A stretch of 64,000 nucleotides of DNA, from positions 32,001 to 96,000 of the IMG/VR virus record IMGVR_UViG_3300028840_006907. The stretch is one strand, 5' to 3'. The notes under the pieces were generated by a model that worked only from the letters and a program-made list of their open reading frames with translations, was not told the origin of the DNA and did no database searches. The stretch comes from a virus. Made by a program: the position numbers and the translations under genes. The number at the start of each line of letters is the position of its first letter. Within the stretch, counting starts at the first letter, position 1. Positions 1 through 64,000 of this stretch are shown here, in pieces.

Positions 1-240
1 TCATGGAAAGAAGGACAGGAAACTAAACAAGTACCTTCATCATTTGCGTAATAGTATCCGGTAAGAGAGGTGTCTTGTTTCTTAATATTAAAACCCTTCT
101 TTTTCGCCATAGCATCAAATTGAACTATGGGTATATTAGAAGCAATCACCTTAGCTTTATTTGTAACCAATGTATCATGATCAACTAAGACAACAGAGAT
201 ATTCATAATTAATAACCTTTCGATAAAAAACCTTTATAAT

Positions 241-570
241 CTATCGAATTAAATATAAAGATAGATTTCGTTCATCTATTTGTTTAAAACCTTGAGAGAT
301 ATACCATTTTTGAAGTTGTTCAAAGGATAAATCACTATCTAAAGGAGATGCATTTAATACTATTCCTGTATCGGGAAGGAGTGATTCAATAAATTGATTC
401 AATAATTTTCTCCCATTTTTTTGATACTTAATAGTAACTTGTATATTTTCAATCATTATCCAGGTATGGGTTTTATTCCAGAAGGGGCTGTCTTCTTCAT
501 CAAATTCATATCGGATGTCTTTAGTAACAAAATGATAAATTATATATCCTTCAAGTGTTTCAAATTGCAT
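241..570 (-). CDS. hypothetical protein (start moved to ATG at 570; track ORF 241..675)
   Basis: ORF track; internal ATG at 568-570 removes overlap with upstream gene; no secure motif. Confidence 0.4.
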   Translation of the reverse strand: MQFETLEGYIIYHFVTKDIRYEFDEEDSPFWNKTHTWIMIENIQVTIKYQKNGRKLLNQFIESLLPDTGIVLNASPLDSDLSFEQLQKWYISQGFKQIDERNLSLYLIR

Positions 571-595
571 AATTGATATACCCTCTCTTTTTTGA

Positions 596-943
596 TCAGA
601 CTTTTCTTCTGTCAATACAAGCTTCACATTGGCAATTCTTAGCAGCAATCTTATCCAGTTCACTACCAACAACATAAGAATCGATATTATAAATAAACCC
701 GTGACTTCTCACAGTTCTATCTTTCTTATTCCAAAATCCCTGTGCTTTCATTCCACTTACACTACCACTTGAATCGATATTAGCATGAGCACTATGCCCT
801 AAACCCGTAGTCCCATCTTTTATCCAGGCAATCCCGGTCTTTGGGCAACGATGTAACTCTACATAATCTCTGATATTTTTAATAAATGTATTATCCATGA
901 TCTTAATCTCCTTTATAATTAAATACAAAGCCATAGAGAGCAC
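596..943 (-). CDS. hypothetical protein
   Basis: ORF track; co-oriented block; weak peptidase-like HxxxD segment not sufficient for a call. Confidence 0.4.
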   Translation of the reverse strand: MLSMALYLIIKEIKIMDNTFIKNIRDYVELHRCPKTGIAWIKDGTTGLGHSAHANIDSSGSVSGMKAQGFWNKKDRTVRSHGFIYNIDSYVVGSELDKIAAKNCQCEACIDRRKV

Positions 944-1003
944 ATCTATGGTTCAGAGGTATCTTACTATCCCTGAACCATAGACAGGCTTAAACGGCCT
1001 TTA

Positions 1004-1318
1004 TTAACACCCCATCTGTTCCATAATACTTTTAACTTTACGCACAAACCATATAGGCAATCTTAATATTCCCCCTATACTATTGCCCTTGATATCTTCA
1101 TCTTCCTGTTTAATAGTTTTTAAATATGCTTCTGGTCGTATAAGTGTTCTACTATCCAAAGTAATTGAAGGATTGTTATTTGTATAAATAGAACTACCCG
1201 TAGTCGCTATAATAAACATGTCATCTTTAATCGGAATACCTAATTCCTCTGTAGGAATTATTGTAGTGATAATAGTCTTATCACCAACACATCGTAAGAA
1301 TACTGGATGCTGTATCAT
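1004..1318 (-). CDS. hypothetical protein
   Basis: ORF track; co-oriented tight gene block. Confidence 0.4.
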   Translation of the reverse strand: MIQHPVFLRCVGDKTIITTIIPTEELGIPIKDDMFIIATTGSSIYTNNNPSITLDSRTLIRPEAYLKTIKQEDEDIKGNSIGGILRLPIWFVRKVKSIMEQMGC

Positions 1319-1324
1319 AATTAT

Positions 1325-1561
1325 TTACTCCCATGATAAAATTGACATACCTAAACAAGTCTCAAGCTCCTCTTGAGAACTAGGTACATGATCAGGTCGA
1401 AACTTAATCCAAGTAGAAGTTTTAACTCCCCGTACATAGGGAGGATTACATTCGATGGTCACCGCAGGAACAAAAGAAACTATGCAGTTAATCAAACCAT
1501 TACTTTCAAATTCATTGTATCGGGTAAACTTAAATGTATCCATAAATATAACTTCTTCCAT
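1325..1561 (-). CDS. hypothetical protein
   Basis: ORF track; co-oriented tight gene block. Confidence 0.35.
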   Translation of the reverse strand: MEEVIFMDTFKFTRYNEFESNGLINCIVSFVPAVTIECNPPYVRGVKTSTWIKFRPDHVPSSQEELETCLGMSILSWE

Positions 1562-1689
1562 AAGTATTTCTGGTTTAATGGGTTACCATTGTCTACCGAC
1601 AAAATCCTCTTCATCTTCATCAGGATTGATCACATTATCCCATATGATCTTTTTAATTTTTACAAATAGCTGTATGATAAATTTCATAA

Positions 1690-1872
1690 TCAGTCCTCTG
1701 GCTGAAATGTTAAGATTAAATTCTCAATCTTTATTCCAAAGCTCCGTACCTTGTCCAATAAGGTCGGGAAATTATCCACTATAATAATTCTCGGTTTATC
1801 CTTAATAATCCCAAAAGCACTTATTGCCTTATCTGAATAATGAAGATTAATCTGTAATTCAATTTTATTCAT
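1690..1872 (-). CDS. small protein, paralog of 3047..3238 (shared DKPRIIIV..FP motif)
   Basis: Translated ORFs align by eye: L.N..YS.DK.SA.G.I.DKPRIIIV.FP.L...VR..GIK.E.L. Confidence 0.45.
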   Translation of the reverse strand: MNKIELQINLHYSDKAISAFGIIKDKPRIIIVDNFPTLLDKVRSFGIKIENLILTFQPED

Positions 1873-1873
1873 A

Positions 1874-2542
1874 TCAACATGCCCTCTCTGAATAAATATT
1901 ATAATTCTCAGGTAAGTTTATCGGAACCTCCTGAAACAACTCATCAATAGCCTTCTCCGCTGTAATAGTATCATAAAAGTAGATGTCCTCTACTTCCTGC
2001 TCTAAATCCTCAGCATCCATATCACTCTCCGATAAATCCTCCCTACGAGATACCCTAACTTTAAATAACTTCACTTCATATTTCGATACCAACAAATCCG
2101 GGAAATCATCAGGGTCACCCAATACAATAACAAAAACATTCTTTAAATCATATGCCTCATAATCTATCCAGATACACTCCTGATGAAGGTATCCCCGAAA
2201 CCGAATACCTTTTACAATTGCACCACACTCTATGTAAGGTGCCATCTTAACATCACTAACCTTCTCAAGACTCTCATCCATACGGGCACAACTATTTATA
2301 ATATTACCCTTGTAACCATCATTGTATCTTAATACAACCTCCATAGTACGATCAGGACTAATATCAGCATCAAAGTCAAAATGAAAATCCACCAACAAAC
2401 TTAAACGCTCATACTCAGTTCCCGATCTAAATTTAACCAACCTAATTTTATCAATCTCGGAACCAACAGGCAATGAATTTAATAAATCCTTATCACCTAT
2501 CTTATAGCCACGACTACCATCTGCACTTATATTAACTCTCAT
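1874..2542 (-). CDS. hypothetical protein
   Basis: ORF track; 222 aa; co-oriented block. Confidence 0.5.
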   Translation of the reverse strand: MRVNISADGSRGYKIGDKDLLNSLPVGSEIDKIRLVKFRSGTEYERLSLLVDFHFDFDADISPDRTMEVVLRYNDGYKGNIINSCARMDESLEKVSDVKMAPYIECGAIVKGIRFRGYLHQECIWIDYEAYDLKNVFVIVLGDPDDFPDLLVSKYEVKLFKVRVSRREDLSESDMDAEDLEQEVEDIYFYDTITAEKAIDELFQEVPINLPENYNIYSERAC

Positions 2543-2544
2543 AA

Positions 2545-2886
2545 TTACATTTCCTCCTCTATATATCTCCTTGCTTCATCTTCACTCTTAAAATAAAAAG
2601 TCGTTATATCCTTCAATTTTTTAATACGCCACTTCTTATCCTTATGATGAAATATCCTACCCTCTGAATCAACGATATAATAATAAGTCGAAGCAGCTCT
2701 ACCAAATCCATCAGGTAAATATTGATTACTAACTATCCAATAATCACCTACTCTCGGATACTTATCCAAATAGCCCAACCTCTCATAACAACTTTCACAT
2801 AATAACTCTTCAGAAGTAGCATCCTCCGGGACATCCGGGATACTAATCCCACAAACAATACATTTTATCTGATTTTCATATGCCAT
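2545..2886 (-). CDS. hypothetical zinc-ribbon protein (CxxC...CxxC)
   Basis: ORF track gives TTG start at 2901; first ATG at 2884-2886; N-terminal CIVCG ... CESC. Confidence 0.45.
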   Translation of the reverse strand: MAYENQIKCIVCGISIPDVPEDATSEELLCESCYERLGYLDKYPRVGDYWIVSNQYLPDGFGRAASTYYYIVDSEGRIFHHKDKKWRIKKLKDITTFYFKSEDEARRYIEEEM

Positions 2887-2888
2887 AA

Positions 2889-3044
2889 TTATTTCTTCCA
2901 ATCTTTTTCATAAAATTCACAGACTACATAATCAGCTTTTTTTTCTTTAAAATAAGAACAATAAATACAACCTTTTCCAACTTCAACTTCTTTGTCTTTA
3001 TAGAAAGGACATATTTTTACATTTTTATAATATATCTTCAACAT
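2889..3044 (-). CDS. small Cys-rich protein (51 aa), below ORF-track cutoff
   Basis: Hand-translated ORF MLKIYYKNVKICPFYKDKEVEVGKGCIYCSY...; fills gap between neighbours. Confidence 0.25.
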   Translation of the reverse strand: MLKIYYKNVKICPFYKDKEVEVGKGCIYCSYFKEKKADYVVCEFYEKDWKK

Positions 3045-3046
3045 GA

Positions 3047-3238
3047 TTATTTACTCCTTGTTAAATCCTCAAGCTTTATCCCCAATCCACGTACCTGTTT
3101 AAATAACTCCGGGAAATCTCTCACTATTATAATCCTCGGCTTATCCTCAATCAGCCCATAAGCACTTAGCTTATCTGAACTATATCCTAAATTAACCTGT
3201 AACGATACTTTATCCATATTCTTACCTCCATATAACAT
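3047..3238 (-). CDS. small protein, paralog of 1690..1872
   Basis: Shared DKPRIIIV motif with 1690..1872. Confidence 0.45.
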   Translation of the reverse strand: MLYGGKNMDKVSLQVNLGYSSDKLSAYGLIEDKPRIIIVRDFPELFKQVRGLGIKLEDLTRSK

Positions 3239-3740
3239 TATATATACCCAATTACCTTTTTTATCCAGTAATATAACATTTTAATACTATCAAATACCAA
3301 CGTCCTATATGGTGCGTCCGTATTAATCTCTATTAAATCAGTCGTCCTATATCTTTAAACTATGGTCTATATAGTAATAAACACGATCTATAAATCAAAT
3401 AACAATTTTAAGGTAATCCTCTTACTCATCAATATCCATATCTTTATAATAAAAAACCCACACATAGCACCTATAAAAATGTGGAACCCTTTAAGGCATT
3501 TCTTAAGTAACTATGTATGGGCACTGAAAGGGATTTATACAAATCCCATTATTATCTTAATATATTAACTTACTATATGTCTATACCTATAAACATATCC
3601 CCCTATATATTACTAATTAGTAATATGAATGTAATTATCCCTATCCCCTATATCTAATAACCTATAAACTATCCATTAAGTATATCTGTATCCTATCCAT
3701 ATAATAACTCTGTAAGAGAAAATTAATATGTATCAGTATG

Positions 3741-3888
3741 CCCATTACCTTGAATAGAATAATGAGTAAGTCAGTACCAGGAACTATACCATCATGAACT
3801 ATGAACTCGGAACTATGTCAGGGAAAACTTGAGTACTTACCCATTACCTTGAATAGAATAATGGGTAAGTCAATACCAGGAACTATGT
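3741..3888. repeat. direct repeat of about 48 bp (two copies, 99 bp apart) containing CCCATTA..TAATGGG hairpin and GAACTAT iterons
   Basis: cccattaccttgaatagaataatg(a/g)gtaagtca(g/a)taccaggaactat seen at 3741 and 3840. Confidence 0.7.
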
Positions 3889-4260
3889 CGGGAATTTCCA
3901 ACGAGTATTTTGAAAAAATTTATTCTCCCTGCAAAACCCGGAACCGATTTCCTAGTTCCTACAATCATATATTAATAATCTTTTGTTATCTGTATAAGTA
4001 AATTTACACAGGGTAATTGACTGATCAAAGTAAGTTAATGTCTTCCCAAACCGAGTCTTTGACTTGGGGAAATTGGTTGTTGACTGTAGAGAAGAATAAT
4101 TTCACTTGCTCATTTGGGTATTTGACTTGGGGAAACTGGTTCCCGACTATCAAAAGTGGGGTTAAAAACGAGGGGGGTTACCCCTAAATTTGATATTTCC
4201 AGACTGGGAACTCAGACAGGGGCGATTCCAGACTGTTTCTGGCCAGACTGGGGGAAAGAC

Positions 4261-4512
4261 CTAAGACGGTCTTAGTCCACTCATCCAAGACCATTGCCAT
4301 TTATCTGATCCGTAGCTCCAGACCTGGAATGACTTGGATAGAATTTTATATGTTACTGCCAGACAGAAAATGATCTTTGAGTCTCCACGTCCCAGGATTT
4401 CCTGGACACCGTGTAATCCACGGAACTCTAGGCTATCGGCTGATTTAATTTCGTTCTGAACTTCTATGGGAAGTTCATTCATGTTTATTTGATCTATACT
4501 TGTGATATGCAT
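4261..4512 (-). CDS. hypothetical protein
   Basis: ORF track; co-oriented. Confidence 0.35.
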   Translation of the reverse strand: MHITSIDQINMNELPIEVQNEIKSADSLEFRGLHGVQEILGRGDSKIIFCLAVTYKILSKSFQVWSYGSDKWQWSWMSGLRPS

Positions 4513-4703
4513 TAGTCTCTCAATGCCTCACAGGTAAGGGTAGCGGGAACTACTTCAAACTGAGTTCCAGGTTCAGTACCTTGTGTGAGTTCTACTGTAC
4601 GTATGCTGGCTATATTAAAGTCAGTATAGAACTCTGTGTTATCATCCCATGCGAATTTTTTATCTTTATTTATTATGATCCATCCTTGTAATTTCATAAT
4701 CAC
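4512..4703 (-). CDS. hypothetical protein
   Basis: ORF track; co-oriented. Confidence 0.35.
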   Translation of the reverse strand: MIMKLQGWIIINKDKKFAWDDNTEFYTDFNIASIRTVELTQGTEPGTQFEVVPATLTCEALRD

Positions 4704-4929
4704 CTCTCATTGTACGTTTAAATAGGTTTTCAGGCCATATCCAGACTGAAGAGGTATTCAGCTACCTCTCAGTTCCAGACAGGCTTAAAACAGGTTTATT
4801 CTTCTTCATCTTCGTGGTGTATGATTTCACCAGAAGTATATCCTTCTTTAATAAGTTCTGCTATGTGTTCTCTATCAAGATCGTTGAGTTCATCAACTCC
4901 AGAGAAGGTTAAATTCCACCATCCAGTCA

Positions 4930-5190
4930 TTAGTTTAACTCCTTGATACGTTTGTTAACGGTTATTACTGCTTGTTTATATGAACAGTTTGATTTATTCA
5001 TTTCCTGAGCATACCAGATAAGTCTGATAAAAGATACACAGGCGACTGCTCTGGCATGTTCACGTTCTTTCTTGGTTAATTCACCGGGATTGAAATGAAC
5101 TCCGGCAATAGTCGGGGTTGATAAGCTTCCAGGTGCACCAAATTGCTCAATCCCATACAATTGGTTATTGATTCTTTTGATTTCTGGCAT
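4930..5190 (-). CDS. hypothetical protein
   Basis: ORF track; co-oriented. Confidence 0.4.
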   Translation of the reverse strand: MPEIKRINNQLYGIEQFGAPGSLSTPTIAGVHFNPGELTKKEREHARAVACVSFIRLIWYAQEMNKSNCSYKQAVITVNKRIKELN

Positions 5191-5314
5191 AATTCTCTCC
5201 TTGATTGGGGGACACTGATTTAAGTTTTACCAGACAAGTCGATTCTGACTATTTTAGACTGAAATCCAGGCTGAATTTCCAGACTGATTTGGGGAACGGG
5301 ATTTCCAGACTGAA

Positions 5315-5482
5315 CTAGTCCGAATCTTCTAGGTTTGCAGATACTTCTCCATCGATTTCTTCAACATCGAAAGGATATTCAACAGAGATTTCGTCCTCAA
5401 GAGTTTCAATAGTACAGTTATCGGGTAAAGGATCTTGTACTTTAATTCTTCTATGAATAGTAATATTATAATAACGAGCCAT
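5315..5482 (-). CDS. hypothetical acidic protein (start moved to ATG 5482 with GGAGG SD)
   Basis: ATG at 5480-5482 preceded by GGAGG; track ORF 5315..5512 overlaps neighbour. Confidence 0.35.
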   Translation of the reverse strand: MARYYNITIHRRIKVQDPLPDNCTIETLEDEISVEYPFDVEEIDGEVSANLEDSD

Positions 5483-5496
5483 TGCTACCTCCAGGT

Positions 5497-5691
5497 TTAG
5501 GTTTGTTTCCAACCAAAGTTATATTTGCTACTCCAATTTTTATAAAGCAGTTTAATATTTAAGTGAGTATTTCGTTTGATAAATGTTTTTGCCTGTTTCA
5601 ATGCAGAGTTAAATGGTCGGTCTACAAAGAAAACTTTGGTTAATTTATTCTTGGAATCAGTATACTCAATTTTGTATTTCTGTTTATTCAT
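5497..5691 (-). CDS. hypothetical protein
   Basis: ORF track. Confidence 0.3.
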   Translation of the reverse strand: MNKQKYKIEYTDSKNKLTKVFFVDRPFNSALKQAKTFIKRNTHLNIKLLYKNWSSKYNFGWKQT

Positions 5692-6011
5692 TTTCTGATA
5701 TTATGTTGTTCTTTTTGATGAGTCACCCAGCTATCATAACCCAGACGGGTCTCCTCATTAGAGACAGCGAGTCTCCATTCTTTCATAGGAAAGTCGGGAT
5801 CTTCAGTTTCGAGTTTAGGATTTTGTTTGATGTAATCTGCTATGGATAATTCTTTTTCCAGTACACCTTCACACCCATCATTGGTAAGATTGACTTCGAC
5901 TATTTTATAACCATCTTCGTTTAATTGTTTATGTTTTATCATGATCTCTTTTAAGGATGAAGATGTGAAAGTAACTCTTTTAATGATTAAATCTTGGTTT
6001 TGGATCTTCAT
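5688..6011 (-). CDS. hypothetical protein
   Basis: ORF track. Confidence 0.4.
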   Translation of the reverse strand: MKIQNQDLIIKRVTFTSSSLKEIMIKHKQLNEDGYKIVEVNLTNDGCEGVLEKELSIADYIKQNPKLETEDPDFPMKEWRLAVSNEETRLGYDSWVTHQKEQHNIRK

Positions 6012-6017
6012 AAATTT

Positions 6018-6239
6018 TTACTCCTGGTTATTCTGTACGAGGAATGGGTGAAAACATCCATCTATGTATTGAAGTTTATACTCATCAGTTCCTTCTCTGA
6101 ATACAGTAGGTAAAGTTTCACCTTTATTATTCACATAAGCATTCCCTGTATAGTAATGATGCTTCTTATCAAATGTGAGACCGTATTTCTTACCTATGGC
6201 GGTCAGAGTCCTACGGGCTTTAACAATTTTATTATTCAT
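6018..6239 (-). CDS. hypothetical protein
   Basis: ORF track. Confidence 0.4.
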   Translation of the reverse strand: MNNKIVKARRTLTAIGKKYGLTFDKKHHYYTGNAYVNNKGETLPTVFREGTDEYKLQYIDGCFHPFLVQNNQE

Positions 6240-6525
6240 TTTCCTTTTTCTCCTTTAAGCTCTTTAATAATAATTCAGCTCTTACACTTTCTTTTAGGAT
6301 CTCTCCATAGTGTTCATGGCCTTCCGGGAATATGAAGTATTGGATAGCTTCTTTCTTGATTGGGCAATCGGCTTCGCCATCTTTTGTGGCTGAATAGAAG
6401 TGGGGATATTGACTATATCCGTTATCCCATTGCAGGGCATAGTATCGGTTAGTCTTTTTTGATTTATATATGTTCTTAAGGAATCCGGTATGACTATATA
6501 CAAATCTTAATTCTTGATAATCCAT
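6232..6525 (-). CDS. hypothetical protein; preceded by conserved upstream element
   Basis: ORF track; start codon directly follows repeated element at 6536-6557. Confidence 0.4.
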   Translation of the reverse strand: MDYQELRFVYSHTGFLKNIYKSKKTNRYYALQWDNGYSQYPHFYSATKDGEADCPIKKEAIQYFIFPEGHEHYGEILKESVRAELLLKSLKEKKENE

Positions 6526-6535
6526 ATTGGTTAAT

Positions 6536-6557
6536 CCTTTTTAAGAGATGTCAGATT
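6536..6557 (-). promoter_or_regulatory. conserved upstream element copy 1 (minus-strand reading AATCTGACATCTCTTAAAAAGG)
   Basis: Identical 22-mer at 6536, 6845 and 7252, each ending a few nt before a minus-strand start codon. Confidence 0.5.
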
Positions 6558-6579
6558 ATAACTTTTAGTTTCTTTTGAT

Positions 6580-6837
6580 TTATATGTTCTTAAGGATATC
6601 AATTAAGTCAGTTAATTCACATTCACAATAAATTGAATAATGTAGACCTTCTGCATCCAAAAAAGTTAATTTGGAATTAATTATTACTAGTTCCTCATAA
6701 TCAAATACATTTACTTTGATAGCGTTACTATCGATATGTTTTGATTTGGTCTTACTTTTATTGATCTCAGTTTTTAATGCTTCTTTAATTTCTTTTTCTA
6801 AATTATTGTATCGATTAAGTAAGTTTTGATATTTCAT
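6580..6837 (-). CDS. hypothetical protein; preceded by conserved upstream element
   Basis: ORF track. Confidence 0.4.
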   Translation of the reverse strand: MKYQNLLNRYNNLEKEIKEALKTEINKSKTKSKHIDSNAIKVNVFDYEELVIINSKLTFLDAEGLHYSIYCECELTDLIDILKNI

Positions 6838-6844
6838 AATATTT

Positions 6845-6866
6845 CCTTTTTAAGAGATGTCAGATT
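6845..6866 (-). promoter_or_regulatory. conserved upstream element copy 2
   Basis: Same 22-mer as 6536..6557. Confidence 0.5.
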
Positions 6867-6871
6867 GTCAT

Positions 6872-7243
6872 TTAATACTGGTTAGTTGTGATAGAGAAAG
6901 AATTATAACAACTACCAAAGACATTTTCGAATCCAGAATGACTAACTAGGTCACTGATTTTAACAGGGAGAGGTAACTTGTTAAATTCATTCTCTGTTAA
7001 TCCCAGGAAACTAAGTAGGTCATTTTTAGAGACCCAATCATATTCTTCCCAAAAATCTATATCAGCATTTACAGTGGCCCAATCAAATACACAATCGTTT
7101 GCTTTTTCTGCAACATTAACTTTATAGTAGAATCGATATTCATTTTCTTTCTTTATAAACTTCCATGCCAGACCGTATTCATAGAGAGATGTACCAAGAT
7201 CTGTATCTGTTCCTTCATATCCTTTGAGTTCTGATAAGTACAT
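6872..7243 (-). CDS. hypothetical protein; preceded by conserved upstream element
   Basis: ORF track. Confidence 0.4.
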   Translation of the reverse strand: MYLSELKGYEGTDTDLGTSLYEYGLAWKFIKKENEYRFYYKVNVAEKANDCVFDWATVNADIDFWEEYDWVSKNDLLSFLGLTENEFNKLPLPVKISDLVSHSGFENVFGSCYNSFSITTNQY

Positions 7244-7246
7244 AGT

Positions 7247-7498
7247 TTAATCCTTTTTAAGAGATGTCAGATTACAACTTTTAGTTTGTTTAAATTTAAT
7301 GATGAATTGATCAGGGTTATCGAGTCTTACTAGGACAGTACTGGATTCATATTCATATATGATAGCTCCAGACTGTCGTAGGTCGTTCAGTATTTCTGTC
7401 TCTGGGATATTAGTATCTTTAAAGTGATAGATACTATCATTCATACCGGTAGCTCTGGGGAATTTATTATTAGGGTTTTTTGTATATTTTACTGACAT
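7247..7498 (-). CDS. hypothetical protein
   Basis: ORF track. Confidence 0.4.
   Translation of the reverse strand: MSVKYTKNPNNKFPRATGMNDSIYHFKDTNIPETEILNDLRQSGAIIYEYESSTVLVRLDNPDQFIIKFKQTKSCNLTSLKKD
7252..7273 (-). promoter_or_regulatory. conserved upstream element copy 3
   Basis: Same 22-mer as 6536..6557. Confidence 0.5.
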
Positions 7499-7718
7499 TT
7501 TTTGTTAATCCTTTCTATTGGTTGTTATTTCATGTATACATAGAATTATGGCGGTAATAAAGCATATTCCCATAATTGGACCGATTGTCCATGACCATGA
7601 GAATGTTCCTATAGAACCTGCCATAATAGCCAGGATCATAATTATGCCTAGTGCGGTAGATATTTTTTCTTTCATGATGGGTATATCCTTTTTTATGAGT
7701 TACAAGATCTACTACAGT

Positions 7719-8375
7719 TTATTCCTCTTCTTTTTGTTTGAGTGAACAGAATTCACTTGCAGAAATAAGTTCTGTTACTGCATTGTATATTTCTAGGTCG
7801 TCATCACTTGGAACAAGTTCCTTTTCATACTCCAGAATAAATTCTAGGATACTTCCCATTTTATGTTCAATGTTTTCTATGTCTGGTAATCTTTTGATAT
7901 CTTCTAACCAGACATCTACATCATTACTATAGGATGAGATGAAACCGTCACAGCTAGTATAGATAGCTTTTAAGAAAGTAGAATAAGATTTAAGGACTTC
8001 TTTATTCTCAAAGAATTTTTTGATAGCTTCAAGATCAATTTCTACTTCAATATTTATCGAGTCGTTTTCATAGTTATACTGTTTAGGGGATGATACATTT
8101 TGTAGATTTATTTTAACAACATATGGTTTTAATTTCTTTTCTACAAATTCAACAAAGATTTTAGCGAGGGCTTTTTCATATCCTTCGTTATCGATTTCAA
8201 GATCATCATATTCGATTTCTTCATCCAGACTGTATCCTTTTTCTTTTCTTTCTTCATGATGCCAATCGTCATTTTCATTATAACCTTCTAATACTTTATC
8301 TGTATCCAGATCATACAGGGTATTATAGAACCCTGGAAAGAGAGGACACCAAGTTTCGATTTTAGTTGTTCTCAT
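7719..8375 (-). CDS. hypothetical acidic protein
   Basis: ORF track; 218 aa. Confidence 0.45.
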   Translation of the reverse strand: MRTTKIETWCPLFPGFYNTLYDLDTDKVLEGYNENDDWHHEERKEKGYSLDEEIEYDDLEIDNEGYEKALAKIFVEFVEKKLKPYVVKINLQNVSSPKQYNYENDSINIEVEIDLEAIKKFFENKEVLKSYSTFLKAIYTSCDGFISSYSNDVDVWLEDIKRLPDIENIEHKMGSILEFILEYEKELVPSDDDLEIYNAVTELISASEFCSLKQKEEE

Positions 8376-8677
8376 GATAATCCTCCAGACACTATAATTT
8401 CTCTTCTCTTTTCGAGATGGTGATATCTATGTCTTTTTATAATGGTTAGATCATAACCAATGCTTTCTAGTTCTTCTTTAAGATCTTTATATTCTTCGGG
8501 AGTAGCTAATCTACTTTCCTGAATGATCCCGTAAGGGTTACAGGCTCCGTGTTGGCCTATATGTTCATAAGACGAACAGGTCATAGGATTAGTATTTCCG
8601 GGTTCTTCGGGGAAGATAGCTATTACTTCGTTTGATATTTTCCAGAAACGGAAGATCACTTTAGTTTTGTTATTCAT
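8372..8677 (-). CDS. hypothetical protein
   Basis: ORF track. Confidence 0.4.
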   Translation of the reverse strand: MNNKTKVIFRFWKISNEVIAIFPEEPGNTNPMTCSSYEHIGQHGACNPYGIIQESRLATPEEYKDLKEELESIGYDLTIIKRHRYHHLEKRREIIVSGGLS

Positions 8678-8679
8678 AG

Positions 8680-8967
8680 TTAAGTCTCCTGTAGAGCGAT
8701 TTGAAATCTATTGGTATACTTCTGTATCTCTTTAGCGTATCTCTCATCACTCATAGTTTGGTTGTCGATTATTCTAATTTCTAGTACTTCTGAATCTTTA
8801 GTAAAAGTATTTATCATGGTAGTCTTGGTAATAGGGTAATATCCTTTCCAGTGTTTCACTATAAAGACTAAAGCCTCTTCTTTTATTACCCACTGTCTAC
8901 CGTACAATAAATCATGCTTTTTCATATCTTGGAGTATGTTTTCGAGTTTTATCCATGTTAATTTCAT
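8680..8967 (-). CDS. hypothetical protein
   Basis: ORF track. Confidence 0.4.
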   Translation of the reverse strand: MKLTWIKLENILQDMKKHDLLYGRQWVIKEEALVFIVKHWKGYYPITKTTMINTFTKDSEVLEIRIIDNQTMSDERYAKEIQKYTNRFQIALQET

Positions 8968-8968
8968 A

Positions 8969-9331
8969 TTATTTCACACACTTGTAACAGTGATTCATAA
9001 TAGTTGTGATGTTTGTATTAAAGAGTTTAACAAAGAAGTCTTTCTTATCATTATTAATAAGATATTCATAGACCGTATTAACTACATTGGCACTAAAGAG
9101 ATCCAGTAATACACCATCTACTAAAAGGCATTGTTTCTTTTTCAGTACCCATTTAATAGCGAGGATCTTTTTGATTTTACTACCATTAGTTTTACAGGTA
9201 TAATCTTTTACTGTATCGAGTATTTCTAATTTATCCTCACATGTACCATCATACCACCAATCCTTTATGATTTCAATTTCGTATTCTTTTAATTCGTTTT
9301 CGTTCATTGGATTTACTAATGTTGATGCCAT
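8969..9331 (-). CDS. hypothetical protein
   Basis: ORF track. Confidence 0.4.
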   Translation of the reverse strand: MASTLVNPMNENELKEYEIEIIKDWWYDGTCEDKLEILDTVKDYTCKTNGSKIKKILAIKWVLKKKQCLLVDGVLLDLFSANVVNTVYEYLINNDKKDFFVKLFNTNITTIMNHCYKCVK

Positions 9332-9427
9332 TATATGTTCTCCTTGTTATAATTACCTGGAACAGGTAGAGTTAAAAATATATATTACGTATTAGAAGTG
9401 CTTGAGTCGCGCTTTAAGGCATGGAGT

Positions 9428-9456
9428 AAGCCCGACCTTTACGGACAGTCGGGCTT
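9428..9456 (-). terminator. intergenic 9-bp-stem hairpin (AAGCCCGAC / GTCGGGCTT), terminator- or processing-site-like
   Basis: GC-rich inverted repeat directly downstream of minus-strand gene 9466..10086; no clear U-tract. Confidence 0.3.
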
Positions 9457-9465
9457 CTCTATGCA

Positions 9466-10086
9466 TTACCAGTCCCAGCACCGGGCACATTCCAAACATC
9501 CCGATACTTCATGCCAGACTGCAAGACAGTCCAGAGGATGTTTAGGAACGTTTTTAACTACTGAACCATGACAGTGGTAGGGAAATACTATAATGATTCG
9601 GGGATCATCTGGAACAGTATCTACGTCTCTCCTAGGGCCAAAACACATCTTACCTGGAAATTTACTCCAGACTTTCTTTGGAGTTGTAGCATCGATACTT
9701 AATAATAATCTGAGATTAGGTAATTGATCATTAATGACCTTTGCTATTTCAGGTTTCCTTGTCATGCCATAGAACATAGTTTTAGGGCATTCATTAGCGA
9801 GGTTAATAATATTATTCACGTGATCAGGTAATAGATCACCACATCCATTTAAACGTACTGCATGACAGTTTTTACATTCGACTATGACTTTGAGTAGATC
9901 ATTACCGGTGAAGTAATCAGAAACATAGTTCTGTTTTTTCACGGTATTGGGTAAAGCCATATGTCCGGATCGGGCATAGCAAAGTTTCTGACATAACTTA
10001 CTAGGTCTACAATGCCCTTTCATGGGAAAGTTTATTGAGACACCAGTTTTCTTGTTTTCAGAAATGATAGTTAATGGAGTATACAT
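9466..10086 (-). CDS. hypothetical Cys-rich protein
   Basis: ORF track; 206 aa; multiple Cys/His. Confidence 0.45.
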   Translation of the reverse strand: MYTPLTIISENKKTGVSINFPMKGHCRPSKLCQKLCYARSGHMALPNTVKKQNYVSDYFTGNDLLKVIVECKNCHAVRLNGCGDLLPDHVNNIINLANECPKTMFYGMTRKPEIAKVINDQLPNLRLLLSIDATTPKKVWSKFPGKMCFGPRRDVDTVPDDPRIIIVFPYHCHGSVVKNVPKHPLDCLAVWHEVSGCLECARCWDW

Positions 10087-10482
10087 ACTTATACCTCCTG
10101 TTAATATGTAACATTGTTCTTAATTTTATTCATATATTAAAGACTCTCTCGTATACTATCTTGAGAGAGGATTTTTCGAATTGATATTTATTTACTGAGC
10201 GAGTAATTGTTGTTGAATTTAATGAAATTTTAAGTACCCCAATGTGCGTGTAAGTAAATTTGAATTTTTCTGTGATAACAGACTGAAAACACTTAGGGAT
10301 GAAAACTGTAAGTACCGTCCCCCAAATAGGGCTAGGGAGGTTATTTTGTATCTGAGAAATCAGATTTGGAAAGTAAAAATAATAATATTTTTCTACTCTT
10401 TTTTGATCTTTTATAATAAATTATAAACGAGTCTCCAGGACATTCAGACCGTCTTGTGAGAAAATGATGAGTTAAATAGTTT

Positions 10483-10560
10483 GCGCCCCCTGGAAGCTGA
10501 AAACCGAGGGGGCGCATTAACACAAATAAAGGAACGCCCTCAAAAGAGGGTGTCACCCTT
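10483..10560 (-). terminator. GC-rich hairpins downstream of 10628..11926 (GCGCCCCCT..AGGGGGCGC; CCCTC-loop-GAGGG plus T-rich run)
   Basis: Inverted repeats seen in an otherwise AT-rich spacer. Confidence 0.3.
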
Positions 10561-10627
10561 TATCTACTTAATATATCCTGAATCAACCAAAAAGTCAACT
10601 TTAATATTTCCAACACTTTATAATAAA

Positions 10628-11926
10628 TTACACGTTATAGTTCTCATTAACTGTTTCAGTTTTCTCAAATTCCTTTTTTAATAATGAGATACCATACATG
10701 CCTACGTCTGGTTGAAAGATTAATAGACGTTCATATTTAGTTCTGCCTTTTGAGAATTTCACTTTATCTCTGACAGAATCGGGGATTTCAGAAATACCAA
10801 AGAGGAGCTTATTAAGAAATTCATATTCTGCATAGAATTGATTCTTTTCATTTTCTTTATAAGATCTTTCTTTCATAAGATTAAGGATAGATCTTTCATT
10901 ACCATCAAATTTCTTTAAGAAGTTAGCATTAACAGTAAACTTCTTAGGTGATTTATATTCTTTCCATTCAACACCTTTCATCCAGTGCGGGAAAGGTTTA
11001 TCAGGATTGGCATATCTAAAGTTGGCGTATTCTTCACCACGAATATAGAACTGTAATTGAGATTTGATCTTATATGTTAGCCATTTCTTTCTTTTAACGA
11101 CTTCTACTAGAGTATCTTGGTTAAGGGGCATCATAGCATATTCCCCGACCAAGGGAGGAATATCTACTTCATAGGTGACTGATTTAATTTTAATTTTTTT
11201 CTCGTTACCAAGTTTAGTAGTTTCAGGCCATTCCTTTTTCTCTTCGGGAGGTAAGACAATACCTTTATCGTTCATAAGTTTAATAAGTCCACCAAGATAT
11301 TGTATTTCATCTTCCAGACGGGCTAGGGCTATTTTAATTACAAAGTAATTAGAGGAGAAGATATTAAATCTTCTTTGAGGAGCTATAAAATTATTAAAGG
11401 TTATCTTTCCATTGGAAGCTAGTTTAATAAAGAACTCGTTCTCTTTTGCAGTGGGCATGAACTCTATACGTTCCCAACCTTCATACCATTCACCGTCTAC
11501 ACCTACAACATTAAAGACTCGGAAGTCTCCGGTATCATCGAACTTCATGATATTAACATCAACTATTCTCATACCAAAAGACCAAAGATCTTTAGCACAA
11601 GAAAGGCCAACGACTTTACCGTGTCTATTTTCTTTTGAGACAAGGTGCTGTCCATCTTTTAAGACTGTGCCTCTCATGGCATGGTACTTAGATATATTGA
11701 TCACGGCATTACGTGACATAAAGTTATACATTGCAGACTGAAGATCGAGAGTAGTTCCGGTATAATTACCTTCAGCATCACAGACTGTTGTAGGATTTTT
11801 ACTGAATATATCGGGAATAAGACTTTTAACTAAGGTCTCATAATCTACATCCTGAGACCTGTTAATAAGAGTTTTTACGAATGGTTCTTTTAATATGTTT
11901 TTTAGTTTTTCAGGTACTTTCTTCAT
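10628..11926 (-). CDS. hypothetical protein (432 aa)
   Basis: ORF track; a KDG tripeptide is present but a ligase call is not supported. Confidence 0.5.
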   Translation of the reverse strand: MKKVPEKLKNILKEPFVKTLINRSQDVDYETLVKSLIPDIFSKNPTTVCDAEGNYTGTTLDLQSAMYNFMSRNAVINISKYHAMRGTVLKDGQHLVSKENRHGKVVGLSCAKDLWSFGMRIVDVNIMKFDDTGDFRVFNVVGVDGEWYEGWERIEFMPTAKENEFFIKLASNGKITFNNFIAPQRRFNIFSSNYFVIKIALARLEDEIQYLGGLIKLMNDKGIVLPPEEKKEWPETTKLGNEKKIKIKSVTYEVDIPPLVGEYAMMPLNQDTLVEVVKRKKWLTYKIKSQLQFYIRGEEYANFRYANPDKPFPHWMKGVEWKEYKSPKKFTVNANFLKKFDGNERSILNLMKERSYKENEKNQFYAEYEFLNKLLFGISEIPDSVRDKVKFSKGRTKYERLLIFQPDVGMYGISLLKKEFEKTETVNENYNV

Positions 11927-12023
11927 AATGAATATCCTTTTAAAGATTACGGTTCGGTATCATATATTATACGAGATTTAGGAAAGAAAGTGATAAGAAA
12001 AAAATTTAATTATTTATTTAAGT

Positions 12024-12542
12024 CTAACCTTTCGAGGTATTTAAAGATTTAATATAATCCTTTCGTTTTGTATGATATTCTGTATAAACAAAAGGAATCT
12101 CAATAAATTGTTTCCCATACCAAGACTGGCCTTTAACATTACTTAATTGAACCTTAATATTCTGAGGAAACTCATAGTTATCCATCAACCACTTCCAGAC
12201 TTCTTCAGAGAAAAGGATATGTAGGTCAGAACAATAATTATTCATGTTCTCCTCTGGAATATTAAACATTTCTTGTAATAATTTTTTCCAGGTCATATCT
12301 AATTGATCCAAGATATCTTTCTTATCCTTTTTAGTAAGGATATAATCACACCCGTCCCCAAGGGGGACAAAGCCAGACTTAAGAGCGTGTATGGCTTTGC
12401 CTCCGGCATCGGTGGTTCCGTATAATTCAGAGGAGCATTGAAAATTAATTGATCCATCTTTATAAACTGTTATGGGAGTCTTTCTTTTAATAGTCATAAT
12501 AATCTCCAGGTTAATTGGTGAATAACCAGACTGTCGGTTCAT
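12024..12542 (-). CDS. hypothetical protein
   Basis: ORF track. Confidence 0.4.
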   Translation of the reverse strand: MNRQSGYSPINLEIIMTIKRKTPITVYKDGSINFQCSSELYGTTDAGGKAIHALKSGFVPLGDGCDYILTKKDKKDILDQLDMTWKKLLQEMFNIPEENMNNYCSDLHILFSEEVWKWLMDNYEFPQNIKVQLSNVKGQSWYGKQFIEIPFVYTEYHTKRKDYIKSLNTSKG

Positions 12543-12720
12543 AAGGTTTATTGTGGAGGTCTAACTTACCACGTAGATTCTTATGAAGGACTTTTACTGT
12601 TCGATAAGTTTTCTTATTAAGTTTAGCTTCTTTCAAAGCCTCTTCATAAGATTTACCAATTACTTTTCTTAATATCTTACCATTTACTTCTATTGATTCG
12701 GGTAGATTACATTGAATCAT
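12511..12720 (-). CDS. hypothetical protein
   Basis: ORF track. Confidence 0.35.
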   Translation of the reverse strand: MIQCNLPESIEVNGKILRKVIGKSYEEALKEAKLNKKTYRTVKVLHKNLRGKLDLHNKPYEPTVWLFTN

Positions 12721-12983
12721 AATCCCTCCTGTTCTTTATCTATCCATTCAGTTTCTATCTCAGTAAGAGCATTAATTAATTCTCTCATATGAGATATAGG
12801 AACTTCGATGAAACATTTTCCAGGTTGACCTTTACTTGTTATAGGTCTAATTTCTATGAAAGGTCTTTCACCTTCGAATGGACTTTCAAATTGCCCCAGA
12901 CTGAGACCGGAACATTTAAAAGAACCGTTACGTCCTAAGAACTTAGAATGATATCCGTCAAATTTAAAAGTTTTCTTTATCAT
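12717..12983 (-). CDS. hypothetical protein
   Basis: ORF track. Confidence 0.4.
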   Translation of the reverse strand: MIKKTFKFDGYHSKFLGRNGSFKCSGLSLGQFESPFEGERPFIEIRPITSKGQPGKCFIEVPISHMRELINALTEIETEWIDKEQEGL

Positions 12984-12997
12984 GATTTAATCTCCTG

Positions 12998-13567
12998 TTA
13001 GAGTTTTAATTCTTGTTGAATACCTTCAGTTTTTTCAATATGGTCTATATCGTGATCAATAATGCTTCGAGTATCGGGTAGTAACCCACTCTTTTCATGA
13101 TCATATCCAAAGAAGCCCCAGCAAGAGTGGATCTCTTCACCATCTTTATTTTTAACAATGTATCCGTAGACAGCATCTGTTAATAGACAGTCATAGGTCT
13201 CAACTTCAGACCGAAGAATATCTTTAATCTTTTCGATACGTTCTTCATTAAGTTCTGTCCAATTAAATTCAGACAGGGCTTTGCTTTTCTCTACGTAGAT
13301 CCAACCGACTTGACCACTGTCCCAAGGACAGTCAAAGCCAGTCGTATTCATGGTTAAACCACTGTGATCATATAGATACAGGGGTAGATAGATAACGTCC
13401 TCAAAGGGTATCGAATCGACGTCATATGGTGCGCCTTTATCATTGAAGTCGTAGCGTCTATGTTTAGATACCATTGATCCAAAATTATCCCATTCTGTTC
13501 TAGGGTTCAAGGGATCTTCATCAACATGAATTTCAATTGTGTAGTTTTTATATTTTATAGTTTCCAT
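12998..13567 (-). CDS. hypothetical protein
   Basis: ORF track. Confidence 0.45.
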   Translation of the reverse strand: METIKYKNYTIEIHVDEDPLNPRTEWDNFGSMVSKHRRYDFNDKGAPYDVDSIPFEDVIYLPLYLYDHSGLTMNTTGFDCPWDSGQVGWIYVEKSKALSEFNWTELNEERIEKIKDILRSEVETYDCLLTDAVYGYIVKNKDGEEIHSCWGFFGYDHEKSGLLPDTRSIIDHDIDHIEKTEGIQQELKL

Positions 13568-13722
13568 AATACCTCAATACCTCTCTTTTATTAAATATAA
13601 TTAACTGGAATGATTTGACTTAGATATATTTTATATATAATGGGGTGGTCATCCCCGGATTTACCGGGGCTGTCTCTGGGAGAATCGATACAAATGGCGG
13701 TGATTTAGACCACTCCATTTTA

Positions 13723-13980
13723 TTAGACATAGATATATTCTATAGCGGAATGTACAAGATAATAGCATCTTTGACCGTCATAAGTACTTTTATAGTACGC
13801 TACATGCCAGTCTTTTTTAATACTAGGGATGCACGTTCCTGTATATCCAAACTGTTCATTGACTTCTTGGAGGGAGACGTGTTTAAAGAAAGTATTGGCT
13901 GTTATCTTTCTTCCGTTATCAGTCATATCGTTAATAAGTTCTGCTGTGCTTGCAACACAGCATGTTAAATATTCATACAT
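13723..13980 (-). CDS. hypothetical protein
   Basis: ORF track; preferred over overlapping plus-strand ORF by strand-block consistency. Confidence 0.3.
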   Translation of the reverse strand: MYEYLTCCVASTAELINDMTDNGRKITANTFFKHVSLQEVNEQFGYTGTCIPSIKKDWHVAYYKSTYDGQRCYYLVHSAIEYIYV

Positions 13981-14198
13981 GATTTACCTCCAGACTGGGT
14001 ATAACAATTATCTTCACAAGTTCCACCACGTCCAAGTCTATCACAAGCAATGCCATAATCTACTGGGCATATTTCAAGGTTAGATTTAATCTTTCGGTAA
14101 TCGTGGTGTTCACAACTGCGACAAATTGAACCATTTTGAGTGGTATCATTTCCAAGTTTATTACATATACTACCATTAACCGGACATTCTCTAGGCAT
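13965..14198 (-). CDS. hypothetical Cys-rich small protein
   Basis: ORF track; many Cys. Confidence 0.35.
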   Translation of the reverse strand: MPRECPVNGSICNKLGNDTTQNGSICRSCEHHDYRKIKSNLEICPVDYGIACDRLGRGGTCEDNCYTQSGGKSCMNI

Positions 14199-14745
14199 TG
14201 TTACTTCTCCTTATCGTTATGATATTAGTTTTCTTCTTTTTCTTGACTCCAGACTTCTTTTGTCTCTGAAATTCATAGTAACTTTCCATATCACGAAGTT
14301 CAATCTCACCTTTCTTCACATACTTATGAAGCAGTGAAATAAATCCGGTAACCTGGAAGATTGCAGTCTTACTAGATAACTTATCTTTAATTTCCAGACA
14401 GGCATCTTCGTGTATCTCTCCATTAAGAGCGATAAACTCCTGTCTCATTAAATCTTTCTCCCAATCTTCCAGACTGCGTTTCTTTTCAATCTTGTGCCCG
14501 TTCTTAGATCCTTTAGGGATACGGGGGTCGAGTTCTTTATCTGTTTTCTCAGATACAGATTTAGTTGGAAGTTCCAAAGTGGTTTGTACTGGTGTTTTAA
14601 GTTCTTTCTGTTCAGGTTTAGAAGTATTCATCTTCTCTTGAACCATTGCAGGAATGATAACTTTTTTAACGAAGGTTAAAACGATAGTTCTATTTTCATC
14701 ATTGATTAAATCAAGTGTAGAATTTAAAAGATCATTAGTATTCAT
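14191..14745 (-). CDS. hypothetical protein
   Basis: ORF track. Confidence 0.4.
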   Translation of the reverse strand: MNTNDLLNSTLDLINDENRTIVLTFVKKVIIPAMVQEKMNTSKPEQKELKTPVQTTLELPTKSVSEKTDKELDPRIPKGSKNGHKIEKKRSLEDWEKDLMRQEFIALNGEIHEDACLEIKDKLSSKTAIFQVTGFISLLHKYVKKGEIELRDMESYYEFQRQKKSGVKKKKKTNIITIRRSNNA

Positions 14746-14877
14746 TGGATACCTCCATATTTATTATTTATGATATGTTATTTATTATCGATACTTTTTC
14801 GGGACTCTCAACTCTTATGGTATCGATAAGTCCCCCCAGTAGAGAGTTCCTATCTCTCTACCGGCCAGAGTTATATA

Positions 14878-16008
14878 TTAACCAACAAGATCTAAGATCT
14901 TATCAAGGGTTTCATTCTTTTCTTTCATTTGAACTGTAGGATTAGGATTATGTGAAGTCTCTTCAGGAGATTCAATTAATTCCAATACAGTTTCGAGAGC
15001 ATTGGATTTTAATTGAGCACCACTACCTACCCACGCACTATCGGCACGGGCTTGTTCTTGAGTAGTATATCCAGACGTAGATGTTACTCTACTAGGTCTT
15101 TTATGATCCACGTAATTAGTAACAGCATTCACCAAAGCCATACCCGTTCCAGCTTGTTCCGGGATAGCATTATCATCATTATCATTAAATAGTTTAGCTA
15201 TCTCAAGGGCTTTATCAGATTTCTTATCTGATTGTTCCCATTTCTCACCAAAGATACGAGTCATAGTCTGTGCAAAAAGTTCTTTGGTAACTTTATGAGT
15301 AATAATCTTTTCAAACTTTTCTTTAAGAGAATTTATATCCTGTTTTAATCCGGTTTGAATCTCAGTGGTTATTTTATTAAGTTTCTCTTTAGCACCTTTG
15401 GTATGTCTTACTTTAATCATTGCATCCTTAGTGCCTTTAGATAAGGCAAAATTCAAAGTGTTCTGACATACTACCCGTACATCGGTGAGCATAATTGTAT
15501 TACTCATAGTTCCATCATGAGCACTCATAAACATGATAAATGTTTCGTGTTTATCATTTCCGATGGAAGCGTTAAAGGGGACACGGGCCAAAGCCCAGAC
15601 ACGTTCTCCACGTCCTAAAACTCCGGCAGCTTCATAATGTGCACCATCAATCTGTTCTAAGACATTATCAATCCATCCACCGATTTCAATATTTTGCGTA
15701 GGTTCATAGGTATTACCTACGATACCAAGGGCGCTTTCCTTACCAGTTAAATCGGAACGAAAGATACCAAATTGATTCGGGAAAACATATCCTTTAGGTA
15801 CAGTGCTTCCAGGTTTCCATAAAGGATTCTTAAAGAATAACGGCCTTTTTTCGACCGTCCAATCTAATTGAGCCAGTTCATAAGCTTCTTTCCAGGTCAT
15901 TGCATGATTGACCATTTGTCCTAGTTCATGCCACGGTAAACCATGTTCATCTATGGCATATGCAGCCGATACTAAACCGTTTTTTGCTGTAAATAAATTA
16001 TGAGCCAT
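14878..16008 (-). CDS. phage/plasmid-like protein, possibly DUF932 family
   Basis: 376 aa; overall resemblance from memory to DUF932/TIGR03299 proteins; unverified. Confidence 0.45.
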   Translation of the reverse strand: MAHNLFTAKNGLVSAAYAIDEHGLPWHELGQMVNHAMTWKEAYELAQLDWTVEKRPLFFKNPLWKPGSTVPKGYVFPNQFGIFRSDLTGKESALGIVGNTYEPTQNIEIGGWIDNVLEQIDGAHYEAAGVLGRGERVWALARVPFNASIGNDKHETFIMFMSAHDGTMSNTIMLTDVRVVCQNTLNFALSKGTKDAMIKVRHTKGAKEKLNKITTEIQTGLKQDINSLKEKFEKIITHKVTKELFAQTMTRIFGEKWEQSDKKSDKALEIAKLFNDNDDNAIPEQAGTGMALVNAVTNYVDHKRPSRVTSTSGYTTQEQARADSAWVGSGAQLKSNALETVLELIESPEETSHNPNPTVQMKEKNETLDKILDLVG

Positions 16009-16274
16009 TGAAAGACTCCTTTCATGATAAGGGTTCCACTAACTTATTAAAGTCAGCTATTATAGTTATTTGGGTTTTTTATTTACTATGAGGGATTGAC
16101 CAGACTATAAAGAGCATTGCCTTTATTATCAGTCTGGCCTGTTTTCTTCCAGAGACCGAAAGAACTATTTATATATTCAGGTTCAGTCTCTACACCATGT
16201 AATCTGATATATTCAGACCATGAATATTCAGACCATGAAGTAGTGCAGACAGGGGGAGAAGGGAAAGCAATCAT

Positions 16275-16763
16275 TTATACAATGCTCCAGATTTCTTTAG
16301 TCTCACCGTCTTTAACTTCGTAAAAGGTCACGTTACCGTGATCATTCACTAAGAACAATTCACCGGTATAGTTATCAGGGACTTCAGACAAGTCTGAAAC
16401 TTTAATACCGTCGAAATCAATATCATCTAAGTCACACGGCCAGTAACCGTAATCGGAACCATCACCGGGATGGGCACCGAAGTAACAATATGGCGGAGCA
16501 AAAGAATCAAGTGCATTCCAAAGATCTTCATTGAGATATTCTGAAACGTTCTCACTGTCCCAGTCTAAATCTTTGTCCTCTGGAATATTAAGATCTTCTT
16601 TTTCTTCGTTATATTTAATGATCTTTTCACCTTCAGCAATAACTGAAGTATACTCGTTATTTTCATCCAGTTCTTTCAGAAGATCTAAGAAACACGGGAT
16701 AAGATCTTCTGGTTTCATTGTTGCATGACTAACTGTACCTAATGTTATTTTCATGTTATTCAC
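16275..16763 (-). CDS. hypothetical protein
   Basis: ORF track. Confidence 0.4.
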   Translation of the reverse strand: MNNMKITLGTVSHATMKPEDLIPCFLDLLKELDENNEYTSVIAEGEKIIKYNEEKEDLNIPEDKDLDWDSENVSEYLNEDLWNALDSFAPPYCYFGAHPGDGSDYGYWPCDLDDIDFDGIKVSDLSEVPDNYTGELFLVNDHGNVTFYEVKDGETKEIWSIV

Positions 16764-16770
16764 TCCTTCG

Positions 16771-17079
16771 TTATATTATATCTTCGATTGATTCATTATC
16801 AATGTGCCATTGTTCGCATTCATCAATTTCTTTTTCAATGGCTTCAGTAATTTCCTCATCCAGGTCGAGAACATTATTTAAATAATCTCTCCAGTTCTGG
16901 ATAGTATCATTATGAGTCACTCCCCACATACCGTTTTCGTTGTGTTCTTCCATAGTATCTACATCGGTATCGTATTGATTAGGATTAATGCAATGATCTT
17001 GTATACTGTGTACAGTTTCACTTGCATAAATCTGATATTCTTCAGAGTTAATTAAATCTTTCAATGTCTTTATAGTCAT
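16771..17079 (-). CDS. hypothetical acidic protein
   Basis: ORF track. Confidence 0.4.
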   Translation of the reverse strand: MTIKTLKDLINSEEYQIYASETVHSIQDHCINPNQYDTDVDTMEEHNENGMWGVTHNDTIQNWRDYLNNVLDLDEEITEAIEKEIDECEQWHIDNESIEDII

Positions 17080-17100
17080 AGTTAATTCCCCCGATAAGGT

Positions 17101-17613
17101 TTATATTTTATTTAATAGATCTTCAAAGCTTTCAGCAGTGTTCAAAGTAATGAGGAAATCCTTAATATCACTTTCTTTAATGATCTTCTCATGACTATTA
17201 TTGTTTCGAGTTATCTCTTCAGCTAAAAGAGAAACTTTGTTGCCATTTAAATAAATCTCAAATGTTTCGAAATAACCATCTTTATCAATTCTGTCTCTGA
17301 TATTGGCTATATCTTCGAGATATAAATTTATCTTACTTTCGACATTAATAATTACATGACGTTCCTTAGTATCAAAATTGACCTTACAGTTTATATCAAG
17401 ATGTTTAAACATGTTTTCGATTGCATCCAATGTACTTTCTTTTGGTGCTATCTGGTAAGTTATTTCTGTGTTCTCAGAAACGATTGCTTTAATCTTATCT
17501 TTGATAGAGTTATCTATCTCCTGTGAGCACGTGAGGATAATTTTATTATTGCCGTTTTTTGTGAGTTCAATGTTATTATCCTCACATACTCTTAATAGTT
17601 CATTGTTACTCAT
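17101..17613 (-). CDS. hypothetical protein
   Basis: ORF track. Confidence 0.4.
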   Translation of the reverse strand: MSNNELLRVCEDNNIELTKNGNNKIILTCSQEIDNSIKDKIKAIVSENTEITYQIAPKESTLDAIENMFKHLDINCKVNFDTKERHVIINVESKINLYLEDIANIRDRIDKDGYFETFEIYLNGNKVSLLAEEITRNNNSHEKIIKESDIKDFLITLNTAESFEDLLNKI

Positions 17614-17618
17614 AATAT

Positions 17619-18077
17619 CTATATCCTTTTGTGATGTTTAATCATTCTTGCAGAATTATCCCGACCTGTACTAACATGAATCAGGAAGTTATATTTAACT
17701 TTATCCTTCCTGATTATTTCAATGTACAAATGATCAGAAACAAAACCGTTTTCTTTAAGATCTTCAGTATCACCGGCACCTTGGTACCATACTAACTGTA
17801 TAGTATCATTCTCCCGTAATAAACTGATAACAGTCTTTAACGGGCAAAATTCGAAGTCATACATACTGTGATGACTGAAACAGTATGTCTTATTTTTGTA
17901 GCTATAATTTATATATCTTTGTTTCGATTCTACGTTAAATACATGATCACTATCGAACGGGTTATCGTCAGATTTCTTTTTATAGCACTCCACTGTACTA
18001 ATAGAGTTTTCAGTTCTAAAACATATTGTATCGGCTTGTTTCATTGCCTGTATATCGATCTTCTTAATGGTTTTCAT
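17619..18077 (-). CDS. hypothetical protein
   Basis: ORF track. Confidence 0.4.
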   Translation of the reverse strand: MKTIKKIDIQAMKQADTICFRTENSISTVECYKKKSDDNPFDSDHVFNVESKQRYINYSYKNKTYCFSHHSMYDFEFCPLKTVISLLRENDTIQLVWYQGAGDTEDLKENGFVSDHLYIEIIRKDKVKYNFLIHVSTGRDNSARMIKHHKRI

Positions 18078-18090
18078 AGTCTGTATCTCC

Positions 18091-18300
18091 TTATTTATTA
18101 TGTGCTGTTCTAATCATTGGATCATATGTCCCATTGTTCCAAGCTTGAATTTTATTAATAGCAGTCTCGAAAGACTGCAATTCTTCTGGTGATCTTTCTC
18201 TAATTTCTCTTTTTGCTTCAATCTTCATAGTAAGACTGAAAGCACCAAATAATATTATTACACCTATACATATACTTAAAAATAACATAATATATTCCAA
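18091..18300 (-). CDS. small membrane protein (one hydrophobic helix)
   Basis: ORF track; hydrophobic N-terminal segment. Confidence 0.35.
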   Translation of the reverse strand: MEYIMLFLSICIGVIILFGAFSLTMKIEAKREIRERSPEELQSFETAINKIQAWNNGTYDPMIRTAHNK

Positions 18301-18344
18301 TCATTAAAGTTATGGGGGAAGTTATTCCCCCGTTAATTATTTAA

Positions 18345-18650
18345 TTATTTAATAGGCATTCCCAAAGTTTTTGCTACATTGTTCCAAGTTTCTTTCTCTT
18401 TCCATCCAGTCTCAAGAGCATTGAGAGCGGTTACAGCATGATTATATTGCTCTGTTGTGCCCTTATTAACTATTCGACTGAGAAAAGGCTTTGCCTGATT
18501 AAAGAACATAAAATGATGACCGTCCTTAACGATTCGTTTATGTGCGAGTTCTCTGAGAGCGGTATAATTATCTTTCCGGTATTTCTTAGCTCTCATTACG
18601 ATTTTTTTGCCATTGGTTGAATTTTGCAGTGCGTCTTGAATAGAGTTCAT
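18345..18650 (-). CDS. hypothetical protein
   Basis: ORF track. Confidence 0.4.
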   Translation of the reverse strand: MNSIQDALQNSTNGKKIVMRAKKYRKDNYTALRELAHKRIVKDGHHFMFFNQAKPFLSRIVNKGTTEQYNHAVTALNALETGWKEKETWNNVAKTLGMPIK

Positions 18651-18908
18651 GGTTCCTCCATGTTAAGGTTTATGTTAGTTATTTAATTATTATCTTTGTT
18701 ACGTATTAGTCTACGTAGAGTATTAATAGTCCGGTGACTTGTTCTTTGGTCATTCCGCTTAAGGCTTTGATAAATTCTATCGTTGTCCTTTCACCTTGTG
18801 TTTTGAGAAGAGTATTTATACATGCTTTCATTTCGGGTATCATCTCTATTGTGTTCATTGGTGTTATAGTTACAGTCTCCATGTTTTTTCTCCTGTCTGG
18901 TTTAAGTT

Positions 18909-19517
18909 TTAGTTATAGCGAGTTATTCCGTCACTGGATTCAAAATCCATTGCGAGTATGGTATATAATTCCGTTTCCTGTGTATTAATTGTGTCTGGAT
19001 TGACTTGTCTGGAATATCCATCACTGCTTTCAAAATCCATTGCGAGTGAAGCAAATTCATTTGATATGGTTACAAGCGAGTTAACTGGTTGAATTTCAAC
19101 GATTTCAGTCTGGGTTTGGACTTCTTTAATACATTCATCCATTAAACTATTTAGAGTATCTAAGTCGGTAGTTTTTACGAAGGTTTCCCAGTCCTCTTTG
19201 GACATATTAAAATATTCTCGTACGACTTCGAGTTTATCTATATCTGTTATAGTTTTTACTTTGTTCCCGTTTTGCCAAATACTTTTAGCTTTATTAGTAT
19301 ATATAATCTCGCCTGTAAAGTTATGGTTGAAATTTAACCAGCGAGTCTCGTTATTTACTGACGGGTCAATGACTTCAGCGAGTTTATTACCAAAACGGTT
19401 TATACGATAACGGCCAGTACATTGAACGTTTATCCATTCACGAATTGTTTTTCTTGCGGTTTGGTTTGTGCCATTAATAACAGCACCAATTAATTTATCG
19501 TTCATTAGTATAGACAT
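18909..19517 (-). CDS. hypothetical protein with duplicated C-terminal ILAMDFESSDG segment
   Basis: ORF track; 22-bp direct repeat at about 18936 and 19024 inside the CDS. Confidence 0.45.
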   Translation of the reverse strand: MSILMNDKLIGAVINGTNQTARKTIREWINVQCTGRYRINRFGNKLAEVIDPSVNNETRWLNFNHNFTGEIIYTNKAKSIWQNGNKVKTITDIDKLEVVREYFNMSKEDWETFVKTTDLDTLNSLMDECIKEVQTQTEIVEIQPVNSLVTISNEFASLAMDFESSDGYSRQVNPDTINTQETELYTILAMDFESSDGITRYN

Positions 19518-19572
19518 AATATTTCCCCTTGTCTAATGTATATATTAACAGTCAATTATTTTTTTCTGTTGT

Positions 19573-19915
19573 CATGAATAATGAAAAAAGTTTAGTAACT
19601 TTCCGAAGTTTTAAGAAACTTTTTCTTTGACGTTTGTTTTTTGTGGCTTTCATGAGTAATGAAAAAAGTTTAGTAACTTTCCGAAGTTTTAAAAATTTTT
19701 TCTTTCATGTAAACTTTTCCTTGTCTACATGAGTAATGAAAAAAGTTTAGTAACTTTCCGAAGTTTTAAAAATTTTTTCTTTCATGTAAACTTTTCCTTG
19801 TCTACATGAGTAATGAAATTAGTTTGGTAACTTTCCGAAGTTTTAAAAATTTTTTCTTTCATGTAAACTTTTCCTTGTCTACATGAGTAATGAAATTAGT
19901 TTGGTAACTTTCCGG
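19573..19915. repeat. tandem repeat, 77-78 bp unit, about 4.4 copies
   Basis: Unit starts (catgag/catgaa) at 19573, 19651, 19728, 19805, 19882. Confidence 0.85.
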
Positions 19916-20311
19916 AAAAAATTGTAAAAACGCTATTTTCCTTTATATAGGGGAGAGCCAGAAATCGCCCGTTTGATGTGCGTGATATATACGCCCGAAA
20001 ATGTTCCCGGTTCTAACCCCCCAGTGAAATACCCTTTCCACAAAAGTGAAATACCCCAATACAACTATACCATACCCGACCATACCCCACCCCCGGGACC
20101 TGTCTTCGGGATCATCATCATGCGCTTGCTTTTCGTGCGCTCAATGCCATACCCACCCCCTTTTTGTAAAGATTTTTGGAAGTTGGAAATGGATGGAGTT
20201 AGATTGGATTTTTTGGATGGTAGAAAATTTTGGCTGGTGGGAGAGACCCCACAGTAAAGTACCCGGTTGGTTCAGGGAAGTACCAATATGGTTCAGTGGA
20301 GTGTCTTTTTT

Positions 20312-20371
20312 GTGGCGCATATCCTGTTATAGTGGCGCATATTCTATTATAATGGCGCATATTTCAGTTCA
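20312..20371. repeat. tandem repeat, 20 bp unit x3 (TGGCGCATAT core)
   Basis: tggcgcatat at 20313, 20333, 20353. Confidence 0.7.
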
Positions 20372-20397
20372 AAGCTCTCAGAACCCAGTTCAAAGAA

Positions 20398-20628
20398 CAG
20401 GGAACAGGGAACTGAGCACAGGGAACTGAGCACAGGGAACCGAGCACAGGGAACCGAGCACAGGGAACTGAGCACAGGGAACTGAGCACAGGGAACTGAG
20501 CACAGGGAACCGAGCACAGGGAACCGAGCACAGGGAACTGAGCACAGGGAACCGAGCACAGGGAACTGAGAACAGGGAACCGAGCACAGGGAACTGAGAA
20601 CAGGGAACTGAGAACAGGGAACCGAGCA
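20398..20628. repeat. tandem repeat, 14 bp unit (cacagggaac[t/c]gag), about 16-17 copies
   Basis: Direct reading; two unit variants differing at one T/C position. Confidence 0.85.
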
Positions 20629-20872
20629 CCTGTATCTGTGATCTCGGAAAAGTTTCGGGAAAAAAATCGGGAACGGCTCAGGGCTGAGAAATAGGTATGA
20701 ATTTTTTTGGGGTATAATTTTTGGAGTTAAACAGTTGGGGAAATTGGAGTTATCTTATGTGAGGTGATGGGATAGTTTATGGAGGGTGAAAATTTTTTGG
20801 TATAGTTTGATGGAGAAACAGGTATAATACTTATAGGACGGAAAAATTTAAGTCTAATGGTTCGAGGATCTT

Positions 20873-21064
20873 GTGAAGAAGAACACAAAGCGTAAATTAA
20901 ATAAATTGATAGCATTTTGCAAGGATGAGGGGATGGACATAAGTGCGGATGGTGGTTTAATTTATGTCACGGTAGGAAATGGTCGGATGAATGAGGAGGT
21001 TTGGTGTGAGAAGGCTATCAGTGGTTTTTCGGAGGTTGGTGATTTTGGTTTTAACGAGGATTAA
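20873..21064 (+). CDS. small protein, paralog of 23157..23354 (GTG start with GAGGA SD)
   Basis: KL.K...C...G...SA.G.I...V.G shared with 23157..23354. Confidence 0.35.
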   Translation: MKKNTKRKLNKLIAFCKDEGMDISADGGLIYVTVGNGRMNEEVWCEKAISGFSEVGDFGFNED

Positions 21065-21095
21065 AACCTATTAACATTAAACAATTGAGGTAGTT

Positions 21096-21815
21096 ATGAA
21101 CAATAAGATGTATTTAAACAGTTTTATAGATGCATTGAAGGTTTTATCAGTAGGGACTCTTGATAATTATAAGGAGGAGTTTACTGTGGGATTACCTTTG
21201 GACCCGGAGATATTTAAGGAGGTCATACGGAATGGAGTTATGGCTATTCGTGATGGGTCTCATTTTTTTCTTCGTGACATTAAGAAGGTTCGGATTAGGG
21301 ATATGCCGAATGAGTTGCATGAGATTCCAGATCTTTTCACGATATCTTATAAGGCTGATGTTTTTAATGATGAGTTAGTGAAGGAGGATGTTGAGGCTCA
21401 TACTTTGGTGGTTCGTAGATTATCAGATTTGGCATATTCTGTTGTATTGTGGGCATCTCAGGATTTGGAGGTATGGCAACCTATACCTATTTATAATGTT
21501 GTAAATTTTGATGCTGACTTTAATGTTGAAGATGGGGCGTTGCCTTATAGTTATTGGGCGCATGAGTGTTTTTTAAATGGTCAGGGTGATATGATGATTC
21601 GCCAATTACCGTTTGAGAAATTGAATGAAGATCAGGTTGAATATTTAAATCAAACTTATTTATTCCCGATTTTATTTGAGTTATTTCTTGGATTTTGGAA
21701 CAAGTATCCCAGGCTTAGCTTTAAGGATCAGGTTTTACGAAATCGGACGTTGGTACATGATGAGGAGGGTGATGTTTTTTCATTGGATTGGATAAAATAC
21801 AAGGAGATAGTATGA
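21096..21815 (+). CDS. hypothetical protein
   Basis: ORF track; GAGGT SD upstream. Confidence 0.5.
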   Translation: MNNKMYLNSFIDALKVLSVGTLDNYKEEFTVGLPLDPEIFKEVIRNGVMAIRDGSHFFLRDIKKVRIRDMPNELHEIPDLFTISYKADVFNDELVKEDVEAHTLVVRRLSDLAYSVVLWASQDLEVWQPIPIYNVVNFDADFNVEDGALPYSYWAHECFLNGQGDMMIRQLPFEKLNEDQVEYLNQTYLFPILFELFLGFWNKYPRLSFKDQVLRNRTLVHDEEGDVFSLDWIKYKEIV

Positions 21816-22702
21816 AAAATTTACGTGAGATGAAAGATATCCCGGAGGTCATGTATCGGAAGTCGCGTGAAGCGATTTGGTATGACATGAGTCAAGGGGG
21901 GGAATTATTTAATCGGTGTTATGTTTGTGGTCATCATAAGGATGATATGGAGACGTGTACTCATTTTATAAGGGGTATTGAGAATGAGATAGATATTAAG
22001 GAAGTGGCGTCTTGGTTTAATCAACCACCTGAGGTCATAGAGGACCGCGTGATTAATAACACGTTTATTTTACCGTATAATGCAACAAAGGGAGTTGAAT
22101 ATTTACCGGTGAAATATCATGGTGAAAATATAGCGGTATTTCCGATTTGTGGTGGGTGTCAGGCACTTATGCGTATACCTTTTGCAACTGAAGCAGATGT
22201 AATCAAAATGAAGGAGATGAACATGGATAGAGCGATAATAATGACAGGTAAGGCGGTAGAAACTGGTGATATAAACGAGAAGAAGTGTTGTTATTTATGT
22301 GGAAGGCCGGAGGGATCTGACAGTCTTTCGGTTCCTTATAATAAGAGGACTGAGGAGACGTTATTAGCGAAAATTACCTTACGGATGGTGACCTTTAATA
22401 CATCTGAAGAGATGAATATAAAATTTAAGTATTTGGTATGCCCGGAGTGTGAGATTTTATTGGGGGTATCTCCTCGGATCTTTATGAGTCATGATGGTGG
22501 TCATTTAAATGAAGATCATGATCCGTTTGATCTTACTGAATTAAACAATGGGATTCAGGCGATTTTAAATGGCAATATTTCTCCGACATTACAGGCAAAG
22601 GTTTTGGAATACATAAAGGCAGCGGGTCCTGAGTTTTTCATTAATGAGATTTTAACTATTACCAGTAAGAAGAGGAAGAGGAAGAAGAAAAATGGCAAAT
22701 AA
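21812..22702 (+). CDS. hypothetical multi-CxxC zinc-binding protein (start moved to ATG 21812)
   Basis: Track ORF starts on TTG at 21788; ATG 21812 has AAGGAG SD; several CxxC pairs. Confidence 0.5.
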   Translation: MKNLREMKDIPEVMYRKSREAIWYDMSQGGELFNRCYVCGHHKDDMETCTHFIRGIENEIDIKEVASWFNQPPEVIEDRVINNTFILPYNATKGVEYLPVKYHGENIAVFPICGGCQALMRIPFATEADVIKMKEMNMDRAIIMTGKAVETGDINEKKCCYLCGRPEGSDSLSVPYNKRTEETLLAKITLRMVTFNTSEEMNIKFKYLVCPECEILLGVSPRIFMSHDGGHLNEDHDPFDLTELNNGIQAILNGNISPTLQAKVLEYIKAAGPEFFINEILTITSKKRKRKKKNGK

Positions 22703-22919
22703 ATTACAATCGGAAGAGAACACGGTATCTTTTACAGATTGTATCAGGGTTGAAGTTCGTGGAGAGTTAGCGGGATCATTTATGGAGTATTGTTTAAAGA
22801 ATAAGATTTATTCGATGAGAGCTGGGATGTCTGGTCCTGGCATTCATATTGGATTTTATTTGTTGGAGCACCGGGCCAAGATAGAGTCATTTTTTGATGG
22901 AGTCATAGATGAAGAATGA
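22692..22919 (+). CDS. hypothetical protein
   Basis: ORF track. Confidence 0.35.
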   Translation: MANKLQSEENTVSFTDCIRVEVRGELAGSFMEYCLKNKIYSMRAGMSGPGIHIGFYLLEHRAKIESFFDGVIDEE

Positions 22920-23160
22920 GCGGACTCGTATACTTCTATTATATAAGCCTGAGCAGAAGCTTCTTAAGACGGTTTTGCGGACGATACATGAGATTCGGGA
23001 GGTTTACGGGTATTATTATGTGGGCTGGTTTGTTTATGATCGTTTTGATCATTTTTGTTTTCGTTCAAAGAATGCGACTACGTGGATTGAGCTTTATGGC
23101 TGGAGTCCTTTGATCGTGGCTTGGAAGCGATACAACTTTAACAAGCGGAGGTACTTATGA
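22909..23160 (+). CDS. hypothetical protein
   Basis: ORF track. Confidence 0.35.
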   Translation: MKNERTRILLLYKPEQKLLKTVLRTIHEIREVYGYYYVGWFVYDRFDHFCFRSKNATTWIELYGWSPLIVAWKRYNFNKRRYL

Positions 23161-23354
23161 ACGCATCAACATCTATTAAATTGGATAAATTTTTAGAATA
23201 TTGTCGTGAGAATGGGATTCGGTTGAGTGCAGTTGGTCAGATTTTTCTCAATGTTGATGGTGATATCATTTTTACTCCCTATGGCAAGATCACCGAAGAG
23301 ACAGTGGTGGATGATTTTCAGAATGAGAAGTTTATTGGTAATTATACAATATAG
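23157..23354 (+). CDS. small protein, paralog of 20873..21064
   Basis: Shared motif with 20873..21064. Confidence 0.4.
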   Translation: MNASTSIKLDKFLEYCRENGIRLSAVGQIFLNVDGDIIFTPYGKITEETVVDDFQNEKFIGNYTI

Positions 23355-23363
23355 GAGATTTTT

Positions 23364-23780
23364 ATGGTACCCAATACATTCACAGACGAAGAAGTTGATA
23401 TAGCCCGAAAATATGTTTTATCTCAGATTAGGAGATATAGTCGGTTTAAGAACGGGAAGAAGTTAGGGAACCCGTTTGTCTTTTATAAGGACGTTTTGGC
23501 TCAGATAGGGTATTATATAGAATCTGAGCATGACGGGGATCGTGCTGGTATACTTGCTGCGCGTATTTCAGAGGCAGAATTTTCTGAGCATGGAGTGCTT
23601 ATAGGTGCGGTTATAGTGAGTCAGGAGTATCGTCGTCCTGGTCCTGGTTTTTATGTATTTGCCGAGGAGAATGGGTTATTTAATTGTCATGGTAATGCCG
23701 ATCCGGACGGGGCTCGGGAGTTGAATTTTTGGGATCAGCATGTTACTGAAATTGTAAGACATTATGGGAGGCAGAGATAA
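23364..23780 (+). CDS. hypothetical protein
   Basis: ORF track; AGGAG SD. Confidence 0.45.
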   Translation: MVPNTFTDEEVDIARKYVLSQIRRYSRFKNGKKLGNPFVFYKDVLAQIGYYIESEHDGDRAGILAARISEAEFSEHGVLIGAVIVSQEYRRPGPGFYVFAEENGLFNCHGNADPDGARELNFWDQHVTEIVRHYGRQR

Positions 23781-23933
23781 TGATACATTCTTATCAGGTT
23801 GGGGAGATATGTAATGATCCTTTATATGTGGACTATGCAATGAGAGGTGATATTGTTGAAGTCAGTCTTGATGAGGTAGAACTTGTACAAGCCTCTGATT
23901 CAGATGCTTTTTTATCAGAAGAGGATTTAATAA

Positions 23934-24359
23934 ATGAAAAGAGTTAAATGTCGTTCAGATAAAGTGACTGTTTTTCCTGTTACTGGAGGTCATTATCAAC
24001 AAAGGATTGAGGAAGTAACAATTGGAAATGTTTATGAAGTGATTAGGGTTGTTCGTGATGATTATTATGAAATCCTTCCTGATGAGGGATTCCAAACCAA
24101 AGTGCTTCCTGATTACATGTTTGAGTCAACCAATGAACCGGTTACCATTAACCCGGATCGGGAGAAGAATGAAAAGAAGAGACAGGAACGATTAGAGAAG
24201 GAGCGAAAGGAACGGGAAGCTCAGAGAATTCGCGAGGAGATTCAAGATAGAGCATTAGCATATTATAATCCGGTTGCATGGTATAAAAAACAGAAAGCGA
24301 AAAAGCGCTTATCAGATGCTCTTTCTCAGATTTTTACCTCTGGTTTACCTTATGGATAA
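23934..24359 (+). CDS. hypothetical protein with KR/E-rich helical segment
   Basis: ORF track. Confidence 0.45.
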   Translation: MKRVKCRSDKVTVFPVTGGHYQQRIEEVTIGNVYEVIRVVRDDYYEILPDEGFQTKVLPDYMFESTNEPVTINPDREKNEKKRQERLEKERKEREAQRIREEIQDRALAYYNPVAWYKKQKAKKRLSDALSQIFTSGLPYG

Positions 24360-24370
24360 AGGAGATAAGC

Positions 24371-24694
24371 ATGGTTGAAAAATCATGGGAAGAAATAGAA
24401 GGAAGAGACTGGACTGCTATACAGATAAAAGATGCTCAAAAAAAGCATAATGATGGCATAATAGAAAACATAGTTATGAAATTTGATAAGCCAGAGACAG
24501 CGAATGGTTTCAATAGATGGTTACAATTTTGCGGGGAATTTAAAATAACTGTAGAAGACATTACTCCTGCAGATGTCCGTCTTGTATGGTATGGCCCGAA
24601 TTTGAATAACATCACATTTATGACTGAGAAGAATTCTCAAAAGTACATTAATGAAAAGACGAGATTGATTTTAATAAAGGATATTGAAAGATGA
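24371..24694 (+). CDS. hypothetical protein
   Basis: ORF track; AGGAG SD. Confidence 0.45.
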   Translation: MVEKSWEEIEGRDWTAIQIKDAQKKHNDGIIENIVMKFDKPETANGFNRWLQFCGEFKITVEDITPADVRLVWYGPNLNNITFMTEKNSQKYINEKTRLILIKDIER

Positions 24695-24939
24695 TCACAC
24701 GCATTGGATTGGATGCTGCGATCAGCATGATCGATAAGGATATCCCCGAGGCCCTGGAGCCTTACTGGGCTACTGTGAAGCAATTTATAGATGAGTTGCC
24801 AGAAGATACCTTAATCCAGTTGCTTCAATCTATTGCTAATCAGATAAATACTAGGGGTAATTGTCTGATAATTCAGCAGGAAGAAGATTTACGAGTAGTA
24901 AAAGATATTGATTTAGTATTATTTAAAGATTTAAAATAG
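24691..24939 (+). CDS. small protein, tandem paralog of 24950..25195
   Basis: D..IP..LE.YW.TV....D.LPE.TL..L..SIA......N.CL.I shared between the two adjacent ORFs. Confidence 0.45.
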   Translation: MITRIGLDAAISMIDKDIPEALEPYWATVKQFIDELPEDTLIQLLQSIANQINTRGNCLIIQQEEDLRVVKDIDLVLFKDLK

Positions 24940-24949
24940 GAGCGGTAGT

Positions 24950-25195
24950 ATGAAAGTTAAACGTTCTGATTTAACAAAAGCTATACGTGAACTTGATGAA
25001 AAAATACCTAGTGAATTAGAATCTTATTGGAAAACAGTCAGATTAGCCCTAGATGATTTACCAGAAGAAACTTTATGTAATTTGTTTGGATCTATTGCCA
25101 GAGAACTGGGTTTAAAAAATCAATGTCTTCTGATTCGTAAAGGGGATGATATTGGTATAGTTACAAAATTTAAAGCGATAAGGATACCTGATTAA
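24950..25195 (+). CDS. small protein, tandem paralog of 24691..24939
   Basis: As above. Confidence 0.45.
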   Translation: MKVKRSDLTKAIRELDEKIPSELESYWKTVRLALDDLPEETLCNLFGSIARELGLKNQCLLIRKGDDIGIVTKFKAIRIPD

Positions 25196-25197
25196 TT

Positions 25198-25545
25198 ATG
25201 AGACAGATAAAATTGGCTTCAAATGATAATGATATTACAGCTAAATTAAAAATGACTATAAATTCTAAAATACACCAATTACATGTATTATTGAGTAAAA
25301 ATATAGAACTTGGTAATCTCTTGGAATTAAAAGATGAAGCCTCCGATAATGATTATATCGAATTCGGTGATATAATGTTGAGACAAAGGTTACTCTTGGC
25401 AGAAATAGATTCTTTAATGATTTCTTTAAAACAGATGATTATGATGATTTCAAAAAATAAAAGAGTACAAATAGAGTGGGATGAAATTTCAGAGGAAGAT
25501 TTAAAAGCTGTACGAGATAGTTATTTCCATAAAATAATGGAGTAA
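25198..25545 (+). CDS. hypothetical protein
   Basis: ORF track. Confidence 0.4.
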   Translation: MRQIKLASNDNDITAKLKMTINSKIHQLHVLLSKNIELGNLLELKDEASDNDYIEFGDIMLRQRLLLAEIDSLMISLKQMIMMISKNKRVQIEWDEISEEDLKAVRDSYFHKIME

Positions 25546-25547
25546 TA

Positions 25548-25829
25548 ATGAATCAAGAGTTTTCAGAGACACCAGTTTCCATTGAGATAGAATTTGATTT
25601 GGATAGATTCAAAATTGATCCGGAAAAAAGTGTGAGGTATACTTTTCATTTTAAAGGCAGTGATGAGTTAAATTCGATAGAAGAAGCTGATATAAAAAGT
25701 TTACATAGTCTATACGCATGTTCTAGTGCTGTTACTATTATGCTTAAAAAATGTATAGATTCTTATTATCATTATATGAATAAAGCTGGAGAAGAAATTA
25801 ACACAATAGTAGAAGAGGGAAAAAAGTGA
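25548..25829 (+). CDS. hypothetical protein
   Basis: ORF track. Confidence 0.4.
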   Translation: MNQEFSETPVSIEIEFDLDRFKIDPEKSVRYTFHFKGSDELNSIEEADIKSLHSLYACSSAVTIMLKKCIDSYYHYMNKAGEEINTIVEEGKK

Positions 25830-26215
25830 AACAATTAATCCTAAATGAAGGAGATGGTGTAACAACGGTAATTCTAAAAGCAATGATAAATTCATCAATG
25901 GCTGAACTGGATTATTATGAAAACACTGCTTCGAAGATGAATATAGAGAATTGGGATGTTACCGTAGATGTTGAGAGAATCCAAGTTAAAATTGATTCTT
26001 TGGTTAGAATGTTACAAGTACATTTAAAGAAGATCTATTTGACATGGGAAGAAATTGATACTAAAGATCTGGTTATAAAAGATTGGAAAGTATGGAGTTC
26101 AAAGAATAATAAAAATACTTGTTTTGGATCAAAACCAGGTTCCCAGGCTCAGGCAGAGAATGGTTGTGAAAATTGTTGGGATCAGAATGAATGCTTTTCT
26201 AATATAGAAAAATAA
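25826..26215 (+). CDS. hypothetical protein (LKAMIN N-terminal motif shared with 26390..26833)
   Basis: ORF track; short shared motif. Confidence 0.4.
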   Translation: MKQLILNEGDGVTTVILKAMINSSMAELDYYENTASKMNIENWDVTVDVERIQVKIDSLVRMLQVHLKKIYLTWEEIDTKDLVIKDWKVWSSKNNKNTCFGSKPGSQAQAENGCENCWDQNECFSNIEK

Positions 26216-26389
26216 TATGATTTCAAGATGGAATGTGTTTTTTAACGTGATACTCATCCAGATAATTATGTTATTTGTTACTGAGGCAAAGGAAGGTTTA
26301 CATTTAGTTCGATATTTATCATTTGCCGTTATAGATGTGTTACTTCTCATCTACGCATTAATAGGTTATAGGAAATCAAAAGAAAAATA

Positions 26390-26833
26390 GTGAGGGAAAG
26401 AATGTCATTTTTAGAACCTGAAGATGTTGTTGATCAATTAAAGATTTATAAAAGAGATAGTAGTGATATAGTTCTTTTAAAAGCCATGATAAATAAAGAA
26501 GTGGCTAAATTATTTGTTTTAAATCAAACAAGTGAAGTTATTTTGGAAGATATTCTGAAAATGGATTCAGGATCTGTTCCTGTTTTTTCAATTGAAAAAG
26601 TCACTGAGATGGGACTTGATTATTGTATCTCGGTTGCAAAGATAATTTCTTTAATAAATTCTTTGATACAATCTGGTCATGATGTTCTGGAGTGGGAAGA
26701 AGTGAGTCTATATAAGATAGGTAAAATAGACGGTTTAAAAATATTGGAAAAATTAAGCAATAATATGGACAAATTAAATGAAGCAATGAAAAGTTTTAAG
26801 ATGGATGAGGATTCTTCCGAGGATATAAATTGA
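26390..26833 (+). CDS. hypothetical protein
   Basis: ORF track. Confidence 0.4.
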   Translation: MRERMSFLEPEDVVDQLKIYKRDSSDIVLLKAMINKEVAKLFVLNQTSEVILEDILKMDSGSVPVFSIEKVTEMGLDYCISVAKIISLINSLIQSGHDVLEWEEVSLYKIGKIDGLKILEKLSNNMDKLNEAMKSFKMDEDSSEDIN

Positions 26834-27198
26834 TGGATTTTTTATTCGAAAAATCAAGGAAAGTCCCTAAGCATAGATGCACGAAATGTTTTAAAGAGAT
26901 GGATCATCTGACAGGAGATGGTATACCTACTGTTGGAAGTCTTATTGCCTGTATAAATTGTGGCCATATTATGATGATTGGAGAATCTTTTAAAATGCTT
27001 GAGGTAGATATACCTCAATTAGCAAGAGAATCAGATATCAAAGATTATTGTAAAATATGTCTTGCTAGTAAAGTTCTTGCTAATGTATTTCACAAAAGAA
27101 ATGGATATTATGCTTCTACCATTTTTGAGGATATTGAAAAACATTGTCCAGGAGGTTGCCATTGGATTGAAGGTACTGGCCAAGGTTTGTATAATTGA
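26830..27198 (+). CDS. hypothetical zinc-ribbon protein
   Basis: CTKC ... CINCG pairs. Confidence 0.45.
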   Translation: MMDFLFEKSRKVPKHRCTKCFKEMDHLTGDGIPTVGSLIACINCGHIMMIGESFKMLEVDIPQLARESDIKDYCKICLASKVLANVFHKRNGYYASTIFEDIEKHCPGGCHWIEGTGQGLYN

Positions 27199-27250
27199 TT
27201 TTTAGAAATAACTATTGAAGAAATAAAAGATATTTTAGAAAAATTATAAT

Positions 27251-27757
27251 ATGGATCAAATAATAACAGAAATAGCAGAAGTAGCCAAGCAGAATTTAAT
27301 TAAACATGGAAGTTTGGCTCCGGTAGTATTACCTCATAAAAATGGTGTGATTGTACCACAATTAGTAATGAATCTGAGATTTGAAAATGATGAACAGAAA
27401 TACAAAGCATTTGTAATGATTGGAATAACTGCTCAGAAATTTTTTAAAAATGGCTTTATTGACAGAATAGTTCTTGTAATAGAAGGTGCTATGAAAGCTT
27501 ATGATGAGCATACAAGCGAATTGGTAAAAAGAAATCCTGAGCTTTATGCCCCTTTAACATATCCAGAGAGTCAGCGCCAAGAAATCATAATTATTAATGA
27601 CTTTGATTTGATAAAAAAGACGGATTGTTTTTATAGTATAGAATTCAAGAAAAACGGGACTAGCTTTACATTTAAACAATTAGAAAAATATGGATCGATG
27701 CCAGGAGGCATGCGGGATAAATTTTACCTTGGATTAAATTATGAAAAAAATCTATAA
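27251..27757 (+). CDS. hypothetical protein
   Basis: ORF track. Confidence 0.45.
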   Translation: MDQIITEIAEVAKQNLIKHGSLAPVVLPHKNGVIVPQLVMNLRFENDEQKYKAFVMIGITAQKFFKNGFIDRIVLVIEGAMKAYDEHTSELVKRNPELYAPLTYPESQRQEIIIINDFDLIKKTDCFYSIEFKKNGTSFTFKQLEKYGSMPGGMRDKFYLGLNYEKNL

Positions 27758-28082
27758 ATATTTTATATCTTTTTTTGTTGTGTTATCAACAATATCTATC
27801 GTAATATTGTATATCATTGTTTTTAATTGCTTGAAACATGAAAGATATTATCCTTATAGTTATTTCCATTCCCTAAAACATTATCGTTATAAACCTTTTG
27901 ATTATAATAAATATTATGCCATAACATTTACAGGTTCTCTGGAAAATCAAGATAGTTGCTATGTTTTAAAGAATAACAATCTTATAAAAGCTCGTTTTTA
28001 TAATTCGCCACAATTAGATCTATTAAATATAAAAGACAGTTCAAAAGTAGAAGTAATTATACAAGGAGTAATGGAAGAATGA
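27741..28082 (+). CDS. hypothetical membrane protein
   Basis: Hydrophobic N-terminal helix. Confidence 0.4.
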   Translation: MKKIYKYFISFFVVLSTISIVILYIIVFNCLKHERYYPYSYFHSLKHYRYKPFDYNKYYAITFTGSLENQDSCYVLKNNNLIKARFYNSPQLDLLNIKDSSKVEVIIQGVMEE

Positions 28083-28351
28083 AAGACAAAGAATATAATT
28101 TAAATCTTAAAGCTGGGTTCAAAATAGGTAATAATAAAATATGTGGCAAAAGAACTAAATATAGATCTGAAGAAACAGCTCGTAAGGCACTTTTCATGAG
28201 ATTAGAGAGGAAAAAAAGTCAAAATTTTTTAGGATATTACCCATGTGTATTCTGTGGAGGATGGCATATCGGTTTGAAAATGTTTATGAAATCATTAATA
28301 AAATATGAGAAGATAGAACTTCCAAAAGAAAAAGTAGATATGTTGAGATAA
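28079..28351 (+). CDS. hypothetical protein
   Basis: ORF track. Confidence 0.4.
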   Translation: MKDKEYNLNLKAGFKIGNNKICGKRTKYRSEETARKALFMRLERKKSQNFLGYYPCVFCGGWHIGLKMFMKSLIKYEKIELPKEKVDMLR

Positions 28352-28747
28352 AGTTTTTTAGAGGTATTTAATATGGCATTAGAAGTATTATCTATACCGG
28401 AAGAACAATTACTTGAAGTAGTTATGGTCATTCGTGCAGGCTTGCAAGTCGTTGATGTTTCACGTGAAACATCAGATTACTTAATAAATTGGTGTAAAGA
28501 AGAAGAGGAGTATCTAAATGGGTGATTTGAAAGGAAAAGTAGAATGCCCCGTTTGCGGAGAAGAAGTGGATTTAGATGATTCGGAAAAAGCAGTAGCCCA
28601 TATGTCAAAAAGATGAAGCTCATAAAAATCATTTGGATAGGGCTCGAATTAATCATCTGATGGAGATGTTTACTGGATCTGGAATTATAAGGAAGGTCTG
28701 AATAGTTATAAAAATTATTAATTTAGTTAAAAAGAAGGAGTAAAAAA

Positions 28748-29041
28748 GTGCAGACAGATAATTTATTCTGTGATTTAAGAGAAGATGATGAATACTTTCC
28801 TATTGGATGTAATACAAGTCCGATAGCTCTAATATGGATAGAGAAAGGGGAAATTCAAACAAAGTATATGCAAGGTTGGTGTAAAAGTCGTTCCCGAATG
28901 GTAGCTGAAAATATAAGAGAATTACGAGATAAAAAGATCCCTTTTAAAATTATAGGTACATGGAGTGGTGAGTATAGCTCGAATATGTTTAATCTTAATC
29001 CTGAGAGAATTGAAAAGCTTTTGGAACTTCATGGTAATTAA
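28748..29041 (+). CDS. hypothetical protein
   Basis: ORF track. Confidence 0.4.
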   Translation: MQTDNLFCDLREDDEYFPIGCNTSPIALIWIEKGEIQTKYMQGWCKSRSRMVAENIRELRDKKIPFKIIGTWSGEYSSNMFNLNPERIEKLLELHGN

Positions 29042-29045
29042 TACA

Positions 29046-29498
29046 ATGCTTGTTGAAGAAAAAATCATAGAGGTTTTGGATTTAGATGAATGTCATGTTC
29101 TTTTGGAGAATTTCAAGAGTGAGATTTTTTGCCATTATAATGTGCCAGAAGATTTCAGTACCAGAATTTTAGTAAATGTCCTTAAGAAGATCGGGTTTGA
29201 AAATCAAGTTAACCGTCTCGATGCTACTCTTGATATGTGTCATTTAGAATATTCTGAGGATGGGGATTTCTATAAGAAAATTGTAAAGCATGCAGTTTAT
29301 TTATTTCAATTGTTTATAATTTGGGATAGGCAAGAAGAATTATGTGAAATAGAAATACCTACCCAAAGCCTGATCGATGATCTGCCCGAATTACCGCTGG
29401 TGAAATTTAAAGAAGATGGAAATGCAGAATGTCAGATTGAGTTAATGGTTCAAGTTAGGGAATTTATGAGATCGATGGTAATTAAGGATTGGGTATAA
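29046..29498 (+). CDS. hypothetical protein (start moved to ATG about 29046; track ORF 28965..29498 overlaps neighbour)
   Basis: Internal Met MLVEEKII directly after upstream stop. Confidence 0.4.
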   Translation: MLVEEKIIEVLDLDECHVLLENFKSEIFCHYNVPEDFSTRILVNVLKKIGFENQVNRLDATLDMCHLEYSEDGDFYKKIVKHAVYLFQLFIIWDRQEELCEIEIPTQSLIDDLPELPLVKFKEDGNAECQIELMVQVREFMRSMVIKDWV

Positions 29499-29510
29499 GG
29501 TTCCGTTTTT

Positions 29511-29732
29511 ATGGGTAGTTGTAGGTATAAATATGTTTTAGATCCAGATATTACCCAAATGAATATTTGGGATGATATAAAAAGGCGCATTGAGAGAGAA
29601 AAATTGGTACAGGCTTTAAAAAATGGTGATGATAAAACTATACAAAGATTGATGCCTGATAAAGACCTACAGGAAATGCTGAAACAATTTCATGATGCTT
29701 GGATAAGCAGATTCCCGGAAGATGACATCTGA
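29511..29732 (+). CDS. hypothetical protein
   Basis: ORF track. Confidence 0.35.
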   Translation: MGSCRYKYVLDPDITQMNIWDDIKRRIEREKLVQALKNGDDKTIQRLMPDKDLQEMLKQFHDAWISRFPEDDI

Positions 29733-30109
29733 TGGCGAGTAGATACGAAATATTATTAAGACAAGAGGATCCCTTTTATGGGAAATGCCCTAAGGGTGGG
29801 AACCATGAATGGGGAACTGATGGACAGCATTCAAATCAATATTGTAAGAAATGTTTTTTAAATAGACCAGAACCACCGAAACTTGAGGATAAATACATAA
29901 CTGAAAATAATAAGACTATAAGTTTATTTAGTGAAAAAAAGTGCTTTGATGGCCAGGATCATGTGTGGGGTATTGATGGTGCTCATTCAAATGTTTATTG
30001 TAAAAAATGCTTTATGAGTAAACCTGAAGATACCCCTGCAGATCCGTATGAAGATGAAGTTGATTTAAAGAAGAAAAAGGAGTTTGATATAACAGATTTG
30101 AATGGCTAA
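29732..30109 (+). CDS. hypothetical protein with internally duplicated Cys/His module (W.DG.HSN.YCKKCF)
   Basis: Two copies of the module seen in translation. Confidence 0.45.
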   Translation: MASRYEILLRQEDPFYGKCPKGGNHEWGTDGQHSNQYCKKCFLNRPEPPKLEDKYITENNKTISLFSEKKCFDGQDHVWGIDGAHSNVYCKKCFMSKPEDTPADPYEDEVDLKKKKEFDITDLNG

Positions 30110-30812
30110 TGGAGGGAAAGTGACTAAAGATAAAAATGTTTCAAAATATAAAATAACCGATCCAGAATTTTGGATTAATGAAAAAGGGGATCATCCGACT
30201 CCTAGAACGATGATAACTGTTAATCATGTACAAAGAGGTATTTGGAAACCTGCTGATAGTATTATCAGTGTAGAAAGTGTTTTAAAATATCTGAAAAGTT
30301 TAGCAGAAGTGAAAGATGAAATCCCTATGGAGGATGACGGATCTGATAGAATTTCTGTAGCATTGACATGTTCAAGAATGTTAAATTTTGAGAATAATTC
30401 CAAAGAAGAAGTTGAACCTTTTCTTAGATTAGATCTCCCAATAGTTTCAGTTAAAGCACCCTTGGCTCTTTTTGGAAACATTGAATATGAAGAACATAAA
30501 CTTTCTAAAATGATTATAGAAATGGCTCAGAAAGTTCATATCGATGTTGAAAAAAAATATGTGGAGATTGGGGGTTTAAAAGGGCTTTATGGTAACATGA
30601 ATTTGGTAGAATATACTCAAAATAATGAAAATGAATTATCAGAAGTTTTTTTTGGAAGATGGCTTGAATGTCAATCTATAATTTTTGAATTCAGTATTCT
30701 TAATTTTAATGATGATAATTTATTTACTATTCGAGGTCTTTGGTTAGTAGACCATTGGGATTTTATAGACGTTTTTACTTCTCCAATATTTAATATCATG
30801 ATAAAAGAGTAA
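30102..30812 (+). CDS. hypothetical protein
   Basis: ORF track. Confidence 0.45.
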   Translation: MANGGKVTKDKNVSKYKITDPEFWINEKGDHPTPRTMITVNHVQRGIWKPADSIISVESVLKYLKSLAEVKDEIPMEDDGSDRISVALTCSRMLNFENNSKEEVEPFLRLDLPIVSVKAPLALFGNIEYEEHKLSKMIIEMAQKVHIDVEKKYVEIGGLKGLYGNMNLVEYTQNNENELSEVFFGRWLECQSIIFEFSILNFNDDNLFTIRGLWLVDHWDFIDVFTSPIFNIMIKE

Positions 30813-30816
30813 TAGA

Positions 30817-31362
30817 ATGGTGAAAAAAGAAGAAGTAGTTAAGTTACTTGAAGAACGGGGCTATGGAAGATTTAATGAAGAGTCCTGGATATTGGGATTT
30901 GCAGAACTTCGATCAATATGTGAGATCCAAGCGCATCTAACTGAAACCAAATATGCTGGTACCGATGAATCCGATTCTTGGAGAATACAAATAATGTATG
31001 AATTTGAGAAGGGGATCTTCGTTATGAGCCAGCGCAATATAGTTGAAAACGGAGTCCTTTTACGTGATGAATTTATAGAATGGGATACCAATTTAAGGCT
31101 TTTTATCGAGAGGTTCAGAATACTATCTCCCAATCAATTAATATTTGTGGGACCTGAGAAGGAACCTATGATCCTAAATCCAGGAGAACATGTTAATGAT
31201 ATTCATCCAATAACCGGTTTATGCACTAAGTTAACTCCTCTTTATGGTAGTTGGTTGAAATTGTTAAGGAGTGATTTGGATGAACTGGAAGAATTAGTCA
31301 AATTGTTAAAAAAAGCTAAGATAGAATTAAAACCATTAGTAGAAGATCTTACCAATGAATAA
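30817..31362 (+). CDS. hypothetical protein
   Basis: ORF track. Confidence 0.45.
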   Translation: MVKKEEVVKLLEERGYGRFNEESWILGFAELRSICEIQAHLTETKYAGTDESDSWRIQIMYEFEKGIFVMSQRNIVENGVLLRDEFIEWDTNLRLFIERFRILSPNQLIFVGPEKEPMILNPGEHVNDIHPITGLCTKLTPLYGSWLKLLRSDLDELEELVKLLKKAKIELKPLVEDLTNE

Positions 31363-31371
31363 GGAGTATGT

Positions 31372-31533
31372 ATGGATGAAATGATTAGTTGCCCACGCTG
31401 TGATGGGGATCCTGGAGCAATTTTGGATGGTGGTCATCCATGTTTTATGTGTAATGGTACTGGAAAAGTCAGAGGTAAGGATTTTACTTTTCATCCTGAT
31501 TACAGAGAACCTGAAAGAGACAAAGAAGAATGA
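31372..31533 (+). CDS. small zinc-ribbon protein (53 aa), below ORF-track cutoff
   Basis: AAGGAG SD at 31361-31366; CPRC...CFMC; ATGA overlap with next gene. Confidence 0.3.
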   Translation: MDEMISCPRCDGDPGAILDGGHPCFMCNGTGKVRGKDFTFHPDYREPERDKEE

Positions 31534-31712
31534 TATTCAGATTTATACGTAAATCGTTTTGGACGTTTATTATGATTATAGCCTTTCCAATTGATTACGT
31601 TGGATGGAATTTAATATATGGTGGCACATTTGGCTATAGACCATTAAAACAATGTGTCAAAGATGGATTAAAACAATTAGAAGAATATAAAAGAAAGATA
31701 GATAAATTTTGA
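31530..31712 (+). CDS. small membrane protein
   Basis: ORF track; hydrophobic. Confidence 0.3.
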   Translation: MIFRFIRKSFWTFIMIIAFPIDYVGWNLIYGGTFGYRPLKQCVKDGLKQLEEYKRKIDKF

Positions 31713-31838
31713 AAGAATTTTGGTTAAAAGTACTAGCTGCTTTCATAGGTAATGCTATTGGTGCCCCTTTAGCAATTTTATTTATTTGGCTAATTATAAA
31801 ATTCACAAATTTATAATCATAGAGAAGGAACCCTTATA

Positions 31839-32441
31839 ATGGAACAAGAGATGTTACATGGAATTAATATCATGGAATTCGGGAATACTATTCAGATAGC
31901 TGGTATTATCATGAATAGCGATAGTATGTCTTATTTGATCCCGTTGCCCGATGATGATATCTTGGAAGCAAAGAATTTCCCACTTGATACTGATCAGTGG
32001 AAGAAATTTCTCCGGCAAACAGATCTACTCGAAACGGAAGTTCTTGCCCAAGACGGGGATGGCTTTAAAAAGGCCATACTTCGTAAGAGTGCCCGTCAAG
32101 TTGATTCAAAGATATCTTGGGTAGTCTTTAAACGGGATGGCTATATGTGCCGTTACTGTGGCCGTGATGACGTACCACTTACTGTTGACCATTTGGTGCT
32201 CTGGGAAGATGGTGGTCCAACCATTGAAGAGAATTTGCTTTCAAGTTGTAAAAATTGCAATAAGAAGCGTGGAAGTATGCAGTATGCTGATTGGTTGAAA
32301 TCACAGCGATACAGAAATGTATCGGAAAATCTGTCTGAGGAAATAAAGAGAGCAAATGAAGCTCTTATCTCAACATTAGATGCTATTCCTCGAAAGTTAC
32401 ATATTCCATCACGTGGAGGGAAGAAAAAGAAAAAAAGATAA
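31839..32441 (+). CDS. HNH endonuclease
   Basis: CRYCG ... TVDHLV ... N ... CKNCN arrangement typical of HNH nucleases. Confidence 0.7.
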   Translation: MEQEMLHGINIMEFGNTIQIAGIIMNSDSMSYLIPLPDDDILEAKNFPLDTDQWKKFLRQTDLLETEVLAQDGDGFKKAILRKSARQVDSKISWVVFKRDGYMCRYCGRDDVPLTVDHLVLWEDGGPTIEENLLSSCKNCNKKRGSMQYADWLKSQRYRNVSENLSEEIKRANEALISTLDAIPRKLHIPSRGGKKKKKR

Positions 32442-32469
32442 TATATAACAAATAAAGAAGGAGCTTTAT

Positions 32470-32751
32470 ATGAATTATGGTAATTCTGCTAGAAAAGCAT
32501 TATTTGGTAAAATTTATGGATCTCCTGGTGCAGATTGGGGTAAAGTACATGCTATATTAAAAAACAAAGAAGCATCAGAACGAAGATCGTCGTCATCTAG
32601 TAGTGGGGGTTGTACAGGAGGATATACCCCAACATTTACTCCTCGTGGACCTCGTACAGAGTTCGAAGAAGGGTTTAAAGGTAAATGCAAACATTGTAAT
32701 TATACAATTAATTTTCATACCCCTAAAAAGAAATGGTGCCCTCTATATTAA
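32470..32751 (+). CDS. hypothetical protein
   Basis: ORF track. Confidence 0.35.
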   Translation: MNYGNSARKALFGKIYGSPGADWGKVHAILKNKEASERRSSSSSSGGCTGGYTPTFTPRGPRTEFEEGFKGKCKHCNYTINFHTPKKKWCPLY

Positions 32752-32759
32752 AATAAGGA

Positions 32760-33410
32760 ATGTTAAAAATGTTATTAGAAACTGAATATTTATCATGTAT
32801 TTCTGAAATAAATCCTAATTTCGAAAAGATAATAGCTTTCCATAATTTAAAGGAATTAATAAATTTATATTCTGAGAGTTTCCGCATTTATCATAATTTG
32901 GATCACATCGAACATGGTTATACATTACTTGAAGAAGTAAAAAATTTGTGTGATGATTATTTTCTGGTTTTATATGCTTGGTTTTACCATGATTGTATAT
33001 ATGTGCCCAATGCTAAAAATATTAATGAAATAATCAGTGCTGATAGAGCTGTATTTGATGGATCTCGGTTAGGTTTTGGTATTGATGCAGTGAGGAAAAT
33101 TCGGAATTTAGTTATGGCAACGGAACATGTTAAACCCATGGTTAATACTAATGATGAGAAAATTATACATGATGTTGATCTAGCAATACTTGGAGCAAAT
33201 CCAGATGATTATGATAGTTATTCAAGTGATATTAGAAAAGAATACTGCATCTTTCCGTGGAATCAATATCGAGATGGGCGACTTTTTGCAATGAATACTT
33301 TTTTGAAATTAGATCAGATTTATTTTACTGATTATTTTAAAGACCTTTTTGAGAAGAGAGCCCGAGCGAACATAAAACGTGAGATGAAAGCAATAAGGGA
33401 AATAGGGTAA
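32760..33410 (+). CDS. putative HD-superfamily phosphohydrolase
   Basis: YHNLDH ... WFYHD ... HDVDLAILG pattern (His, HD, Asp) typical of small HD-domain proteins; from memory. Confidence 0.45.
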   Translation: MLKMLLETEYLSCISEINPNFEKIIAFHNLKELINLYSESFRIYHNLDHIEHGYTLLEEVKNLCDDYFLVLYAWFYHDCIYVPNAKNINEIISADRAVFDGSRLGFGIDAVRKIRNLVMATEHVKPMVNTNDEKIIHDVDLAILGANPDDYDSYSSDIRKEYCIFPWNQYRDGRLFAMNTFLKLDQIYFTDYFKDLFEKRARANIKREMKAIREIG

Positions 33411-33656
33411 ATTTTTATATAAAGTTTGGGGACTGCAGGTGCGTGGGATATATGTCTGCGAAACTTTATCTTACCTTGGTGAGCCTTGCAGTCCCTCTTT
33501 CTATTTAATATGTCAATTTTAATACTTGTAATTTTTACTCTTTGTGCATTTATAGTGTGGTGGTTTATTACCCATACCATTTATTCAGCTAAGTGGTATC
33601 TTTTAAGTTTAATAGGTAAACTCAGAAAAAAATTTAAGAAATGGAACCGGTTTTAA

Positions 33657-34097
33657 ATGGGATCATTATTAACATTAATTATAAGTGGTAAAGTTAAAGA
33701 AAGAATTAAAGAGATTGTAAAATATGCTGAAGCGCATCGGGTAGATTTTGAAACTCTGATGAGTATGAAAGATTATGGTAATCCAGGTTACACCGGTCCC
33801 ATTCCTGCCGGACTGAATCAAAACAATACGATGAAGATCTATGATATTAAGGGTTACCATTATTATAAAATTGCTTATACTATTGAGCAGATGGAACAAC
33901 TTTGGGTTAGACATTTCTCTGCTTCAGTAAGTACGAATGAAATGCCTAATTTGAAAATGCTTATGATGTGTCTTCCTGATTTCGGTTTTAAAGAATGTAA
34001 TATAAACAAACTTTATGTTGAGCCTCTTCCACCTGCATTACATATATTAGAGCCACTTGATATGACCTGGGAAGAGTTCACAAAGAAATATAAATGA
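33657..34097 (+). CDS. hypothetical protein
   Basis: ORF track. Confidence 0.4.
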   Translation: MGSLLTLIISGKVKERIKEIVKYAEAHRVDFETLMSMKDYGNPGYTGPIPAGLNQNNTMKIYDIKGYHYYKIAYTIEQMEQLWVRHFSASVSTNEMPNLKMLMMCLPDFGFKECNINKLYVEPLPPALHILEPLDMTWEEFTKKYK

Positions 34098-34340
34098 AAA
34101 AGAAGTACCAATTGATAGTGGCCCAATCAGTGGATCGTGAAAATGATATTCATACCTTATTTATGTACTATGTAAGCTGGTGGAGAGCCAAATTAAACCA
34201 GTTTACCCATTATATCTTCAATAAGAAGTGCTCCTCAACAACATTAAGAAGAATACCTTTCGTTTAATTTACCTTAATTTCCGAGTAATTTTCTATTAAT
34301 ATTTGTTGCAATATCTAAACCAATTTGGAAGGATATTGCA

Positions 34341-37300
34341 ATGTACTCTATTGATGATTTTATTCAAACTGTTTTTTCATATACTCTTCAGAAACAGAAA
34401 TTCTTCGCAGCAGCAGAACGTGCTTTAAAGAAAAATCTCCAATCCTATATACGCCCCGACTTTTTCGGAACTAGTTCGGGAGATGTCCGACTAGATAATT
34501 TACTTGTATCTCTCGCCAATAGATTGGGTGAAGCTGATGTTGAAGATAAAAGAATTTTTCTTGAAGATGCAGTAAGTGATTTTGTCTCAGAAGAGAAGGC
34601 TGACGAGTTAAGAGCAATCCTTGAAACCAAATTGGAAAGAAAACATAAAATCCCTGAAGAACTAGCTGATAAATTTATCAGTAAATCAGGTTTACTTGTT
34701 GATGAAGAGAAAAAAGAATTTGATCGTGTGAAGAAAGATATGGTCAAATTGATCTCAGGTTTTATTTACGGTTTCTTCGAAAATAAATTTAAAGAATTTG
34801 TACGAGCAAAAAAGAAAAAAGAAGATATCGGTAGAGAAGTAGCCCCGGATCTAGAAGTCCTGCCTGATAGTGAATTAATTGATCAAGCTGAAAAAGAACA
34901 AGAATGGCAAGAAGGTTTAACTAAAGATCTGTTTGGATATATCAATAAAAATGTTCCGGAAAAAAGGCGCTATGCTTATAAAATGATCTTGTTAAAAAGA
35001 TTTATGGTAGCACCAGCTAGTAGGATGGGTTTTGTTGAAATGGCAGAAAAGACAGGAATACCCAAATCATCTCTGGAAGAATGGGAAAAAGATTTGGGCC
35101 GTAGACTTGCTGAATATCTCTCTGCAGGTGGCCTTGGCCCTAAATTCGTTAGTGAGGGTGGCCTTTATAAAAAAGATGTTAAAGTTCCCGATTATAAAGA
35201 TGTTTTTAAAAACAAAGAGAATTCGAATGATTTCAAAGATTTCATGGAAGGCAAACAACCAAAAACCGGTAAACCCATGAGTGAGAAGGTAAAAAAAATA
35301 TTAGAGTTGTTTGCTGAAGGTAAAGATACCAAGGAAATCGAATCACAGACTGATGCGAGTATTGGTCAGATAAAAAAATTAAAAAGTACTCATTTCTCTC
35401 CCTGGTATAAAGAGTGGTATGCTGAAATGCTTAAGGATGTCAGAGAAGCTACAGAACGTATAAAGAAAGCTCTTATGATAATTAATGGTGAGACACCTCC
35501 TCCAGCTTCTCATGAGAAATATGTGAATATGGCAATAGCTAAAAAATACCCTCTTGAACTTACTGTAACTTTTAGTGCCAATTATGATAACCAGGATTTA
35601 ATAAAGGAAAGTGATCGAGTTGATCCGGAAAAAGACCCGGTTGATTTTAAATACAAACATTACCAGGTAAAATTAGAAAGGACCAGTAGACCCCGAATTG
35701 AATATACTTTTGATCAAAAATTAACCGATAAAGGTGATTTTGAAGGTAGCCCTCGATCATCATTGGTCATTGAAGGAAATCCTGGTCATGAAGGTTTGAG
35801 AAGAAGGCTCGATGAATATGTCGAGCAAGAAATGAAACCAGAGGGTATCCTTCCTTACGGTCCTTCGGTAAAGGGTAGAAAACCTGTCCAGATCCCTGTT
35901 GAATATGTAAATGAATCTCTTGATAGTACTAAGACCTATGATGGGTCTAAAAAAAGAAGATATCGTGGATTTATTGATTTCGCTGACAAGTACAAAGGTT
36001 TCATGGTAAAAGACCAACCTCATTTAACCCGGGTTCAGGAAGAAAGTAAAAGGGAAGAGAAGAAATTGTTACCTAAGGGTGGAAAAAATGAAATTCGAAA
36101 ATTGATCCAGCATTTAAAAGAAAATATTGGTGATGAAATGGAAGAGACTACACCCGATAAGAAAAAAGTTGAGGTGTGGAAAAAACAGATTAAAGAATTA
36201 CAGGATCATTTGAAGAAAGATTCTGAAAAAGAAATAGTGGATTTTGTCTCAAAACATAAAGAGAGGTTTAAATTCGCTGTCTCTGAAGAGCGCATGAAAA
36301 ATGTTCGTGAATTGATGAAACTCAGAGAACTAGTAGAAAACCAAGAACAACGATTGTTACAAAGAAAAATGAAAGGTGATCCTAAAGATAAGGATACAGT
36401 TAAACTTAAAGAAGATATAGCAACAAATAAAGATAAAATCACTAAGCTCGAAAAAATCCTTGAAGAAACAAAAGAGCCATTTCCTCCACCAGAATCGGCT
36501 AAAGTTCAAAAGTTATTAAAGGAACTTTCTGATCTCGGTATTAAAGACAGAAAATTAGAAGAATTCCTGACTTCAACTGATCTCCAATTTTTTGTTAACC
36601 AGGTACAAGGTGCTCTGGCCAAGGAAGCACAAGATAATATCGCAGGTGTTAAGAAAAACAAAAATATGAGTGATGAGGAAAAGAAACAGGAATATGAAGC
36701 TATTGAGAGAAAACGTGGTGTAAAGCTGAATAAATTTATCGAGTTGTTTGAAGCTGTACCTGAAGACATGAAAAAACGTCTGGAGAAATATAAAAAGGCT
36801 GATCCCAGTGGGTATAAAAAATTAGAAAAGAAGCATGGGGCTCTTTTAAACTGGGTAAATAATCCTGAAAAAGCCCTCTCTAAAGTAAAACAGAATCTTT
36901 CTACACCGAAAACTCTTGAGGCTCCAAAAGGTAAACAGGAATCAGTGGTACCTATGGAGGAAGAGGATGCTAAATACATGCTCAATTGGCTTGAGGCCCA
37001 GTTACAGGGTTTCGATGTTATAGGAGAAAGATTTGGTCAGGCAGCTTTAAAAGCAGAAGGTTTAAGTCCACAAGAGAGAGTTAAGGTAGAAAAACAATTA
37101 AAAGATACAGAAAAAGAGTTTCAGGATTTACGAAATAGAATAGGTGAAATGGAAGGTAAAGGGAAGGCTACCACTAGTGAAATCAAAGATCTGAAAAAAG
37201 ACATACCGACTTATATGAGAACAATAGAAGGTTTAAAAAGTTCTCTTTCTGATTCAAAAGAATCTCCTGCTATGATTATGGCACAAGTTTTAACTGATCG

Positions 37301-38885
37301 ACTTTCTGATTTCACTAAAATGTACAATCCGTTATCAAAGACTTTATGGTTTAGCCCAAAAACCTATGAGAAGAGAGCAGAAATTGTTACCAGTGAAGAT
37401 GATCCAGCTTTAGCTTCATTGCAAAAGAACATTGCTAAGGATACAGTTTCATTTTCAAAACTCAGCATCTTCGATAAAGAATCCATTAGATCTCTGGCAA
37501 GTACCATCCGGTCAGGTTTATCAAAATTCAAAAAGGAGTTACCAAGAATGGCCTCTTTTAATCCAATCTATTTAACAGTAGAAGAAAAAGCCCTTATGGA
37601 TAAACAAGCTAAGGAAGAAGATCACTTTGAAAAACGTGTTAAATTTGTTTTTCCTGAAGGTGAATTGAATGATGCCAAAAATATGGTAACTCAGCTCAAA
37701 GAGAAGAAATTAGATGATGCATCGAAAAAAGCTCAGAAAGAATTATCAGAATTAATTAAAAATGTCACAAGTGCCTATGATGATTTCGATATAGGTAAAA
37801 TTAAAGCATTGGCAGAAAAAGAGGAGATTTCTGAATCAAAAGCTGCTGTTCGTTTAAAAAGAATAAAAGACTCATTGGCTAAATATGCTCTAAGTCAATT
37901 CATTCTTAAGTGGCAAGATGTCATAGACATGGGATTTAAAGATACTCCAAGAAAGAAAGGACCTTTGGGAGGACCGGAATCCCAAAAATATGATAAAATT
38001 TTGGAAATAATTGAAGAGGATGTACCTGAGTTATTTAAAGAGGCTCCTCCTGAGAAAGAAATAAAAGAAGCTCCTAAAGGCTTACCTACTCCTAAGGAAA
38101 TCAGAGAACGTATCGAAATGGAATTTGAAGAAGGATTTCCAGCACAAAAAGAAAGAGAATACAGAACTCTGAAGGACAAAGGTCATAAATTATTCAAAGA
38201 TCCTTCTGGGGCTGGTGGTGGCGGTGGCGGAAAAGGTAAAAGTCGCCCAAAACCTATAAAGAAACATCCTCCTGCCCATACATATGAAACACTTAAGAGT
38301 AATTTCAAAGAAGCTCTGAAAACAAAATCAGTTCATGACATAGTACTTAGTGAAATAGGCAGGTATTTACATAATGTGAGAAATTATGTGAAAGGTGGCT
38401 CTTATTTCGATGTGGATGATGTTGTTGCTGGAGTTGTCGATGTATTGAAAAATTTTAAAAAAGTCATCAAATCATTAAGAGTAACCATGGATCCAGGAGC
38501 TACTGCAGATATAAAACTGAAAGATGAAAAAGAGGCAAAACAACTTTTTAATAAATTATCAGATATTTACAAATTAATAGATATGATTGCTGCTGATGAA
38601 AGTGGGAAACCTGTTATAAAAATAGGTCCTATACCAGGTGATCTGAGTAAGATAAAAACTCAACGTGGTGAACCCGATACCTGGTTCCCGAAAGGTCTTA
38701 TGGAAGCTGTTCAAGTAAAAAAACGAGAAGAGATTGAAGAAGGAGCAAAAGAGAAAGCTCCTGAAAAGTCAGTTTCAGCAAAAAAAGTATCAGCACAATT
38801 TTTGGCTTTTAAATTAGCACATAAGTTTTCCTTTTCAGATTTACAAAAGATTGAAGGTCTGAAAGAAGATATAGATAAAAAATAA
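34341..38885 (+). CDS. giant K/E-rich protein (1514 aa), function unknown
   Basis: Single uninterrupted ORF; highly charged, probably largely helical; poly-Gly near C-terminus. Confidence 0.6.
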   Translation: MYSIDDFIQTVFSYTLQKQKFFAAAERALKKNLQSYIRPDFFGTSSGDVRLDNLLVSLANRLGEADVEDKRIFLEDAVSDFVSEEKADELRAILETKLERKHKIPEELADKFISKSGLLVDEEKKEFDRVKKDMVKLISGFIYGFFENKFKEFVRAKKKKEDIGREVAPDLEVLPDSELIDQAEKEQEWQEGLTKDLFGYINKNVPEKRRYAYKMILLKRFMVAPASRMGFVEMAEKTGIPKSSLEEWEKDLGRRLAEYLSAGGLGPKFVSEGGLYKKDVKVPDYKDVFKNKENSNDFKDFMEGKQPKTGKPMSEKVKKILELFAEGKDTKEIESQTDASIGQIKKLKSTHFSPWYKEWYAEMLKDVREATERIKKALMIINGETPPPASHEKYVNMAIAKKYPLELTVTFSANYDNQDLIKESDRVDPEKDPVDFKYKHYQVKLERTSRPRIEYTFDQKLTDKGDFEGSPRSSLVIEGNPGHEGLRRRLDEYVEQEMKPEGILPYGPSVKGRKPVQIPVEYVNESLDSTKTYDGSKKRRYRGFIDFADKYKGFMVKDQPHLTRVQEESKREEKKLLPKGGKNEIRKLIQHLKENIGDEMEETTPDKKKVEVWKKQIKELQDHLKKDSEKEIVDFVSKHKERFKFAVSEERMKNVRELMKLRELVENQEQRLLQRKMKGDPKDKDTVKLKEDIATNKDKITKLEKILEETKEPFPPPESAKVQKLLKELSDLGIKDRKLEEFLTSTDLQFFVNQVQGALAKEAQDNIAGVKKNKNMSDEEKKQEYEAIERKRGVKLNKFIELFEAVPEDMKKRLEKYKKADPSGYKKLEKKHGALLNWVNNPEKALSKVKQNLSTPKTLEAPKGKQESVVPMEEEDAKYMLNWLEAQLQGFDVIGERFGQAALKAEGLSPQERVKVEKQLKDTEKEFQDLRNRIGEMEGKGKATTSEIKDLKKDIPTYMRTIEGLKSSLSDSKESPAMIMAQVLTDRLSDFTKMYNPLSKTLWFSPKTYEKRAEIVTSEDDPALASLQKNIAKDTVSFSKLSIFDKESIRSLASTIRSGLSKFKKELPRMASFNPIYLTVEEKALMDKQAKEEDHFEKRVKFVFPEGELNDAKNMVTQLKEKKLDDASKKAQKELSELIKNVTSAYDDFDIGKIKALAEKEEISESKAAVRLKRIKDSLAKYALSQFILKWQDVIDMGFKDTPRKKGPLGGPESQKYDKILEIIEEDVPELFKEAPPEKEIKEAPKGLPTPKEIRERIEMEFEEGFPAQKEREYRTLKDKGHKLFKDPSGAGGGGGGKGKSRPKPIKKHPPAHTYETLKSNFKEALKTKSVHDIVLSEIGRYLHNVRNYVKGGSYFDVDDVVAGVVDVLKNFKKVIKSLRVTMDPGATADIKLKDEKEAKQLFNKLSDIYKLIDMIAADESGKPVIKIGPIPGDLSKIKTQRGEPDTWFPKGLMEAVQVKKREEIEEGAKEKAPEKSVSAKKVSAQFLAFKLAHKFSFSDLQKIEGLKEDIDKK

Positions 38886-38923
38886 AAATAAAATAAGAGC
38901 CCTCTTAGAAGGCTTGTAAAGGC

Positions 38924-39682
38924 TTGGAGACATCTGTGAAGTATAGCGTACTTGTACCCTACTATAAACGCCTAGGGCACCTACATAATACCTTTATTTC
39001 CTTTCTACACCATTATTCAGATAGAAATGATTATGAGGTTGTCATAGCAGAAGATTATAAAAATGTCCAGAATAAAAAAGACCATGACGGTCTATCAGAA
39101 ACCATTGAGAAATTCCGTGAAAAAATACCGATAATTCATTTAACTCTTTCTATGGAAACCTGGAATCCAGCTCATGGTTTTAATGAAGCTGCAAAGTGGG
39201 CTTCTGGTGAATATTTCGTTGTAACCAATCCAGAATGTTTCCATCAAGTGAACATACTGGCTGGACTCGATAAAGAATTTGAAGAAGACCCCAATGTCTA
39301 TGTTGTATGTGGTTGTATGAATTATGTCCGTTGTAATTTTTTTATTAAAAACTTTAATGATCTAAATGGAAAATTTCAGAGATGGTACCAACACTCAATA
39401 CATAGAGCAGCCCACTATCATTTCTGTTCAGCTATTTCAAAACAGAATTGGGTAAAAATAGGAGGATTCGATGAAGACTTTGCTATGGGTATAGCCTATG
39501 ATGATGTCGATTTTAAATTAAGCATTCAAAAAGCCAAGATACCCTTTCATATCCGGGATGACCTTCTTACTATACATATTGACCATGGTTCCTTCCCATC
39601 TCCTCCAAATGCTCAGAAATTAGTTAATCGAAATAGAATCACCTATCAAAGAAAATGGGAAGGAAGTAATGAATCTTACTAG
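38924..39682 (+). CDS. putative family-2 (GT-A) glycosyltransferase
   Basis: N-terminal YSVLVPYY and GGFDEDFAMGIAYDDVDF segments resemble GT2 signatures; start codon uncertain (TTG 38924 or GTG 38936). Confidence 0.5.
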   Translation: METSVKYSVLVPYYKRLGHLHNTFISFLHHYSDRNDYEVVIAEDYKNVQNKKDHDGLSETIEKFREKIPIIHLTLSMETWNPAHGFNEAAKWASGEYFVVTNPECFHQVNILAGLDKEFEEDPNVYVVCGCMNYVRCNFFIKNFNDLNGKFQRWYQHSIHRAAHYHFCSAISKQNWVKIGGFDEDFAMGIAYDDVDFKLSIQKAKIPFHIRDDLLTIHIDHGSFPSPPNAQKLVNRNRITYQRKWEGSNESY

Positions 39683-41762
39683 TTATACCGCAGCCGACAG
39701 TATCCCGATAAAATTGATTAAGAACTTTAAATTGTTAAAGTCCATGACAACAAAAGGAGTCATCTTACCAATCCATGTCCAGTTCATACCCACAAATAGA
39801 TGTAACATGAAATGTGGATTTTGTAGCTGTGCTGAAGATGACAGAAAAACAGAAATGTCCCTTAAAAATGCTAAGAAGATCATCAGAAAATTAAAAAAAC
39901 TCGGTACTCAATCCGTAACCATCACCGGAGGAGGAGAACCACTCCTTTATCCTCATCTCCAAGAATTGTTTTCTCTGTTTAAAGATGCCGGGATAAAAAT
40001 CGGTTTTGTTACCAATGGCCTCTTATTAGGTAAATGTACCTATGAAGATGTAACCTGGTGTCGGATTTCTAATTCTGATGAAAGAAAAATGGACATGGAC
40101 TATTATCACACAATAGCTTATGCTGTTGAAGATAACCCAAACGTGGACTGGGCCTTTAGTCATGTCGTTTCTCCAAAACCAAATATCTCCGAAATAAAAC
40201 GGATCATAGAATTTGCCAATCTCCATGATTTTACCCATGTCCGATTAGTAGCTGATCTATTGAATTATAAAGAAGTAGATTTAATGCAGTTAAAAATCAC
40301 TCTTCGAGATGAAAATGTCGATGATGATAAAGTCATCTATCAAAGTAGAAATACCCCGCTCAGAGGCGGAGACTGTTATATATGCTATCTTAAACCCATG
40401 ATAGGGGCTGACTGTAATGTGTACGCTTGTTGTTTAGAGGCTAATGAACCTGTATTAATCCAGAGAAATAACGAAAGGATGTATTTATCTATAAAGGATG
40501 TTGTTCCAGGGGATTATGCTTGTGAATATGGAAAGATTTTAAATGTGTTTCATAAAGAGGGTGAAGAAGGCTTGGAAATAGTTTTGCAAAATAATAGGAC
40601 TATTTATGTTTCGAAAGATCATCTTATGCTTAAATTGACAAACCCTGAAATTAGACATAAGAGAAAGAAGTTATTATCTGACTATGAATTAGATACAATA
40701 GAATCTTCTGAATTAAGAATTGGAGATTTACTTCCGGTCAAATATAAATATGATATTAGTGAAATAAAAGAAGATACTATATCTGAAGAAGAAGCAGAAT
40801 TAATAGGATATTATGTAGCTGAAGGTTGGTCCAATGAACGAACTTGTATAGTTGATAAAAAATATCCTACTAGAACTACCACTATAGGATTTATGCTAGG
40901 GAAAGAGTCAAGAGAATATATAAGAAGATTTGAAGAAATTTGTGATATTTTGAATCTAAATTTTTCTATGACTGAACGTAGAACTGGTATGCAGTATCAG
41001 ATAGGTGCACATAAACCCTACGATGACTTAATTGTACACTGTGGTAATAAAGCAGAATTAAAAAAGATCCCTCCTTTTATTTTAAACGGCTCTGATAAAA
41101 TAAAGTGGAAATTTATTCAAGGCTATTTTGGAGGTGACGGGAATTTTCAAACTCCTTCTAAAAGCTATGATGGTTTTAAAATGAGAATGAGTACTGTCAG
41201 TAGACAACTAGCTAATGATATAATTTATCTCTTTTGTACTTTAAATATTCATGCTTCTATGAGAGTTGAGAGACGTGAAGGAAAAATGATAATAGAAGGA
41301 AGAGAGGTAAATGCTAAAGATCGGTATCATATAAATATAGGGGGAGCCTATAATTTAGAAAAAGCCCCATTCCTAAATGTAATTCAAACAAAAGAAAGAA
41401 GTCCTAAAAGAGCCCTCGGTTTTTTGAAAGATGAGGATAAGGGCATTATGTTTGTACCAGTTAAAGAGATCAGAGAGAAAAAGTTAGGAAAATTAGTAGA
41501 CATTCAAGTGGAAGGTTCAAATAAATTTATATCTTCATTTGGTATAATAGTTCATAATTGTGGCGTCCAGTATGCTCTTAAAAAGCCTTCAAAGAATCTT
41601 CCTAAGAAACTGAGCCTAGGAAGTGCTTTTGATCTTGAGAAGATAATTGAGAACAGTAATAAGCCCCTGGACGGGAGCATGTGTTATCGATGCTATTATA
41701 GTAATTATAACAAGATACTAGGATCCATCCTGGATGATACCGATCATATGGAGTTTGTATGA
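39669..41762 (+). CDS. radical SAM enzyme interrupted by an intein
   Basis: CNMKCGFC (CxxxCxxC) and TGGGEPLL in N-extein; intein blocks described separately. Confidence 0.65.
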   Translation: MNLTSYTAADSIPIKLIKNFKLLKSMTTKGVILPIHVQFIPTNRCNMKCGFCSCAEDDRKTEMSLKNAKKIIRKLKKLGTQSVTITGGGEPLLYPHLQELFSLFKDAGIKIGFVTNGLLLGKCTYEDVTWCRISNSDERKMDMDYYHTIAYAVEDNPNVDWAFSHVVSPKPNISEIKRIIEFANLHDFTHVRLVADLLNYKEVDLMQLKITLRDENVDDDKVIYQSRNTPLRGGDCYICYLKPMIGADCNVYACCLEANEPVLIQRNNERMYLSIKDVVPGDYACEYGKILNVFHKEGEEGLEIVLQNNRTIYVSKDHLMLKLTNPEIRHKRKKLLSDYELDTIESSELRIGDLLPVKYKYDISEIKEDTISEEEAELIGYYVAEGWSNERTCIVDKKYPTRTTTIGFMLGKESREYIRRFEEICDILNLNFSMTERRTGMQYQIGAHKPYDDLIVHCGNKAELKKIPPFILNGSDKIKWKFIQGYFGGDGNFQTPSKSYDGFKMRMSTVSRQLANDIIYLFCTLNIHASMRVERREGKMIIEGREVNAKDRYHINIGGAYNLEKAPFLNVIQTKERSPKRALGFLKDEDKGIMFVPVKEIREKKLGKLVDIQVEGSNKFISSFGIIVHNCGVQYALKKPSKNLPKKLSLGSAFDLEKIIENSNKPLDGSMCYRCYYSNYNKILGSILDDTDHMEFV
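40431..41558 (+). mobile_element. intein with LAGLIDADG-type homing endonuclease domain (boundaries approximate; N-terminal Cys at 40428 or 40431)
   Basis: Starts CLEANEPVLI, ends GIIVHN followed by Cys; internal IGYYVAEGW and IQGYFGGDGNF motifs. Confidence 0.6.
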
Positions 41763-42310
41763 TCCGTTATAAAGAGATCTATGAACGAGTATTTGACATA
41801 CCTCATTATTCCAGAAACCAAGACCGAAAGATTACCTGTTCCCAAGTACATAACTATTTAATAGGAACTGAAAAATCTATCATTGATATAGGATCGGGGC
41901 GTGGGCCTGTTCTTATAGAACTGCTGAATCATTTTCAGAGATCTCAGATATTGTCTTGTGATTTAAAAAAGTTCCATGATATTGAAGTCCCGTTCCTGAA
42001 ACTGGATTTAACTGAGTTCAAGGATCGGGAAGCAATATTGAGGGTCTTTCCACAGTTTGATTTCTTAACCTGTTTTGATGTCCTGGAACATATCGAGCGA
42101 CAGGAATTGCACGCTATTCTCAGATTCTTTAAAGAGCTATCTAAAAAACATCTAATTATTGTAGCAAATCACTCTGATAACTGGGGCCAGGAATTACATT
42201 TAATACAGGAGCCCATGGACTGGTGGGAGGAAAGTTTTGGTGAATATTTTAAGATATTGGATAAAAAGAGTATTCATAATGATAGAGCGTATGTATTCCA
42301 TTTAGAATGA
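41759..42310 (+). CDS. class I SAM-dependent methyltransferase
   Basis: IIDIGSGRG (motif I) and FDVLEHIE. Confidence 0.6.
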   Translation: MIRYKEIYERVFDIPHYSRNQDRKITCSQVHNYLIGTEKSIIDIGSGRGPVLIELLNHFQRSQILSCDLKKFHDIEVPFLKLDLTEFKDREAILRVFPQFDFLTCFDVLEHIERQELHAILRFFKELSKKHLIIVANHSDNWGQELHLIQEPMDWWEESFGEYFKILDKKSIHNDRAYVFHLE

Positions 42311-42320
42311 GAGGTATAGG

Positions 42321-42572
42321 ATGTTTAAAGGACTGATCAATTCGATTAAGGAAGATAACGGTAATGCTTCTTCTACCAGATTTATTATGTATGGTACTGG
42401 AGCTGTTGTCTTAGGGACATATCTTTTTCATAACATACTTTCTGCAGTAAGAGGAGGAGAATTTATTGATTTCCCAGTAAACAGTGTCGTTGTTCTTGGT
42501 ATCGTTCTGACGGGTAAAGTTACACAGAAATTCGCTGAGTTTAAAGGTAGCAATGGGAAGACAGATGCTTAA
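42321..42572 (+). CDS. small membrane protein
   Basis: ORF track; two hydrophobic segments. Confidence 0.35.
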   Translation: MFKGLINSIKEDNGNASSTRFIMYGTGAVVLGTYLFHNILSAVRGGEFIDFPVNSVVVLGIVLTGKVTQKFAEFKGSNGKTDA

Positions 42573-42976
42573 GTTTCTTCGTGCTTTAAAGGAAAAAATA
42601 AAACCAGCAAATCCTACTCGTAGAAGTACTGTGATTAAATATTTAATGAGTCACCCTTTTGATAAACACACAAAATTAATCCCATTTGATAAATATTTAA
42701 AAAATATCCGGAAAAAGCATTCATGAAATGTCCCTTTATATAGAAGGAGATTGTCATGAATGTAATAAAACTAGAAGACTGCAGGAAATATTTCAAAGAT
42801 GAAGGAAATTTTAGGAAATTTGTGGAAACTTTTGGAAATTTTTTTAAAAAAGTTTCTCTTATCTTATCCTTGGTGATGATATTATAGGCACAACTTTAAC
42901 TCCTGAGTCCACCAAGGAATATATTATCGAAAGAATTTTAAAGAGGGAAGATATCCTGATAAAGGTTATAGAGGAG

Positions 42977-43540
42977 TTATAGGGATTTATTTGCGTGTGG
43001 AAAAGGTTTAACCACAATTTCTCGATCCAGGAACTTGCACAATGTTGCATATTTATTTTTATCTTCAATATCTATGAGTAGGAATCGGGGTTTGTCTTTG
43101 AAGAACTCTATGATTTCTTCATTCCTCTTATGGTATCGATCTATTATTTCAGCTTTGTTCTCTGGAATAAATTCAATCTTCCATATCCAGTTATACATGA
43201 CTTGTGCATTTTTTAATTGAATCCAATTTAAAACTGAGTTAAACCATTTCTCGGGATCCCGGGTCAAATGAATGAAGTAGGCATCGGGGAACATATCATA
43301 GAGCATTTCATGACTCCCTTCTAAATTGAAAGGGATATCACAAAATAAATTGGCTGTATATTTTCTTAATCGAAAAGCTTTAAAAAGTTGAATCATATTT
43401 TCTTTGGAATGTTTAAGTCCACCTCCAAGATAGAGTCCATATGCTTTAGTAGAGGGAATAGGGTTGAAACCAAGCTTTTTTATGGCTTGTTCCATAGAGG
43501 TTGTACCGGTTTTATTTGAGCCTATACAAAAGACTTTCAT
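42977..43540 (-). CDS. putative sulfotransferase
   Basis: GSNKTGTTS (PAPS 5-prime phosphate loop-like) and LTRDPEKWFNS (RDP motif). Confidence 0.55.
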   Translation of the reverse strand: MKVFCIGSNKTGTTSMEQAIKKLGFNPIPSTKAYGLYLGGGLKHSKENMIQLFKAFRLRKYTANLFCDIPFNLEGSHEMLYDMFPDAYFIHLTRDPEKWFNSVLNWIQLKNAQVMYNWIWKIEFIPENKAEIIDRYHKRNEEIIEFFKDKPRFLLIDIEDKNKYATLCKFLDREIVVKPFPHANKSL

Positions 43541-43617
43541 TTATGTATGATCTTTTTCCCATCTTGCTCTGAACGATTCACTTTCTTCTTCTATCCATTT
43601 ATGGATTGTGTCATCAT

Positions 43618-43983
43618 TCACGTGGTTACCGGCTTCTCTTTCTTTTTTAAGGTGCTTCTCAATTTCCTTGATCTGGTCTTGCATAAATTCTTTTTGTCGT
43701 CCCATTCTTCCAGACCTCCCTTATTGAGAGTATCATTTTTAAGCGTTAAGTTCAAGTCTCTTAATGACATACATGGAACATCCCGTACTCGTTTGGAGTT
43801 CCATATAGGGCATACAGTATGATTACACCTATTAGGACCTAACCTACACTCGACATTAAAATGTCCAGGTTCTCCGGCATAGAGGAAATTTCGTTCTATG
43901 CAGTGCGCCTGGAATACCTGAAAAGGCATTATCTTTTCGACACTTACCCCGTTTTTATGTGATTTATTATTCATATTTTTCAT
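43618..43983 (-). CDS. hypothetical Cys/His-rich protein (start moved out of CRISPR array)
   Basis: Track ORF 43618..44127 runs into array; ATG at 43981-43983. Confidence 0.3.
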   Translation of the reverse strand: MKNMNNKSHKNGVSVEKIMPFQVFQAHCIERNFLYAGEPGHFNVECRLGPNRCNHTVCPIWNSKRVRDVPCMSLRDLNLTLKNDTLNKGGLEEWDDKKNLCKTRSRKLRSTLKKKEKPVTT

Positions 43984-44019
43984 TCTAGGAATGTAAAGTA
44001 TTAGAGGATTATTAAGGGG

Positions 44020-47018
44020 AGGGAAACCCCGCTCAGATGCAGGGAAGAAGATTTCATTAAGAAGTTTTAGGAAGAGCCCCGCAGAGGAGGAACCTCGCAA
44101 GATGCGGGGAAAAGGAACTTCAGGCAATTGGCTGGGATTAGCCCCGCGAAGGTGCGGGGAAAACAGTTTCCATGAACTATATTAGGGAGAGCCCCGTTGA
44201 CACGGGGAAAAACCCGTCTTTACTTAGTGAGATCGAGGAAGGAACAGCCCCGTTGATACGGGGATAAAATAATATGACTTTTACGAATCCTCTAGGGACA
44301 GCCCTGCAGAGTGCAGGGAAAAGTAACGTCTGGGAATTGTTTAGGATTAGCCCCGCGAAGGTGCGGGGAAAGCCATAGATTTTATATTGACACAGGAAAA
44401 ACCCCGGTATAGTCCGGGGAAAAGTACGTAATCAAGATGTAAGAGGATTAGACCCGGCGAGTCCGGGAAAAGATTGGCCCAATCACTATTAAGTAGGGTG
44501 GGATAGCCCCGCAGAATGCAGGGAATAGATGCCTCACTTCATACCACTGCGTCAACCCCAGTAGAGTCCGGGGAACATGAGTGTAAATCTCTGTCGTAGG
44601 TTCAACCCCGGAGAGATCCAGGGGAAATGGGTACAACTTTGTGTACAAGGGGTAGCCCCGGAGAAATCCGAGGAAAATGAGTGTAAATCTGTGTTGAGGG
44701 TCCAGCCCCGCTCAGTGCAGGGAATATTAAGGGTCAAAACCGGTTGCCCCTGCGTCAACCCCGGTGAAGTCCGGGGAACATGAGTGTAAATCTCTGTGGT
44801 AGGATCAACCCCGCAGAGTGCAGGGAAAAATTGAACTTTTTAATCAACCCTGTAACAGCCCCGGAGTCAGTTTTGACAAGTCCGGGGGAATATCACTTCG
44901 TAAAGGAGTGGCTGTCAAGGGGGCAACCCCACAGAGATGTGGGGGAAAGTAAGCCAACGTTCCGGCATAGGCATAGCCCCTGAATTTACAGAGGGCAATT
45001 TTTCCAGTGTCCAGAAGAAGATGCAGGGAGAACCCCGGAAAGTCCAGGGGAAAATGTGTCACAGAACAACTCTTTGTGATCTCCAGGGTGAACCTCGCAG
45101 AGGTGCGGGGGAAAAGTGTCAATGAATACCAGTATGAGTCAGCCCCGGTATAGCCCGGGAATAATTACTTCTAGTCTGATAGAAGGTGCAACCCCGGGAA
45201 GTCCGGGGAAATCGGTCATAGCCATCTGGACCAGGAAGAACCCCGGTGAGATCCGGGGAAAAGGACGTTTAAATCCTGACATAGTAGCTAACTGAGGCGT
45301 AGCTCCGGTCGGGTCAGCCCTGCAGAGAGCAGGGAACAAACATAGGTAATAAATCGGCACGTGACAGCCCCGCAGAGAGGCGGGGATATATAGCGTGAGT
45401 TGCAGGGTAAGGTTCAACCCTTGTTTACCAAGGGAAAAATACCGGCAGATAAGAATTTAGGATGACCCCCGGTGAAAGTCCGGGGAAAATAATTAATACG
45501 CAAAACAGCAGGGCCAGTCCCGCGAGATGCAGGGAATGTTCAGCCAGTTTGTGTAATATTTCAGGAGACGGTGGTGCAACCCTGTCAAGGACAGGGATAT
45601 GCAACATCTGTGGCTCTACGAGGATCAGCCCCGGCAAGTCCGGGGAATTATCTTTTTATAAATGCCAAAAATAACAGTTGGGAGGGGCCAATTCCGCTGA
45701 TGCAGAAAGACATTTCATAATTAATATATTTATGGAAGAGCCCCGGTGAAATCCGGGGAAGTCAAGTAATTACAGCTCGCTGACCACTGGGGGTAGCCCC
45801 GGTAAGATCCGGGGAAAAGTTTGTTTTGAAACAAACGCTAGGAACAGCCCCGCTCAGGTGCGGGAGAATCACTGCATATTTGGTTAATGGCCCCCCTGAG
45901 TCAATCCCGCTCAGGTGCGGGGAAAATAAAGAGATAGACTAATTCAATATGCAGGAAGAACCCCGCTATATGCAGGAAAATTTAAAAAGTATGGATATCT
46001 CCTTGAGTCAACCCCGGAGATCCAGGGAAATGTAGGCACTCGTTGTCCTTTGTCGAAGTGTGAAGGGCAAACCTCGTTGATACGAGGAACAAATTTAGTT
46101 TTACTTTTGAATAAAAGTGGTCAAGCCCCGCTCAGGTGCAGGGAATAGATAAGTATACCGACGATAGCCAGGACAGCACCTGTGGTTTAGCCCTGCATGT
46201 GCAGGGAATAGTTGAGTTGAAGATTGAAGAAAAAGATAAAGTAGGGTCAGCTCTGCATGTGCAGAGAATAGCCTTTCTTCAAGCGTTGACTTGGGAGTAG
46301 GTGGGGATCAGCCCTGCACATGCAGGGAATAGAATGGTGAATCAAATTCCATTTTGTCAAAGAACGGCGACAGCCCTGCCAGTGCAGGGAATATGATTTT
46401 AACGATGGTAAAATTGGGAAGGGGTCAGCCCTGCACATGCAGGGAATAGTCGCTAGTTCAAATCCAATCGCCCCGACAGGATCAGCCCTGCATACGCAGG
46501 GAATAGAAAATACTGACGATAAACTAGCGATATGGGATCAGCCCTGCATACGCAGGGATATAGCTTGACGAATGGCCGTTTTAATGCCAGGAGTAACCCC
46601 GCTGCGAGGAATAGTCATTTCAAATATATAGGTAAAGCCCCGCGAAAGAGCGGGGGTATAATATGGCGGATTTTGTTCTATTGGTGGAATCCGGGCCATC
46701 CCCGTAGATTGACACGGGGAGATCTTTTAGAAATCTACCAAGGTGCCTTTCCGGAGTCATCCCCGTATATACGGGGGAGATTTCAATTCAGGGAATTTCG
46801 GTACAAAATTGGTCGGTTTATCCCCGTATACACGGGGAATATTGTTTCAATAGGGCATAGCAGATCTAGGATCGGGGAATCCCCGCAGGGGCGGGGAACA
46901 TCTCGGATTTATTAATCAAATTCAAACGTTTTTCGGGGAATCCCCGCAGGGGCGGGGAACATTGTTTTAAGAGGTGGTAGTTACCTCGTAGGGGAATCCC
47001 CGCAGGGGCGGGGAACAT
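44020..47018 (-). CRISPR. CRISPR array 1, roughly 50 repeat-like units, strongly heterogeneous; leader-proximal repeat ggggaatccccgcaggggcggggaacat (28 nt, 3 identical copies)
   Basis: Periodic hairpin repeats with 23-33 nt spacers; leader-proximal copies at 46874, 46935, 46991; minus-strand reading matches the I-E TTCCCCGC-N4-GCGGGGAT form. Confidence 0.8.
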
Positions 47019-47127
47019 ACTAAGTCATAATGCCATTCAAATCAAAGGTTTATAGGAACCCTAATTTTCTACCAAAGAAAAATGTACTTGTCATGTATAA
47101 ATGTCAAAGAGCGTCAGAGAGAAATCC
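47019..47127 (-). promoter_or_regulatory. CRISPR leader 1, with a ~55-bp core shared with leader 2
   Basis: accctaattttctaccaaa...tataaatgtcaaagagc shared with 54587..54683; contains TTGACA on minus strand. Confidence 0.5.
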
Positions 47128-49359
47128 CTAGTGGATATACCGAATCCATTCATATCGAATTTTCATCGTTTTATAAGGAGCTTTTTTTCTCCCTGGAAAT
47201 ATGTTTCCTTCAAAAAGGAAAAATTTTTGAACAATTTTAAATTCAGCGTTTGATGGTGTCAAGCTCTGTGGTGCATAATCCGAACGCCAGTAATTATTAC
47301 AATATATAAATTTTTCTTCTCTGTCTTTTTGTATAAGGCCCGGAAACACCACTAAAACTATCTTTTCGTTTTCAATAACAATATCCCCTTGATAAATAGC
47401 TATTTCTAAATCCAGACCATCCTGCTCTATCACACGAGCATATTTCGAGAGTTTCCCATCAATCTTTACTTTAGCTTTAGGGGGAATATCAAAAGTTATC
47501 CATTCACCTTTTATGTCCTTAATGCTTTGAATAGGTTTTTTAACTGGAATTTCTTGAAAGACATGATCTTGGTATTCTGCTTTTTTAAGGATTTCTCCAT
47601 CTTTTTCCATATTAAGCAATAAAGCCTTTTCCATGATGTCTTTAAGTTCATAGAGATCTTTTTCAGTTAAGGGCTCTTTTGTTCCGAATACGATGGAACC
47701 TACATTCTCTAATCGAGCGATTTTATCAAAACCCTGTTTCCGGACAAAGTCTATGGTAATATGTTCTATTTTTCTATTTCTTGAAAGTCTTATGATTCTT
47801 ACAAATTCAGTTTTAATTGTGTCTTTGAAATTATCAAAACTTAAATGATCTTCTACGTAGGGATGATACAAATCCGCTATAAGACTTAATAAAATTTCTA
47901 TGTCTTCAGGTTTATCCTGTTTACGGTTGTAATCATAAGCTTTAATAATTTCTTGTCTCATTTCCATTAATATATCAGGAGCCATTATTTCACTTAAACT
48001 GGTAGATCCTTTTTTGTCCCGATAAAAGGGAGCTGTTGGAAGTAAGGGAATCCTGATAGCAGCACAAAGTTCTGACATTACAATTGAGGTTAAGAACAAA
48101 TTCAATCTGTCTGAATATAATGCCCTGATATTATTACGTTCTTCTTTTTTAATAGGTGGAACATAAATGTATAACCATATTTTATCTTTTTTAGGGTAAC
48201 ATCTGAAAATACGAAACATTATTTGAGAGAAGGTCACCTGACTCTTTCCATAACTTGTATTATGTAAAACAGCAGCAGGAGGCCAATCATACCCTTCATA
48301 GAATATTCTGCAAGATACGGCGACCCAGTATTTTTTATGATTACGTCTCAATAACTCTCTATTTTTTTTCTGAGTTTCCGGTGTGACTAAATCCAGTACT
48401 TTGGACGCAGGATATATTTCGTGAATAGCTTTTAAATATTTTTTAAGGGTTCCTTCCTCTCTGAACCGGTTCCCCATGTCAGGTAATATGACAATGTGTC
48501 TTTGATCTTTGTGCTCTTTCATATATCTAATGATCTGAGTAAGGGGATCTTTCCTATAGTGAGTGAAACGGAAATTGAATTCTTTGATTTTTATGATTGA
48601 GAGATAGTCATTTAATGGGATAACCCATTTTTCAAAATGATGTTTATAAGCATTGGGGACTATTTCTCCTCTGTCTGTGCGGTGGTAAGTAGCTGTATAA
48701 AAATTTACGTTACAAGTAGGTTCATGGATGGTACATACATCTCTGACAAAATCACCCAAATGAGTGGAATCTAGTGGGGTTGATTTTGAATGATGGCATT
48801 CATCTACATGTACAGTTAAATTTCTAAGGGCTTTCTTTTTTTCATAGTTGGTTAATTTTTCCCAGGTCATGACAAACCCTCTATGGGTAGCTGTAGCAAT
48901 AGGGCCTGTTATATGTTTTTCATTGTACGGGTATTTTCGAGGATCTGCTAAAAGGAATTCTTTAAGTCCTTTAATGGATTGAGGGTTTTCACTATTGAAT
49001 TTATGTTCTTTTGGTACTTCCCACAATCTTACCATACCTTTATATTTGATTTTTATTTGTCTATTTTGGGATCTGCAGAAATTTTCACCTATTTCTATTG
49101 TTGGTGCGATAAAGATATGTTTTCGAGTATTTTTAGATATTATGATTTCATCCAGGGATATGCATACTGCTAAAAAAGTTTTGCCGACTCCCCCTGGTGC
49201 ATCAAAGATCATGTATCTGAATTTTTTCCCATATTCTTTTGCATTGCATTGCCAGCCAGAGGGTATCATGATCCCTGATTCAAGTTTTTTATTATAGGTA
49301 CCAAGGTCAACCGGTTCTATTTTAATAGATTGCTGGAAAAGCGGTAATAGCTTTTTCAT
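47128..49359 (-). CDS. cas3: SF2 DExH helicase, Cas3-like, without HD nuclease domain
   Basis: Motif I FDAPGGVGKT, motif II VDECHH, motif III TAT, motif VI-like QIMFRIFR; sits between cas6e and leader 1; GAGAGGA SD. Confidence 0.5.
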   Translation of the reverse strand: MKKLLPLFQQSIKIEPVDLGTYNKKLESGIMIPSGWQCNAKEYGKKFRYMIFDAPGGVGKTFLAVCISLDEIIISKNTRKHIFIAPTIEIGENFCRSQNRQIKIKYKGMVRLWEVPKEHKFNSENPQSIKGLKEFLLADPRKYPYNEKHITGPIATATHRGFVMTWEKLTNYEKKKALRNLTVHVDECHHSKSTPLDSTHLGDFVRDVCTIHEPTCNVNFYTATYHRTDRGEIVPNAYKHHFEKWVIPLNDYLSIIKIKEFNFRFTHYRKDPLTQIIRYMKEHKDQRHIVILPDMGNRFREEGTLKKYLKAIHEIYPASKVLDLVTPETQKKNRELLRRNHKKYWVAVSCRIFYEGYDWPPAAVLHNTSYGKSQVTFSQIMFRIFRCYPKKDKIWLYIYVPPIKKEERNNIRALYSDRLNLFLTSIVMSELCAAIRIPLLPTAPFYRDKKGSTSLSEIMAPDILMEMRQEIIKAYDYNRKQDKPEDIEILLSLIADLYHPYVEDHLSFDNFKDTIKTEFVRIIRLSRNRKIEHITIDFVRKQGFDKIARLENVGSIVFGTKEPLTEKDLYELKDIMEKALLLNMEKDGEILKKAEYQDHVFQEIPVKKPIQSIKDIKGEWITFDIPPKAKVKIDGKLSKYARVIEQDGLDLEIAIYQGDIVIENEKIVLVVFPGLIQKDREEKFIYCNNYWRSDYAPQSLTPSNAEFKIVQKFFLFEGNIFPGRKKAPYKTMKIRYEWIRYIH

Positions 49360-49444
49360 TGTCTTTTTCCTCTCAAATAAGTCCTGGAAAGCCTTTTCAG
49401 GGGCTTTCCAGGATTAATGTACTGTGTATTCTATATCAACACTT

Positions 49445-49600
49445 TCAATCGTTTTTATCAATCTCCGTGGCTAATACCGACATAAATGACATTCCGGTTC
49501 CTCCTGGTAATTCAATAATAGAAGGTCTTTTGATGTTCTCTTCTAAATTCCTAGAAGCGAGTTGCCAAGAATAGGCTTTTATAGTTTTTGTATTATTCAT
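49445..49600 (-). CDS. small ORF (51 aa) between cas6e and helicase, unknown
   Basis: ATG at 49598-49600 with TGGAGA SD; no motif. Confidence 0.25.
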   Translation of the reverse strand: MNNTKTIKAYSWQLASRNLEENIKRPSIIELPGGTGMSFMSVLATEIDKND

Positions 49601-49628
49601 TTTAAAATCTCCATATAAAAGGTTTATT

Positions 49629-50273
49629 TTAATAAGATTTATACGGTGCAATAAGCATCATACCACATCCGAAACCTTTACTCTTACCAATTCCATTATA
49701 AATAGTATTCACAAAAAGATTTTTATTGACTACCTGAAGGACTCCTCGTAAATCAATACTGAAAAAAGATACAACTTTACCATCTTTTTTTTTGAATTTA
49801 CAGAATTGAAAAGATTGAACGGAATGCTTTTGAATCATATTTTTAAAACCGTAACTTTGGCCACGTTTCTGAAGCCAATTCTTTGAGGATTCGTGAGCAA
49901 TGAAATTCCAATTATAGGGTTCATCAAGAACTTTCATTTCATTTGCCAGATCCGTCATGATTGAAACCTTTTTCCTGGTTTTCAATTTACAAACTTCGGC
50001 ATTGAGTCTGAGATCGTATTGAAGAAATATTCCAGATTTTAAATTATTTAAATCGAATACTTTTGTTTGTGTAGTGTATTCGTCCTCTGGAGGATTTGGT
50101 TTCTTTTTTGATATGATATAAAGTTCACCATTATAGAGATAATAAAGGAAATCTCTTACCCTGTTAGATCTTTGATCACCAAAAAATTCCCAGACTTTTT
50201 GATGAAGCTCATATATACCTTCGGTGGGAGAATATCTTCTCAAGCTGTCACTGTAAATTTTACTCAGAAACAT
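49629..50273 (-). CDS. cas6e: Cas6e (CasE) crRNA endoribonuclease
   Basis: MFLSKIYSD..YELHQKVWEFF..RDFLYY and C-terminal GIGKSKGFGCGMM match recollected E. coli CasE; start moved to ATG 50273. Confidence 0.75.
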   Translation of the reverse strand: MFLSKIYSDSLRRYSPTEGIYELHQKVWEFFGDQRSNRVRDFLYYLYNGELYIISKKKPNPPEDEYTTQTKVFDLNNLKSGIFLQYDLRLNAEVCKLKTRKKVSIMTDLANEMKVLDEPYNWNFIAHESSKNWLQKRGQSYGFKNMIQKHSVQSFQFCKFKKKDGKVVSFFSIDLRGVLQVVNKNLFVNTIYNGIGKSKGFGCGMMLIAPYKSY

Positions 50274-50910
50274 TCGATACCTCCTTCCATCCCATATACT
50301 CAATTCGGGATCGGTATTGTTTGGGACCGGTTACCTGATCAAAACGTTGATTGCTTTTTACTATTTTGATACTGGTATCGGTACCTTCCCAAAATATTCG
50401 GTTCTTTTCACGCCCTTTAAGACTACCATTAAGAAATTCAGGAAGAGAGTACTGTTCAAACGCCTCTGAGAGGCTCTCAGCCTTAACGATCTTAGGATCG
50501 GGTGGTATGTCATAGGAACAGCATTTCCTTCCAAGAAAGGGGGTATAGATGGGCCTATTAAGGGCTTCCATTATTTTCTTCAAAGTATAGGGACAGTTTT
50601 CATTCTCCCATATACATACGGTAAAGATGGCATTGACTAGGTAAAATCTATTCGAGACAATTCCTGGTCCGACTCTGACAATATGGAAATCTTTTAGAAT
50701 AGTACCAGGATTATCTTCCCTACAGGCAAATCCTAGTTGGGCAATCTGAGTTAATTCTTTCACCATTTCTCTTGAGACTCCAAGAGAAGCAGCGATTAAC
50801 CCGCTTACGCCAGATTTGGTAGGGTGATCATCTGTCTTTCGGGTATTACCCTGAAGGGGGAGACCCCAGGCGGATAGAGTACCCGAAAGAAGGAATAATA
50901 AATAATTCAT
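50260..50910 (-). CDS. cas5e: Cas5e (CasD)
   Basis: LSGTLSAWGLP, PTKSGVSGLIAASLG, YTPFLGRKCC match recollected E. coli CasD; AGGAG SD. Confidence 0.75.
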   Translation of the reverse strand: MNYLLFLLSGTLSAWGLPLQGNTRKTDDHPTKSGVSGLIAASLGVSREMVKELTQIAQLGFACREDNPGTILKDFHIVRVGPGIVSNRFYLVNAIFTVCIWENENCPYTLKKIMEALNRPIYTPFLGRKCCSYDIPPDPKIVKAESLSEAFEQYSLPEFLNGSLKGREKNRIFWEGTDTSIKIVKSNQRFDQVTGPKQYRSRIEYMGWKEVSNVSE

Positions 50911-50933
50911 AATATTATAACTCCTGGTAACAA

Positions 50934-52019
50934 TTAGAAATCGATGAATTTAATAAGTTCGTTAAGTGATCCTTCTTTTGTGAGTACATTCAAGATCCTA
51001 TAATCCATTTCATGGTAACATGAATCAAAACTACTTTTCATGTCAAGAAGGGCTTTGACAGCATTTTCCATAACCGCAGGACCTTTAATAGGAGTATGGA
51101 AGGCTTGACAGAGACTTCGTGGGGCAGTTGGAGCTTTTTCGATCATAACGAATGCTGGCCATGTTTGACTATCAGCACATCTGTTTTTATTAGCTGAGGG
51201 GGATGAAGTGGTTAATACTTCGACTATCTGTCGGATGGTTTTGATAGCTAGTTCTTTATTACCTTGAAGATTTTTCGTTAAGAGCTTGGAATTGATTACA
51301 AAGAAACTATAATAGACACCCTGGGTAAAATAGAAATTATCTAGGTGACCTGAACCTTTGGTTCCTTCTAATCCAAGGTTATCGGTAGCTGTAAAATAGT
51401 CGGTTTGGACAGATCCTATATCATTGACAGTAAAAGCGAAATTTGAGGACAGTGAAGCTTCAACATCATATTGGGGCAGTTTTGCAATCATGCGACCGGT
51501 AAGGGCTGTTCTGATTCCTGTATTTTCTTTTAAAAAGAAGAATTCTTGATCAGTGGGTTTATGCCCCTCAATAATTTTGTCAATCAGTTCTTCAATATGT
51601 TGTCTTTCGCTCGGTTGAATTTTAATGGTTTCGGTTTTAAGAAGATCAACCTTTTTTTTCTTTTTCTTTGTATTTTTATCATCTTCTTTTTCAGTGTGCT
51701 TTTTGATATCAACAAAAGTACCAATAAATTTAAATGCGTATTCTTCAGCTTTTTTAGGTGATATTCCACCATCAATTAATCTTTTCTCGACATATTTTCC
51801 AATAAGAGGAGTCTGAAGACCTATATCGATTTCGCACCTTTCAAATAGAGCCTTGTTTAAATCATATTTTCGATTTTGTGAAGACGAATAACCTCGGTTG
51901 GTATCATTAAGTTTCATTGTTTTAGGACGTCCGTCCTGGCCTCGGTTTATGCTAGATACAGCTACACCAGTGAGAAGGTGAATTAACCAGTAGGGGTCTT
52001 TAATAATAGTTTTAGACAT
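50934..52019 (-). CDS. cas7e: Cas7e (CasC) backbone subunit
   Basis: SINRGQDG, SSSQNRK, ALTGRM, FTATDNLGLEGTKGSGHLD match recollected E. coli CasC. Confidence 0.8.
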   Translation of the reverse strand: MSKTIIKDPYWLIHLLTGVAVSSINRGQDGRPKTMKLNDTNRGYSSSQNRKYDLNKALFERCEIDIGLQTPLIGKYVEKRLIDGGISPKKAEEYAFKFIGTFVDIKKHTEKEDDKNTKKKKKKVDLLKTETIKIQPSERQHIEELIDKIIEGHKPTDQEFFFLKENTGIRTALTGRMIAKLPQYDVEASLSSNFAFTVNDIGSVQTDYFTATDNLGLEGTKGSGHLDNFYFTQGVYYSFFVINSKLLTKNLQGNKELAIKTIRQIVEVLTTSSPSANKNRCADSQTWPAFVMIEKAPTAPRSLCQAFHTPIKGPAVMENAVKALLDMKSSFDSCYHEMDYRILNVLTKEGSLNELIKFIDF

Positions 52020-52045
52020 AAATACTCCTTGATATTTATTATTTA

Positions 52046-53989
52046 TTATATGTTATTTGAATATTCTCTTTCCCAGTAGAACTTGACATCTTTGCTCCAG
52101 TGGGCATACCCTTCCATGAAACTGATGATGTTAAATCCTTCCATTCGAGAAACAACATCAGCAAATACTTTCCAGTTTTTTTGTATATCCGTTTTATTGA
52201 AACTCATCATTTCGTCAACATGTCGGCGGTTAATTTTTTGAGAACCCATTTGGGCACCGAAAGATTGAGAAAAATCCAGATCCTTAGCTTTAAAAACAAT
52301 TAGTAGAAGAGGTACGAAAAGAGTCTTCATATCTTCTGATCTTAAAGCAGGGAAATGCATAGACATTTCTAAAATAAAATTCAAATAAAGGTCTTCATGT
52401 TTTAAGATATCGATGTCAAAACATCGGGTAAATACCCTATGTTTTTCTGTATTTCTAATAGTCCCGTACCAGGACAGGAATGGTTTGGTAAAGACCTGGT
52501 TAAAATGAGGTAGGTTTAATTTCCTGTATTCGATATGGGCGAAATTCTCATATTCTAATGGTTGTAGTTTAAGAGGTTTAACAACTTTTTTATTTAAGGT
52601 TTCGATAAATTGTTCCTTAAAATATTTCTGTAAACCTCTCTTTTCAGTACCTACATTTTTTTCAAATGTATCGAAAGCTTTAACTACCATCTTTTCCAAC
52701 CATTTTTCGATATTATGATTCTTGAGAACTTCATAGAAGTATTCTTCAGTTTCTGTCAGAAATTCGTGAAATATTAAAGGTTCGGTTTTATCAGTTCCCC
52801 AGAACTTTCTTATATAATTACAGGTATACCATCCTATAAGATATGAGTGTTCTCTGATATTTAAAGTAAACGCACTATCTTTATAGAGTTCTTCTGGGAT
52901 ATCGAATTTATTTTCCTCCCATCCAAAGAGTTTGGCTTTAGCCATATTATAACCGAAAGTCCATAATCCGAAATCAGTTATTCCAAGATATTCTCGGTTC
53001 TCCATGAAATGACTCACCACTAAAGCTGGAGTTAATTTTTTAGCTGGTAGTAGATAGGTCACAAGATCGAGATGGCTGGTAAAGTCCAGGGGTTTCCGGA
53101 AACCTGTTTCTTTGCCTTTTATAATGGGTGAAAGGATATGACGTGGTTTGACATAACAGTTACCATAATTCCTCGTTTTTATCTTTCTAACCATTAATTT
53201 GGAATGATTGCCACAGATAGTACATGATTCATCAAATTTATCAAAGATAAGATGAATACGTAGAGGCATTTCCCAGAGCGGGTAATAAGGATTCATCTCA
53301 TCCAGGGAAACAGTAGCTTTGTTTTTACTATCAACGGTATCACTAAGCCATGGGAGTGTTACACCTTTTGGATTTCCTCCGAATTCAAACATGGTCTTTT
53401 TAATAATAACATTAGACCATATTGTTTCCCATAACGTGGAACCGGTAATAATAGTGGTAAGAGAACCATTGGCACCGGCTGTTATCGAAGTACGGTATCC
53501 TTGGCCTCCCATAATGGCACTGAGTTGATTAAGATAAAGGGCAATTGTAGCACAGGATTGGCAAAAAGTATGTATCTTTGCTTTTTGGAAGAAATCTTTA
53601 CCAGCTTTAATTGTCGCTGTCCCTGGAGTATCAAAGAGGAGATTACCAACATTTACGATTCTTTCAAGGTCCTGTGGCCGTTTATCCTGTAAAAAACGAG
53701 GACCTTTGCCATCTAGTTCAAAGAGTTTTGGTTTAAGTTTTTCTAGGATGGCTTTTTGGTTTGGTGCTTTTTTGAATAGTTTTTTCCATTCTTTCTTACT
53801 TGTAGGAGCAAGATAAGTGTTGAAAAAACCTATGAGAAGCCGTACACCTACAGCATTGAAATCGGGTCTACCGAAATCGAGAGCTATTATAGGGTTATTA
53901 GGTTTTGAAGTTATTTTGTAGGGTGGAATGTTTTCCCTGGTACCGTCTTTTCGGATGACGGGGATCCAAGGGTCCTTAATTACATTCAT
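52046..53989 (-). CDS. cas8e: Cas8e (Cse1/CasA) large subunit with C-terminal extension, possibly fused Cse2/Cas11
   Basis: N-terminal MNVIKDPWIPV, CQSCATIALYLNQ, ESCTICG match recollected E. coli CasA; 647 aa vs about 500 in CasA; GGAGGT SD. Confidence 0.8.
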   Translation of the reverse strand: MNVIKDPWIPVIRKDGTRENIPPYKITSKPNNPIIALDFGRPDFNAVGVRLLIGFFNTYLAPTSKKEWKKLFKKAPNQKAILEKLKPKLFELDGKGPRFLQDKRPQDLERIVNVGNLLFDTPGTATIKAGKDFFQKAKIHTFCQSCATIALYLNQLSAIMGGQGYRTSITAGANGSLTTIITGSTLWETIWSNVIIKKTMFEFGGNPKGVTLPWLSDTVDSKNKATVSLDEMNPYYPLWEMPLRIHLIFDKFDESCTICGNHSKLMVRKIKTRNYGNCYVKPRHILSPIIKGKETGFRKPLDFTSHLDLVTYLLPAKKLTPALVVSHFMENREYLGITDFGLWTFGYNMAKAKLFGWEENKFDIPEELYKDSAFTLNIREHSYLIGWYTCNYIRKFWGTDKTEPLIFHEFLTETEEYFYEVLKNHNIEKWLEKMVVKAFDTFEKNVGTEKRGLQKYFKEQFIETLNKKVVKPLKLQPLEYENFAHIEYRKLNLPHFNQVFTKPFLSWYGTIRNTEKHRVFTRCFDIDILKHEDLYLNFILEMSMHFPALRSEDMKTLFVPLLLIVFKAKDLDFSQSFGAQMGSQKINRRHVDEMMSFNKTDIQKNWKVFADVVSRMEGFNIISFMEGYAHWSKDVKFYWEREYSNNI

Positions 53990-54210
53990 ATGATACCTCC
54001 GCGATTTATGAATGGTTGCGGAAATTTAATTATTTATGTTTTTACTCAACTTATTTATGTTTTTTTGCTTAGCTGAGACTTTGATTTAATTTTTTAATTA
54101 ACCCATTAGTTATAAAGTTAATTATAATCTAAAATAAATATAAATGCAACATTTTTTCAAGTACTTTATATATAACTATAATATTTCGAATTGTTTATAG
54201 CATGAGAAAT

Positions 54211-54240
54211 ATTTCCTCCGTTTACACGGAGGAAATTTAG
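54211..54240 (-). terminator. hairpin CCTCCG-loop-CGGAGG at distal end of array 2
   Basis: Inverted repeat; followed on minus strand by A/T-rich sequence rather than a clean U-tract. Confidence 0.25.
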
Positions 54241-54264
54241 GATTATATCAGAGATGGGCTCTGA

Positions 54265-54586
54265 GACAGCCCCGGTAAAGTCCAGGGAAATAAAAATTAG
54301 TGATAATTCGGGAATCAGCAGGAGGAGAGCATCAGCCCTGCGTATGCGGGGAATAGTGTTATCGTCTTACAGGATGTAAAGCAGAGACAGCCCCGCGTAT
54401 GCGGGGAATAGAAATTAATACATCTCATAAAATCTAGCATCAGCCCCGCGTATGCGGGGAATAGTTATTTATCTATACTTCCTACAACTCCCATAACGCA
54501 TCAGCCCCGCGTATGCGGGGAATAGCTCGTTGGTTTTCCCATTCCACAAAAGTTCAACGCATCAGCCCCGCGTATGCGGGGAATAG
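54265..54586 (-). CRISPR. CRISPR array 2: 6 repeats (distal one degenerate), repeat gcatcagccccgcgtatgcggggaatag, spacers 25-33 nt
   Basis: Repeat copies at about 54265, 54329, 54385, 54437, 54498, 54559; 61-bp period for the three leader-proximal units. Confidence 0.85.
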
Positions 54587-54683
54587 ACTATAATATAATT
54601 AGTTGAAAATCAGAGAGTTACAAAGACCCTAATTTTCTACCAAAAAAAGTACTTGCCGTTTATAAATGTCAAAGAGCTTATCT
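54587..54683 (-). promoter_or_regulatory. CRISPR leader 2 with the conserved core
   Basis: Shares ~55-bp core with 47019..47127. Confidence 0.5.
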
Positions 54684-54857
54684 TTAAAGGTATAAATCCT
54701 CTTCATCCTCAGGAGCCAGATCTATATCTGAAAGAGTTCTGCTCCCACCGAAATCTAATTCTAATACTTCATCTTCTCCACCTGTATTAAAAAAATCATC
54801 TTCTTCACTTGGCTCTTTAAGAATCTCATCAGCATCGTATTCTTCGATTGGTAACAT
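54684..54857 (-). CDS. small highly acidic protein (57 aa), below ORF-track cutoff
   Basis: Hand-translated MLPIEEYDADEILKEPSEEDDFFNTGGEDEVLELDFGGSRTLSDIDLAPEDEEDLYL; immediately upstream of leader 2. Confidence 0.3.
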   Translation of the reverse strand: MLPIEEYDADEILKEPSEEDDFFNTGGEDEVLELDFGGSRTLSDIDLAPEDEEDLYL

Positions 54858-54872
54858 AACATTTCCCCTCTT

Positions 54873-55316
54873 TTAATTGTTTCCTTCATTGATATAAAGA
54901 AATCCAGTTCTTTCCAATGTTAAATCTAAATCATTCTCTTTAAGTTTAAAGTTTTTTATTGTGTCTTGCACATCTTTTTTTCCATTCATACATACCCATA
55001 ATGCGTGTTGAAAGAATTCATCATTATCAGGTAACTTTGAGATGTACTTATGTGTAGGTGGAGGACAGTTTTCAGGTTTAATATCCTTTTTTAAAGCCAG
55101 TGCGGTTTTACCGCTATTAAATACATGTAATGGTAATCCTAAGAGATATACCCGACTTTTCATCTCTCTCAATGTCTGTTCTGCCTGGGATAATGTCATT
55201 TCATTGTTTTTCATTAATTCCATGATAGTTTGAGCCACAACCATTGCATTGTTATATTGTGGTTGATCTATAATTTTATTCATCTTTTTTAATACTTCTT
55301 TTATTATATCTGGCAT
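54873..55316 (-). CDS. hypothetical protein
   Basis: ORF track. Confidence 0.4.
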   Translation of the reverse strand: MPDIIKEVLKKMNKIIDQPQYNNAMVVAQTIMELMKNNEMTLSQAEQTLREMKSRVYLLGLPLHVFNSGKTALALKKDIKPENCPPPTHKYISKLPDNDEFFQHALWVCMNGKKDVQDTIKNFKLKENDLDLTLERTGFLYINEGNN

Positions 55317-55317
55317 G

Positions 55318-55812
55318 TTAAATATTCTCTCCTTGTCCGGCTACAGTAATGCCTATTACTTCTTCTGGTTTTATGGTGAATTTAGTAAGGCTTTTAACAA
55401 CACCACTTGCTTTTGGATAATCTTTTAAGAAGATAAAGTTTATACATGTTTTAAGGGCTGTATAATTAATGGACTTTTCATTTAATAGAAGGACATATTT
55501 TAATCGGGGGTAATATTGACTGATTGTTTTTGTCCTTTCCTCAAAAGAAATAATATGAGAGATGGGAAATTGGTATCTTATCATTTTTATAATTAAGTTA
55601 TTACGTAGGTTAGATCCTGTAAGTAAAAATTCATTTCCTTCTAGAATAGGACGAAATTCATTATAATTATAATCAAGTCTTCCGAATACAGATAAGGTGC
55701 GATTAACTTGTTCATCATCTATGATATGGGTAAAAGAAAATTTTAAATACTTGAATAGTATTTTCTGCTTTTCTTCAAAAGACCCATGAGCCCATTTCCA
55801 GTTCTCAGTCAT
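55318..55812 (-). CDS. hypothetical protein
   Basis: ORF track. Confidence 0.4.
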   Translation of the reverse strand: MTENWKWAHGSFEEKQKILFKYLKFSFTHIIDDEQVNRTLSVFGRLDYNYNEFRPILEGNEFLLTGSNLRNNLIIKMIRYQFPISHIISFEERTKTISQYYPRLKYVLLLNEKSINYTALKTCINFIFLKDYPKASGVVKSLTKFTIKPEEVIGITVAGQGENI

Positions 55813-55815
55813 TTT

Positions 55816-56100
55816 TCACTCTTCCTCTTCTTCCGTAGCTTCTTCATACAAATTTATCATCCCGTCAACTTGGGTCTTGTGAGATCTTAATCTTTCCAAT
55901 AGGATTCTTTGGAGATCCTTTTTACTATTTATTTCTTCTTCATCATTGGTCCAGTACAGGCTATCACTGAAAAATATATAGATATCATTTCCATTGGTTT
56001 GTAGAGAAATAGTTTCGATAGTACTTAAATTATCAATACCGGTTTCAATCTCTTTATTTAGCTCTTTTATTATTTTCAGTAGTTCGGGAATATCCAACAT
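55816..56100 (-). CDS. hypothetical acidic protein
   Basis: ORF track. Confidence 0.35.
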   Translation of the reverse strand: MLDIPELLKIIKELNKEIETGIDNLSTIETISLQTNGNDIYIFFSDSLYWTNDEEEINSKKDLQRILLERLRSHKTQVDGMINLYEEATEEEEE

Positions 56101-56111
56101 TTATAATGCTC

Positions 56112-56444
56112 CTATAATTCAGTTACTTTAATTCCAAGATGTTTATAAAACCATTCTGCGACGATATGTCTATGGCAGAATTTTGTTTTATTTTCCCAGC
56201 ACAGGAGAATGGCATTCTCACCAAGTCGTTCATAAATTCTTTTAGGATCTAATTTATCCAGTACGTTTTCATAATAAAGTTTAATGTATTCTTTGGTATT
56301 GAGATCTTTTTTAAATTTATTTATGAGCCATCTTGGTGGAGCTAAAAGAGTAAAGTGTCTTCCTTTGAAACTGGGAGGATTTTTATATGCTATCGATACT
56401 GCATTTGGATTTTTACCTGATTTAGAGAAGTAGGATGTATTCAT
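56112..56444 (-). CDS. DUF488-like protein
   Basis: AILLCWENKTKFCHRHIVAEW resembles the LLC.E....CHR signature of DUF488; from memory. Confidence 0.45.
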   Translation of the reverse strand: MNTSYFSKSGKNPNAVSIAYKNPPSFKGRHFTLLAPPRWLINKFKKDLNTKEYIKLYYENVLDKLDPKRIYERLGENAILLCWENKTKFCHRHIVAEWFYKHLGIKVTEL

Positions 56445-56896
56445 TATGTGTCACCGTCCATGGGTTTTGCTACTTGTACAAATATTTCATTTTCATATTT
56501 TATCCAATCCCATTTATCTTTAATCCATCTTCCTCTCATACTACAGGTATATTCGTTATTGTAATAGCAATTAAAAATAAGGTACAGCTCTTGTGTTTCG
56601 GTCCATCTCTTAAAGAATTCATCTATTCGAACACTGTTATTTAAATCTTTTGCATCAACTATTGAATCTACCTCAGTTCCAATAAGAATGGTCCTTTTTT
56701 CAGGATCAATGTGTACATCTTTGTTCAATCCATCTAAAGCTATTTCTAATTGTTGTGCTGTGTAGAGTCTGGGTAAGCCATCCGCTGTAACACAAAGTAC
56801 AGGGATTTCATCTTCAACAAATTCTCGTTCTGTTTTTTCGTCCATAGTAGAGGTGATCGTGTGTTTACTTGTAGTTGGTGAAACTATAATATTCAA
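56444..56896 (-). CDS. hypothetical protein
   Basis: ORF track. Confidence 0.4.
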   Translation of the reverse strand: MNIIVSPTTSKHTITSTMDEKTEREFVEDEIPVLCVTADGLPRLYTAQQLEIALDGLNKDVHIDPEKRTILIGTEVDSIVDAKDLNNSVRIDEFFKRWTETQELYLIFNCYYNNEYTCSMRGRWIKDKWDWIKYENEIFVQVAKPMDGDT

Positions 56897-56952
56897 AATT
56901 TATTATCCTTTCTTTATGGTAAAGTATATAAATATATCATTTCATAATATTA

Positions 56953-57150
56953 CTATTTTCTTTTATCGGGAAGATACCAGGAGGTCATAATAGCATACAT
57001 TCCCCCGATGATTAGAAGTACTTCTTTTATACCTATTTGTTCACCGTTAAGGAAAATTGATACTCCGTAACAAAAGAGTAAAAAAAGACCAATGATTAGA
57101 TAAGTTAATCGATTTATTTTAAGCATTTTTTCTGTCTCGCAATTTGACAT
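56953..57150 (-). CDS. small membrane protein
   Basis: Two hydrophobic segments. Confidence 0.3.
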   Translation of the reverse strand: MSNCETEKMLKINRLTYLIIGLFLLFCYGVSIFLNGEQIGIKEVLLIIGGMYAIMTSWYLPDKRK

Positions 57151-57203
57151 AACAAAGTGAAAAGAACAGTTGAAACAATCTTTTTAATACTTTCAATCAT
57201 AAT

Positions 57204-57404
57204 TTACCAATCTTCAGAATCGGTTAAATTAATTTCCTCTCCACATAAACATTCGACATGAATCAAAGGACCCATGCCGGTAGGGGTAAATACGAATGAA
57301 AGTCTACCTCCAATGGCTCCAGCATCACTGTCGCATTTTTCACGATGTTTTTTATCCCACTCTTTGAATTTCCTGACTTGTTCTTCATCTAATTCAAATT
57401 TCAT
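57204..57404 (-). CDS. hypothetical protein
   Basis: ORF track. Confidence 0.3.
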   Translation of the reverse strand: MKFELDEEQVRKFKEWDKKHREKCDSDAGAIGGRLSFVFTPTGMGPLIHVECLCGEEINLTDSEDW

Positions 57405-57467
57405 AATTTACCCTTTTAATTATGTCCATGGATCAGGGAGATGTTCCCTGATCCATAATTAACATAA

Positions 57468-58352
57468 TTATTTTTTGAGTCCTTTTGCTAATTTTAAATC
57501 TTCAAGCCCAAAAACCCAAGTGGCCTGTTGTCCTGATTCAGAAATTTTATTAACCATCTCTTGTGTCTTGTTTATTTGATAATATGTTGCAAATGGGATG
57601 CCATTTCTTTTACAAGCTTTACCCATTGAATCAATTTTAGCTACTTCAAGTTTCACACTAACCAATTGAGCAGTTTCTTGGACTATTTTTTTATCTTGTT
57701 GAATATTTGATGCAGTTACATTTGTTAAAGTTAATGGCACTGAATTTCGTTGAAATATGGTATCTGCCATTGCATATAATTGGTTATTCAATACTTCTTT
57801 ATTCTTTTTAGTATTAAGTGTTTCAAAATTTTTAAATCCGGCAAAAACTATTCTGGCACTGGGTCTGCAATCCATTCCGGCATAAGTATCATAAACTGAC
57901 ATTAAGCTTATAATCTCTGTATTAGGGGTAGTACCTGGTTTAGATTTCATTTCACCTAATATTTTTGTGAGGTACTCAGTATTATTTCGAGAGAGGTTTA
58001 CTTTGTACCTGACATCTACAGTTAAGGGCGCTTGGTCTCCAAGAGTTATTCGATGGTCTTTGTCAGGGCTCTCTTTTACAAAGGGCTCTTTCTTGGTATA
58101 TACTCCAATTTCTACGAGAATTAGCTTGTTATGAAATTTAGTCTTTCTGTCTACTTTCCCTAGATTAACTAATTGTCCGGAGGTGTAAATTTTTAATTTG
58201 CCTCCACCGTCCATTTCAAATCCAGTGCTTATTTGTTTTACCCCAATATATTTTCGCGGTACTTCGACATATGTATCTCTAGCACAGCCTATCATCATGA
58301 GTAGGAATGAGGTAATTATTATGGTCGATAGAAGTTTTATGTACAGTTTCAT
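57468..58352 (-). CDS. putative lipoprotein
   Basis: Hydrophobic signal-like N-terminus ending LMMIGC (lipobox-like). Confidence 0.45.
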   Translation of the reverse strand: MKLYIKLLSTIIITSFLLMMIGCARDTYVEVPRKYIGVKQISTGFEMDGGGKLKIYTSGQLVNLGKVDRKTKFHNKLILVEIGVYTKKEPFVKESPDKDHRITLGDQAPLTVDVRYKVNLSRNNTEYLTKILGEMKSKPGTTPNTEIISLMSVYDTYAGMDCRPSARIVFAGFKNFETLNTKKNKEVLNNQLYAMADTIFQRNSVPLTLTNVTASNIQQDKKIVQETAQLVSVKLEVAKIDSMGKACKRNGIPFATYYQINKTQEMVNKISESGQQATWVFGLEDLKLAKGLKK

Positions 58353-58384
58353 TTAAAGTGGTCTCCTTTTTTATAGTTAAATGG

Positions 58385-58693
58385 TTATTTGGTTGTATCT
58401 TGATAAACGGCTTCCCGTTTTTTCCCAACATCAGTTTCAAAAGTACTCTCTGGCATTTCCTGTGGTGGTATTAATCTTTCCTGATATCTTTTAGCGGTTG
58501 TAAATATCTGTAAAGCGATAATAACGATATTTAAAAGAATCCAAGTTTTTCCAAAATGCTTTTGAATTCCTTTGGGTAAAGATTTCTTTTTGAAACTGAT
58601 TATAGCTATCACAACATTTAAAATCAATAGAGTGGTTATTAAACCAGTCCACATTCTAAGATCTGATCTAAAAAGTTGTTCTATGAGATCCAT
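58385..58693 (-). CDS. membrane protein
   Basis: Two hydrophobic helices. Confidence 0.35.
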   Translation of the reverse strand: MDLIEQLFRSDLRMWTGLITTLLILNVVIAIISFKKKSLPKGIQKHFGKTWILLNIVIIALQIFTTAKRYQERLIPPQEMPESTFETDVGKKREAVYQDTTK

Positions 58694-58714
58694 TATTTTT
58701 CATCACCTCCTTTT

Positions 58715-59032
58715 TTATTTCAGTGTTATAAACTTCCCATTAGGATTTGGCTTTTTTTCACATTTAGGACAGTACGGCATTTGTTCTTGTTTGACTTGTC
58801 CTGAACCTGACAAAGCAAAAAGTCCGTCATGAACAGGATGGGCTATTAAACCTACCAATATTTCATTACCACATTCAGTACAAATGAAATCATTATTTGT
58901 GCATTTGTAGGCATGTTTTTGGGAGAGCTTCTTATGGTAGACAGTATTGCATATAACGCATTTAGCTATATGTATCTCTTCTTCGATACCCCCTCCACGT
59001 GTAAATTTAAGTTCAACATCGCAACATTTCAT
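58715..59032 (-). CDS. Cys-rich zinc-finger-like protein
   Basis: Multiple CxxC pairs. Confidence 0.4.
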   Translation of the reverse strand: MKCCDVELKFTRGGGIEEEIHIAKCVICNTVYHKKLSQKHAYKCTNNDFICTECGNEILVGLIAHPVHDGLFALSGSGQVKQEQMPYCPKCEKKPNPNGKFITLK

Positions 59033-59322
59033 AATGCCTTCTTTCTTCTTTTTCGTCTATGTTCTAAAAGTATTTTTCCCATTTCATAATTTGTGATTTC
59101 TTTGGCACCCATTTCAATAGCTCTTTTTCTTCGGCTTTCTACCAAATCGAAATGAATAAAACCGGTTCTACTTTTTTGTATCCAGTTTTTTTTCATTCCA
59201 ATCTTTTCTGCAAATTCGAGTAATTCTTTAATACTAATATCAGAAAACATGTGACAGTTTTTCACATATCTTCCACGAAGTTTCCAAAGGTTATCTTTTA
59301 ATTCATCTACATATATTGTCAT
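59029..59322 (-). CDS. DUF4031-like protein
   Basis: MTIYVD...CHMFSD...HFDL pattern recalled from DUF4031; unverified. Confidence 0.4.
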   Translation of the reverse strand: MTIYVDELKDNLWKLRGRYVKNCHMFSDISIKELLEFAEKIGMKKNWIQKSRTGFIHFDLVESRRKRAIEMGAKEITNYEMGKILLEHRRKRRKKAL

Positions 59323-59849
59323 GGTAATGTTAATCCGAATTTGTCAAAAATTCCTATGATTGCTTCAGCATTACCCATAGCATCATCTAGTGGATTATGG
59401 GTATGTTTTGTTTTTCGAAACTTCTTTTTCCAGTTCCTTTGAGCGTTGAATTTTTTTACAAGCCCACTATATAGATCCCCGATTCTCCTGGCACTATGTC
59501 CAAAAGGATTGTTATTACAAAAATGCCATAGATAATAATTTATGAATTGCCAGTCGAAAACGGGGTTATCCGAAATGAATACAATTCCTTGTTCTTTTTC
59601 ATTTATATTTTTTAACCATTGGTGAAATTTTTCTATTACTTTTTTGGGTGGAGGGAATTTTTTAACTTCTTTATATGAGAATCCTGAGACAACTAGAGCT
59701 GATTCGATAAATTTATTTGTTATAGGGCGTAATTGACTATAAAAAGTCCTGTTTAATTCTGGCTCTACAACTACCGCTCCGAAACAGACCATGGAATAAT
59801 CGCCGGGGCATGGACCGTCAGCTTCAATATCTACTGAGATAAGTTTCAT
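59319..59849 (-). CDS. DEDDh-family 3-prime to 5-prime exonuclease (DnaQ/RNase T-like)
   Basis: Exo I VDIEADG, Exo II NPVFDWQF, Exo III HNPLDDA. Confidence 0.6.
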   Translation of the reverse strand: MKLISVDIEADGPCPGDYSMVCFGAVVVEPELNRTFYSQLRPITNKFIESALVVSGFSYKEVKKFPPPKKVIEKFHQWLKNINEKEQGIVFISDNPVFDWQFINYYLWHFCNNNPFGHSARRIGDLYSGLVKKFNAQRNWKKKFRKTKHTHNPLDDAMGNAEAIIGIFDKFGLTLP

Positions 59850-60031
59850 TGGTTTAACCTTTCATGTATTGTCTATTTATGTGTTTTTCATTTAGACCTA
59901 ATTTTTCAAGTGCTGAGGTAACCATATAATCCACTATTGTGATGTCAATTTCTTCTTCAAGATTTTCTTTAACAAGATTACCCGTTCTAATAATTTCTTG
60001 CACCATGTTTTCTTTTATAGTTTTTTTCATT

Positions 60032-60346
60032 TTAATTGGGATTTATAAATTTAAAAATTTCTTTTATAGCATCATCACAAGTATTATTTTTTGGAGAAGA
60101 TTTTAATATAGAATCAATTGCTGTAGCATAAAGCGCTCTGAGTTCAAATATAAATCGAATCTTTTCTTCTTTTGAAAGAGCTATATACATATCTCCTACA
60201 TTCTTGTCATGATTCATTATTTTTTCTTGGCAACTCGGACAAACAACTTGATTTAAAGGGCATCCTTTTTTACTATTACATGCTAAACATTTGGTTGGCA
60301 ATTTATCCTCTGTAATAAAACTGTGGCACAATTTACATCTATCCAT
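60032..60346 (-). CDS. Cys-rich protein, paralog of 60363..60863
   Basis: Shared N-terminal multi-Cys region and C-terminal helical motif. Confidence 0.4.
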   Translation of the reverse strand: MDRCKLCHSFITEDKLPTKCLACNSKKGCPLNQVVCPSCQEKIMNHDKNVGDMYIALSKEEKIRFIFELRALYATAIDSILKSSPKNNTCDDAIKEIFKFINPN

Positions 60347-60362
60347 TTATTATCCTTAATTT

Positions 60363-60863
60363 TTAAAATTTCATAAAAGGTGGTAAATCTTCATCTGAAC
60401 CTCTTCTGAAAAAATCAGATAACATTTCAGATAACATATCAAGTATTCTTTCTACTCTTTTATTAGTAAATAGTTCCATAAATTTTTCTGAAAATTCCCT
60501 TCTCTGAATTGGATTAAGATCTATTAAAAGGTCTTTAATACTTTCTTTATTGGTATGTACTTTGTTAATACAGTCACTACAGAATATTTCCAGTAACATA
60601 CAGCTTTTTTGGCCATAGCAATCATGGCATCTCTCAATTTTGTTTTCTCCTTTTTTATATGTCTTTTTGCATAAGAGACATGATTCCTTTTTTTCTTTTT
60701 TATTGAAGTCAGTTTTGCAGGAATCTACTTTTTCTAGGCATGCTGTACATAAAGTATTCGGTCCAATACAATCTTTTTTATATTCGCATATTTCACATTT
60801 ACCACATTTTCTTATATCTTCTATAAGAGGTTTTTCACACTTTTTACATAATACTATTTTCAT
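60363..60863 (-). CDS. Cys-rich protein, paralog of 60032..60346
   Basis: As above. Confidence 0.4.
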   Translation of the reverse strand: MKIVLCKKCEKPLIEDIRKCGKCEICEYKKDCIGPNTLCTACLEKVDSCKTDFNKKEKKESCLLCKKTYKKGENKIERCHDCYGQKSCMLLEIFCSDCINKVHTNKESIKDLLIDLNPIQRREFSEKFMELFTNKRVERILDMLSEMLSDFFRRGSDEDLPPFMKF

Positions 60864-60895
60864 TATTTTCTACTCTTTTTTATATATAATTTTAA

Positions 60896-61093
60896 TTAAA
60901 GGGTTTCGAATTTTTCTTTTTCATCGTATTCATGTATAATTTTTCGCATTTGTTCAATCCGTTTTTTGAAATCGGGCATAGTTCTAATTATTTCAGAAAG
61001 AGGCATCCCCATTTTAATGACATATGTTGCTGTAGCATATCCTAATTGAAAAGCTTCAAATGCAAGATCTACCCGTGATTTATAATGATCCAT
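60896..61093 (-). CDS. hypothetical protein
   Basis: ORF track. Confidence 0.3.
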   Translation of the reverse strand: MDHYKSRVDLAFEAFQLGYATATYVIKMGMPLSEIIRTMPDFKKRIEQMRKIIHEYDEKEKFETL

Positions 61094-61102
61094 ATACCTC
61101 CC

Positions 61103-61312
61103 CTATTTCAACATTTTAAAATGCTTAAAGGTATCCCAAAAGAAATTTATTGTACATATGATAAAATAGCCAGGTATCAATTTTAATAAGAGTTCTTTTT
61201 TTGTTTTATATTCTCCTAACCATAAATGCCCAAGAACAACAGTCCATTGCATTAATAAAAAATTCGCTATTACAAATAATACCCATACTAATCCTATAGA
61301 CATACTTACCAC
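61103..61312 (-). CDS. small membrane protein
   Basis: Hydrophobic. Confidence 0.3.
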   Translation of the reverse strand: MVSMSIGLVWVLFVIANFLLMQWTVVLGHLWLGEYKTKKELLLKLIPGYFIICTINFFWDTFKHFKMLK

Positions 61313-62025
61313 ATTTCCCCAATGGCCTTTTTCTGTTTATTGGTTAATTTATAAACCAGCTTGCAATTAATACATTTCATTCTAGTTATATTCCCAAATA
61401 TATCATAAAGATCATCAGTTACCTTTCCAATCTTGTGACAAGAGTTTTGCTCACCTGCAGAAATGGTCCCATCGATATTAACTGATGGAGTGCACATTTT
61501 ACCCATCATTGCAAGACCCATCATAACTTGTGAAAGAGAGTTCGCCCCTGAATTTCGGCATAAGGATCTAAGGTTAAAACAATTAGGTGCTTTAGAGGTT
61601 ATTGGAAGTTCATTTTTAATGGCTCTTCCAAAGGGTGTTATCACTCTAAGCTGATGCTCATATGTAATATTAGGATGTTGTATAATAGGTACTTCTTTTG
61701 GATAGTACCGAGGATCATTGGTAATTTGAATATTTATTCCAATTTGAATGATTTCTTTTTTTAATGTTTCATCTTCAAGAAAAGTACCATTCGATAAAAG
61801 TGCTGGCATCAAACCTATATTTTTGGCTCTATTAATCATTTCAATAATGTCTGGATGTGAAGTTGGCTCTCCGCCTGTAAGCATTATTATAGGCATTTCA
61901 AGATTTTTTAAATATCGCAATGTCTGGTCATATGTTTTAAGATCCATATGTTCACCTTCCGGACATGCATTCACTGAACAATGAATGCAATTCATATGGC
62001 ATTTTTCAGTGACTCTTACGAGCAT
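61306..62025 (-). CDS. radical SAM domain protein
   Basis: CHMNCIHC (CxxxCxxC) and TGGEPTSHPD. Confidence 0.65.
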   Translation of the reverse strand: MLVRVTEKCHMNCIHCSVNACPEGEHMDLKTYDQTLRYLKNLEMPIIMLTGGEPTSHPDIIEMINRAKNIGLMPALLSNGTFLEDETLKKEIIQIGINIQITNDPRYYPKEVPIIQHPNITYEHQLRVITPFGRAIKNELPITSKAPNCFNLRSLCRNSGANSLSQVMMGLAMMGKMCTPSVNIDGTISAGEQNSCHKIGKVTDDLYDIFGNITRMKCINCKLVYKLTNKQKKAIGEMW

Positions 62026-62183
62026 TTCACTTATCCTTTCAAATATAATACTTACTTCTCCTCTATACTATATATACCAGATTTAAAGGCCAATTATCCC
62101 AAAATAATTTTAAATAATTTTGGGTATACTATATAACTCTATATTTATGAATGTATTATATAAGAAAAAAGTTGAGGGGAGAT

Positions 62184-62873
62184 TTAGTGTTTTCTATGTT
62201 TTCCAGTATTTAGAGATTTCTCATAATTCTTAGTGAGATGGTCATACATCTTTAAAAACCAACGATGCCATCGAGGTTTTTCTAACCAGCAGTCTTTTCC
62301 TACATGCCGAAATCCCATTTTAGAAGGAGGAGCACCTGTTACAAGATCATAGCCATTTTCTACGCGAGTTGTATCTATTGGAAGTTTATTATATTCATCT
62401 CTAAATGTCTTGTTTCCAATACGAGGACAACCATATACTATACAGGATAGGCCATTGATTCCTCTATTTTTGGCAAGGTGGCGTGCACATAAAACAGCCA
62501 GGGCTGCTCCACGAGAATGGCCTGTGGTATATATAGGCTTTTCATCATATGATTTTATGTATTTATCGATCATTTCTTTAAAGACAATCCAGCCATCATA
62601 GAAACCCTGGTGTATGGTCTTCGCCTCTTGGAGGGGGTAGATTTCAAAATCTGAGAGCCATCCTTTAATATTATCGGTACCACGAAAGGTCATGATAATA
62701 CGATTGGGATATTCAGCTATGAAAGCATAGTCAGTATTGTCTATTTTATGTATGAACTTGTCAGGTTCTTGGATATTATATCTATTTTTAGAAAGAGAGA
62801 CTAATTGTCCAGCATTGGTTGGTTCTTGGTATGCAATATTAGCAAAACCCCAGATATCTCTAAGTATCTTCAT
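62184..62873 (-). CDS. class 3 lipase / alpha-beta hydrolase
   Basis: FRGTD and GHSRGAALA (GxSxG nucleophile elbow). Confidence 0.65.
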   Translation of the reverse strand: MKILRDIWGFANIAYQEPTNAGQLVSLSKNRYNIQEPDKFIHKIDNTDYAFIAEYPNRIIMTFRGTDNIKGWLSDFEIYPLQEAKTIHQGFYDGWIVFKEMIDKYIKSYDEKPIYTTGHSRGAALAVLCARHLAKNRGINGLSCIVYGCPRIGNKTFRDEYNKLPIDTTRVENGYDLVTGAPPSKMGFRHVGKDCWLEKPRWHRWFLKMYDHLTKNYEKSLNTGKHRKH

Positions 62874-62906
62874 ATCAAAGCCTTATAACTATATTTTTGA
62901 TTATTT

Positions 62907-63197
62907 CTATTTAAGAGTGGATTGATACCCCGATACCTTAACATACTTTTTTGTGAGCGCTTTTCTCAATGATTTTATTTTTGGGATAATCTTTCTAAAT
63001 ATTAAAATTGCTTTCTCTGCATGAATACTAAAATCGGTTATAGCCTTATCCAGCCGAATCTTATTTAATTGGTATTCATCAAGTTTCACATGTTTGAAAC
63101 AATTGGCTATTGATTGGTTAATTTGGTGTAATCTTTTAAGTTCCTTTTCATTAATTTTAAGTATCATTTTTGGAATCGGTTTCATCTTCTTCCTCAC
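62907..63197 (-). CDS. hypothetical protein
   Basis: ORF track. Confidence 0.35.
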   Translation of the reverse strand: MRKKMKPIPKMILKINEKELKRLHQINQSIANCFKHVKLDEYQLNKIRLDKAITDFSIHAEKAILIFRKIIPKIKSLRKALTKKYVKVSGYQSTLK

Positions 63198-63316
63198 GAG
63201 GTTTTCTATTTAAATTACACCTTTCTGAATCTCGCTCTACGTTACATCCTTCAGGAGACATGTACCAAGCGCAATCAGAACAATTACCATAACCTAATTT
63301 TTTATCTGACATAATT

Positions 63317-64000
63317 TTATTCCTTAAAATAAAATTTAGATTTTAAATTATCGTAAGCACTCCAATTACCTTCAATAATACGATTAGTATATATAGTACT
63401 TAGATTGTATTCAGAGTCGATTATATCAGCTTTAGATAAAAGTATAGCTTCAGGAGTCATCGGGACTACTGCAGCCCCTAAATCCAGAGAACCGTGATGA
63501 CTTAATATTAAATGACCTAATATTTTTTTCATTCGGTTTCTTTCTTCCGGAGGAGCTTCTAATGCGTTTATGATTGGTATAATATTAGTATAACTTAAAT
63601 TGAGATGACTATGCAATCGTCCTATATCAGTCATTTCAATAGTCAAGTCATATGTATAGGAAAACATTTTTCCGTGATCATGAAGAAAAGCTCCCATGCA
63701 AATGATAGAAGGATCTATTGGATAAATATAACAGAAAGAGGAACAGATCTTCGTTACACATAAAGTATGCTCTAATAGACCGTGTAGATAAGCGTGATGG
63801 ACGTTACCCTTTCCTCCAGGGCACATTTTAAATTTATGCACAAATGTTTCATTATTTTTAAATTTATCCCAGAGATCTCTCATATATTTATTTTTAACTT
63901 TATCATCCATTATTTGAACTAGTTCAACCCACATTTCATCGGGATCATGTGGTGAAGTAGGAAGGAAATCTACAGGATTATAAGGATTTGTTTCTTCAAT
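63317..64000 (-). CDS. HD-domain protein, 5-prime end outside window
   Basis: NVHHAYLH, AFLHDHGK, LSHHG, KADIID; reading frame stays open upstream of the track start at 63934 to the window edge. Confidence 0.55.
   Translation of the reverse strand: MEETNPYNPVDFLPTSPHDPDEMWVELVQIMDDKVKNKYMRDLWDKFKNNETFVHKFKMCPGGKGNVHHAYLHGLLEHTLCVTKICSSFCYIYPIDPSIICMGAFLHDHGKMFSYTYDLTIEMTDIGRLHSHLNLSYTNIIPIINALEAPPEERNRMKKILGHLILSHHGSLDLGAAVVPMTPEAILLSKADIIDSEYNLSTIYTNRIIEGNWSAYDNLKSKFYFKE

What the first reader, a model, noticed from the sequence alone, without database searches (positions are those of the whole stretch)
44020..47018. Array 1 repeats diverge along the array but keep the hairpin through compensatory stem mutations
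Near the leader three repeats are identical. Moving away, the stem switches between CCCCGC/GCGGGG, CCCCGT/ACGGGG, CCCTGC/GCAGGG, CTCTGC/GCAGAG and CCCCGG/CCGGGG, with changed loops and 3-prime handle. The paired changes mean the structure is under selection but the sequence is not, as expected for a structure-reading Cas6e acting on an old, recombining array. Spacer length also shrinks from about 28-33 nt near the leader to about 23-27 nt distally. This degree of intra-array repeat heterogeneity is far beyond a normal degenerate terminal repeat.
Basis: seen in the sequence. Interest (0 to 1): 0.8.

Follow-up and report, generated by a model that had tools for sequence, protein, structure and literature searches.

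The report
Phage CRISPR array with all-different repeats
A giant phage carries a 3-kb CRISPR array in which almost every repeat has a different sequence but keeps the same RNA hairpin and three key flanking bases. Related phages show the same pattern, so the array acts as a natural mutational scan of what a type I-E CRISPR complex needs from its guide RNAs.

Summary
Window 44018-47020, read on the minus strand, is one CRISPR array of about 56 units. It lies behind a conserved leader, directly downstream of cas8e-cas7e-cas5e-cas6e plus a helicase with no nuclease domain, on a roughly 390-470 kb phage-like contig. No cas1, cas2 or cas3 was found in the window.

53 of 54 scored repeats are distinct, with 22 stem variants. 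Even so, 98% of stem positions pair, and 5 of 6 pairs show changes on both sides (0 of 500 shuffles reach this).

Handle U2 is kept in 100% of units, C7 in 98% and C6 in 83%. Two U before the stem, a G-poor loop, and a bias for G·U over C·A also point to selection on the minus-strand RNA.

Five related phage loci with readable arrays also have heterogeneous repeats. All six loci share an invariant leader motif, and a few spacers are shared.

Spacers do not simply shrink. Inter-hairpin distances cluster at about 32, 39 and 45 nt in this array and independently in a relative, which suggests Cascades with 4, 5 or 6 Cas7 subunits.

Best reading: an old array, rarely or never refreshed by spacer acquisition, whose repeats have drifted to saturation under selection for Cas6e processing and Cascade loading. 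No targets were found and expression is untested.

The parts
44018..47020 (-). CRISPR array 1: about 56 repeat-spacer units, of which 54 were scored. Each unit reads nnnUU, a 6-bp stem, a 4-8 nt loop (17 nt in one unit with an insertion), the stem's 3' arm, then an 8-nt handle xUxxxCCn.
46871..47020 (-). Block A: three identical leader-proximal repeats, ATGTT CCCCGC CCCT GCGGGG ATTCCCC, with spacers of about 27-32 nt.
46690..46844 (-). Block B: three CCCCGT/ACGGGG repeats. Unit 46812-46844 carries exactly the E. coli I-E handle ATAAACCG.
46116..46564 (-). Block C: eight CTATT CCCTGC nnnn GCAGGG CTGAyCC repeats, one of them CTCTGC/GCAGAG. Their tetraloops are reverse complements of each other (ACAT/ATGT; GTAT versus ATAC in array 2).
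44018..46094 (-). Block D: about 38 highly heterogeneous repeats with 5-6 nt, G-poor loops (consensus AYYUYN). Most spacers are 19-21 nt, interleaved with spacers of about 26 and about 32 nt.
47021..47127 (-). Leader of array 1. The motif GCTCTTTGACAT (about 47101-47112) is invariant in six related loci, and the leader is 72% identical to that of L005.
47128..49359 (-). 743-aa SF2 helicase with a DECH box. It has no HD or other nuclease domain and sits where cas3 would be.
49629..50273 (-). cas6e (214 aa as called). The catalytic His (LHQ..W) and the Gly-rich loop are conserved against E. coli CasE.
50260..50910 (-). cas5e
50934..52019 (-). cas7e
52046..53989 (-). cas8e, 647 aa, with about 270 extra C-terminal residues of unknown family. 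There is no separate cas11/cse2 gene.
54260..54588 (-). CRISPR array 2: five repeats with the same hairpin (one carries a C.A mismatch), CTATT CCCCGC ATAC GCGGGG CTGATGC, plus a block-D-type terminal unit.
54589..54690 (-). Leader of array 2, a duplicate of the array-1 leader that includes GCTCTTTGACAT.
13646..13679 (+). Solitary block-D-type repeat unit (TCAT CCCCGG ATTTA CCGGGG CTGTCTC) in an intergenic gap, with a promoter-like box just upstream.

Best explanation
Array 1 is a genuine CRISPR array belonging to a phage-borne type I-E-like system: Cas8e, Cas7e, Cas5e, Cas6e and a nuclease-less SF2 helicase, with no cas1/cas2 nearby.

It is most likely transcribed from the conserved leader on the minus strand, in the same direction as the cas operon, and cut by Cas6e at the 3' base of each hairpin.

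New units are added rarely, if at all. In ordinary arrays, repeats stay identical because each acquisition copies the first repeat and old units are lost. Without that turnover, the old repeats here have drifted to saturation at every position the proteins do not read.

What survives is the functional minimum: a 6-bp G/C-rich stem whose identity may change as long as it pairs (with G.U allowed in the RNA), two U 5' of the stem, a G-poor loop, and handle positions U2, C6 and C7. These handle positions are the same ones found in the E. coli handle AUAAACCG.

The block order A, B, C, D from the leader, with only the first three repeats identical, fits occasional growth at the leader end followed by decay of similarity. 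Growth could come from acquisition in trans or from recombination.

The inter-hairpin length classes of about 32, 39 and 45 nt suggest crRNAs that assemble Cascades with 4, 5 or 6 Cas7 subunits. This step is inferred.

With no nuclease in the locus, the complexes probably bind and silence targets, or act with the helicase, rather than shred DNA. This step is also inferred.

Shown: anatomy, covariation, conserved positions, family-wide occurrence, conserved leader, a few shared spacers. Inferred: transcription, Cas6e cleavage of all variants, variable Cas7 number, mode of interference, targets.
For: - Gene context: complete I-E effector genes directly upstream, same strand. Cas6e keeps the catalytic His.
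- Leader: a conserved leader with an invariant G[CT]TCTTTGA[CA]AT motif in six loci, duplicated at array 2.
- Stem pairing: 98.3% of cells paired, 5 of 6 pairs with changes on both sides, 0 of 500 shuffles reach this, and slid controls give 38-61%.
- Independent events: at least six stem types that occur only once and carry changes on both sides.
- Handle and flank: U2 54/54, C7 98%, C6 83%, U-1/U-2 83%, while neighbouring handle positions carry 0.2-0.5 bit.
- Strand-specific signals: G.U/U.G 53 against C.A/A.C 10 over all arrays (17 against 4 in array 1). Loop G is 5% against 18% in spacers.
- Stability of the sequence: the array is 100% identical in three assemblies from different samples.
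- Family-wide trait: L003, L004, L005 and L011 have heterogeneous hairpin repeats with other stems (CCCTCT/AGAGGG, CTCCTT/AAGGAG, TCCCAC/GTGGGA, TCCTGC/GCAGGA and others) and the same xTxxxCC handle.
- Shared spacers despite only 55-59% helicase protein identity: window versus L003 87% over 45 nt and 74% over 69 nt; window versus L005 one spacer; and one spacer present in multiple copies across phages.
- Length classes: the same peaks at 32.1/38.6/45.1 in array 1 and in L005, with jitter-null p<5e-5 in each.
- Published background: shortened spacers give Cascades with fewer Cas7 in E. coli (PMC5159557). Huge-phage CRISPR systems usually lack Cas1/2/4, and a I-C variant has a helicase in place of Cas3 (PMC7162821).
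Against: - No protospacer was found for any spacer. None of the 58 spacers of the two arrays has a match above shuffled controls in the 64-kb window, apart from one borderline case. Five spacer patterns scanned in public collections gave only the phage itself or chance hits.
- There are no expression data.
- Most spacers are not conserved between relatives.
- Three or four units are damaged.
- Folding energy does not differ between the sense and antisense strands.
- The wobble and covariation counts include inherited, non-independent units. Unit detection also used pairing, although only about 4 of about 58 periodic positions were missed.
- L004 shows no length periodicity.
- Cas1/Cas2 could lie elsewhere in the roughly 470-kb genome. 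Only the 64-kb window was examined, and only the top 25 of 36 padloc families were displayed.
Confidence: 0.7

Rival explanations
1. The distal roughly 2 kb (blocks C and D) is a non-functional fossil. Only the few leader-proximal units work. The hairpins persist because G/C-rich palindromes are repaired at the DNA level, by template switching or quasipalindrome correction and by gene conversion, rather than through selection on the RNA.
For: - No targets were found.
- Unconstrained repeat positions are saturated, and distal neighbours are no more alike than distant units.
- Loop pairs ACAT/ATGT and ATAC/GTAT are reverse complements inside perfect palindromes, which is a signature of hairpin inversion.
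- 34 of 54 units have perfectly Watson-Crick arms.
- Sense and antisense folding energies are equal.
- A few units are broken.
Against: - Constraints lie outside the palindrome, where DNA-level correction cannot act: handle U2 100%, C7 98%, C6 83%, and U-1/U-2. These hold in the most distal units too.
- G.U is tolerated and C.A avoided on one strand only (53 against 10).
- Distal loops are G-poor on the sense strand and show no inversions.
- Inter-hairpin distance is sharply peaked at 32 nt, with the same classes in L005.
- A distal spacer is conserved in L003 and L004.
- The same architecture persists in relatives with only 33-59% helicase identity.
Confidence: 0.15
2. The array is an RNA decoy, an array of anti-CRISPR repeat mimics. 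Its many hairpin-plus-handle units would soak up Cas6e, Cas5 and Cas7 of a host I-E system into useless complexes with short spacers, rather than guide the phage's own complex.
For: - The element is a phage.
- There are dozens of units with short (about 20 nt) spacers. In E. coli, crRNAs shortened by 12 nt did not protect against phage M13 or block plasmid transformation in the standard assays (PMC5159557).
- No nuclease and no targets were found.
- A solitary repeat lies elsewhere in the genome.
Against: - The array sits behind a conserved leader next to a complete, apparently intact Cascade gene set that co-varies with it across relatives. Each relative's repeats differ along with its Cas6e.
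- Some spacers are conserved and multi-copy across phages, which a decoy would not need.
- No host genome with a matching repeat was found.
Confidence: 0.08
3. The array is a mosaic of several arrays captured from different sources (hosts or other phages), each with its own repeat and its own spacer-length ruler, and joined by recombination.
For: - There is clear block structure A/B/C/D, with distinct loops and handles and different typical spacer lengths.
- Array 2 shares the block-C type and has a block-D-type terminal unit.
Against: - Inside block D, stem classes and all three length classes are interleaved unit by unit.
- L005 shows the same three classes within a single repeat family.
- All blocks share the same invariant positions.
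- No external array with any of these repeats was found.
- Blocks ordered by similarity away from the leader are equally expected if the first repeat mutates and is then copied at later acquisitions.
Confidence: 0.07

Closest known systems
Canonical type I-E CRISPR-Cas (E. coli K-12 Cascade, CasE/Cas6e, repeat GAGTTCCCCGCGCCAGCGGGGATAAACCG)
   Same: - cas8e, cas7e, cas5e and cas6e are present and in the same order.
- The repeat has the same architecture: UU, a 6-bp CCCCGC-type stem, a tetraloop, and an 8-nt handle.
- One unit carries exactly ATAAACCG.
- The canonical 45-nt inter-hairpin distance (32-nt spacer) is one of the three length classes.
- The catalytic His of Cas6e is conserved.
   Different: - No HD-helicase Cas3; a different SF2 helicase takes its place.
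- No separate Cas11.
- No cas1/cas2 in the 64-kb window.
- The system is encoded by a phage.
- Repeats are nearly all different instead of identical.
- Most spacers are 19-21 or 25-28 nt rather than 32 nt.
CRISPR systems of huge phages (Al-Shayeb et al. 2020, PMC7162821), including the I-C variant with a helicase in place of Cas3
   Same: - The host element is a huge phage.
- Adaptation genes are missing.
- A helicase replaces Cas3.
- That paper proposed repression without cleavage for such systems.
   Different: - That variant is I-C-like and lacks Cas6.
- Phage arrays are reported there as compact, with a median of six repeats, whereas this one has about 56 units.
- In the passages retrieved by my term search I saw no mention of repeat heterogeneity with maintained hairpins, or of spacer-length classes. 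I did not read the paper in full.
Type IV-A CRISPR-Cas (plasmid-borne, DinG helicase, no nuclease, no adaptation module)
   Same: The functional logic is similar: a Cascade-like complex plus a helicase and no nuclease, carried on a mobile element. Spacers are obtained, if at all, with help from another system's Cas1-Cas2 (abstracts listed).
   Different: The Cas proteins here are clearly I-E (Cas8e/7e/5e/6e), not Csf. The helicase is not recognisably DinG. As far as I know, type IV arrays have uniform repeats.
Compensatory base changes between CRISPR repeat families (Kunin et al. 2007, PMC1896005)
   Same: Hairpin stems of CRISPR repeats are kept through paired substitutions.
   Different: There the covariation is between repeat families of different genomes. 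Here it occurs among the units of a single array.
Engineered E. coli Cascades with shortened or extended spacers (Kuznedelov 2016 PMC5159557; Luo 2016 PMC5009729; Songailiene 2019 PMC6859484)
   Same: In those experiments spacer length sets the number of Cas7 subunits. The natural classes seen here, about -6/7 and -13 nt from canonical, resemble the engineered -6 and -12 crRNAs.
   Different: Those are laboratory constructs. Here three lengths coexist naturally in one array. Stoichiometry has not been measured, and the step is nearer 6.5 than 6 nt.
Repeat-like regulatory or decoy RNAs (CreR/CreTA-type cr-like RNAs, Shmakov 2023 PMC10120712; phage RNA anti-CRISPRs, cited from my own knowledge)
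   Same: Degenerate repeats and a solitary repeat lie near cas genes. One conserved spacer matches 17 of 20 nt just downstream of a cas8e promoter-like site.
   Different: Those elements have one or two units, not 56. The promoter match is borderline and was not reproduced in L004. Complete cas genes are present.

Membership tests
CRISPR array (general) | Direct repeats regularly interspaced by unique spacers of similar length | tested here: met
   54 scored units with a period of 48-64 nt. Spacers are unique except for one three-copy spacer.
CRISPR array (general) | Repeats within an array (nearly) identical | tested here: not met
   53 of 54 repeat sequences are distinct, and mean pairwise identity is 64% over 25 fixed columns.
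CRISPR array (general) | Adjacent cas genes and an A/T-rich leader on the upstream side | tested here: met
   The cas operon ends 108 nt upstream, and the leader is conserved in six loci.
CRISPR array (general) | Transcribed and processed into crRNAs | not testable with these tools
   No RNA data are available. There is only a -35-like conserved box and co-orientation with the cas genes.
Type I-E CRISPR-Cas | Cas8e (Cse1), Cas7e (Cse4), Cas5e and Cas6e (Cse3) | tested here: met
   Pfam, NCBIfam and padloc hits range from E 1e-26 to 1e-55. The Cas7e score (155.9) is below the NCBIfam cutoff of 178 but passes Pfam.
Type I-E CRISPR-Cas | Separate small subunit Cas11 (Cse2) | tested here: not met
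   There is no such gene between cas8e and cas7e. The extra roughly 270 aa at the Cas8e C-terminus have no detectable Cse2 similarity. A fusion is not excluded.
Type I-E CRISPR-Cas | Cas3 with an HD nuclease and an SF2 helicase | tested here: not met
   The 743-aa protein starts with helicase motif I at about residue 54 and has no HD domain. Its only Cas3 hit is faint (E=0.006), and its fold hits are generic SF2 helicases.
Type I-E CRISPR-Cas | Cas1-Cas2 adaptation module | tested here: inconclusive
   None appears among padloc hits of 92 ORFs in the 64-kb window, or next to the cas genes in six relatives. The rest of the roughly 470-kb genome was not examined.
Type I-E CRISPR-Cas | 28-29 nt repeat with a 6-7 bp G/C stem, a tetraloop and an 8-nt 5' handle (AUAAACCG); 32-nt spacers | tested here: inconclusive
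   The architecture is kept in all units, and the exact handle is present in one (46812-46844). However, loops are 4-8 nt, the handle is conserved only at U2/C6/C7, and only about a quarter of spacers are about 32 nt.
Cas6e (CasE) endoribonuclease | Family-model match above cutoff, with the catalytic His and the Gly-rich loop | tested here: met
   TIGR01907 scores 118.8 bits against a cutoff of 45.2. Alignment to E. coli CasE (4dzd) keeps LHQ..W and GIGxxKxxGCG.
Phage RNA anti-CRISPR / solitary repeat decoys | Repeat-like units on a phage without cognate cas genes, mimicking the host's repeat | tested here: not met
   Cognate cas genes are adjacent. No host genome with a matching repeat was found.
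Cas-regulating cr-like RNA (CreR-type) | Degenerate repeat-flanked guide with partial complementarity to a cas promoter | tested here: inconclusive
   There is a 17/20 match at 54085-54104, downstream of TTGCAT-17-TATAAT (54149-54121). The best of 20 shuffles scored 16. No equivalent was found in L004.

The most novel reading that the evidence does not exclude
These phages carry a vertically inherited, largely hard-wired library of guide RNAs. The proteins read only a hairpin shape and three handle bases, so the repeats are free to drift. Spacers come in three lengths, about 19, 26 and 32 nt, that build Cascades with 4, 5 or 6 Cas7 subunits. Working with a nuclease-free helicase, these mini-Cascades would silence conserved host or rival-phage genes rather than provide adaptive immunity. 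One guide kept in several copies across phages of about 60% protein identity would mark a key target.
Probability: 0.25. Interest if true: 0.85.

Novelty: new variant of a known kind. Interest (0 to 1): 0.7.

Why it matters
In ordinary arrays the repeats are identical, so they reveal nothing about which repeat positions matter. Here about 110 naturally diverged repeats across the five arrays scored (array 1, array 2, L003, L004, L005) act as a ready-made mutational scan of a I-E system. The scan says that stem pairing is needed but stem identity is not, that G.U is allowed, that the loop is G-poor, and that the handle needs only U2, C6 and C7.

The array also gives the first natural hint I am aware of that Cascades of different Cas7 number coexist in one system. 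That makes the question of how small a working Cascade can be directly testable with natural sequences.

It defines a phage-borne I-E variant (Cas8e-7e-5e-6e plus a non-Cas3 helicase and a conserved leader) that parallels type IV and the huge-phage I-C variant. Its repeats are so divergent that standard CRISPR finders, which require near-identical repeats, might truncate or miss such arrays; this was not tested. Tandem Repeats Finder reported only 263 nt of the 3 kb, and Rfam matched nothing.

Tried and rejected
- **Rfam.** The gathering-threshold scan of the window found no CRISPR-DR or other family.
- **GenBank phages.** No DNA match. Cas7 hits were distant (<37%) and fell in records of ordinary enterobacterial I-E systems.
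- **IMG/VR.** A peptide scan with Cas7 found nothing.
- **Cas6e word-indexed search.** It returned only the protein itself.
- **Host search.** Scanning for the leader-proximal repeat in 185,579 species genomes gave five single hits. The two I inspected are degenerate or isolated I-E repeats in unrelated bacteria (Desulfobacterales, Ectothiorhodospira). The other three (a second Ectothiorhodospira, Nocardioides, Actinomyces) were not inspected. No host was identified. There were no viral hits.
- **Self-targets.** All 58 spacers of the two arrays, compared with the masked window, showed nothing above shuffled controls except one 17/20 site near the cas8e promoter. The same idea failed in L004.
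- **External targets.** The conserved multi-copy spacer gave 10 chance-like hits with no repeat context. Three leader-proximal spacers, with N at every sixth position, gave no viral hits. One spacer scanned in metagenomes returned only the phage itself.
- **Helicase identity.** PDB sequence search, padloc, an AlphaFold model (pLDDT 67) and Foldseek show only a generic SF2 helicase. It is not specifically Cas3 or DinG.
- **Cas11 fusion.** No signal in the Cas8e C-terminus.
- **Sense versus antisense folding energy.** No significant difference.
- **Gradual divergence or neighbour similarity along the array.** Not seen.
- **Remnant of the 200-aa gene.** Distant relatives carry this gene between cas6e and the helicase; no remnant is present here.
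- **Protein-coding reading of the array.** Rejected. The ORFs there (for example 46532-46915 on the plus strand) run through repeats and have no family hits.
Full report
**Where this is**

The window is part of a very large phage-like contig. The Cas6e protein occurs on JGI contig Ga0180437_10000019 (388.6 kb) and on contigs up to 469.6 kb. Three independent assemblies are 100% identical to the window across the locus, so the array is not an assembly artefact.

The genes on the minus strand, in order, are:
- cas8e (53989-52046)
- cas7e (52019-50934)
- cas5e (50910-50260)
- cas6e (50273-49629)
- a 51-aa ORF
- a 743-aa SF2 helicase (49359-47128)

. The helicase begins with its ATPase motifs, has a DECH box and has no HD domain. 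Its only Cas3 signal is a faint padloc hit (E=0.006). PDB sequence search, an AlphaFold model (pLDDT 67) and Foldseek return only generic SF2 helicases.

A padloc scan of 92 window ORFs showed no Cas1, Cas2, Cas3 or Cas4 (only the top 25 of 36 matched families were displayed). There is no separate cas11. Cas8e is about 140 aa longer than usual, and its C-terminus has no recognisable family.

**The observation**

Read on the minus strand, 47020 to 44018 is a single array that starts 108 nt after the helicase stop codon. Each unit has this form:
- nnnUU
- a 6-bp stem
- a loop of 4-8 nt (17 nt in one unit that carries an insertion)
- the 3' arm of the stem
- an 8-nt handle

I built a covariance model from 36 perfect-stem units and ran it over the whole window without filters. 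At E<0.01 it found 53 units in array 1, six in a second array upstream of cas8e (54260-54588), and only one elsewhere in 64 kb. A separate dynamic-programming parse gave 54 units in array 1.

Three or four positions in the period hold damaged units:
- a unit with almost no loop at 46587-46616
- a bulged unit near 44975
- a unit missing its 5' half near 44060-44090
- possibly one hidden in a 47-nt gap near 45290

.

Of the 54 units, 53 are distinct in sequence. There are 49 distinct hairpins and 22 distinct stem combinations.

**Is the stem maintained by paired changes?**

Yes. The figures below are for the 60 units.

| Measure | Observed | Control |
|---|---|---|
| Stem cells that pair | 98.3% | 86.9 +/- 1.1% with 3' arms shuffled among units (0 of 500 shuffles reach it) |
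| Pairs with changes on both sides | 5 of 6 | |
| Cells with changes on both sides | 41 | 11.5 expected |
| Pairing after sliding the partner 1-3 columns | | 38-61% |

The loop-closing pair is C-G in 34 units, G-C in 19 and U-A in 7, and is never unpaired. The fourth pair is C-G in 37 units, U-A in 11 and U.G in 10, with one mispair.

51 of 54 units fold to the expected hairpin, with mean -10.9 kcal/mol against -4.3 for shuffled sequences and -1.75 for spacers.

Two cautions apply:
- Unit detection used pairing. However, the regular period leaves only about 4 of about 58 positions unaccounted for, so the bias is small.
- Cells are not independent events, because the big classes (CCCCGC, CCCCGG, CCCCGT, CCCTGC) are inherited lineages. 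The stem types that occur only once give at least six independent compensatory events: CTCTGC/GCAGAG, CCTCGT/ACGAGG, CCCCAC/GTGGGG, CCCTTG/CAAGGG, CCCTGT/ACAGGG and TTCTGC/GCGGAA.

**Selection acts on the RNA of the minus strand, and on sequence as well as shape**

- **Handle and flank.** U at handle position 2 is present in 54 of 54 units, C at position 7 in 98% and C at position 6 in 83%. Positions 1, 3, 4, 5 and 8 carry only 0.2-0.5 bit. The two bases before the stem are U in 83% of units. U2, C6 and C7 are the same bases found at those positions in the E. coli handle AUAAACCG, and unit 46812-46844 carries that exact handle.
- **Wobble bias.** Single-side transitions are overwhelmingly the kind that leaves a G.U wobble in the minus-strand RNA, rather than a C.A mismatch: 17 against 4 in array 1, and 53 against 10 over all arrays. 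DNA-level or neutral processes should produce both kinds equally. The counts include inherited copies, so the nominal p of 3e-8 is too optimistic.
- **Loops.** The 5-6 nt loops of the distal block contain 5% G, against 18% in the spacers, and usually start with A.
- **What does not differ.** Folding energies of the two strands are the same.

A DNA-level process also contributes. In the leader-proximal blocks and in array 2, the tetraloops ACAT/ATGT and ATAC/GTAT are reverse complements of each other between perfect palindromic arms. That is what hairpin inversion or template switching would produce, and the same process can copy one arm onto the other. It cannot account for the handle, the wobble bias or the loop composition.

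**Layout along the array**

The order from the leader is:
- **Block A:** three identical repeats.
- **Block B:** three CCCCGT repeats.
- Two odd units.
- **Block C:** eight CCCTGC tetraloop repeats. These resemble the repeats of array 2.
- **Block D:** about 38 very heterogeneous repeats with larger loops.

.

Identity to the first repeat drops to about 0.65 at unit 4 and then stays flat. Within block D, neighbouring units are no more alike than distant ones (lag-1 permutation p=0.78). The unconstrained positions are therefore saturated.

Array 2 has a duplicated copy of the same leader. Its five leader-proximal repeats share the same hairpin, though one carries a C.A mismatch, and its terminal unit is of block-D type. 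Together these facts fit rare growth at the leader end plus long persistence of old units.

**Spacer lengths**

I measured from the end of one stem to the start of the next. This distance is 45 nt in canonical I-E: 8 nt of handle, 32 nt of spacer and 5 nt of flank.

| Distance class | Array 1 | L005 |
|---|---|---|
| Short | 31-34 nt: 23 spacers (16 at exactly 32) | 31-34 nt: 7 |
| Middle | 36-41 nt: 15 | 37-40 nt: 11 |
| Long | 43-48 nt: 13 | 42-46 nt: 24 |
| Fitted peaks | 32.2 / 38.7 / 45.2 | 32.1 / 38.6 / 45.1 |

No array-1 spacer falls at 35 or 42 nt. The classes are interleaved within block D. Randomising each length within one period never reached the observed periodicity in 20,000 trials, for either array.

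L005 is a related array with almost entirely different spacers and a Cas7 only 57% identical, so it is an independent test. L004 has only 16 usable values (31-38 nt) and shows no periodicity.

The step is about 6.5 nt, close to the 6-nt footprint of one Cas7. E. coli crRNAs shortened by 6, 12 or 18 nt assemble Cascades with fewer Cas7 subunits (PMC5159557). I therefore infer, but have not shown, that this system uses guides of about 19, 26 and 32 nt with 4, 5 and 6 Cas7 subunits.

**Relatives**

Word-indexed protein searches found Cas7 homologues at 57-65% identity and helicase homologues at 28-59% identity. Six contigs were fetched.

- **L003** is syntenic with the window: cas6e, helicase, array, 54-aa gene, sulfotransferase, radical SAM, and a roughly 1,540-aa gene.
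- **L004** has cas8e-cas7e-cas5e-cas6e followed directly by an array, with no helicase.
- **L005** has cas7e-cas5e-cas6e-helicase and then at least 44 units running off the contig end.
- **L011, L012 and L013** have helicases 33-37% identical to the window's. Their order is cas8e, cas7e, cas5e, cas6e, an unknown roughly 200-aa gene, the helicase and a 110-aa gene. In L011 and L012 a leader and array follow, where the contig breaks off. L013's downstream end was not read.

Five of the six have enough array sequence to judge (L003, L004, L005, L011 and, for one repeat only, L012), and their repeats are heterogeneous:
- L004 uses CCCTCT/AGAGGG, CTCCTT/AAGGAG, CCCTGT/ACAGGG, CCCCCA/TGGGGG, CCCCGC/GCGGGG, CCCTAT/ATAGGG and others.
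- L005 uses TCCCAC/GTGGGA, TCCCGC/GCGGGA, TCCTGC/GCAGGA and TCCTAC/GTAGGA.
- L011 varies mainly in the handle.

. All keep the xUxxxCC handle.

The six leaders aligned (the window, L003, L004, L005, L011 and L012) share an invariant G[CT]TCTTTGA[CA]AT box, which looks like a -35 element, about 100 nt before the first repeat. The window and L005 leaders are 72% identical over 118 nt.

A few spacers are orthologous:
- window versus L003, 87% over 45 nt and 74% over 69 nt
- window versus L005, one spacer

.

The spacer TACnACAGAGATTTACACTC is present three times in the window. By eye it also occurs two or three times in L003 and once in L004. At 55-65% protein identity, neutral DNA should no longer be alignable, so these spacers and the leader are probably under constraint. 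Most spacers, however, are not shared.

**Targets**

None were found.
- All 58 spacers of the two arrays, compared with the masked window, gave nothing above shuffled controls, with one exception. The conserved spacer GGGTTGATTAAAAAGTTCAA matches 17 of 20 nt at 54085-54104, just downstream of a perfect TTGCAT-17-TATAAT box in front of cas8e. The best of 20 shuffles scored 16, and the idea did not replicate in L004, so I record it only as a lead.
- Scans of public collections with the multi-copy spacer and with leader-proximal spacers gave chance hits or the phage itself.
- No host genome carries the leader-proximal repeat as its array repeat.

**Comparison with what is known**

Huge phages are known to carry CRISPR systems that lack Cas1, Cas2 and Cas4, including a I-C variant with a helicase instead of Cas3. 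Their arrays are described as compact, with a median of six repeats (PMC7162821). Compensatory changes between repeat families of different genomes are known (PMC1896005). Altered-length crRNAs and Cascade stoichiometry are known from engineered E. coli and S. thermophilus systems. Type IV-A offers a functional parallel: a helicase, no nuclease and no adaptation module, on a mobile element.

I found no description of any of the following:
- an I-E array in which nearly every repeat differs while the hairpin and three handle bases are kept
- this I-E-plus-helicase phage family
- several spacer-length classes coexisting naturally in one array

My literature search was limited to open-access full text.

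**Verdict**

It needs three amendments:
- Specific bases are conserved, not only the structure.
- Spacers fall into three length classes rather than shrinking.
- The array belongs to a nuclease-less phage I-E variant in which heterogeneous repeats are a family trait.

I rate it a new variant of a known kind, with interest 0.7. Whether the distal units are expressed, processed and used remains untested.

Noticed in passing
window 13646-13679 (+): A solitary repeat unit of the distal (block D) type, TCAT CCCCGG ATTTA CCGGGG CTGTCTC, scoring 27.9 bits. It lies in an intergenic gap between two minus-strand genes, with a TTGACT-15-TATAAT-like box just upstream. Its handle is identical to that of two array-2 units. 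The 20-32 nt downstream of it have no match elsewhere in the window.
   Followed up: partly
window 54260-54690 (-): A second CRISPR array upstream of cas8e, with a duplicated copy of the array-1 leader that includes GCTCTTTGACAT. Its five leader-proximal repeats share one hairpin, with one C.A mismatch, and its terminal unit is of block-D type. This contrasts with the heterogeneous array 1.
   Followed up: partly
window 54085-54149 (-): A perfect sigma-70-like box, TTGCAT-17-TATAAT (54149-54121), sits in front of cas8e. 16 nt downstream is a 17/20 match to the array-1 spacer GGGTTGATTAAAAAGTTCAA, which is conserved in L003. This could be Cascade autoregulation, but the match is borderline against shuffles and was not reproduced in L004.
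   Followed up: partly
window 44573-44809 (-); L003 about 3500-3590; L004 about 7665-7700: One spacer, TACnACAGAGATTTACACTC, occurs three times in array 1. Recognisable copies are present in two related phage arrays. Its target is unknown: 10 viral-contig hits looked like chance.
   Followed up: partly
window 46116-46564 and 54381-54588 (-): The tetraloops ACAT/ATGT and GTAT/ATAC are reverse complements of each other between perfect palindromic arms. This suggests hairpin inversion or template switching at the DNA level.
   Followed up: partly
window 47128-49359 (-); L011-L013: The helicase in the cas3 position is a DECH-box SF2 protein with no nuclease domain, and it is conserved with the I-E genes across relatives. 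More distant relatives add an unknown roughly 200-aa gene before it and a 110-aa gene with a weak HTH hit after it. L004 lacks the helicase altogether.
   Followed up: partly
window 46532-46915 (+), 44844-45122 (-), 45139-45417 (-): ORFs of 92-127 aa run through the array. One of them is called as a gene in public annotations. They are almost certainly spurious.
   Followed up: no
window 39669-41762 (+): A 697-aa radical-SAM protein with viperin-like padloc hits and weak intein/LAGLIDADG signals. It is flanked by a glycosyltransferase, a methyltransferase and a sulfotransferase. This gene neighbourhood is syntenic in L003.
   Followed up: no
window 19573-19914 and 20404-20629: Two tandem repeat arrays unrelated to CRISPR: a 77-nt unit repeated 4.4 times at 93% identity, and a 14-nt unit (ACAGGGAACTGAGC) repeated 16 times.
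   Followed up: no
window 59319-59849 (-) and 56112-56444 (-): A DEDDh/RNase T-like exonuclease, which matches a padloc 'Cas-associated' model at E=9e-8, and a DUF488 protein lie upstream of the cas operon. The DUF488 gene is also present upstream of cas8e in L004 and L011.
   Followed up: no

What the first reader, a model, noticed from the sequence alone, without database searches (positions are those of the whole stretch)
44560..44830. Duplicated, diverged spacers inside the old part of array 1
Three spacers begin with the same gagtgtaaatct(c)tg sequence (about 44578, 44687, 44771) and then diverge. This indicates array growth by segmental duplication of repeat-spacer blocks rather than by Cas1-Cas2 acquisition, consistent with the missing adaptation module.
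Basis: seen in the sequence. Interest (0 to 1): 0.5.

Follow-up and report, generated by a model that had tools for sequence, protein, structure and literature searches.

The report
Duplicated guides against recombinase genes
Three near-identical 20-base spacers in a giant mobile element's CRISPR array are copies of one ancient guide that spells the active-site code of bacterial XerD/integrase genes, so this adaptation-less system seems to carry hard-wired, multi-copy guides against a conserved gene.

Summary
GAGTGTAAATCT occurs exactly at 44579, 44679 and 44782. It lies in three 20-nt spacers that are 19/20 and 17/20 identical over their whole length, not only at the start.

The array is a degenerate type I-E-like array read on the minus strand. 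It sits next to cas8e-cas7e-cas5e-cas6e and an SF2 helicase. No cas1, cas2 or cas3 was found in the window.

Block duplication is supported. The repeats flanking two of the copies are reciprocal nearest neighbours (90% against a 57% median). But at most 6 of 54 spacers belong to duplicate families, so duplication is not how the array grew.

New result: read as crRNA, the spacers are ACS ACA GAG ATT TAC ACT CA and TCA ACA CAG ATT TAC ACT CA. This is sense-strand code for T-T-E-I-Y-T-H or S-T-Q-I-Y-T-H, the catalytic-tyrosine box of Xer-type tyrosine recombinases. The consensus gave at least 120 exact genome hits against about 9 estimated by chance, 113 of them in that motif and mostly in Bacteroidota.

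The same family, again multi-copy, sits in the orthologous arrays of two relatives whose neighbouring genes are about 50% identical at third codon positions. Copies differ mainly at wobble positions.

Best reading: a conserved family of short guides covering recombinase alleles.

The parts
44019..47017 (-). CRISPR array 1: about 55 hairpin repeats. The oldest, most degenerate end is at 44019 and the newest end (three identical repeats) is at 47017.
   Evidence: The repeat resembles type I-E when read on the minus strand. Stem non-Watson-Crick positions are G:U 16 times on the minus strand against 4 on the plus strand (binomial p=0.006).
44578..44597 (-). Spacer 11. crRNA sense ACG ACA GAG ATT TAC ACT CA, coding T-T-E-I-Y-T-(H).
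   Evidence: Four exact matches in genome loci, all 120 loci within 2 mismatches.
44678..44697 (-). Spacer 13. crRNA sense TCA ACA CAG ATT TAC ACT CA, coding S-T-Q-I-Y-T-(H).
   Evidence: 17/20 identical to spacers 11 and 15.
44781..44800 (-). Spacer 15. crRNA sense ACC ACA GAG ATT TAC ACT CA, coding T-T-E-I-Y-T-(H).
   Evidence: Fifteen exact matches in genome loci. 19/20 identical to the copy at L020:952.
44628..44647 (-). Spacer 12, a possible decayed fourth member (TGTACACAAAGTTGTACCCA).
   Evidence: 13/20 in register to spacer 13, where 0.35 pairs at 13 or more are expected. TRF sees period 50 with 5.2 copies at 44551-44813. Weak evidence.
44547..44627 (.). Duplicated block, copy A: end of spacer 10, repeat 11, spacer 11 and the start of repeat 12.
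   Evidence: 88.9% identical over 81 columns to 44750-44829 (family D6, 21). Repeats 11 and 15 are reciprocal nearest neighbours.
44750..44829 (.). Duplicated block, copy B: repeat 15, spacer 15 and repeat 16.
44103..44162 (.). Older duplicated block, copy A: spacer 2 (44114-44133) plus repeat 3.
   Evidence: 87% identical over 60 nt to 44312-44371 (family D10). Spacers 2 and 6 are 14/20 in register, with 0.07 expected. Repeats 3 and 7 are 93% identical and reciprocal nearest neighbours.
44312..44371 (.). Older duplicated block, copy B: spacer 6 (44323-44342) plus repeat 7.
   Evidence: The differences between spacers 2 and 6 fall mostly on positions divisible by 3.
44830..44850 (-). Spacer 16 (GGGTTGATTAAAAAGTTCAAT), the conserved neighbour of the family.
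   Evidence: A 23-nt exact match including the handle at L003:3262-3284. Related copies at L003:3358 and at L020:849 and 1083.
45213..45232 (-). Spacer 23 (GGTCCAGATGGCTATGACCG), conserved in a relative.
   Evidence: The first 11 nt are identical, in register, to L020:742. L020 holds a second copy at 693.
45601..45620 (-). Spacer 30 (CGTAGAGCCACAGATGTTGC), conserved in a relative.
   Evidence: 18/20 in register to L018:721. Both differences fall on positions 3 and 9.
47059..47112 (-). Leader-like block next to the newest repeat of array 1.
   Evidence: The same block lies next to array 2 (54627-54677), read directly. A related gctctttga.a block precedes the arrays of L004, L005, L008 and L009.
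47128..49359 (-). 743-aa SF2 helicase in the place where type I-E has Cas3. No HD nuclease domain was detected.
   Evidence: Pfam ResIII/DEAD, with only a weak PADLOC Cas3 match (E=0.006). No PDB sequence match. The model (pLDDT 67) matches generic SF2 helicases. Conserved next to cas6e in relatives.
49629..50303 (-). cas6e
   Evidence: PF08798, E=5.9e-32. PADLOC Cas6e, E=1e-34.
50260..50910 (-). cas5e
   Evidence: PF09704, E=1e-26. PADLOC Cas5e, E=6e-39.
50934..52019 (-). cas7e
   Evidence: PF09344, E=1e-52. PADLOC Cas7e, E=2.5e-53.
52046..53989 (-). cas8e (647 aa, longer than usual). No separate cas11 gene.
   Evidence: PF09481, E=4.6e-48. TIGR02547 scores 116 bits against a cut-off of 70.
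54210..54590 (-). CRISPR array 2: about 6-7 units with regular repeats CATCAGCCCCGCGTATGCGGGGAATAG on the + strand.
54627..54677 (-). Leader-like block of array 2.
   Evidence: Shared with 47059-47112.

Best explanation
**What it is.** The three spacers are paralogous copies of one old 20-nt guide. They sit in a degenerate type I-E-like CRISPR array that is transcribed on the minus strand.

**What the guides read.** As crRNA they read ACG/ACC-ACA-GAG-ATT-TAC-ACT-CA and TCA-ACA-CAG-ATT-TAC-ACT-CA. This is the sense-strand coding sequence of T-T-E-I-Y-T-H or S-T-Q-I-Y-T-H. That is the box holding the catalytic tyrosine of Xer-type tyrosine recombinases (XerD/XerC and related integrases), in the codon usage found mostly in Bacteroidota.

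**How the copies arose.** They were made by copying repeat-spacer blocks within the array, through slippage or unequal recombination between repeats. They have been kept for a long time. The same family, again in two or three copies, lies in the orthologous arrays of two diverged relatives.

**How the copies differ.** They differ almost only at wobble positions or by motif variants that occur naturally (T/S, E/Q). Position 3, the only difference between spacers 11 and 15, would lie in the seed of a type I-E guide. Together the copies would therefore cover several alleles of the target.

**Proposed working.**
1. Cas6e cuts the transcript at the conserved hairpins.
2. Each 20-nt crRNA nucleates a shortened Cascade (Cas8e, Cas5e, fewer Cas7e, Cas6e).
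3. That complex binds recombinase genes in the host chromosome or in rival integrating elements.
4. The SF2 helicase that stands in for Cas3 acts on the R-loop.

**Shown:**
- the duplication;
- the sequence identity to the motif;
- the conservation across lineages;
- the wobble pattern;
- the gene set.

**Inferred:**
- transcription and processing;
- assembly of a short Cascade;
- binding to the target;
- the outcome (silencing or degradation);
- the benefit of several copies.
For: **Duplication**
- Spacer identities are 19/20 and 17/20. This is the only strong family in the all-against-all comparison.
- The flanks are co-duplicated.
- Repeats 11 and 15 are reciprocal nearest neighbours, 90% against a median of 57%.

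**Strand and hairpin selection**
- There are at least 9 fully Watson-Crick stem variants.
- Of 330 stem positions, 305 are Watson-Crick.
- The non-Watson-Crick positions are G:U 16 times on the minus strand against 4 on the plus strand (p=0.006).
- The array is co-oriented with the cas genes and has a shared leader-like block.

**Target**
My estimate of the chance number is about 9.
- 113 of 120 hits lie in frame in ...LGH....TTEIYTH.
- Pfam assigns PF00589.
- All 100 ORFs tested hit Xer-type NCBIfam models, and one scores above the XerD equivalog cut-off.
- All 4 IMG/VR hits are also integrases.
- The match starts at the first base after the 8-nt handle and ends at base 20. This independently agrees with the repeat boundaries I had set.

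**Conservation**
- Family members lie at L003:3484, 3515 and 3566 and at L020:952 and 1150 (19/20 and 18/20 to spacer 15).
- They are collinear with a conserved neighbouring spacer.
- Third codon positions of the adjacent genes are only 47-55% identical.

**Wobble pattern**
- 5 of the 7 variable sites in the family are third codon positions (p=0.007).

**Short guides can work**
- E. coli Cascade accepts shortened spacers. In that work spacers longer than 20 nt gave interference and spacers down to 14 nt gave priming (PMC5159557).
Against: - No expression or processing data exist for the old part of the array.
- 20 nt is at the lower edge of what gave interference in E. coli (PMC5159557).
- The PAM of this system is unknown. 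The three bases upstream of the genome hits are heterogeneous: AAA 26, ACA 15, ACC 12 and others.
- The host is not identified, so a match in the true host is not shown.
- The crRNA is sense, so it cannot pair with the mRNA. Its effect on transcription from the template strand is untested.
- For spacer 13 the flanking repeats are not clearly co-duplicated, so a separate origin cannot be excluded.
- The allele-coverage benefit rests on few differences. Spacers 11 and 15 differ at one base.
Confidence: 0.6

Rival explanations
1. Repeat-spacer blocks were duplicated neutrally and then drifted apart. Duplication is how an array without Cas1-Cas2 grows, and the copies have no particular function.
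For: Block duplication is real. No cas1 or cas2 was found among 90 ORFs of the window. Spacer duplication by slippage is a known process affecting about 3% of spacers in CRISPRCasdb (PMC11472070).
Against: - 48 of 54 spacers are unique, so duplication adds at most about 4 units.
- The differences fall on the wobble positions of a coding target rather than at random.
- The family is 18-19/20 identical between lineages whose synonymous sites are near saturation.
Confidence: 0.12
2. The copies were acquired separately from different recombinase alleles at the same PAM-defined position. The adaptation machinery acted in trans (host Cas1-Cas2) or has since been lost. The copies are not duplications.
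For: Every variant in the family is a valid coding variant of the motif. Trans acquisition is described for type IV-A3 systems (title and abstract of bioRxiv 10.1101/2023.06.23.546257, listed). The flanks of spacer 13 are not clearly shared with those of spacers 11 and 15.
Against: - Spacers 11 and 15 share rare repeat variants on both sides. The handle tgcgtcaa occurs only in these two of 55 units. Polarised acquisition would not produce this with three different units in between.
- No known type I-E adaptation complex inserts 20-nt spacers (my own knowledge).
- The order relative to spacer 16 is collinear in three lineages, which argues for inheritance.
Confidence: 0.15
3. The old part of the array is a dead relic. 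The match to recombinase genes records one ancient acquisition from an integrating element and has no present role. Conservation is only apparent.
For: Repeats in the old part are very degenerate. L017 and L018 lack the family. No target was found for any other spacer.
Against: - Hairpins are kept by compensatory changes, with a G:U bias on the transcribed strand.
- Spacer lengths stay at 20, 26 and 32 nt.
- Several old spacers are conserved in register across lineages, with changes at every third base: 23 of 31 differences (p=4e-6).
Confidence: 0.1
4. The similarity is chance, or an artefact of mis-set repeat boundaries.
For: None beyond the short length of the shared word.
Against: The spacers are 17-19/20 identical across their whole length, with 0.013 pairs at 15/20 or more expected. 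There is an exact 12-mer three times. The flanks are co-duplicated.
Confidence: 0.01

Closest known systems
Type I-E CRISPR-Cas (E. coli Cascade)
   Same: It has cas8e, cas7e, cas5e and cas6e in the usual order. The repeat has a 6-bp GC hairpin followed by 8 nt, and the newest units have a period of about 61 nt.
   Different: No cas3 with an HD domain, no cas1, cas2 or separate cas11 was found in the window. An SF2 helicase stands in the Cas3 position. The repeats are very heterogeneous. Most old spacers are 20 or 26 nt instead of 32.
Type I-C variant of huge phages with a helicase in place of Cas3 and no Cas1/Cas2 (Al-Shayeb et al. 2020, PMC7162821)
   Same: It lies on a very large mobile element, lacks adaptation genes, and has a helicase instead of Cas3. 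Host-gene targeting by phage spacers is described in that paper.
   Different: Here the effector genes are type I-E and include Cas6e. The array has 55 units, whereas the phage median in that paper is six repeats. That paper's target search required alignments longer than 24 bp, so 20-nt guides would not have been seen.
Spacer duplication by replication slippage or recombination in CRISPR arrays (PMC11472070, PMC4524480)
   Same: Whole repeat-spacer units are copied inside an array, and the flanking repeat variants travel with the spacer.
   Different: The copies here are old, are kept in several lineages, and differ at target wobble positions. Reported duplicates are mostly identical and are thought to be lost quickly.
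Cascade with shortened crRNA spacers (Kuznedelov et al. 2016, PMC5159557)
   Same: The spacer-length modes 20, 26 and 32 nt equal 6n+2. This fits loss of one or two Cas7 subunits.
   Different: Those complexes were engineered. Here short spacers are the natural majority of an array and are conserved among relatives.
Type IV-A CRISPR-Cas (DinG helicase, nuclease-free interference)
   Same: No adaptation module, a helicase partner, Cas6-processed hairpin repeats of the I-E/I-F kind, and carriage on mobile elements (abstracts listed).
   Different: The effector proteins match Cas8e/7e/5e/6e models strongly. The only type IV model hit is the Cas6 model, and weakly. The helicase shows ResIII/DEAD, not DinG, signatures.

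Membership tests
CRISPR array | Regularly spaced direct repeats separated by mostly unique spacers | tested here: met
   55 hairpin units with periods of 49-65 nt. 48 of 54 spacers are unique.
CRISPR array | Near-identical repeats | tested here: not met
   Median pairwise repeat identity is 57% among units 1-40. Only the newest units are identical. The hairpin is kept through compensatory changes.
Type I-E CRISPR-Cas | Effector genes cas8e, cas7e, cas5e and cas6e | tested here: met
   Pfam, PADLOC and NCBIfam hits with E values from 1e-26 to 1e-55.
Type I-E CRISPR-Cas | Small subunit cas11 (cse2) as a gene | tested here: not met
   No Cas11/Cse2 model is among the 25 PADLOC families listed out of 36 hit by the 90 ORFs. 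Whether the long Cas8e (647 aa) carries a fused Cas11 was not tested.
Type I-E CRISPR-Cas | Cas3 with an HD nuclease and an SF2 helicase | tested here: not met
   The helicase starts with the ATP-binding motif near residue 57 and has no HD hit. The PADLOC Cas3 match is only E=0.006. Foldseek finds generic SF2 helicases.
Type I-E CRISPR-Cas | Adaptation genes cas1 and cas2 | tested here: not met
   No strong hit among 90 ORFs of 75 aa or more in the 64-kb window. The rest of the 388-kb contig could not be read.
Type I-E CRISPR-Cas | Spacers of about 32 nt | tested here: not met
   The modes are 20-21 nt (22 spacers), 26-28 nt (13) and 31-35 nt (12).
Type IV-A CRISPR-Cas | Csf1/Csf2/Csf3 effector proteins and a DinG helicase | tested here: not met
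   The proteins match type I-E models. There is only a weak typeIV_Cas6 hit (E=4.5e-7) beside Cas6e at 1e-34, and no DinG signature.
Spacer duplication by slippage or unequal recombination | Copies share the flanking repeat variants | tested here: met
   Repeats 11 and 15 (90%) and repeats 3 and 7 (93%) are reciprocal nearest neighbours. The blocks are 87-89% identical.
Spacer duplication by slippage or unequal recombination | Copies adjacent, in tandem | tested here: inconclusive
   Spacers 11, 13 and 15 alternate with other units, and the 11-to-15 spacing is 203 nt. TRF sees a 50-nt period across 44551-44813 at 62% matches. In L003 the three copies are adjacent.
Guide against tyrosine recombinase genes | The spacer matches the target over its full length, in many genomes, in one gene family | tested here: met
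   At least 120 exact 20-nt matches, 113 of them in the LGH....TTEIYTH box. PF00589 and Xer-type models confirm the family.
Guide against tyrosine recombinase genes | A functional PAM next to the protospacer, and a match in the true host | not testable with these tools
   The PAM of this system and its host are unknown. The upstream triplets of the hits are heterogeneous.

The most novel reading that the evidence does not exclude
The old half of the array is a germline-like set of short (6n+2 nt) guides aimed at conserved protein-coding motifs of host or rival-element genes. The guides are inherited vertically by an adaptation-less Cascade on a giant mobile element.

The guides that survive all sit in one codon register. 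In that register Cascade's unpaired bases 6, 12 and 18 fall on wobble positions. The remaining wobble positions, including seed position 3, are covered by keeping several paralogous copies of a guide. On this reading spacer duplication is a way to build a degenerate guide set, not a way to grow the array.
Probability: 0.3. Interest if true: 0.85.

Novelty: new variant of a known kind. Interest (0 to 1): 0.68.

Why it matters
CRISPR spacers are normally short-lived records of recent invaders. Here an effector without adaptation genes carries guides that have outlasted the saturation of synonymous sites in neighbouring genes. One of them, kept in several copies, spells the catalytic-tyrosine box shared by XerD and many integrases.

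If these guides work, a mobile element has turned Cascade into a fixed, broad-range weapon or regulator against a conserved gene family. It tunes that weapon through duplicated guides that differ at wobble positions.

It would also be a natural case of Cascade working with 20- and 26-nt spacers, which so far is known from engineered crRNAs. Both points can be tested directly with four proteins and a synthetic crRNA.

The finding also suggests that target searches with length cut-offs above 24 nt miss this class of guide.

Tried and rejected
- **Relatives through Cas8e and the helicase in IMG/VR:** none found.
- **BLAST of the cas region and of the array against GenBank phages:** no match, or only chance-level matches.
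- **Leader pattern scan.** IMG/VR gave 0 hits. The metagenome collection gave 2 hits, both chance matches in unrelated genes.
- **Self-targets.** No window site lies within 3 mismatches of any spacer. The few 4-mismatch sites are at chance level.
- **First IMG/VR scan with the 17-mer ACASAGATTTACACTCA.** It gave 7 hits, about the chance level by my estimate, and none extended to a full 20-nt spacer match. It left out the common GAA codon.
- **Other spacers against the 120 recombinase loci:** nothing beyond the family.
- **Spacer 30 pattern in IMG/VR:** 0 hits.
- **Peptide motifs of the other conserved spacers** (RRATDV, GPDG[YF][DE]R, [SK]Q[LF]P[ED]V, GLI[KN][KN]F) in six-frame translations of all loci held: only the arrays themselves matched. 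Their targets remain unknown.
- **Rfam:** no family at the array.
- **Sigma-70 promoter scan of the leader:** nothing.
- **tRNA scan:** none. The tRNA-like look of spacer 45 was therefore not followed up.
- **Type IV-A** was my first guess from the missing adaptation genes and the helicase. I rejected it after the protein family hits.
- **Four-unit tandem duplication.** I considered one covering units 11-14 against 15-18 and another covering units 2-5 against 6-9. I rejected both because only one unit of each block is similar.
- **Helicase structure and fold search:** only generic SF2 helicase similarity.
Full report

Yes. GAGTGTAAATCT occurs exactly three times in the window, at 44579, 44679 and 44782.

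The region belongs to a long series of GC-rich hairpins spaced 49-65 nt apart, from about 44019 to 47017. I placed repeat boundaries by the hairpin, taking 8 nt on one side and 4 nt on the other. This gave 55 units and 54 spacers.

The three spacers in question are these, on the + strand:

| Spacer | Coordinates | Sequence |
|---|---|---|
| 11 | 44578-44597 | TGAGTGTAAATCTCTGTCGT |
| 13 | 44678-44697 | TGAGTGTAAATCTGTGTTGA |
| 15 | 44781-44800 | TGAGTGTAAATCTCTGTGGT |

In an all-against-all comparison they score 18, 15 and 15. The next pair scores 10, and 0.01 pairs at 15 or more are expected after shuffling. In register they are 19/20, 17/20 and 17/20 identical.

They are therefore alike over their whole length.

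**2. What surrounds them?**

Between array 1 and a second, regular array (about 54210-54590) lie five genes on the minus strand:
- cas8e (52046-53989)
- cas7e (50934-52019)
- cas5e (50260-50910)
- cas6e (49629-50303)
- a 743-aa SF2 helicase (47128-49359)

Ninety ORFs of the window were scanned against PADLOC. Only these Cas families appear among the families listed, with no Cas1, Cas2, Cas3 or Cas11.

The helicase has ResIII/DEAD signatures from residue about 45 and only a marginal Cas3 match. It has no PDB relative by sequence. Its medium-confidence model (pLDDT 67) resembles generic SF2 helicases. No nuclease domain was seen.

The window is part of a 388,651-bp metagenomic contig. An identical array occurs in a second assembly. 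Several ORFs hit phage orthologous groups, but no structural hallmark lies in this window. 'Huge phage' is therefore likely but not proven here.

**3. Which strand is read, and is the old part maintained?**

Read on the minus strand, the repeat has the type I-E layout: a short flank, a 6-bp GC stem, a loop, then 8 nt. The comparison with the E. coli repeat is from my own knowledge.

Both arrays end, on the cas-proximal high-coordinate side, in the same block of about 52 nt (47059-47112 and 54627-54677). Repeats are identical next to that block and most degenerate at 44019.

Across the 55 stems, 305 of 330 positions are Watson-Crick, and there are at least nine different fully paired stem versions. 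Of the exceptions, 16 are G:U on the minus strand against 4 on the plus strand (p=0.006). This indicates selection for an RNA hairpin on the minus strand even in the old part.

**4. Were the copies made by duplication?**

For spacers 11 and 15, yes.
- Windows 44547-44627 and 44750-44829 are 88.9% identical over 81 columns. They cover the preceding repeat, the spacer and the start of the following repeat.
- Repeats 11 and 15 are reciprocal nearest neighbours among all repeats, 90% against a median of 57%.
- Their handle tgcgtcaa occurs nowhere else in the array.

Separate polarised acquisitions would not give this pattern with three different units lying in between.

A second, older pair has the same signature. 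Spacers 2 and 6 are 14/20 in register, with 0.07 expected. Repeats 3 and 7 are 93% identical.

Spacer 12 may be a decayed member of the first family (13/20; weak).

Spacer duplication by slippage is a known process, affecting about 3% of spacers in CRISPRCasdb (PMC11472070; PMC4524480).

**5. Is duplication how the array grew?**

No. At most 6 of 54 spacers belong to the two families, and 48 are unique.

At the same locus, a relative (L144) has a regular I-E array with a 29-nt repeat and spacers of about 32 nt. The lineage therefore once acquired spacers in the normal way, or in trans.

**6. What the spacers are.**

In crRNA orientation they read:
- ACG ACA GAG ATT TAC ACT CA (spacer 11)
- ACC ACA GAG ATT TAC ACT CA (spacer 15)
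- TCA ACA CAG ATT TAC ACT CA (spacer 13)

I estimate about 9 hits by chance, from 8 variants in about 1.2e12 searched positions.

In 113 of 120 loci the match lies in frame in ...L-G-H-x-S-x-x-T-T-E-I-Y-T-H.... The ORFs are PF00589 tyrosine recombinases. All 100 ORFs tested hit Xer-type NCBIfam models, and one scores above the XerD equivalog cut-off. The invariant columns of their alignment include the box residues L-G-H and T-T-E-I-Y-T.

About 70% of the 80 listed records are Bacteroidota. In IMG/VR the same pattern gave only 4 hits, all integrases.

The match begins at the first base after the 8-nt handle and ends at base 20. This independently confirms the boundaries and the 20-nt length. 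The guide is sense, so it would pair with the template DNA strand and not with the mRNA.

**7. The copies differ where codons wobble, and the family is old.**

Relatives were found in two ways: through the helicase (L003 at 59% aa identity, L004 at 55%) and through the sulfotransferase next to the old end of the array (L017, L018, L020, L144).

- L003 holds three family members at 3484, 3515 and 3566. One of them is ACA ACG CAA ATA TAC ACT CA, coding TTQIYTH.
- L020 holds two: ACC ACA GAA ATT TAC ACT CA at 952 and ACT ACA GAG ATT TAT ACT CA at 1150. These are 19/20 and 18/20 identical to spacer 15.

The neighbouring spacer 16 is also shared. There is a 23-nt exact match including the handle in L003 (E=5e-8), and it has two copies in each relative. 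The order is collinear. In L020 a larger block carrying both spacers is duplicated.

The adjacent genes of these lineages are only 47-55% identical at third codon positions. The spacers are therefore under constraint.

Among six family members the variable sites are 1, 3, 6, 7, 9, 12 and 15. Five of these seven are third positions (p=0.007). The other two give S for T and Q for E, both of which are natural variants of the motif.

**8. How it most likely works.**

The following steps are inferred:
1. The minus-strand transcript is cut by Cas6e at the hairpins.
2. Each 20-nt crRNA assembles a shortened Cascade.
3. The complex binds recombinase genes in the host chromosome (xerD-like genes) or in integrating rivals.
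4. The SF2 helicase acts where Cas3 would.

Engineered E. coli Cascades accept shortened spacers. In that work spacers longer than 20 nt gave interference and 14 nt sufficed for priming (PMC5159557).

Spacers 11 and 15 differ only at position 3, which lies in the type I-E seed (my own knowledge). Keeping both would widen the range of alleles recognised. Whether the outcome is silencing or degradation cannot be told from sequence.

**9. Comparison with what is known.**

The closest described case is the huge-phage type I-C variant without Cas1/Cas2 and with a helicase instead of Cas3 (PMC7162821). That paper also reports phage spacers against host genes. However, it required matches longer than 24 bp and found compact arrays with a median of six repeats.

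Type IV-A shares the logic of a helicase partner and no adaptation genes, but its defining proteins are not present here.

Spacer duplication itself is known. I found no description, in the papers searched, of an old multi-copy guide family against the recombinase active-site box, carried as 20-nt spacers.

**10. Verdict.**

- The finding is a new variant of a known kind: an adaptation-less type I-E-like system on a giant mobile element, with conserved, duplicated short guides to Xer/integrase genes.
- Confidence in the composite explanation is 0.6. Interest is 0.68.

Noticed in passing
window 44019-47017 (array 1): Spacer lengths are trimodal: 20-21 nt (22 spacers), 26-28 nt (13) and 31-35 nt (12). 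These equal 6n+2, the step expected from adding or removing one Cas7 subunit. The short class dominates the old part. It also dominates the old parts of the arrays in L003, L018 and L020, but not in L004 or L144.
   Followed up: partly
window spacers 2, 6, 16, 23, 25, 30 and their homologues in L003, L004, L018, L020: Differences between conserved spacer homologues fall on positions divisible by 3, counted from the first base after the handle: 23 of 31 differences (p=4e-6). This suggests that all these guides target coding sequence in one codon register, in which Cascade's unpaired bases 6, 12 and 18 are wobble positions. Their targets were not found. The implied peptides are RRATDV, GPDG[YF][DE]R, [SK]Q[LF]P[ED]V and GLI[KN][KN]F.
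   Followed up: partly
window 47128-49359 (-): An SF2 helicase of 743 aa replaces Cas3. It has only 7 relatives in 5.8 billion clustered proteins, and those inspected lie next to cas6e of the same gene set. More distant relatives add a gene of about 200 aa before it and one of about 110 aa after it, neither with a family hit.
   Followed up: partly
window 52046-53989 (-): Cas8e is 647 aa, roughly 150 aa longer than the Cse1 models, and only its first 375 residues match them. No cas11 gene is present, so a Cas8e-Cas11 fusion is possible.
   Followed up: no
window 44859-44887 and L003 3190-3225, 3345-3385, 3471-3510: Some repeats have long loops or hold spacer-like inserts inside the hairpin, for example L003 cccctggtttacag-AGATACACTCTCA-cagggg. 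These look like deletions between short homologies that fused half-repeats to spacers.
   Followed up: no
window 43618-44127, 44844-45122, 45139-45417, 46532-46915: ORFs of 92-169 aa listed inside or across array 1 are almost certainly spurious. One of them had no family hit.
   Followed up: partly
window 19573-19914 and 20404-20629: There are two strong tandem repeats in an intergenic stretch. One has a 77-nt unit with 4.4 copies at 93% matches. The other has a 14-nt unit ACAGGGAACTGAGC with 16 copies at 93% matches.
   Followed up: no
window 39669-41762 (+) and 61306-62025 (-): Two radical SAM proteins hit viperin-like PADLOC models, and the larger one carries an intein with a LAGLIDADG domain. 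Several HNH endonuclease hits occur elsewhere in the window.
   Followed up: no
window 46449-46477 (spacer 45): This spacer contains GTTCAAATCC, which resembles a tRNA T-loop. It does not fold as a T-arm by eye, and no tRNA gene is present in the window.
   Followed up: partly
L020 693-763 and 820-1170: The relative's array has its own duplications. One pair is GGCCCAGATGAATTCGAACGAT and GGTCCAGATGGATTCGAACGAT. A larger block carrying the spacer-16-like and family spacers is also duplicated. Duplication of old guides therefore recurs in this group.
   Followed up: partly

What the first reader, a model, noticed from the sequence alone, without database searches (positions are those of the whole stretch)
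47019..54683. Both arrays carry the same ~55-bp leader core containing a TTGACA hexamer
accctaattttctaccaaa(g/a)aaaa(a)(tg)tacttg(t/c)c(a/g)t(g/t)tataaatgtcaaagagc is conserved at 47040-47100 and 54610-54670, on the side where repeats are best conserved. That fixes the transcription direction (minus strand) and suggests a shared promoter or integration-host-factor-like site.
Basis: seen in the sequence. Interest (0 to 1): 0.45.

Follow-up and report, generated by a model that had tools for sequence, protein, structure and literature searches.

The report
Shared leader of two CRISPR arrays
The two CRISPR arrays do share a conserved leader that sets their reading direction; it is ordinary in kind, but it keeps the layout of a classic type I-E leader in a rare giant-mobile-element system that has no spacer-integration genes of its own.

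Summary
A 52-55 nt core (47058-47112 and 54626-54677, minus strand) is 92% identical between the two leaders, while the rest of each leader and the first repeats have diverged.

The reading direction (minus strand) is supported. The repeats match the E. coli I-E repeat only in that orientation, the cas genes run the same way, and repeats are identical only next to the leaders.

Eight related loci show that the core has two parts.
- **Box 1.** GYTCTTTGAMAT, which holds the TTGACA/TTGAAA hexamer, marks the 5' edge of every array. It occurs 10 times in 161 kb against 0.17 expected. It often follows terminator-like hairpins. It has no canonical -10, so it is probably the array's transcription signal, but this is unproven.
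- **GGTAG block.** TTGGTAGAAA sits at a fixed -55..-50 from the leader-repeat junction. E. coli has its Cas1-Cas2 anchoring site (GGTGGG) within 1 nt of that position. Both window leaders also have an IHF-consensus match at -34..-22 and end in TAGT, where the E. coli leader ends in TAGA.

No cas1, cas2 or cas3 lies in the 64 kb. The locus is Cas8e-Cas7e-Cas5e-Cas6e plus a rare SF2 helicase on a 388 kb contig. The leader most likely drives crRNA expression and lets a host I-E integrase add spacers in trans.

The parts
47019..47127 (-). Leader A: the whole intergenic stretch between the helicase stop codon (47128-47130) and repeat 1 of array A
47101..47112 (-). Box 1 of leader A, GCTCTTTGACAT, containing the TTGACA hexamer (47102-47107); candidate -35 or transcription signal
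47081..47086 (-). TACATT, the only -10-like element at a fixed distance from box 1 (15-nt spacer); aligns with TACATT at -66..-61 of the E. coli leader
   Evidence: inference
47058..47076 (-). GGTAG block of leader A, TTTGGTAGAAAATTAGGGT; GGTAGA lies at -55..-50 from the leader-repeat junction; candidate Cas1-Cas2 anchoring site or operator
47040..47052 (+). AATCAAAGGTTTA, an exact match to the IHF consensus WATCARNNNNTTR at -34..-22; also a degenerate second copy of box 1 (CCTTTGATTT on the minus strand)
47019..47023 (-). Leader end TTAGT directly before repeat 1 (the E. coli leader ends TTAGA)
44027..47018 (-). Array A: about 55 I-E-like repeats. The first three are identical (ATGTTCCCCGCCCCTGCGGGGATTCCCC); the rest are heterogeneous with compensatory stem changes
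47128..49359 (-). 743-aa SF2 helicase (Walker A GxGK, DECHH) with no HD nuclease; replaces Cas3 in this family
49629..50303 (-). cas6e
50260..50910 (-). cas5e
50934..52019 (-). cas7e
52046..53989 (-). cas8e (647 aa, with a long C-terminal extension)
54121..54149 (-). Promoter-like TTGCAT-17-TATAAT upstream of cas8e; the region is partly conserved with L009
54270..54586 (-). Array B: 6 repeats (CTATTCCCCGCATACGCGGGGCTGATGCG), followed by a repeat-like or terminator-like hairpin at 54214-54233
54587..54683 (-). Leader B: intergenic stretch between a 57-aa ORF (54684-54857) and repeat 1 of array B
54666..54677 (-). Box 1 of leader B, GCTCTTTGACAT (TTGACA at 54667-54672)
54626..54644 (-). GGTAG block of leader B, identical 19-mer; GGTAGA at -55..-50
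54608..54620 (+). AATCAGAGAGTTA, an IHF-consensus match at -34..-22 of leader B

Best explanation
The conserved sequence is the leader of two co-oriented CRISPR arrays, both read on the minus strand. They belong to a type I-E-derived Cascade locus with a helicase and no adaptation genes, on a very large mobile element.

The 55-nt core holds two functionally separate modules.

(1) Box 1 (GYTCTTTGAMAT, containing TTGACA/TTGAAA) with a weak -10-like [T/A/C]AC[A/T]TT 15-16 nt downstream. I infer that this is where transcription of the pre-crRNA starts or is controlled.

(2) A module anchored to the leader-repeat junction: TTGGTAGAAA at -55..-50, an IHF-consensus or box-1-like site at -34..-22, and TAGT at -4..-1. 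This has the same order and nearly the same spacing as the E. coli I-E leader. I infer that it positions a type I-E Cas1-Cas2 integrase supplied in trans, presumably by the host, so that spacers enter at repeat 1.

Shown here: conservation, positions, strand, and absence of cas1/cas2 in 64 kb. Inferred: promoter activity, protein binding, and adaptation in trans.
For: Leader identity and direction: with the cas genes.

Box 1: GYTCTTTGAMAT occurs once per array, always at the 5' edge on the sense strand. That is 10 occurrences in 160.8 kb (the window plus eight loci: seven related Cascade loci, L005-L009, L251 and L252, and L010, which has no Cascade genes and no copy) against 0.17 expected. 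It persists at helicase identities down to 33%. In L006-L009 a stable hairpin with a T-rich tail ends 1-7 nt before it, so those arrays need their own start signal. The distance from box 1 to ACATT is constant at 26-28 nt, while the distance from box 1 to GGTAG varies from 31 to 39 nt.

Junction-anchored module: GGTRRR lies at -55..-50 in winA, winB, L006 and L009. In L007 and L008 it lies at -57..-52, and their TAG is shifted by the same 2 nt. E. coli has GGTGGG at -54..-49 and TAGA at -4..-1. In E. coli, GTGG at -50..-53 is the integrase anchoring site and -9..-35 is the IHF site (PMC5224486). The E. coli CRISPR-1 transcription start lies about 50 nt upstream of repeat 1, driven by a weak sigma-70 promoter (PMC10011333).

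IHF consensus: both window leaders match at -34..-22, and all three differences between the two copies fall on degenerate positions of the consensus.

This module is missing from L005, L251 and L252, which keep box 1. That fits an essential expression signal plus a dispensable adaptation signal.

Evidence that adaptation has happened: the leader-proximal repeats are identical and are separated by about 25-32-nt spacers. An L006 spacer matches the L005 helicase gene at 30/31 positions.

Precedent: type IV-A3 arrays on plasmids, which also lack adaptation genes, acquire spacers using host I-E Cas1-Cas2 because their leader and repeats are similar (bioRxiv 10.1101/2023.06.23.546257).
Against: I found no canonical -10 at 16-18 nt from TTGAMA in any of the nine leaders, and the scanner does not call the site. 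A 15-nt spacer is suboptimal for sigma-70.

No cas1 or cas2 was found in the window or in any relative within 10 kb. No IHF or HU gene was seen.

Strong Shine-Dalgarno use and 35% GC leave the host unknown, and I do not know whether it has IHF.

The IHF consensus occurs in the window at its chance frequency (15 found, 14.3 expected) and is degenerate in L006-L009.

GTAG differs from the essential E. coli GTGG, and the register is offset by 1 nt.

Repeats flanking the 'recent' L006 spacer differ at 6 or more positions. In L252 a block of six identical canonical repeats is not next to the leader. Both hint at recombination rather than leader-directed integration.

The arrays are identical in the two samples available.

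An ACATTT-GGTA-AAATGT dyad sits on the cas8e promoter of L009, which favours an operator reading of the GGTAG block.
Confidence: 0.6

Rival explanations
1. The core is purely regulatory. Box 1 and the ACATT-GGTAG-AAA block are binding sites for a transcription factor or an element-specific sigma factor or RNA polymerase that co-regulates the arrays and the cas operon. The resemblance to the E. coli integration signals is coincidental or vestigial.
For: In L009 a dyad, CAACATTT-N7-AAATGTTG containing GGTA, lies 2 nt upstream of a canonical TATAAT in front of cas8e. It matches the L007 leader block AACATTTGGTAGAAAAATGTT at about 20 positions. L007 and L008 encode multi-winged-helix proteins directly upstream of cas8e. 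The spacer between box 1 and ACATT is itself semi-conserved (ATGA.AAG), which is unusual for a plain promoter. No cas1 or cas2 is nearby. Box 1 has a degenerate second copy at -33..-22.
Against: The dyad is clear only in L007 and L009 and is absent upstream of cas8e in the window, L007 and L008. An operator does not explain why GGTAG keeps an invariant 51-nt distance to the junction TAG while its distance to box 1 varies by 8 nt. It also does not explain why the block can be lost while box 1 stays.
Confidence: 0.25
2. The arrays are transcribed mainly from elsewhere, and the leader core acts only on DNA or not at all. Candidate sources are read-through from the cas operon, the strong promoter-like site inside the 3' end of the helicase gene (47262-47234, TTGACA-17-TAAAAT), or, for array B, the upstream genes.
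For: The 11/12 promoter-like site is the best match in 13 kb. No strong terminator separates the helicase gene from leader A. Everything from leader B through array A is co-directional.
Against: The internal site is not conserved in L005 or L006. L006-L009 have terminator-like hairpins just before box 1. Leader B follows an unrelated small ORF, yet carries the same box 1.
Confidence: 0.1
3. The similarity is only a leftover of a duplication of leader plus array and has no present function.
For: Array B exists only in the window lineage, and its repeats resemble the middle block of array A. A duplication did therefore occur.
Against: Conservation is concentrated in two blocks (12/12 and 19/19) while the rest of the leader is about 59% identical. 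The same blocks are kept in lineages whose helicases are only 33-59% identical.
Confidence: 0.05

Closest known systems
Escherichia coli K-12 type I-E CRISPR-1 leader (weak sigma-70 promoter, integrase anchoring site, IHF site, leader-repeat junction)
   Same: The order and spacing of elements relative to repeat 1 agree. ACATT lies at about -65, TTGGT(G/A)G at about -55..-49, a bend-site window lies at -9..-35, and the leader ends TTAG(A/T). The repeats have the same 29-nt layout with a stem-loop and an 8-nt ...CCN handle.
   Different: No cas1-cas2 follows or precedes the leader here. The essential GTGG is GTAG or GTAA and is offset by 1 nt. An invariant upstream 12-mer (box 1) has no E. coli counterpart. 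IHF dependence is unknown. Three relatives have lost the whole junction-anchored module.
Type IV-A3 plasmid CRISPR arrays that borrow host I-E Cas1-Cas2 (Benz et al., bioRxiv 10.1101/2023.06.23.546257)
   Same: Both are on mobile elements, with no adaptation genes and no nuclease, a helicase partner, and an I-E-like leader and repeats. Spacers are aimed at competing related elements.
   Different: The effector proteins here are true I-E families (Cse1, Cas7e, Cas5e, Cas6e), not Csf proteins. The helicase is not DinG. Acquisition in trans has not been shown here.
Cas3-less I-E variants I-E2 (Cas5-HNH) and I-E3 (PD-(D/E)xK-Cas11) in the 2025 classification (PMC12669027; PMC10910872)
   Same: A I-E Cascade backbone that lacks the Cas3 helicase-nuclease.
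   Different: No HNH or PD-(D/E)xK domain was detected in the cas proteins. Instead there is a separate 743-aa SF2 helicase with only 8 database relatives. No such variant is mentioned in the passages I read.
CRISPR-Cas loci of huge phages that lack adaptation and interference nucleases (Al-Shayeb et al. 2020; from my own knowledge, not checked here)
   Same: A very large element (388-470 kb contig), mostly ORFan genes with a few phage-family hits, and compact cas loci without cas1/cas2.
   Different: I did not confirm that this element is a phage, as no structural genes lie in the window. The specific I-E-plus-helicase composition was not found in the papers searched.

Membership tests
Type I-E CRISPR leader (E. 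coli paradigm) | Non-coding, AT-rich stretch directly 5' of repeat 1 on the crRNA sense strand | tested here: met
   109-nt and 97-nt intergenic leaders lie 5' of the first repeats on the minus strand. Repeat orientation was fixed by comparison with the E. coli repeat.
Type I-E CRISPR leader (E. coli paradigm) | Conserved leader-repeat junction contacted by Cas1-Cas2 (-1..-4) | tested here: met
   TAG(T/A) lies at -4..-1 in winA, winB, L006, L009 and E. coli, and at -6..-3 in L007 and L008. Binding itself is not testable here.
Type I-E CRISPR leader (E. coli paradigm) | Upstream integrase anchoring site (GTGG at -50..-53, within a conserved -44..-59 region) | tested here: inconclusive
   GGTAGA, GGTAAA or GGTAGG lies at -55..-50, invariant in distance to the junction in six leaders. 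E. coli has GGTGGG at -54..-49. The core is GTAG, not GTGG, and the block is absent in L005, L251 and L252.
Type I-E CRISPR leader (E. coli paradigm) | IHF binding site at -9..-35 | tested here: inconclusive
   Both window leaders match WATCARNNNNTTR exactly at -34..-22. The motif occurs at chance frequency in the window and is degenerate in relatives. No IHF or HU gene was found.
Type I-E CRISPR leader (E. coli paradigm) | Adjacent cas1-cas2 adaptation module | tested here: not met
   No Cas1 or Cas2 Pfam/NCBIfam hits were found among the predicted ORFs of at least 55-60 aa scanned across the 64 kb, nor among the precomputed Pfam hits of the relatives. tblastn with E. coli Cas1e and Cas2e was negative.
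Sigma-70/sigma-A promoter | -35 hexamer close to TTGACA | tested here: met
   TTGACA (6/6) in six leaders and TTGAAA (5/6) in three.
Sigma-70/sigma-A promoter | -10 hexamer close to TATAAT, 16-18 nt downstream | tested here: not met
   The scanner does not call the site. The best fixed element is [T/A/C]AC[A/T]TT at 14-16 nt, and there is none in L005 or L252.
Sigma-70/sigma-A promoter | Mapped transcription start | not testable with these tools
   No transcript data were available.
Type I-E CRISPR-Cas effector module | Cas8e, Cas7e, Cas5e and Cas6e | tested here: met
   PF09481, PF09344, PF09704 and PF08798; TIGR02547, TIGR01869 (below its cut-off), TIGR01868 and TIGR01907.
Type I-E CRISPR-Cas effector module | Cas11 (Cse2) small subunit | tested here: inconclusive
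   No Cse2 family hit and no tblastn hit. Cas8e is 145 aa longer than in E. coli, and relatives L007-L009 carry an unassigned ORF of about 200 aa.
Type I-E CRISPR-Cas effector module | Cas3 HD nuclease-helicase | tested here: not met
   The helicase hits only ResIII and DEAD models and has no sequence relative in the PDB. Its predicted fold matches generic SF2 helicases, and no Cas3 entry is among the 50 best structural matches listed.
Type IV CRISPR-Cas | Csf1/Csf2/Csf3 effector proteins and DinG (IV-A) | tested here: not met
   The proteins hit I-E families, not Csf families. The helicase is not DinG-like. Only the overall logic is shared: borne on a mobile element, no nuclease, no adaptation genes, and a helicase.

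The most novel reading that the evidence does not exclude
The leader belongs to an unclassified I-E-derived lineage on giant mobile elements. Its components would be Cascade plus a novel non-nuclease SF2 helicase, with no Cas1, Cas2 or Cas3. It keeps I-E integration signals so that it can use host Cas1-Cas2. Its arrays are unlike normal CRISPRs: almost every repeat is different, stems are kept by compensatory changes, and spacer lengths fall in three classes about 6 nt apart (about 20, 26 and 32 nt). That would load Cascades of different sizes. The arrays target rival relatives, including their helicase gene and perhaps their array promoter.
Probability: 0.3. Interest if true: 0.75.

Novelty: new variant of a known kind. 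Interest (0 to 1): 0.5.

Why it matters
A shared leader between two arrays of one locus is routine in itself. Here it gives three useful things.

First, it fixes the polarity of two unusual arrays.

Second, it separates an always-retained expression signal (box 1) from a dispensable, junction-anchored module that copies the E. coli I-E integration layout. That makes a specific idea testable: that CRISPR systems on giant elements without adaptation genes update their arrays with a host I-E integrase.

Third, box 1 is a compact sequence tag for finding more members of a very rare Cascade-plus-helicase family (8 helicase relatives among 5.8 billion proteins).

Tried and rejected
- **Bacteroidota-type promoter.** TTTG-N18-TAnnTTT fits several leaders, but 62 of 109 ORFs have a Shine-Dalgarno motif, which argues against such a host.
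- **TAGAAA or GAAAAT as the -10.** The distance to any -35-like hexamer is not conserved (my reading).
- **An RNA structure in the leader.** The consensus fold is -3 kcal/mol with an unfavourable covariation term and only one pair kept through changes on both sides. There are no Rfam hits in 43.5-55.2 kb.
- **Collection scans for the leader pattern.** A leader profile rejected all but one weak, unrelated hit.
- **Viral contigs.** No relatives of Cas7e or the helicase, and no match to the two-block pattern.
- **Annotated phage and plasmid records.** No DNA match to the locus, and no spacer match to phages.
- **Array polymorphism between samples.** L003 and L004 are 100% identical to the window.
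- **Self-targeting.** No spacer matches the masked window.
- **The 11/12 promoter-like site inside the helicase gene.** It is not conserved in relatives.
- **Overall pairwise identity of leaders against coding DNA.** This was uninformative in AT-rich sequence, as were exact words of 11 nt or more. I used positional recurrence of box 1 instead.
- **Pul et al. 2010**, the primary mapping of the E. coli leader promoter, is not held in the library.

Full report
**1. What is at the coordinates**

The finding spans a complete CRISPR-Cas locus on the minus strand. In order it contains:
- leader B (54587-54683);
- array B (6 repeats, 54270-54586);
- cas8e (52046-53989), cas7e (50934-52019), cas5e (50260-50910) and cas6e (49629-50303);
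- a 743-aa helicase gene (47128-49359);
- leader A (47019-47127);
- array A (about 55 repeats, 44027-47018).

The four cas genes hit the type I-E families in Pfam and NCBIfam. The helicase hits only the generic ResIII and DEAD models.

The window is identical to part of a 388,651-nt JGI contig, and the same protein also occurs on a 469,617-nt contig. The window has 35% GC, strong Shine-Dalgarno use, mostly ORFan genes and a few phage-family hits. It is probably a huge phage or another giant mobile element.

**2. The observation**

On the minus strand the two leaders align from GCTCTTTGACAT to TTTGGTAGAAAATTAGGGT. This covers 47112->47058 and 54677->54626, with 48 identities, 4 mismatches and one 3-nt gap.

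The blocks are unique to the leaders. Upstream of the core the sequences are unrelated: one is the helicase 3' end and the other is a small ORF. Downstream of the core, identity falls to about 59%, and the first repeats differ.

Repeats are identical only next to the leaders.

**3. Direction**

On the minus strand the repeats have the layout of the E. coli I-E repeat: 5 nt, a stem-loop, then an 8-nt handle ending in CCN. Repeat 4 of array A carries the E. coli handle ATAAACCG unchanged. Cas6e is present and all the cas genes are co-oriented.

In relatives the same leader sequence always lies between an upstream gene and repeat 1. I consider minus-strand transcription well supported by sequence, though no transcript data exist.

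**4. Relatives**

The helicase has only 8 relatives among 5.8 billion clustered proteins. The Cas7e has only 5 hits at E of 1e-20 or better. I recovered seven related loci:
- L005 (helicase 59% identical);
- L006 (55%);
- L007, L008 and L009 (33-37%);
- L251 (Cas7e 65% identical, no helicase);
- L252 (Cas7e 57% identical).

None shows cas1, cas2 or a Cas3 HD domain within 10 kb.

In the window, Pfam scans of the predicted ORFs of at least 55-60 aa, the precomputed Pfam hits for the central 22 kb, and tblastn with E. coli Cas1e and Cas2e found none either.

**5. Anatomy of the leader from comparison**

*Box 1.* GYTCTTTGAMAT occurs exactly once per array, always at the 5' edge and on the sense strand. 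That is 10 occurrences in 160.8 kb against 0.17 expected. L010, a helicase homologue with no Cascade genes nearby, has none. The embedded hexamer is TTGACA in six leaders and TTGAAA in three.

In L006-L009 a stable hairpin with a T-rich tail ends 1-7 nt before box 1. The cas operon is therefore probably terminated there, and those arrays need their own start signal.

*-10-like element.* A short element, [T/A/C]AC[A/T]TT, follows box 1 at a constant 26-28 nt start-to-start, which is a 14-16-nt spacer after TTGAMA. I found no canonical TATAAT-like hexamer at 16-18 nt in any leader, and the consensus scanner does not call the site.

*GGTAG block.* TTGGTAG(A/G)AA sits at -55..-50 from the leader-repeat junction in winA, winB, L006 and L009. 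In L007 and L008 it sits at -57..-52, and their junction TAG is shifted by the same 2 nt. The distance from GGTAG to TAG is therefore invariant, while the distance from box 1 to GGTAG varies from 31 to 39 nt.

The leader thus consists of a floating promoter-like module and a junction-anchored module. L005, L251 and L252 keep box 1 but lack the junction-anchored module. In them the first, already degenerate, repeat starts 25-45 nt after box 1.

**6. Comparison with the E. coli I-E leader**

I fetched the E. coli leader and indexed it from the junction. My indexing reproduces the published GTGG at -50..-53.

| Element | E. coli | This family |
|---|---|---|
| ACATT | -65..-61 | -67..-60 |
| GGTGGG / GGTAGA | -54..-49 | -55..-50 |
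| TAG(A/T) | -4..-1 | -4..-1 |

In E. coli, GTGG is the integrase anchoring site and the surrounding -44..-59 region is conserved among I-E leaders. The -9..-35 region binds IHF (PMC5224486). The CRISPR-1 transcription start is about 50 nt upstream of repeat 1, from a weak sigma-70 promoter (PMC10011333). That start would fit TACATT as the -10, which is my inference.

Both window leaders match the IHF consensus WATCARNNNNTTR exactly at -34..-22 (47040-47052 and 54608-54620). The three differences between the two copies all fall on degenerate positions. However, the motif occurs in the window at chance frequency (15 against 14.3), and it is degenerate in the relatives.

The same site is also a weak second copy of box 1 (CTTTGA), about 54-62 nt downstream of the first.

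**7. Mechanism I think most likely**

Box 1, with or without the ACATT element, starts or controls pre-crRNA transcription. The junction-anchored module positions a type I-E Cas1-Cas2 supplied in trans. The closest precedent is the plasmid type IV-A3 system, which also lacks adaptation genes and uses host Cas1/2e because its leader and repeats resemble I-E ones.

Two observations suggest that spacers have been gained:
- the leader-proximal repeats are identical and are separated by about 25-32-nt spacers in both window arrays;
- a 33-nt spacer in L006 (5332-5364) matches the helicase gene of L005 at 30/31 positions, with AAA on the 5' side.

The L006 match also shows that these arrays target close relatives.

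Against a simple leader-directed model:
- the repeats flanking that L006 spacer differ at 6 or more positions;
- the block of six identical canonical repeats in L252 is preceded by three degenerate units;
- no array differences exist between the two samples that carry the window sequence.

**8. Rivals**

An operator reading of the GGTAG block is the main rival. L009 has CAACATTT-N7-AAATGTTG, containing GGTA, 2 nt upstream of a TATAAT in front of cas8e. This is very similar to the L007 leader block. L007 and L008 encode winged-helix proteins next to cas8e.

This reading does not explain the invariant distance to the junction, and the dyad is missing at the other cas8e promoters.

Read-through, or the 11/12 promoter-like site inside the helicase gene (47262-47234), may add to array A transcription. 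That site is not conserved. A functionless duplication relic is excluded by the cross-lineage conservation.

**9. The surrounding system**

The helicase has an intact Walker A motif and a DECHH motif. It has no sequence relative in the PDB. Its predicted structure (pLDDT 67) resembles generic SF2 helicases such as Ski2/Brr2, Snf2, RecQ and Hel308. No Cas3 or DinG entry is among the 50 best structural matches listed.

The passages I read in the 2025 CRISPR-Cas classification and in the rare-variant survey describe Cas3-less I-E2 (Cas5-HNH), I-E3 and I-E5. They do not describe this composition. In its logic the locus works like a type IV system, but its proteins are I-E.

**10. Verdict**

The direction is supported. 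The promoter reading is plausible but lacks a -10. The IHF reading is misplaced, because the core instead overlaps the position of the I-E integrase anchoring site.

The leader is a known kind of element in an unusual, rare system. Interest is moderate (0.5). The arrays themselves (see the notes) are the more surprising feature.

Noticed in passing
window 44027-47018 (array A); also L005 3165-3720, L006 5005-7596, L251 7255-8625: Beyond the first three copies, the repeats fall into many different sequence variants. The hairpin is kept by compensatory changes: CCCCGC/GCGGGG, CCCCGT/ACGGGG, CCCTGC/GCAGGG, CCCCGG/CCGGGG, CCCTTG/CAAGGG, CCCCACA/TGTGGGG and CCCTGTC/GACAGGG. The 8-nt handle varies too. 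This is a trait of the whole family and is unlike normal, homogeneous CRISPR arrays.
   Followed up: partly
window 44027-47018: Distances between successive stems are trimodal: 31-34 nt (n=19, mode 32), 36-41 nt (n=14) and 43-47 nt (n=11). This corresponds to spacers of about 19-20, 26-27 and 32 nt, in steps of about 6 nt, the repeat length of the Cascade backbone. The short class dominates the distal half. L006 shows a similar but blurrier spread.
   Followed up: partly
L006 5332-5364 versus L005 1662-1693: A full-length spacer in the L006 array matches the helicase gene of the related element L005 at 30/31 positions (E 2e-8). The 5' flank in the target is AAA. The family's arrays therefore target close relatives, yet the two repeats flanking this spacer differ at 6 or more positions.
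   Followed up: partly
window 46333-46365 (spacer 12 of array A): The spacer begins GTTCTTTGACA, which is the box 1 variant of the L005 and L251 leaders (11 nt). It could be a spacer taken from a rival's array leader, or chance; my rough estimate is p of 0.002-0.005.
   Followed up: partly
L001 6001-6027 / L002 462-488 (IMG/VR UViG 3300017987_000013 and 3300017989_002520): A phage of about 55% GC, from samples of the same numeric series as the window's contig, carries an exact 23-nt copy of the leader B core (TTTTTTTGGTAGAAAATTAGGGT) and 27/28 of leader A. It lies in a long intergenic region. There is no other similarity to the window. Unexplained.
   Followed up: partly
L009 4753-4771; L007 12700-12720: The dyad CAACATTT-N7-AAATGTTG, containing GGTA, lies 2 nt before a TATAAT upstream of cas8e in L009. 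It closely resembles the leader block of L007. It may be a shared operator.
   Followed up: partly
L252 2365-2700: Six identical canonical I-E repeats (CTATTTCCCGCGTGCGCGGGGATAAACCT) with 32-nt spacers sit in the middle of an otherwise degenerate array, three units away from box 1. This suggests that array segments move by recombination or by ectopic integration.
   Followed up: no
window 47128-49359; L251: The SF2 helicase that stands in for Cas3 has only 8 relatives among 5.8 billion proteins and no assignable subfamily. The closest Cascade relative, L251, lacks it altogether. L007-L009 have extra unassigned ORFs of about 200 aa before it and about 110 aa after it.
   Followed up: partly
window 44550-44830: Spacers 37, 39 and 41 of array A are near-identical (..ACAGAGATTTACACTC). 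Part of the distal array therefore grew by tandem duplication of two-unit blocks (family D8, 74).
   Followed up: no
window 53994-54010; L009 4871-4887: An exact 17-mer, CATAAATCGCGGAGGTA, covering the ribosome-binding site of cas8e is shared with L009, although the helicases of the two loci are only about 33% identical. Further conserved A-rich repeats (AAAAACAYAAA) lie upstream.
   Followed up: no
window 47234-47262 (minus strand): TTGACA-17-TAAAAT (11/12) lies inside the 3' end of the helicase gene, 120-150 nt upstream of box 1. It is not conserved in L005 or L006.
   Followed up: yes
window 19573-19914 and 20404-20629: A 77-nt tandem repeat (4.4 copies, 93% matches) and a 14-nt tandem repeat (16 copies, ACAGGGAACTGAGC) lie in a region with few ORFs.
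   Followed up: no
window 39669-41762: A 697-aa radical SAM protein whose precomputed Pfam hits include intein and LAGLIDADG domains. The L005 orthologue is 322 aa with no such hits.
   Followed up: no
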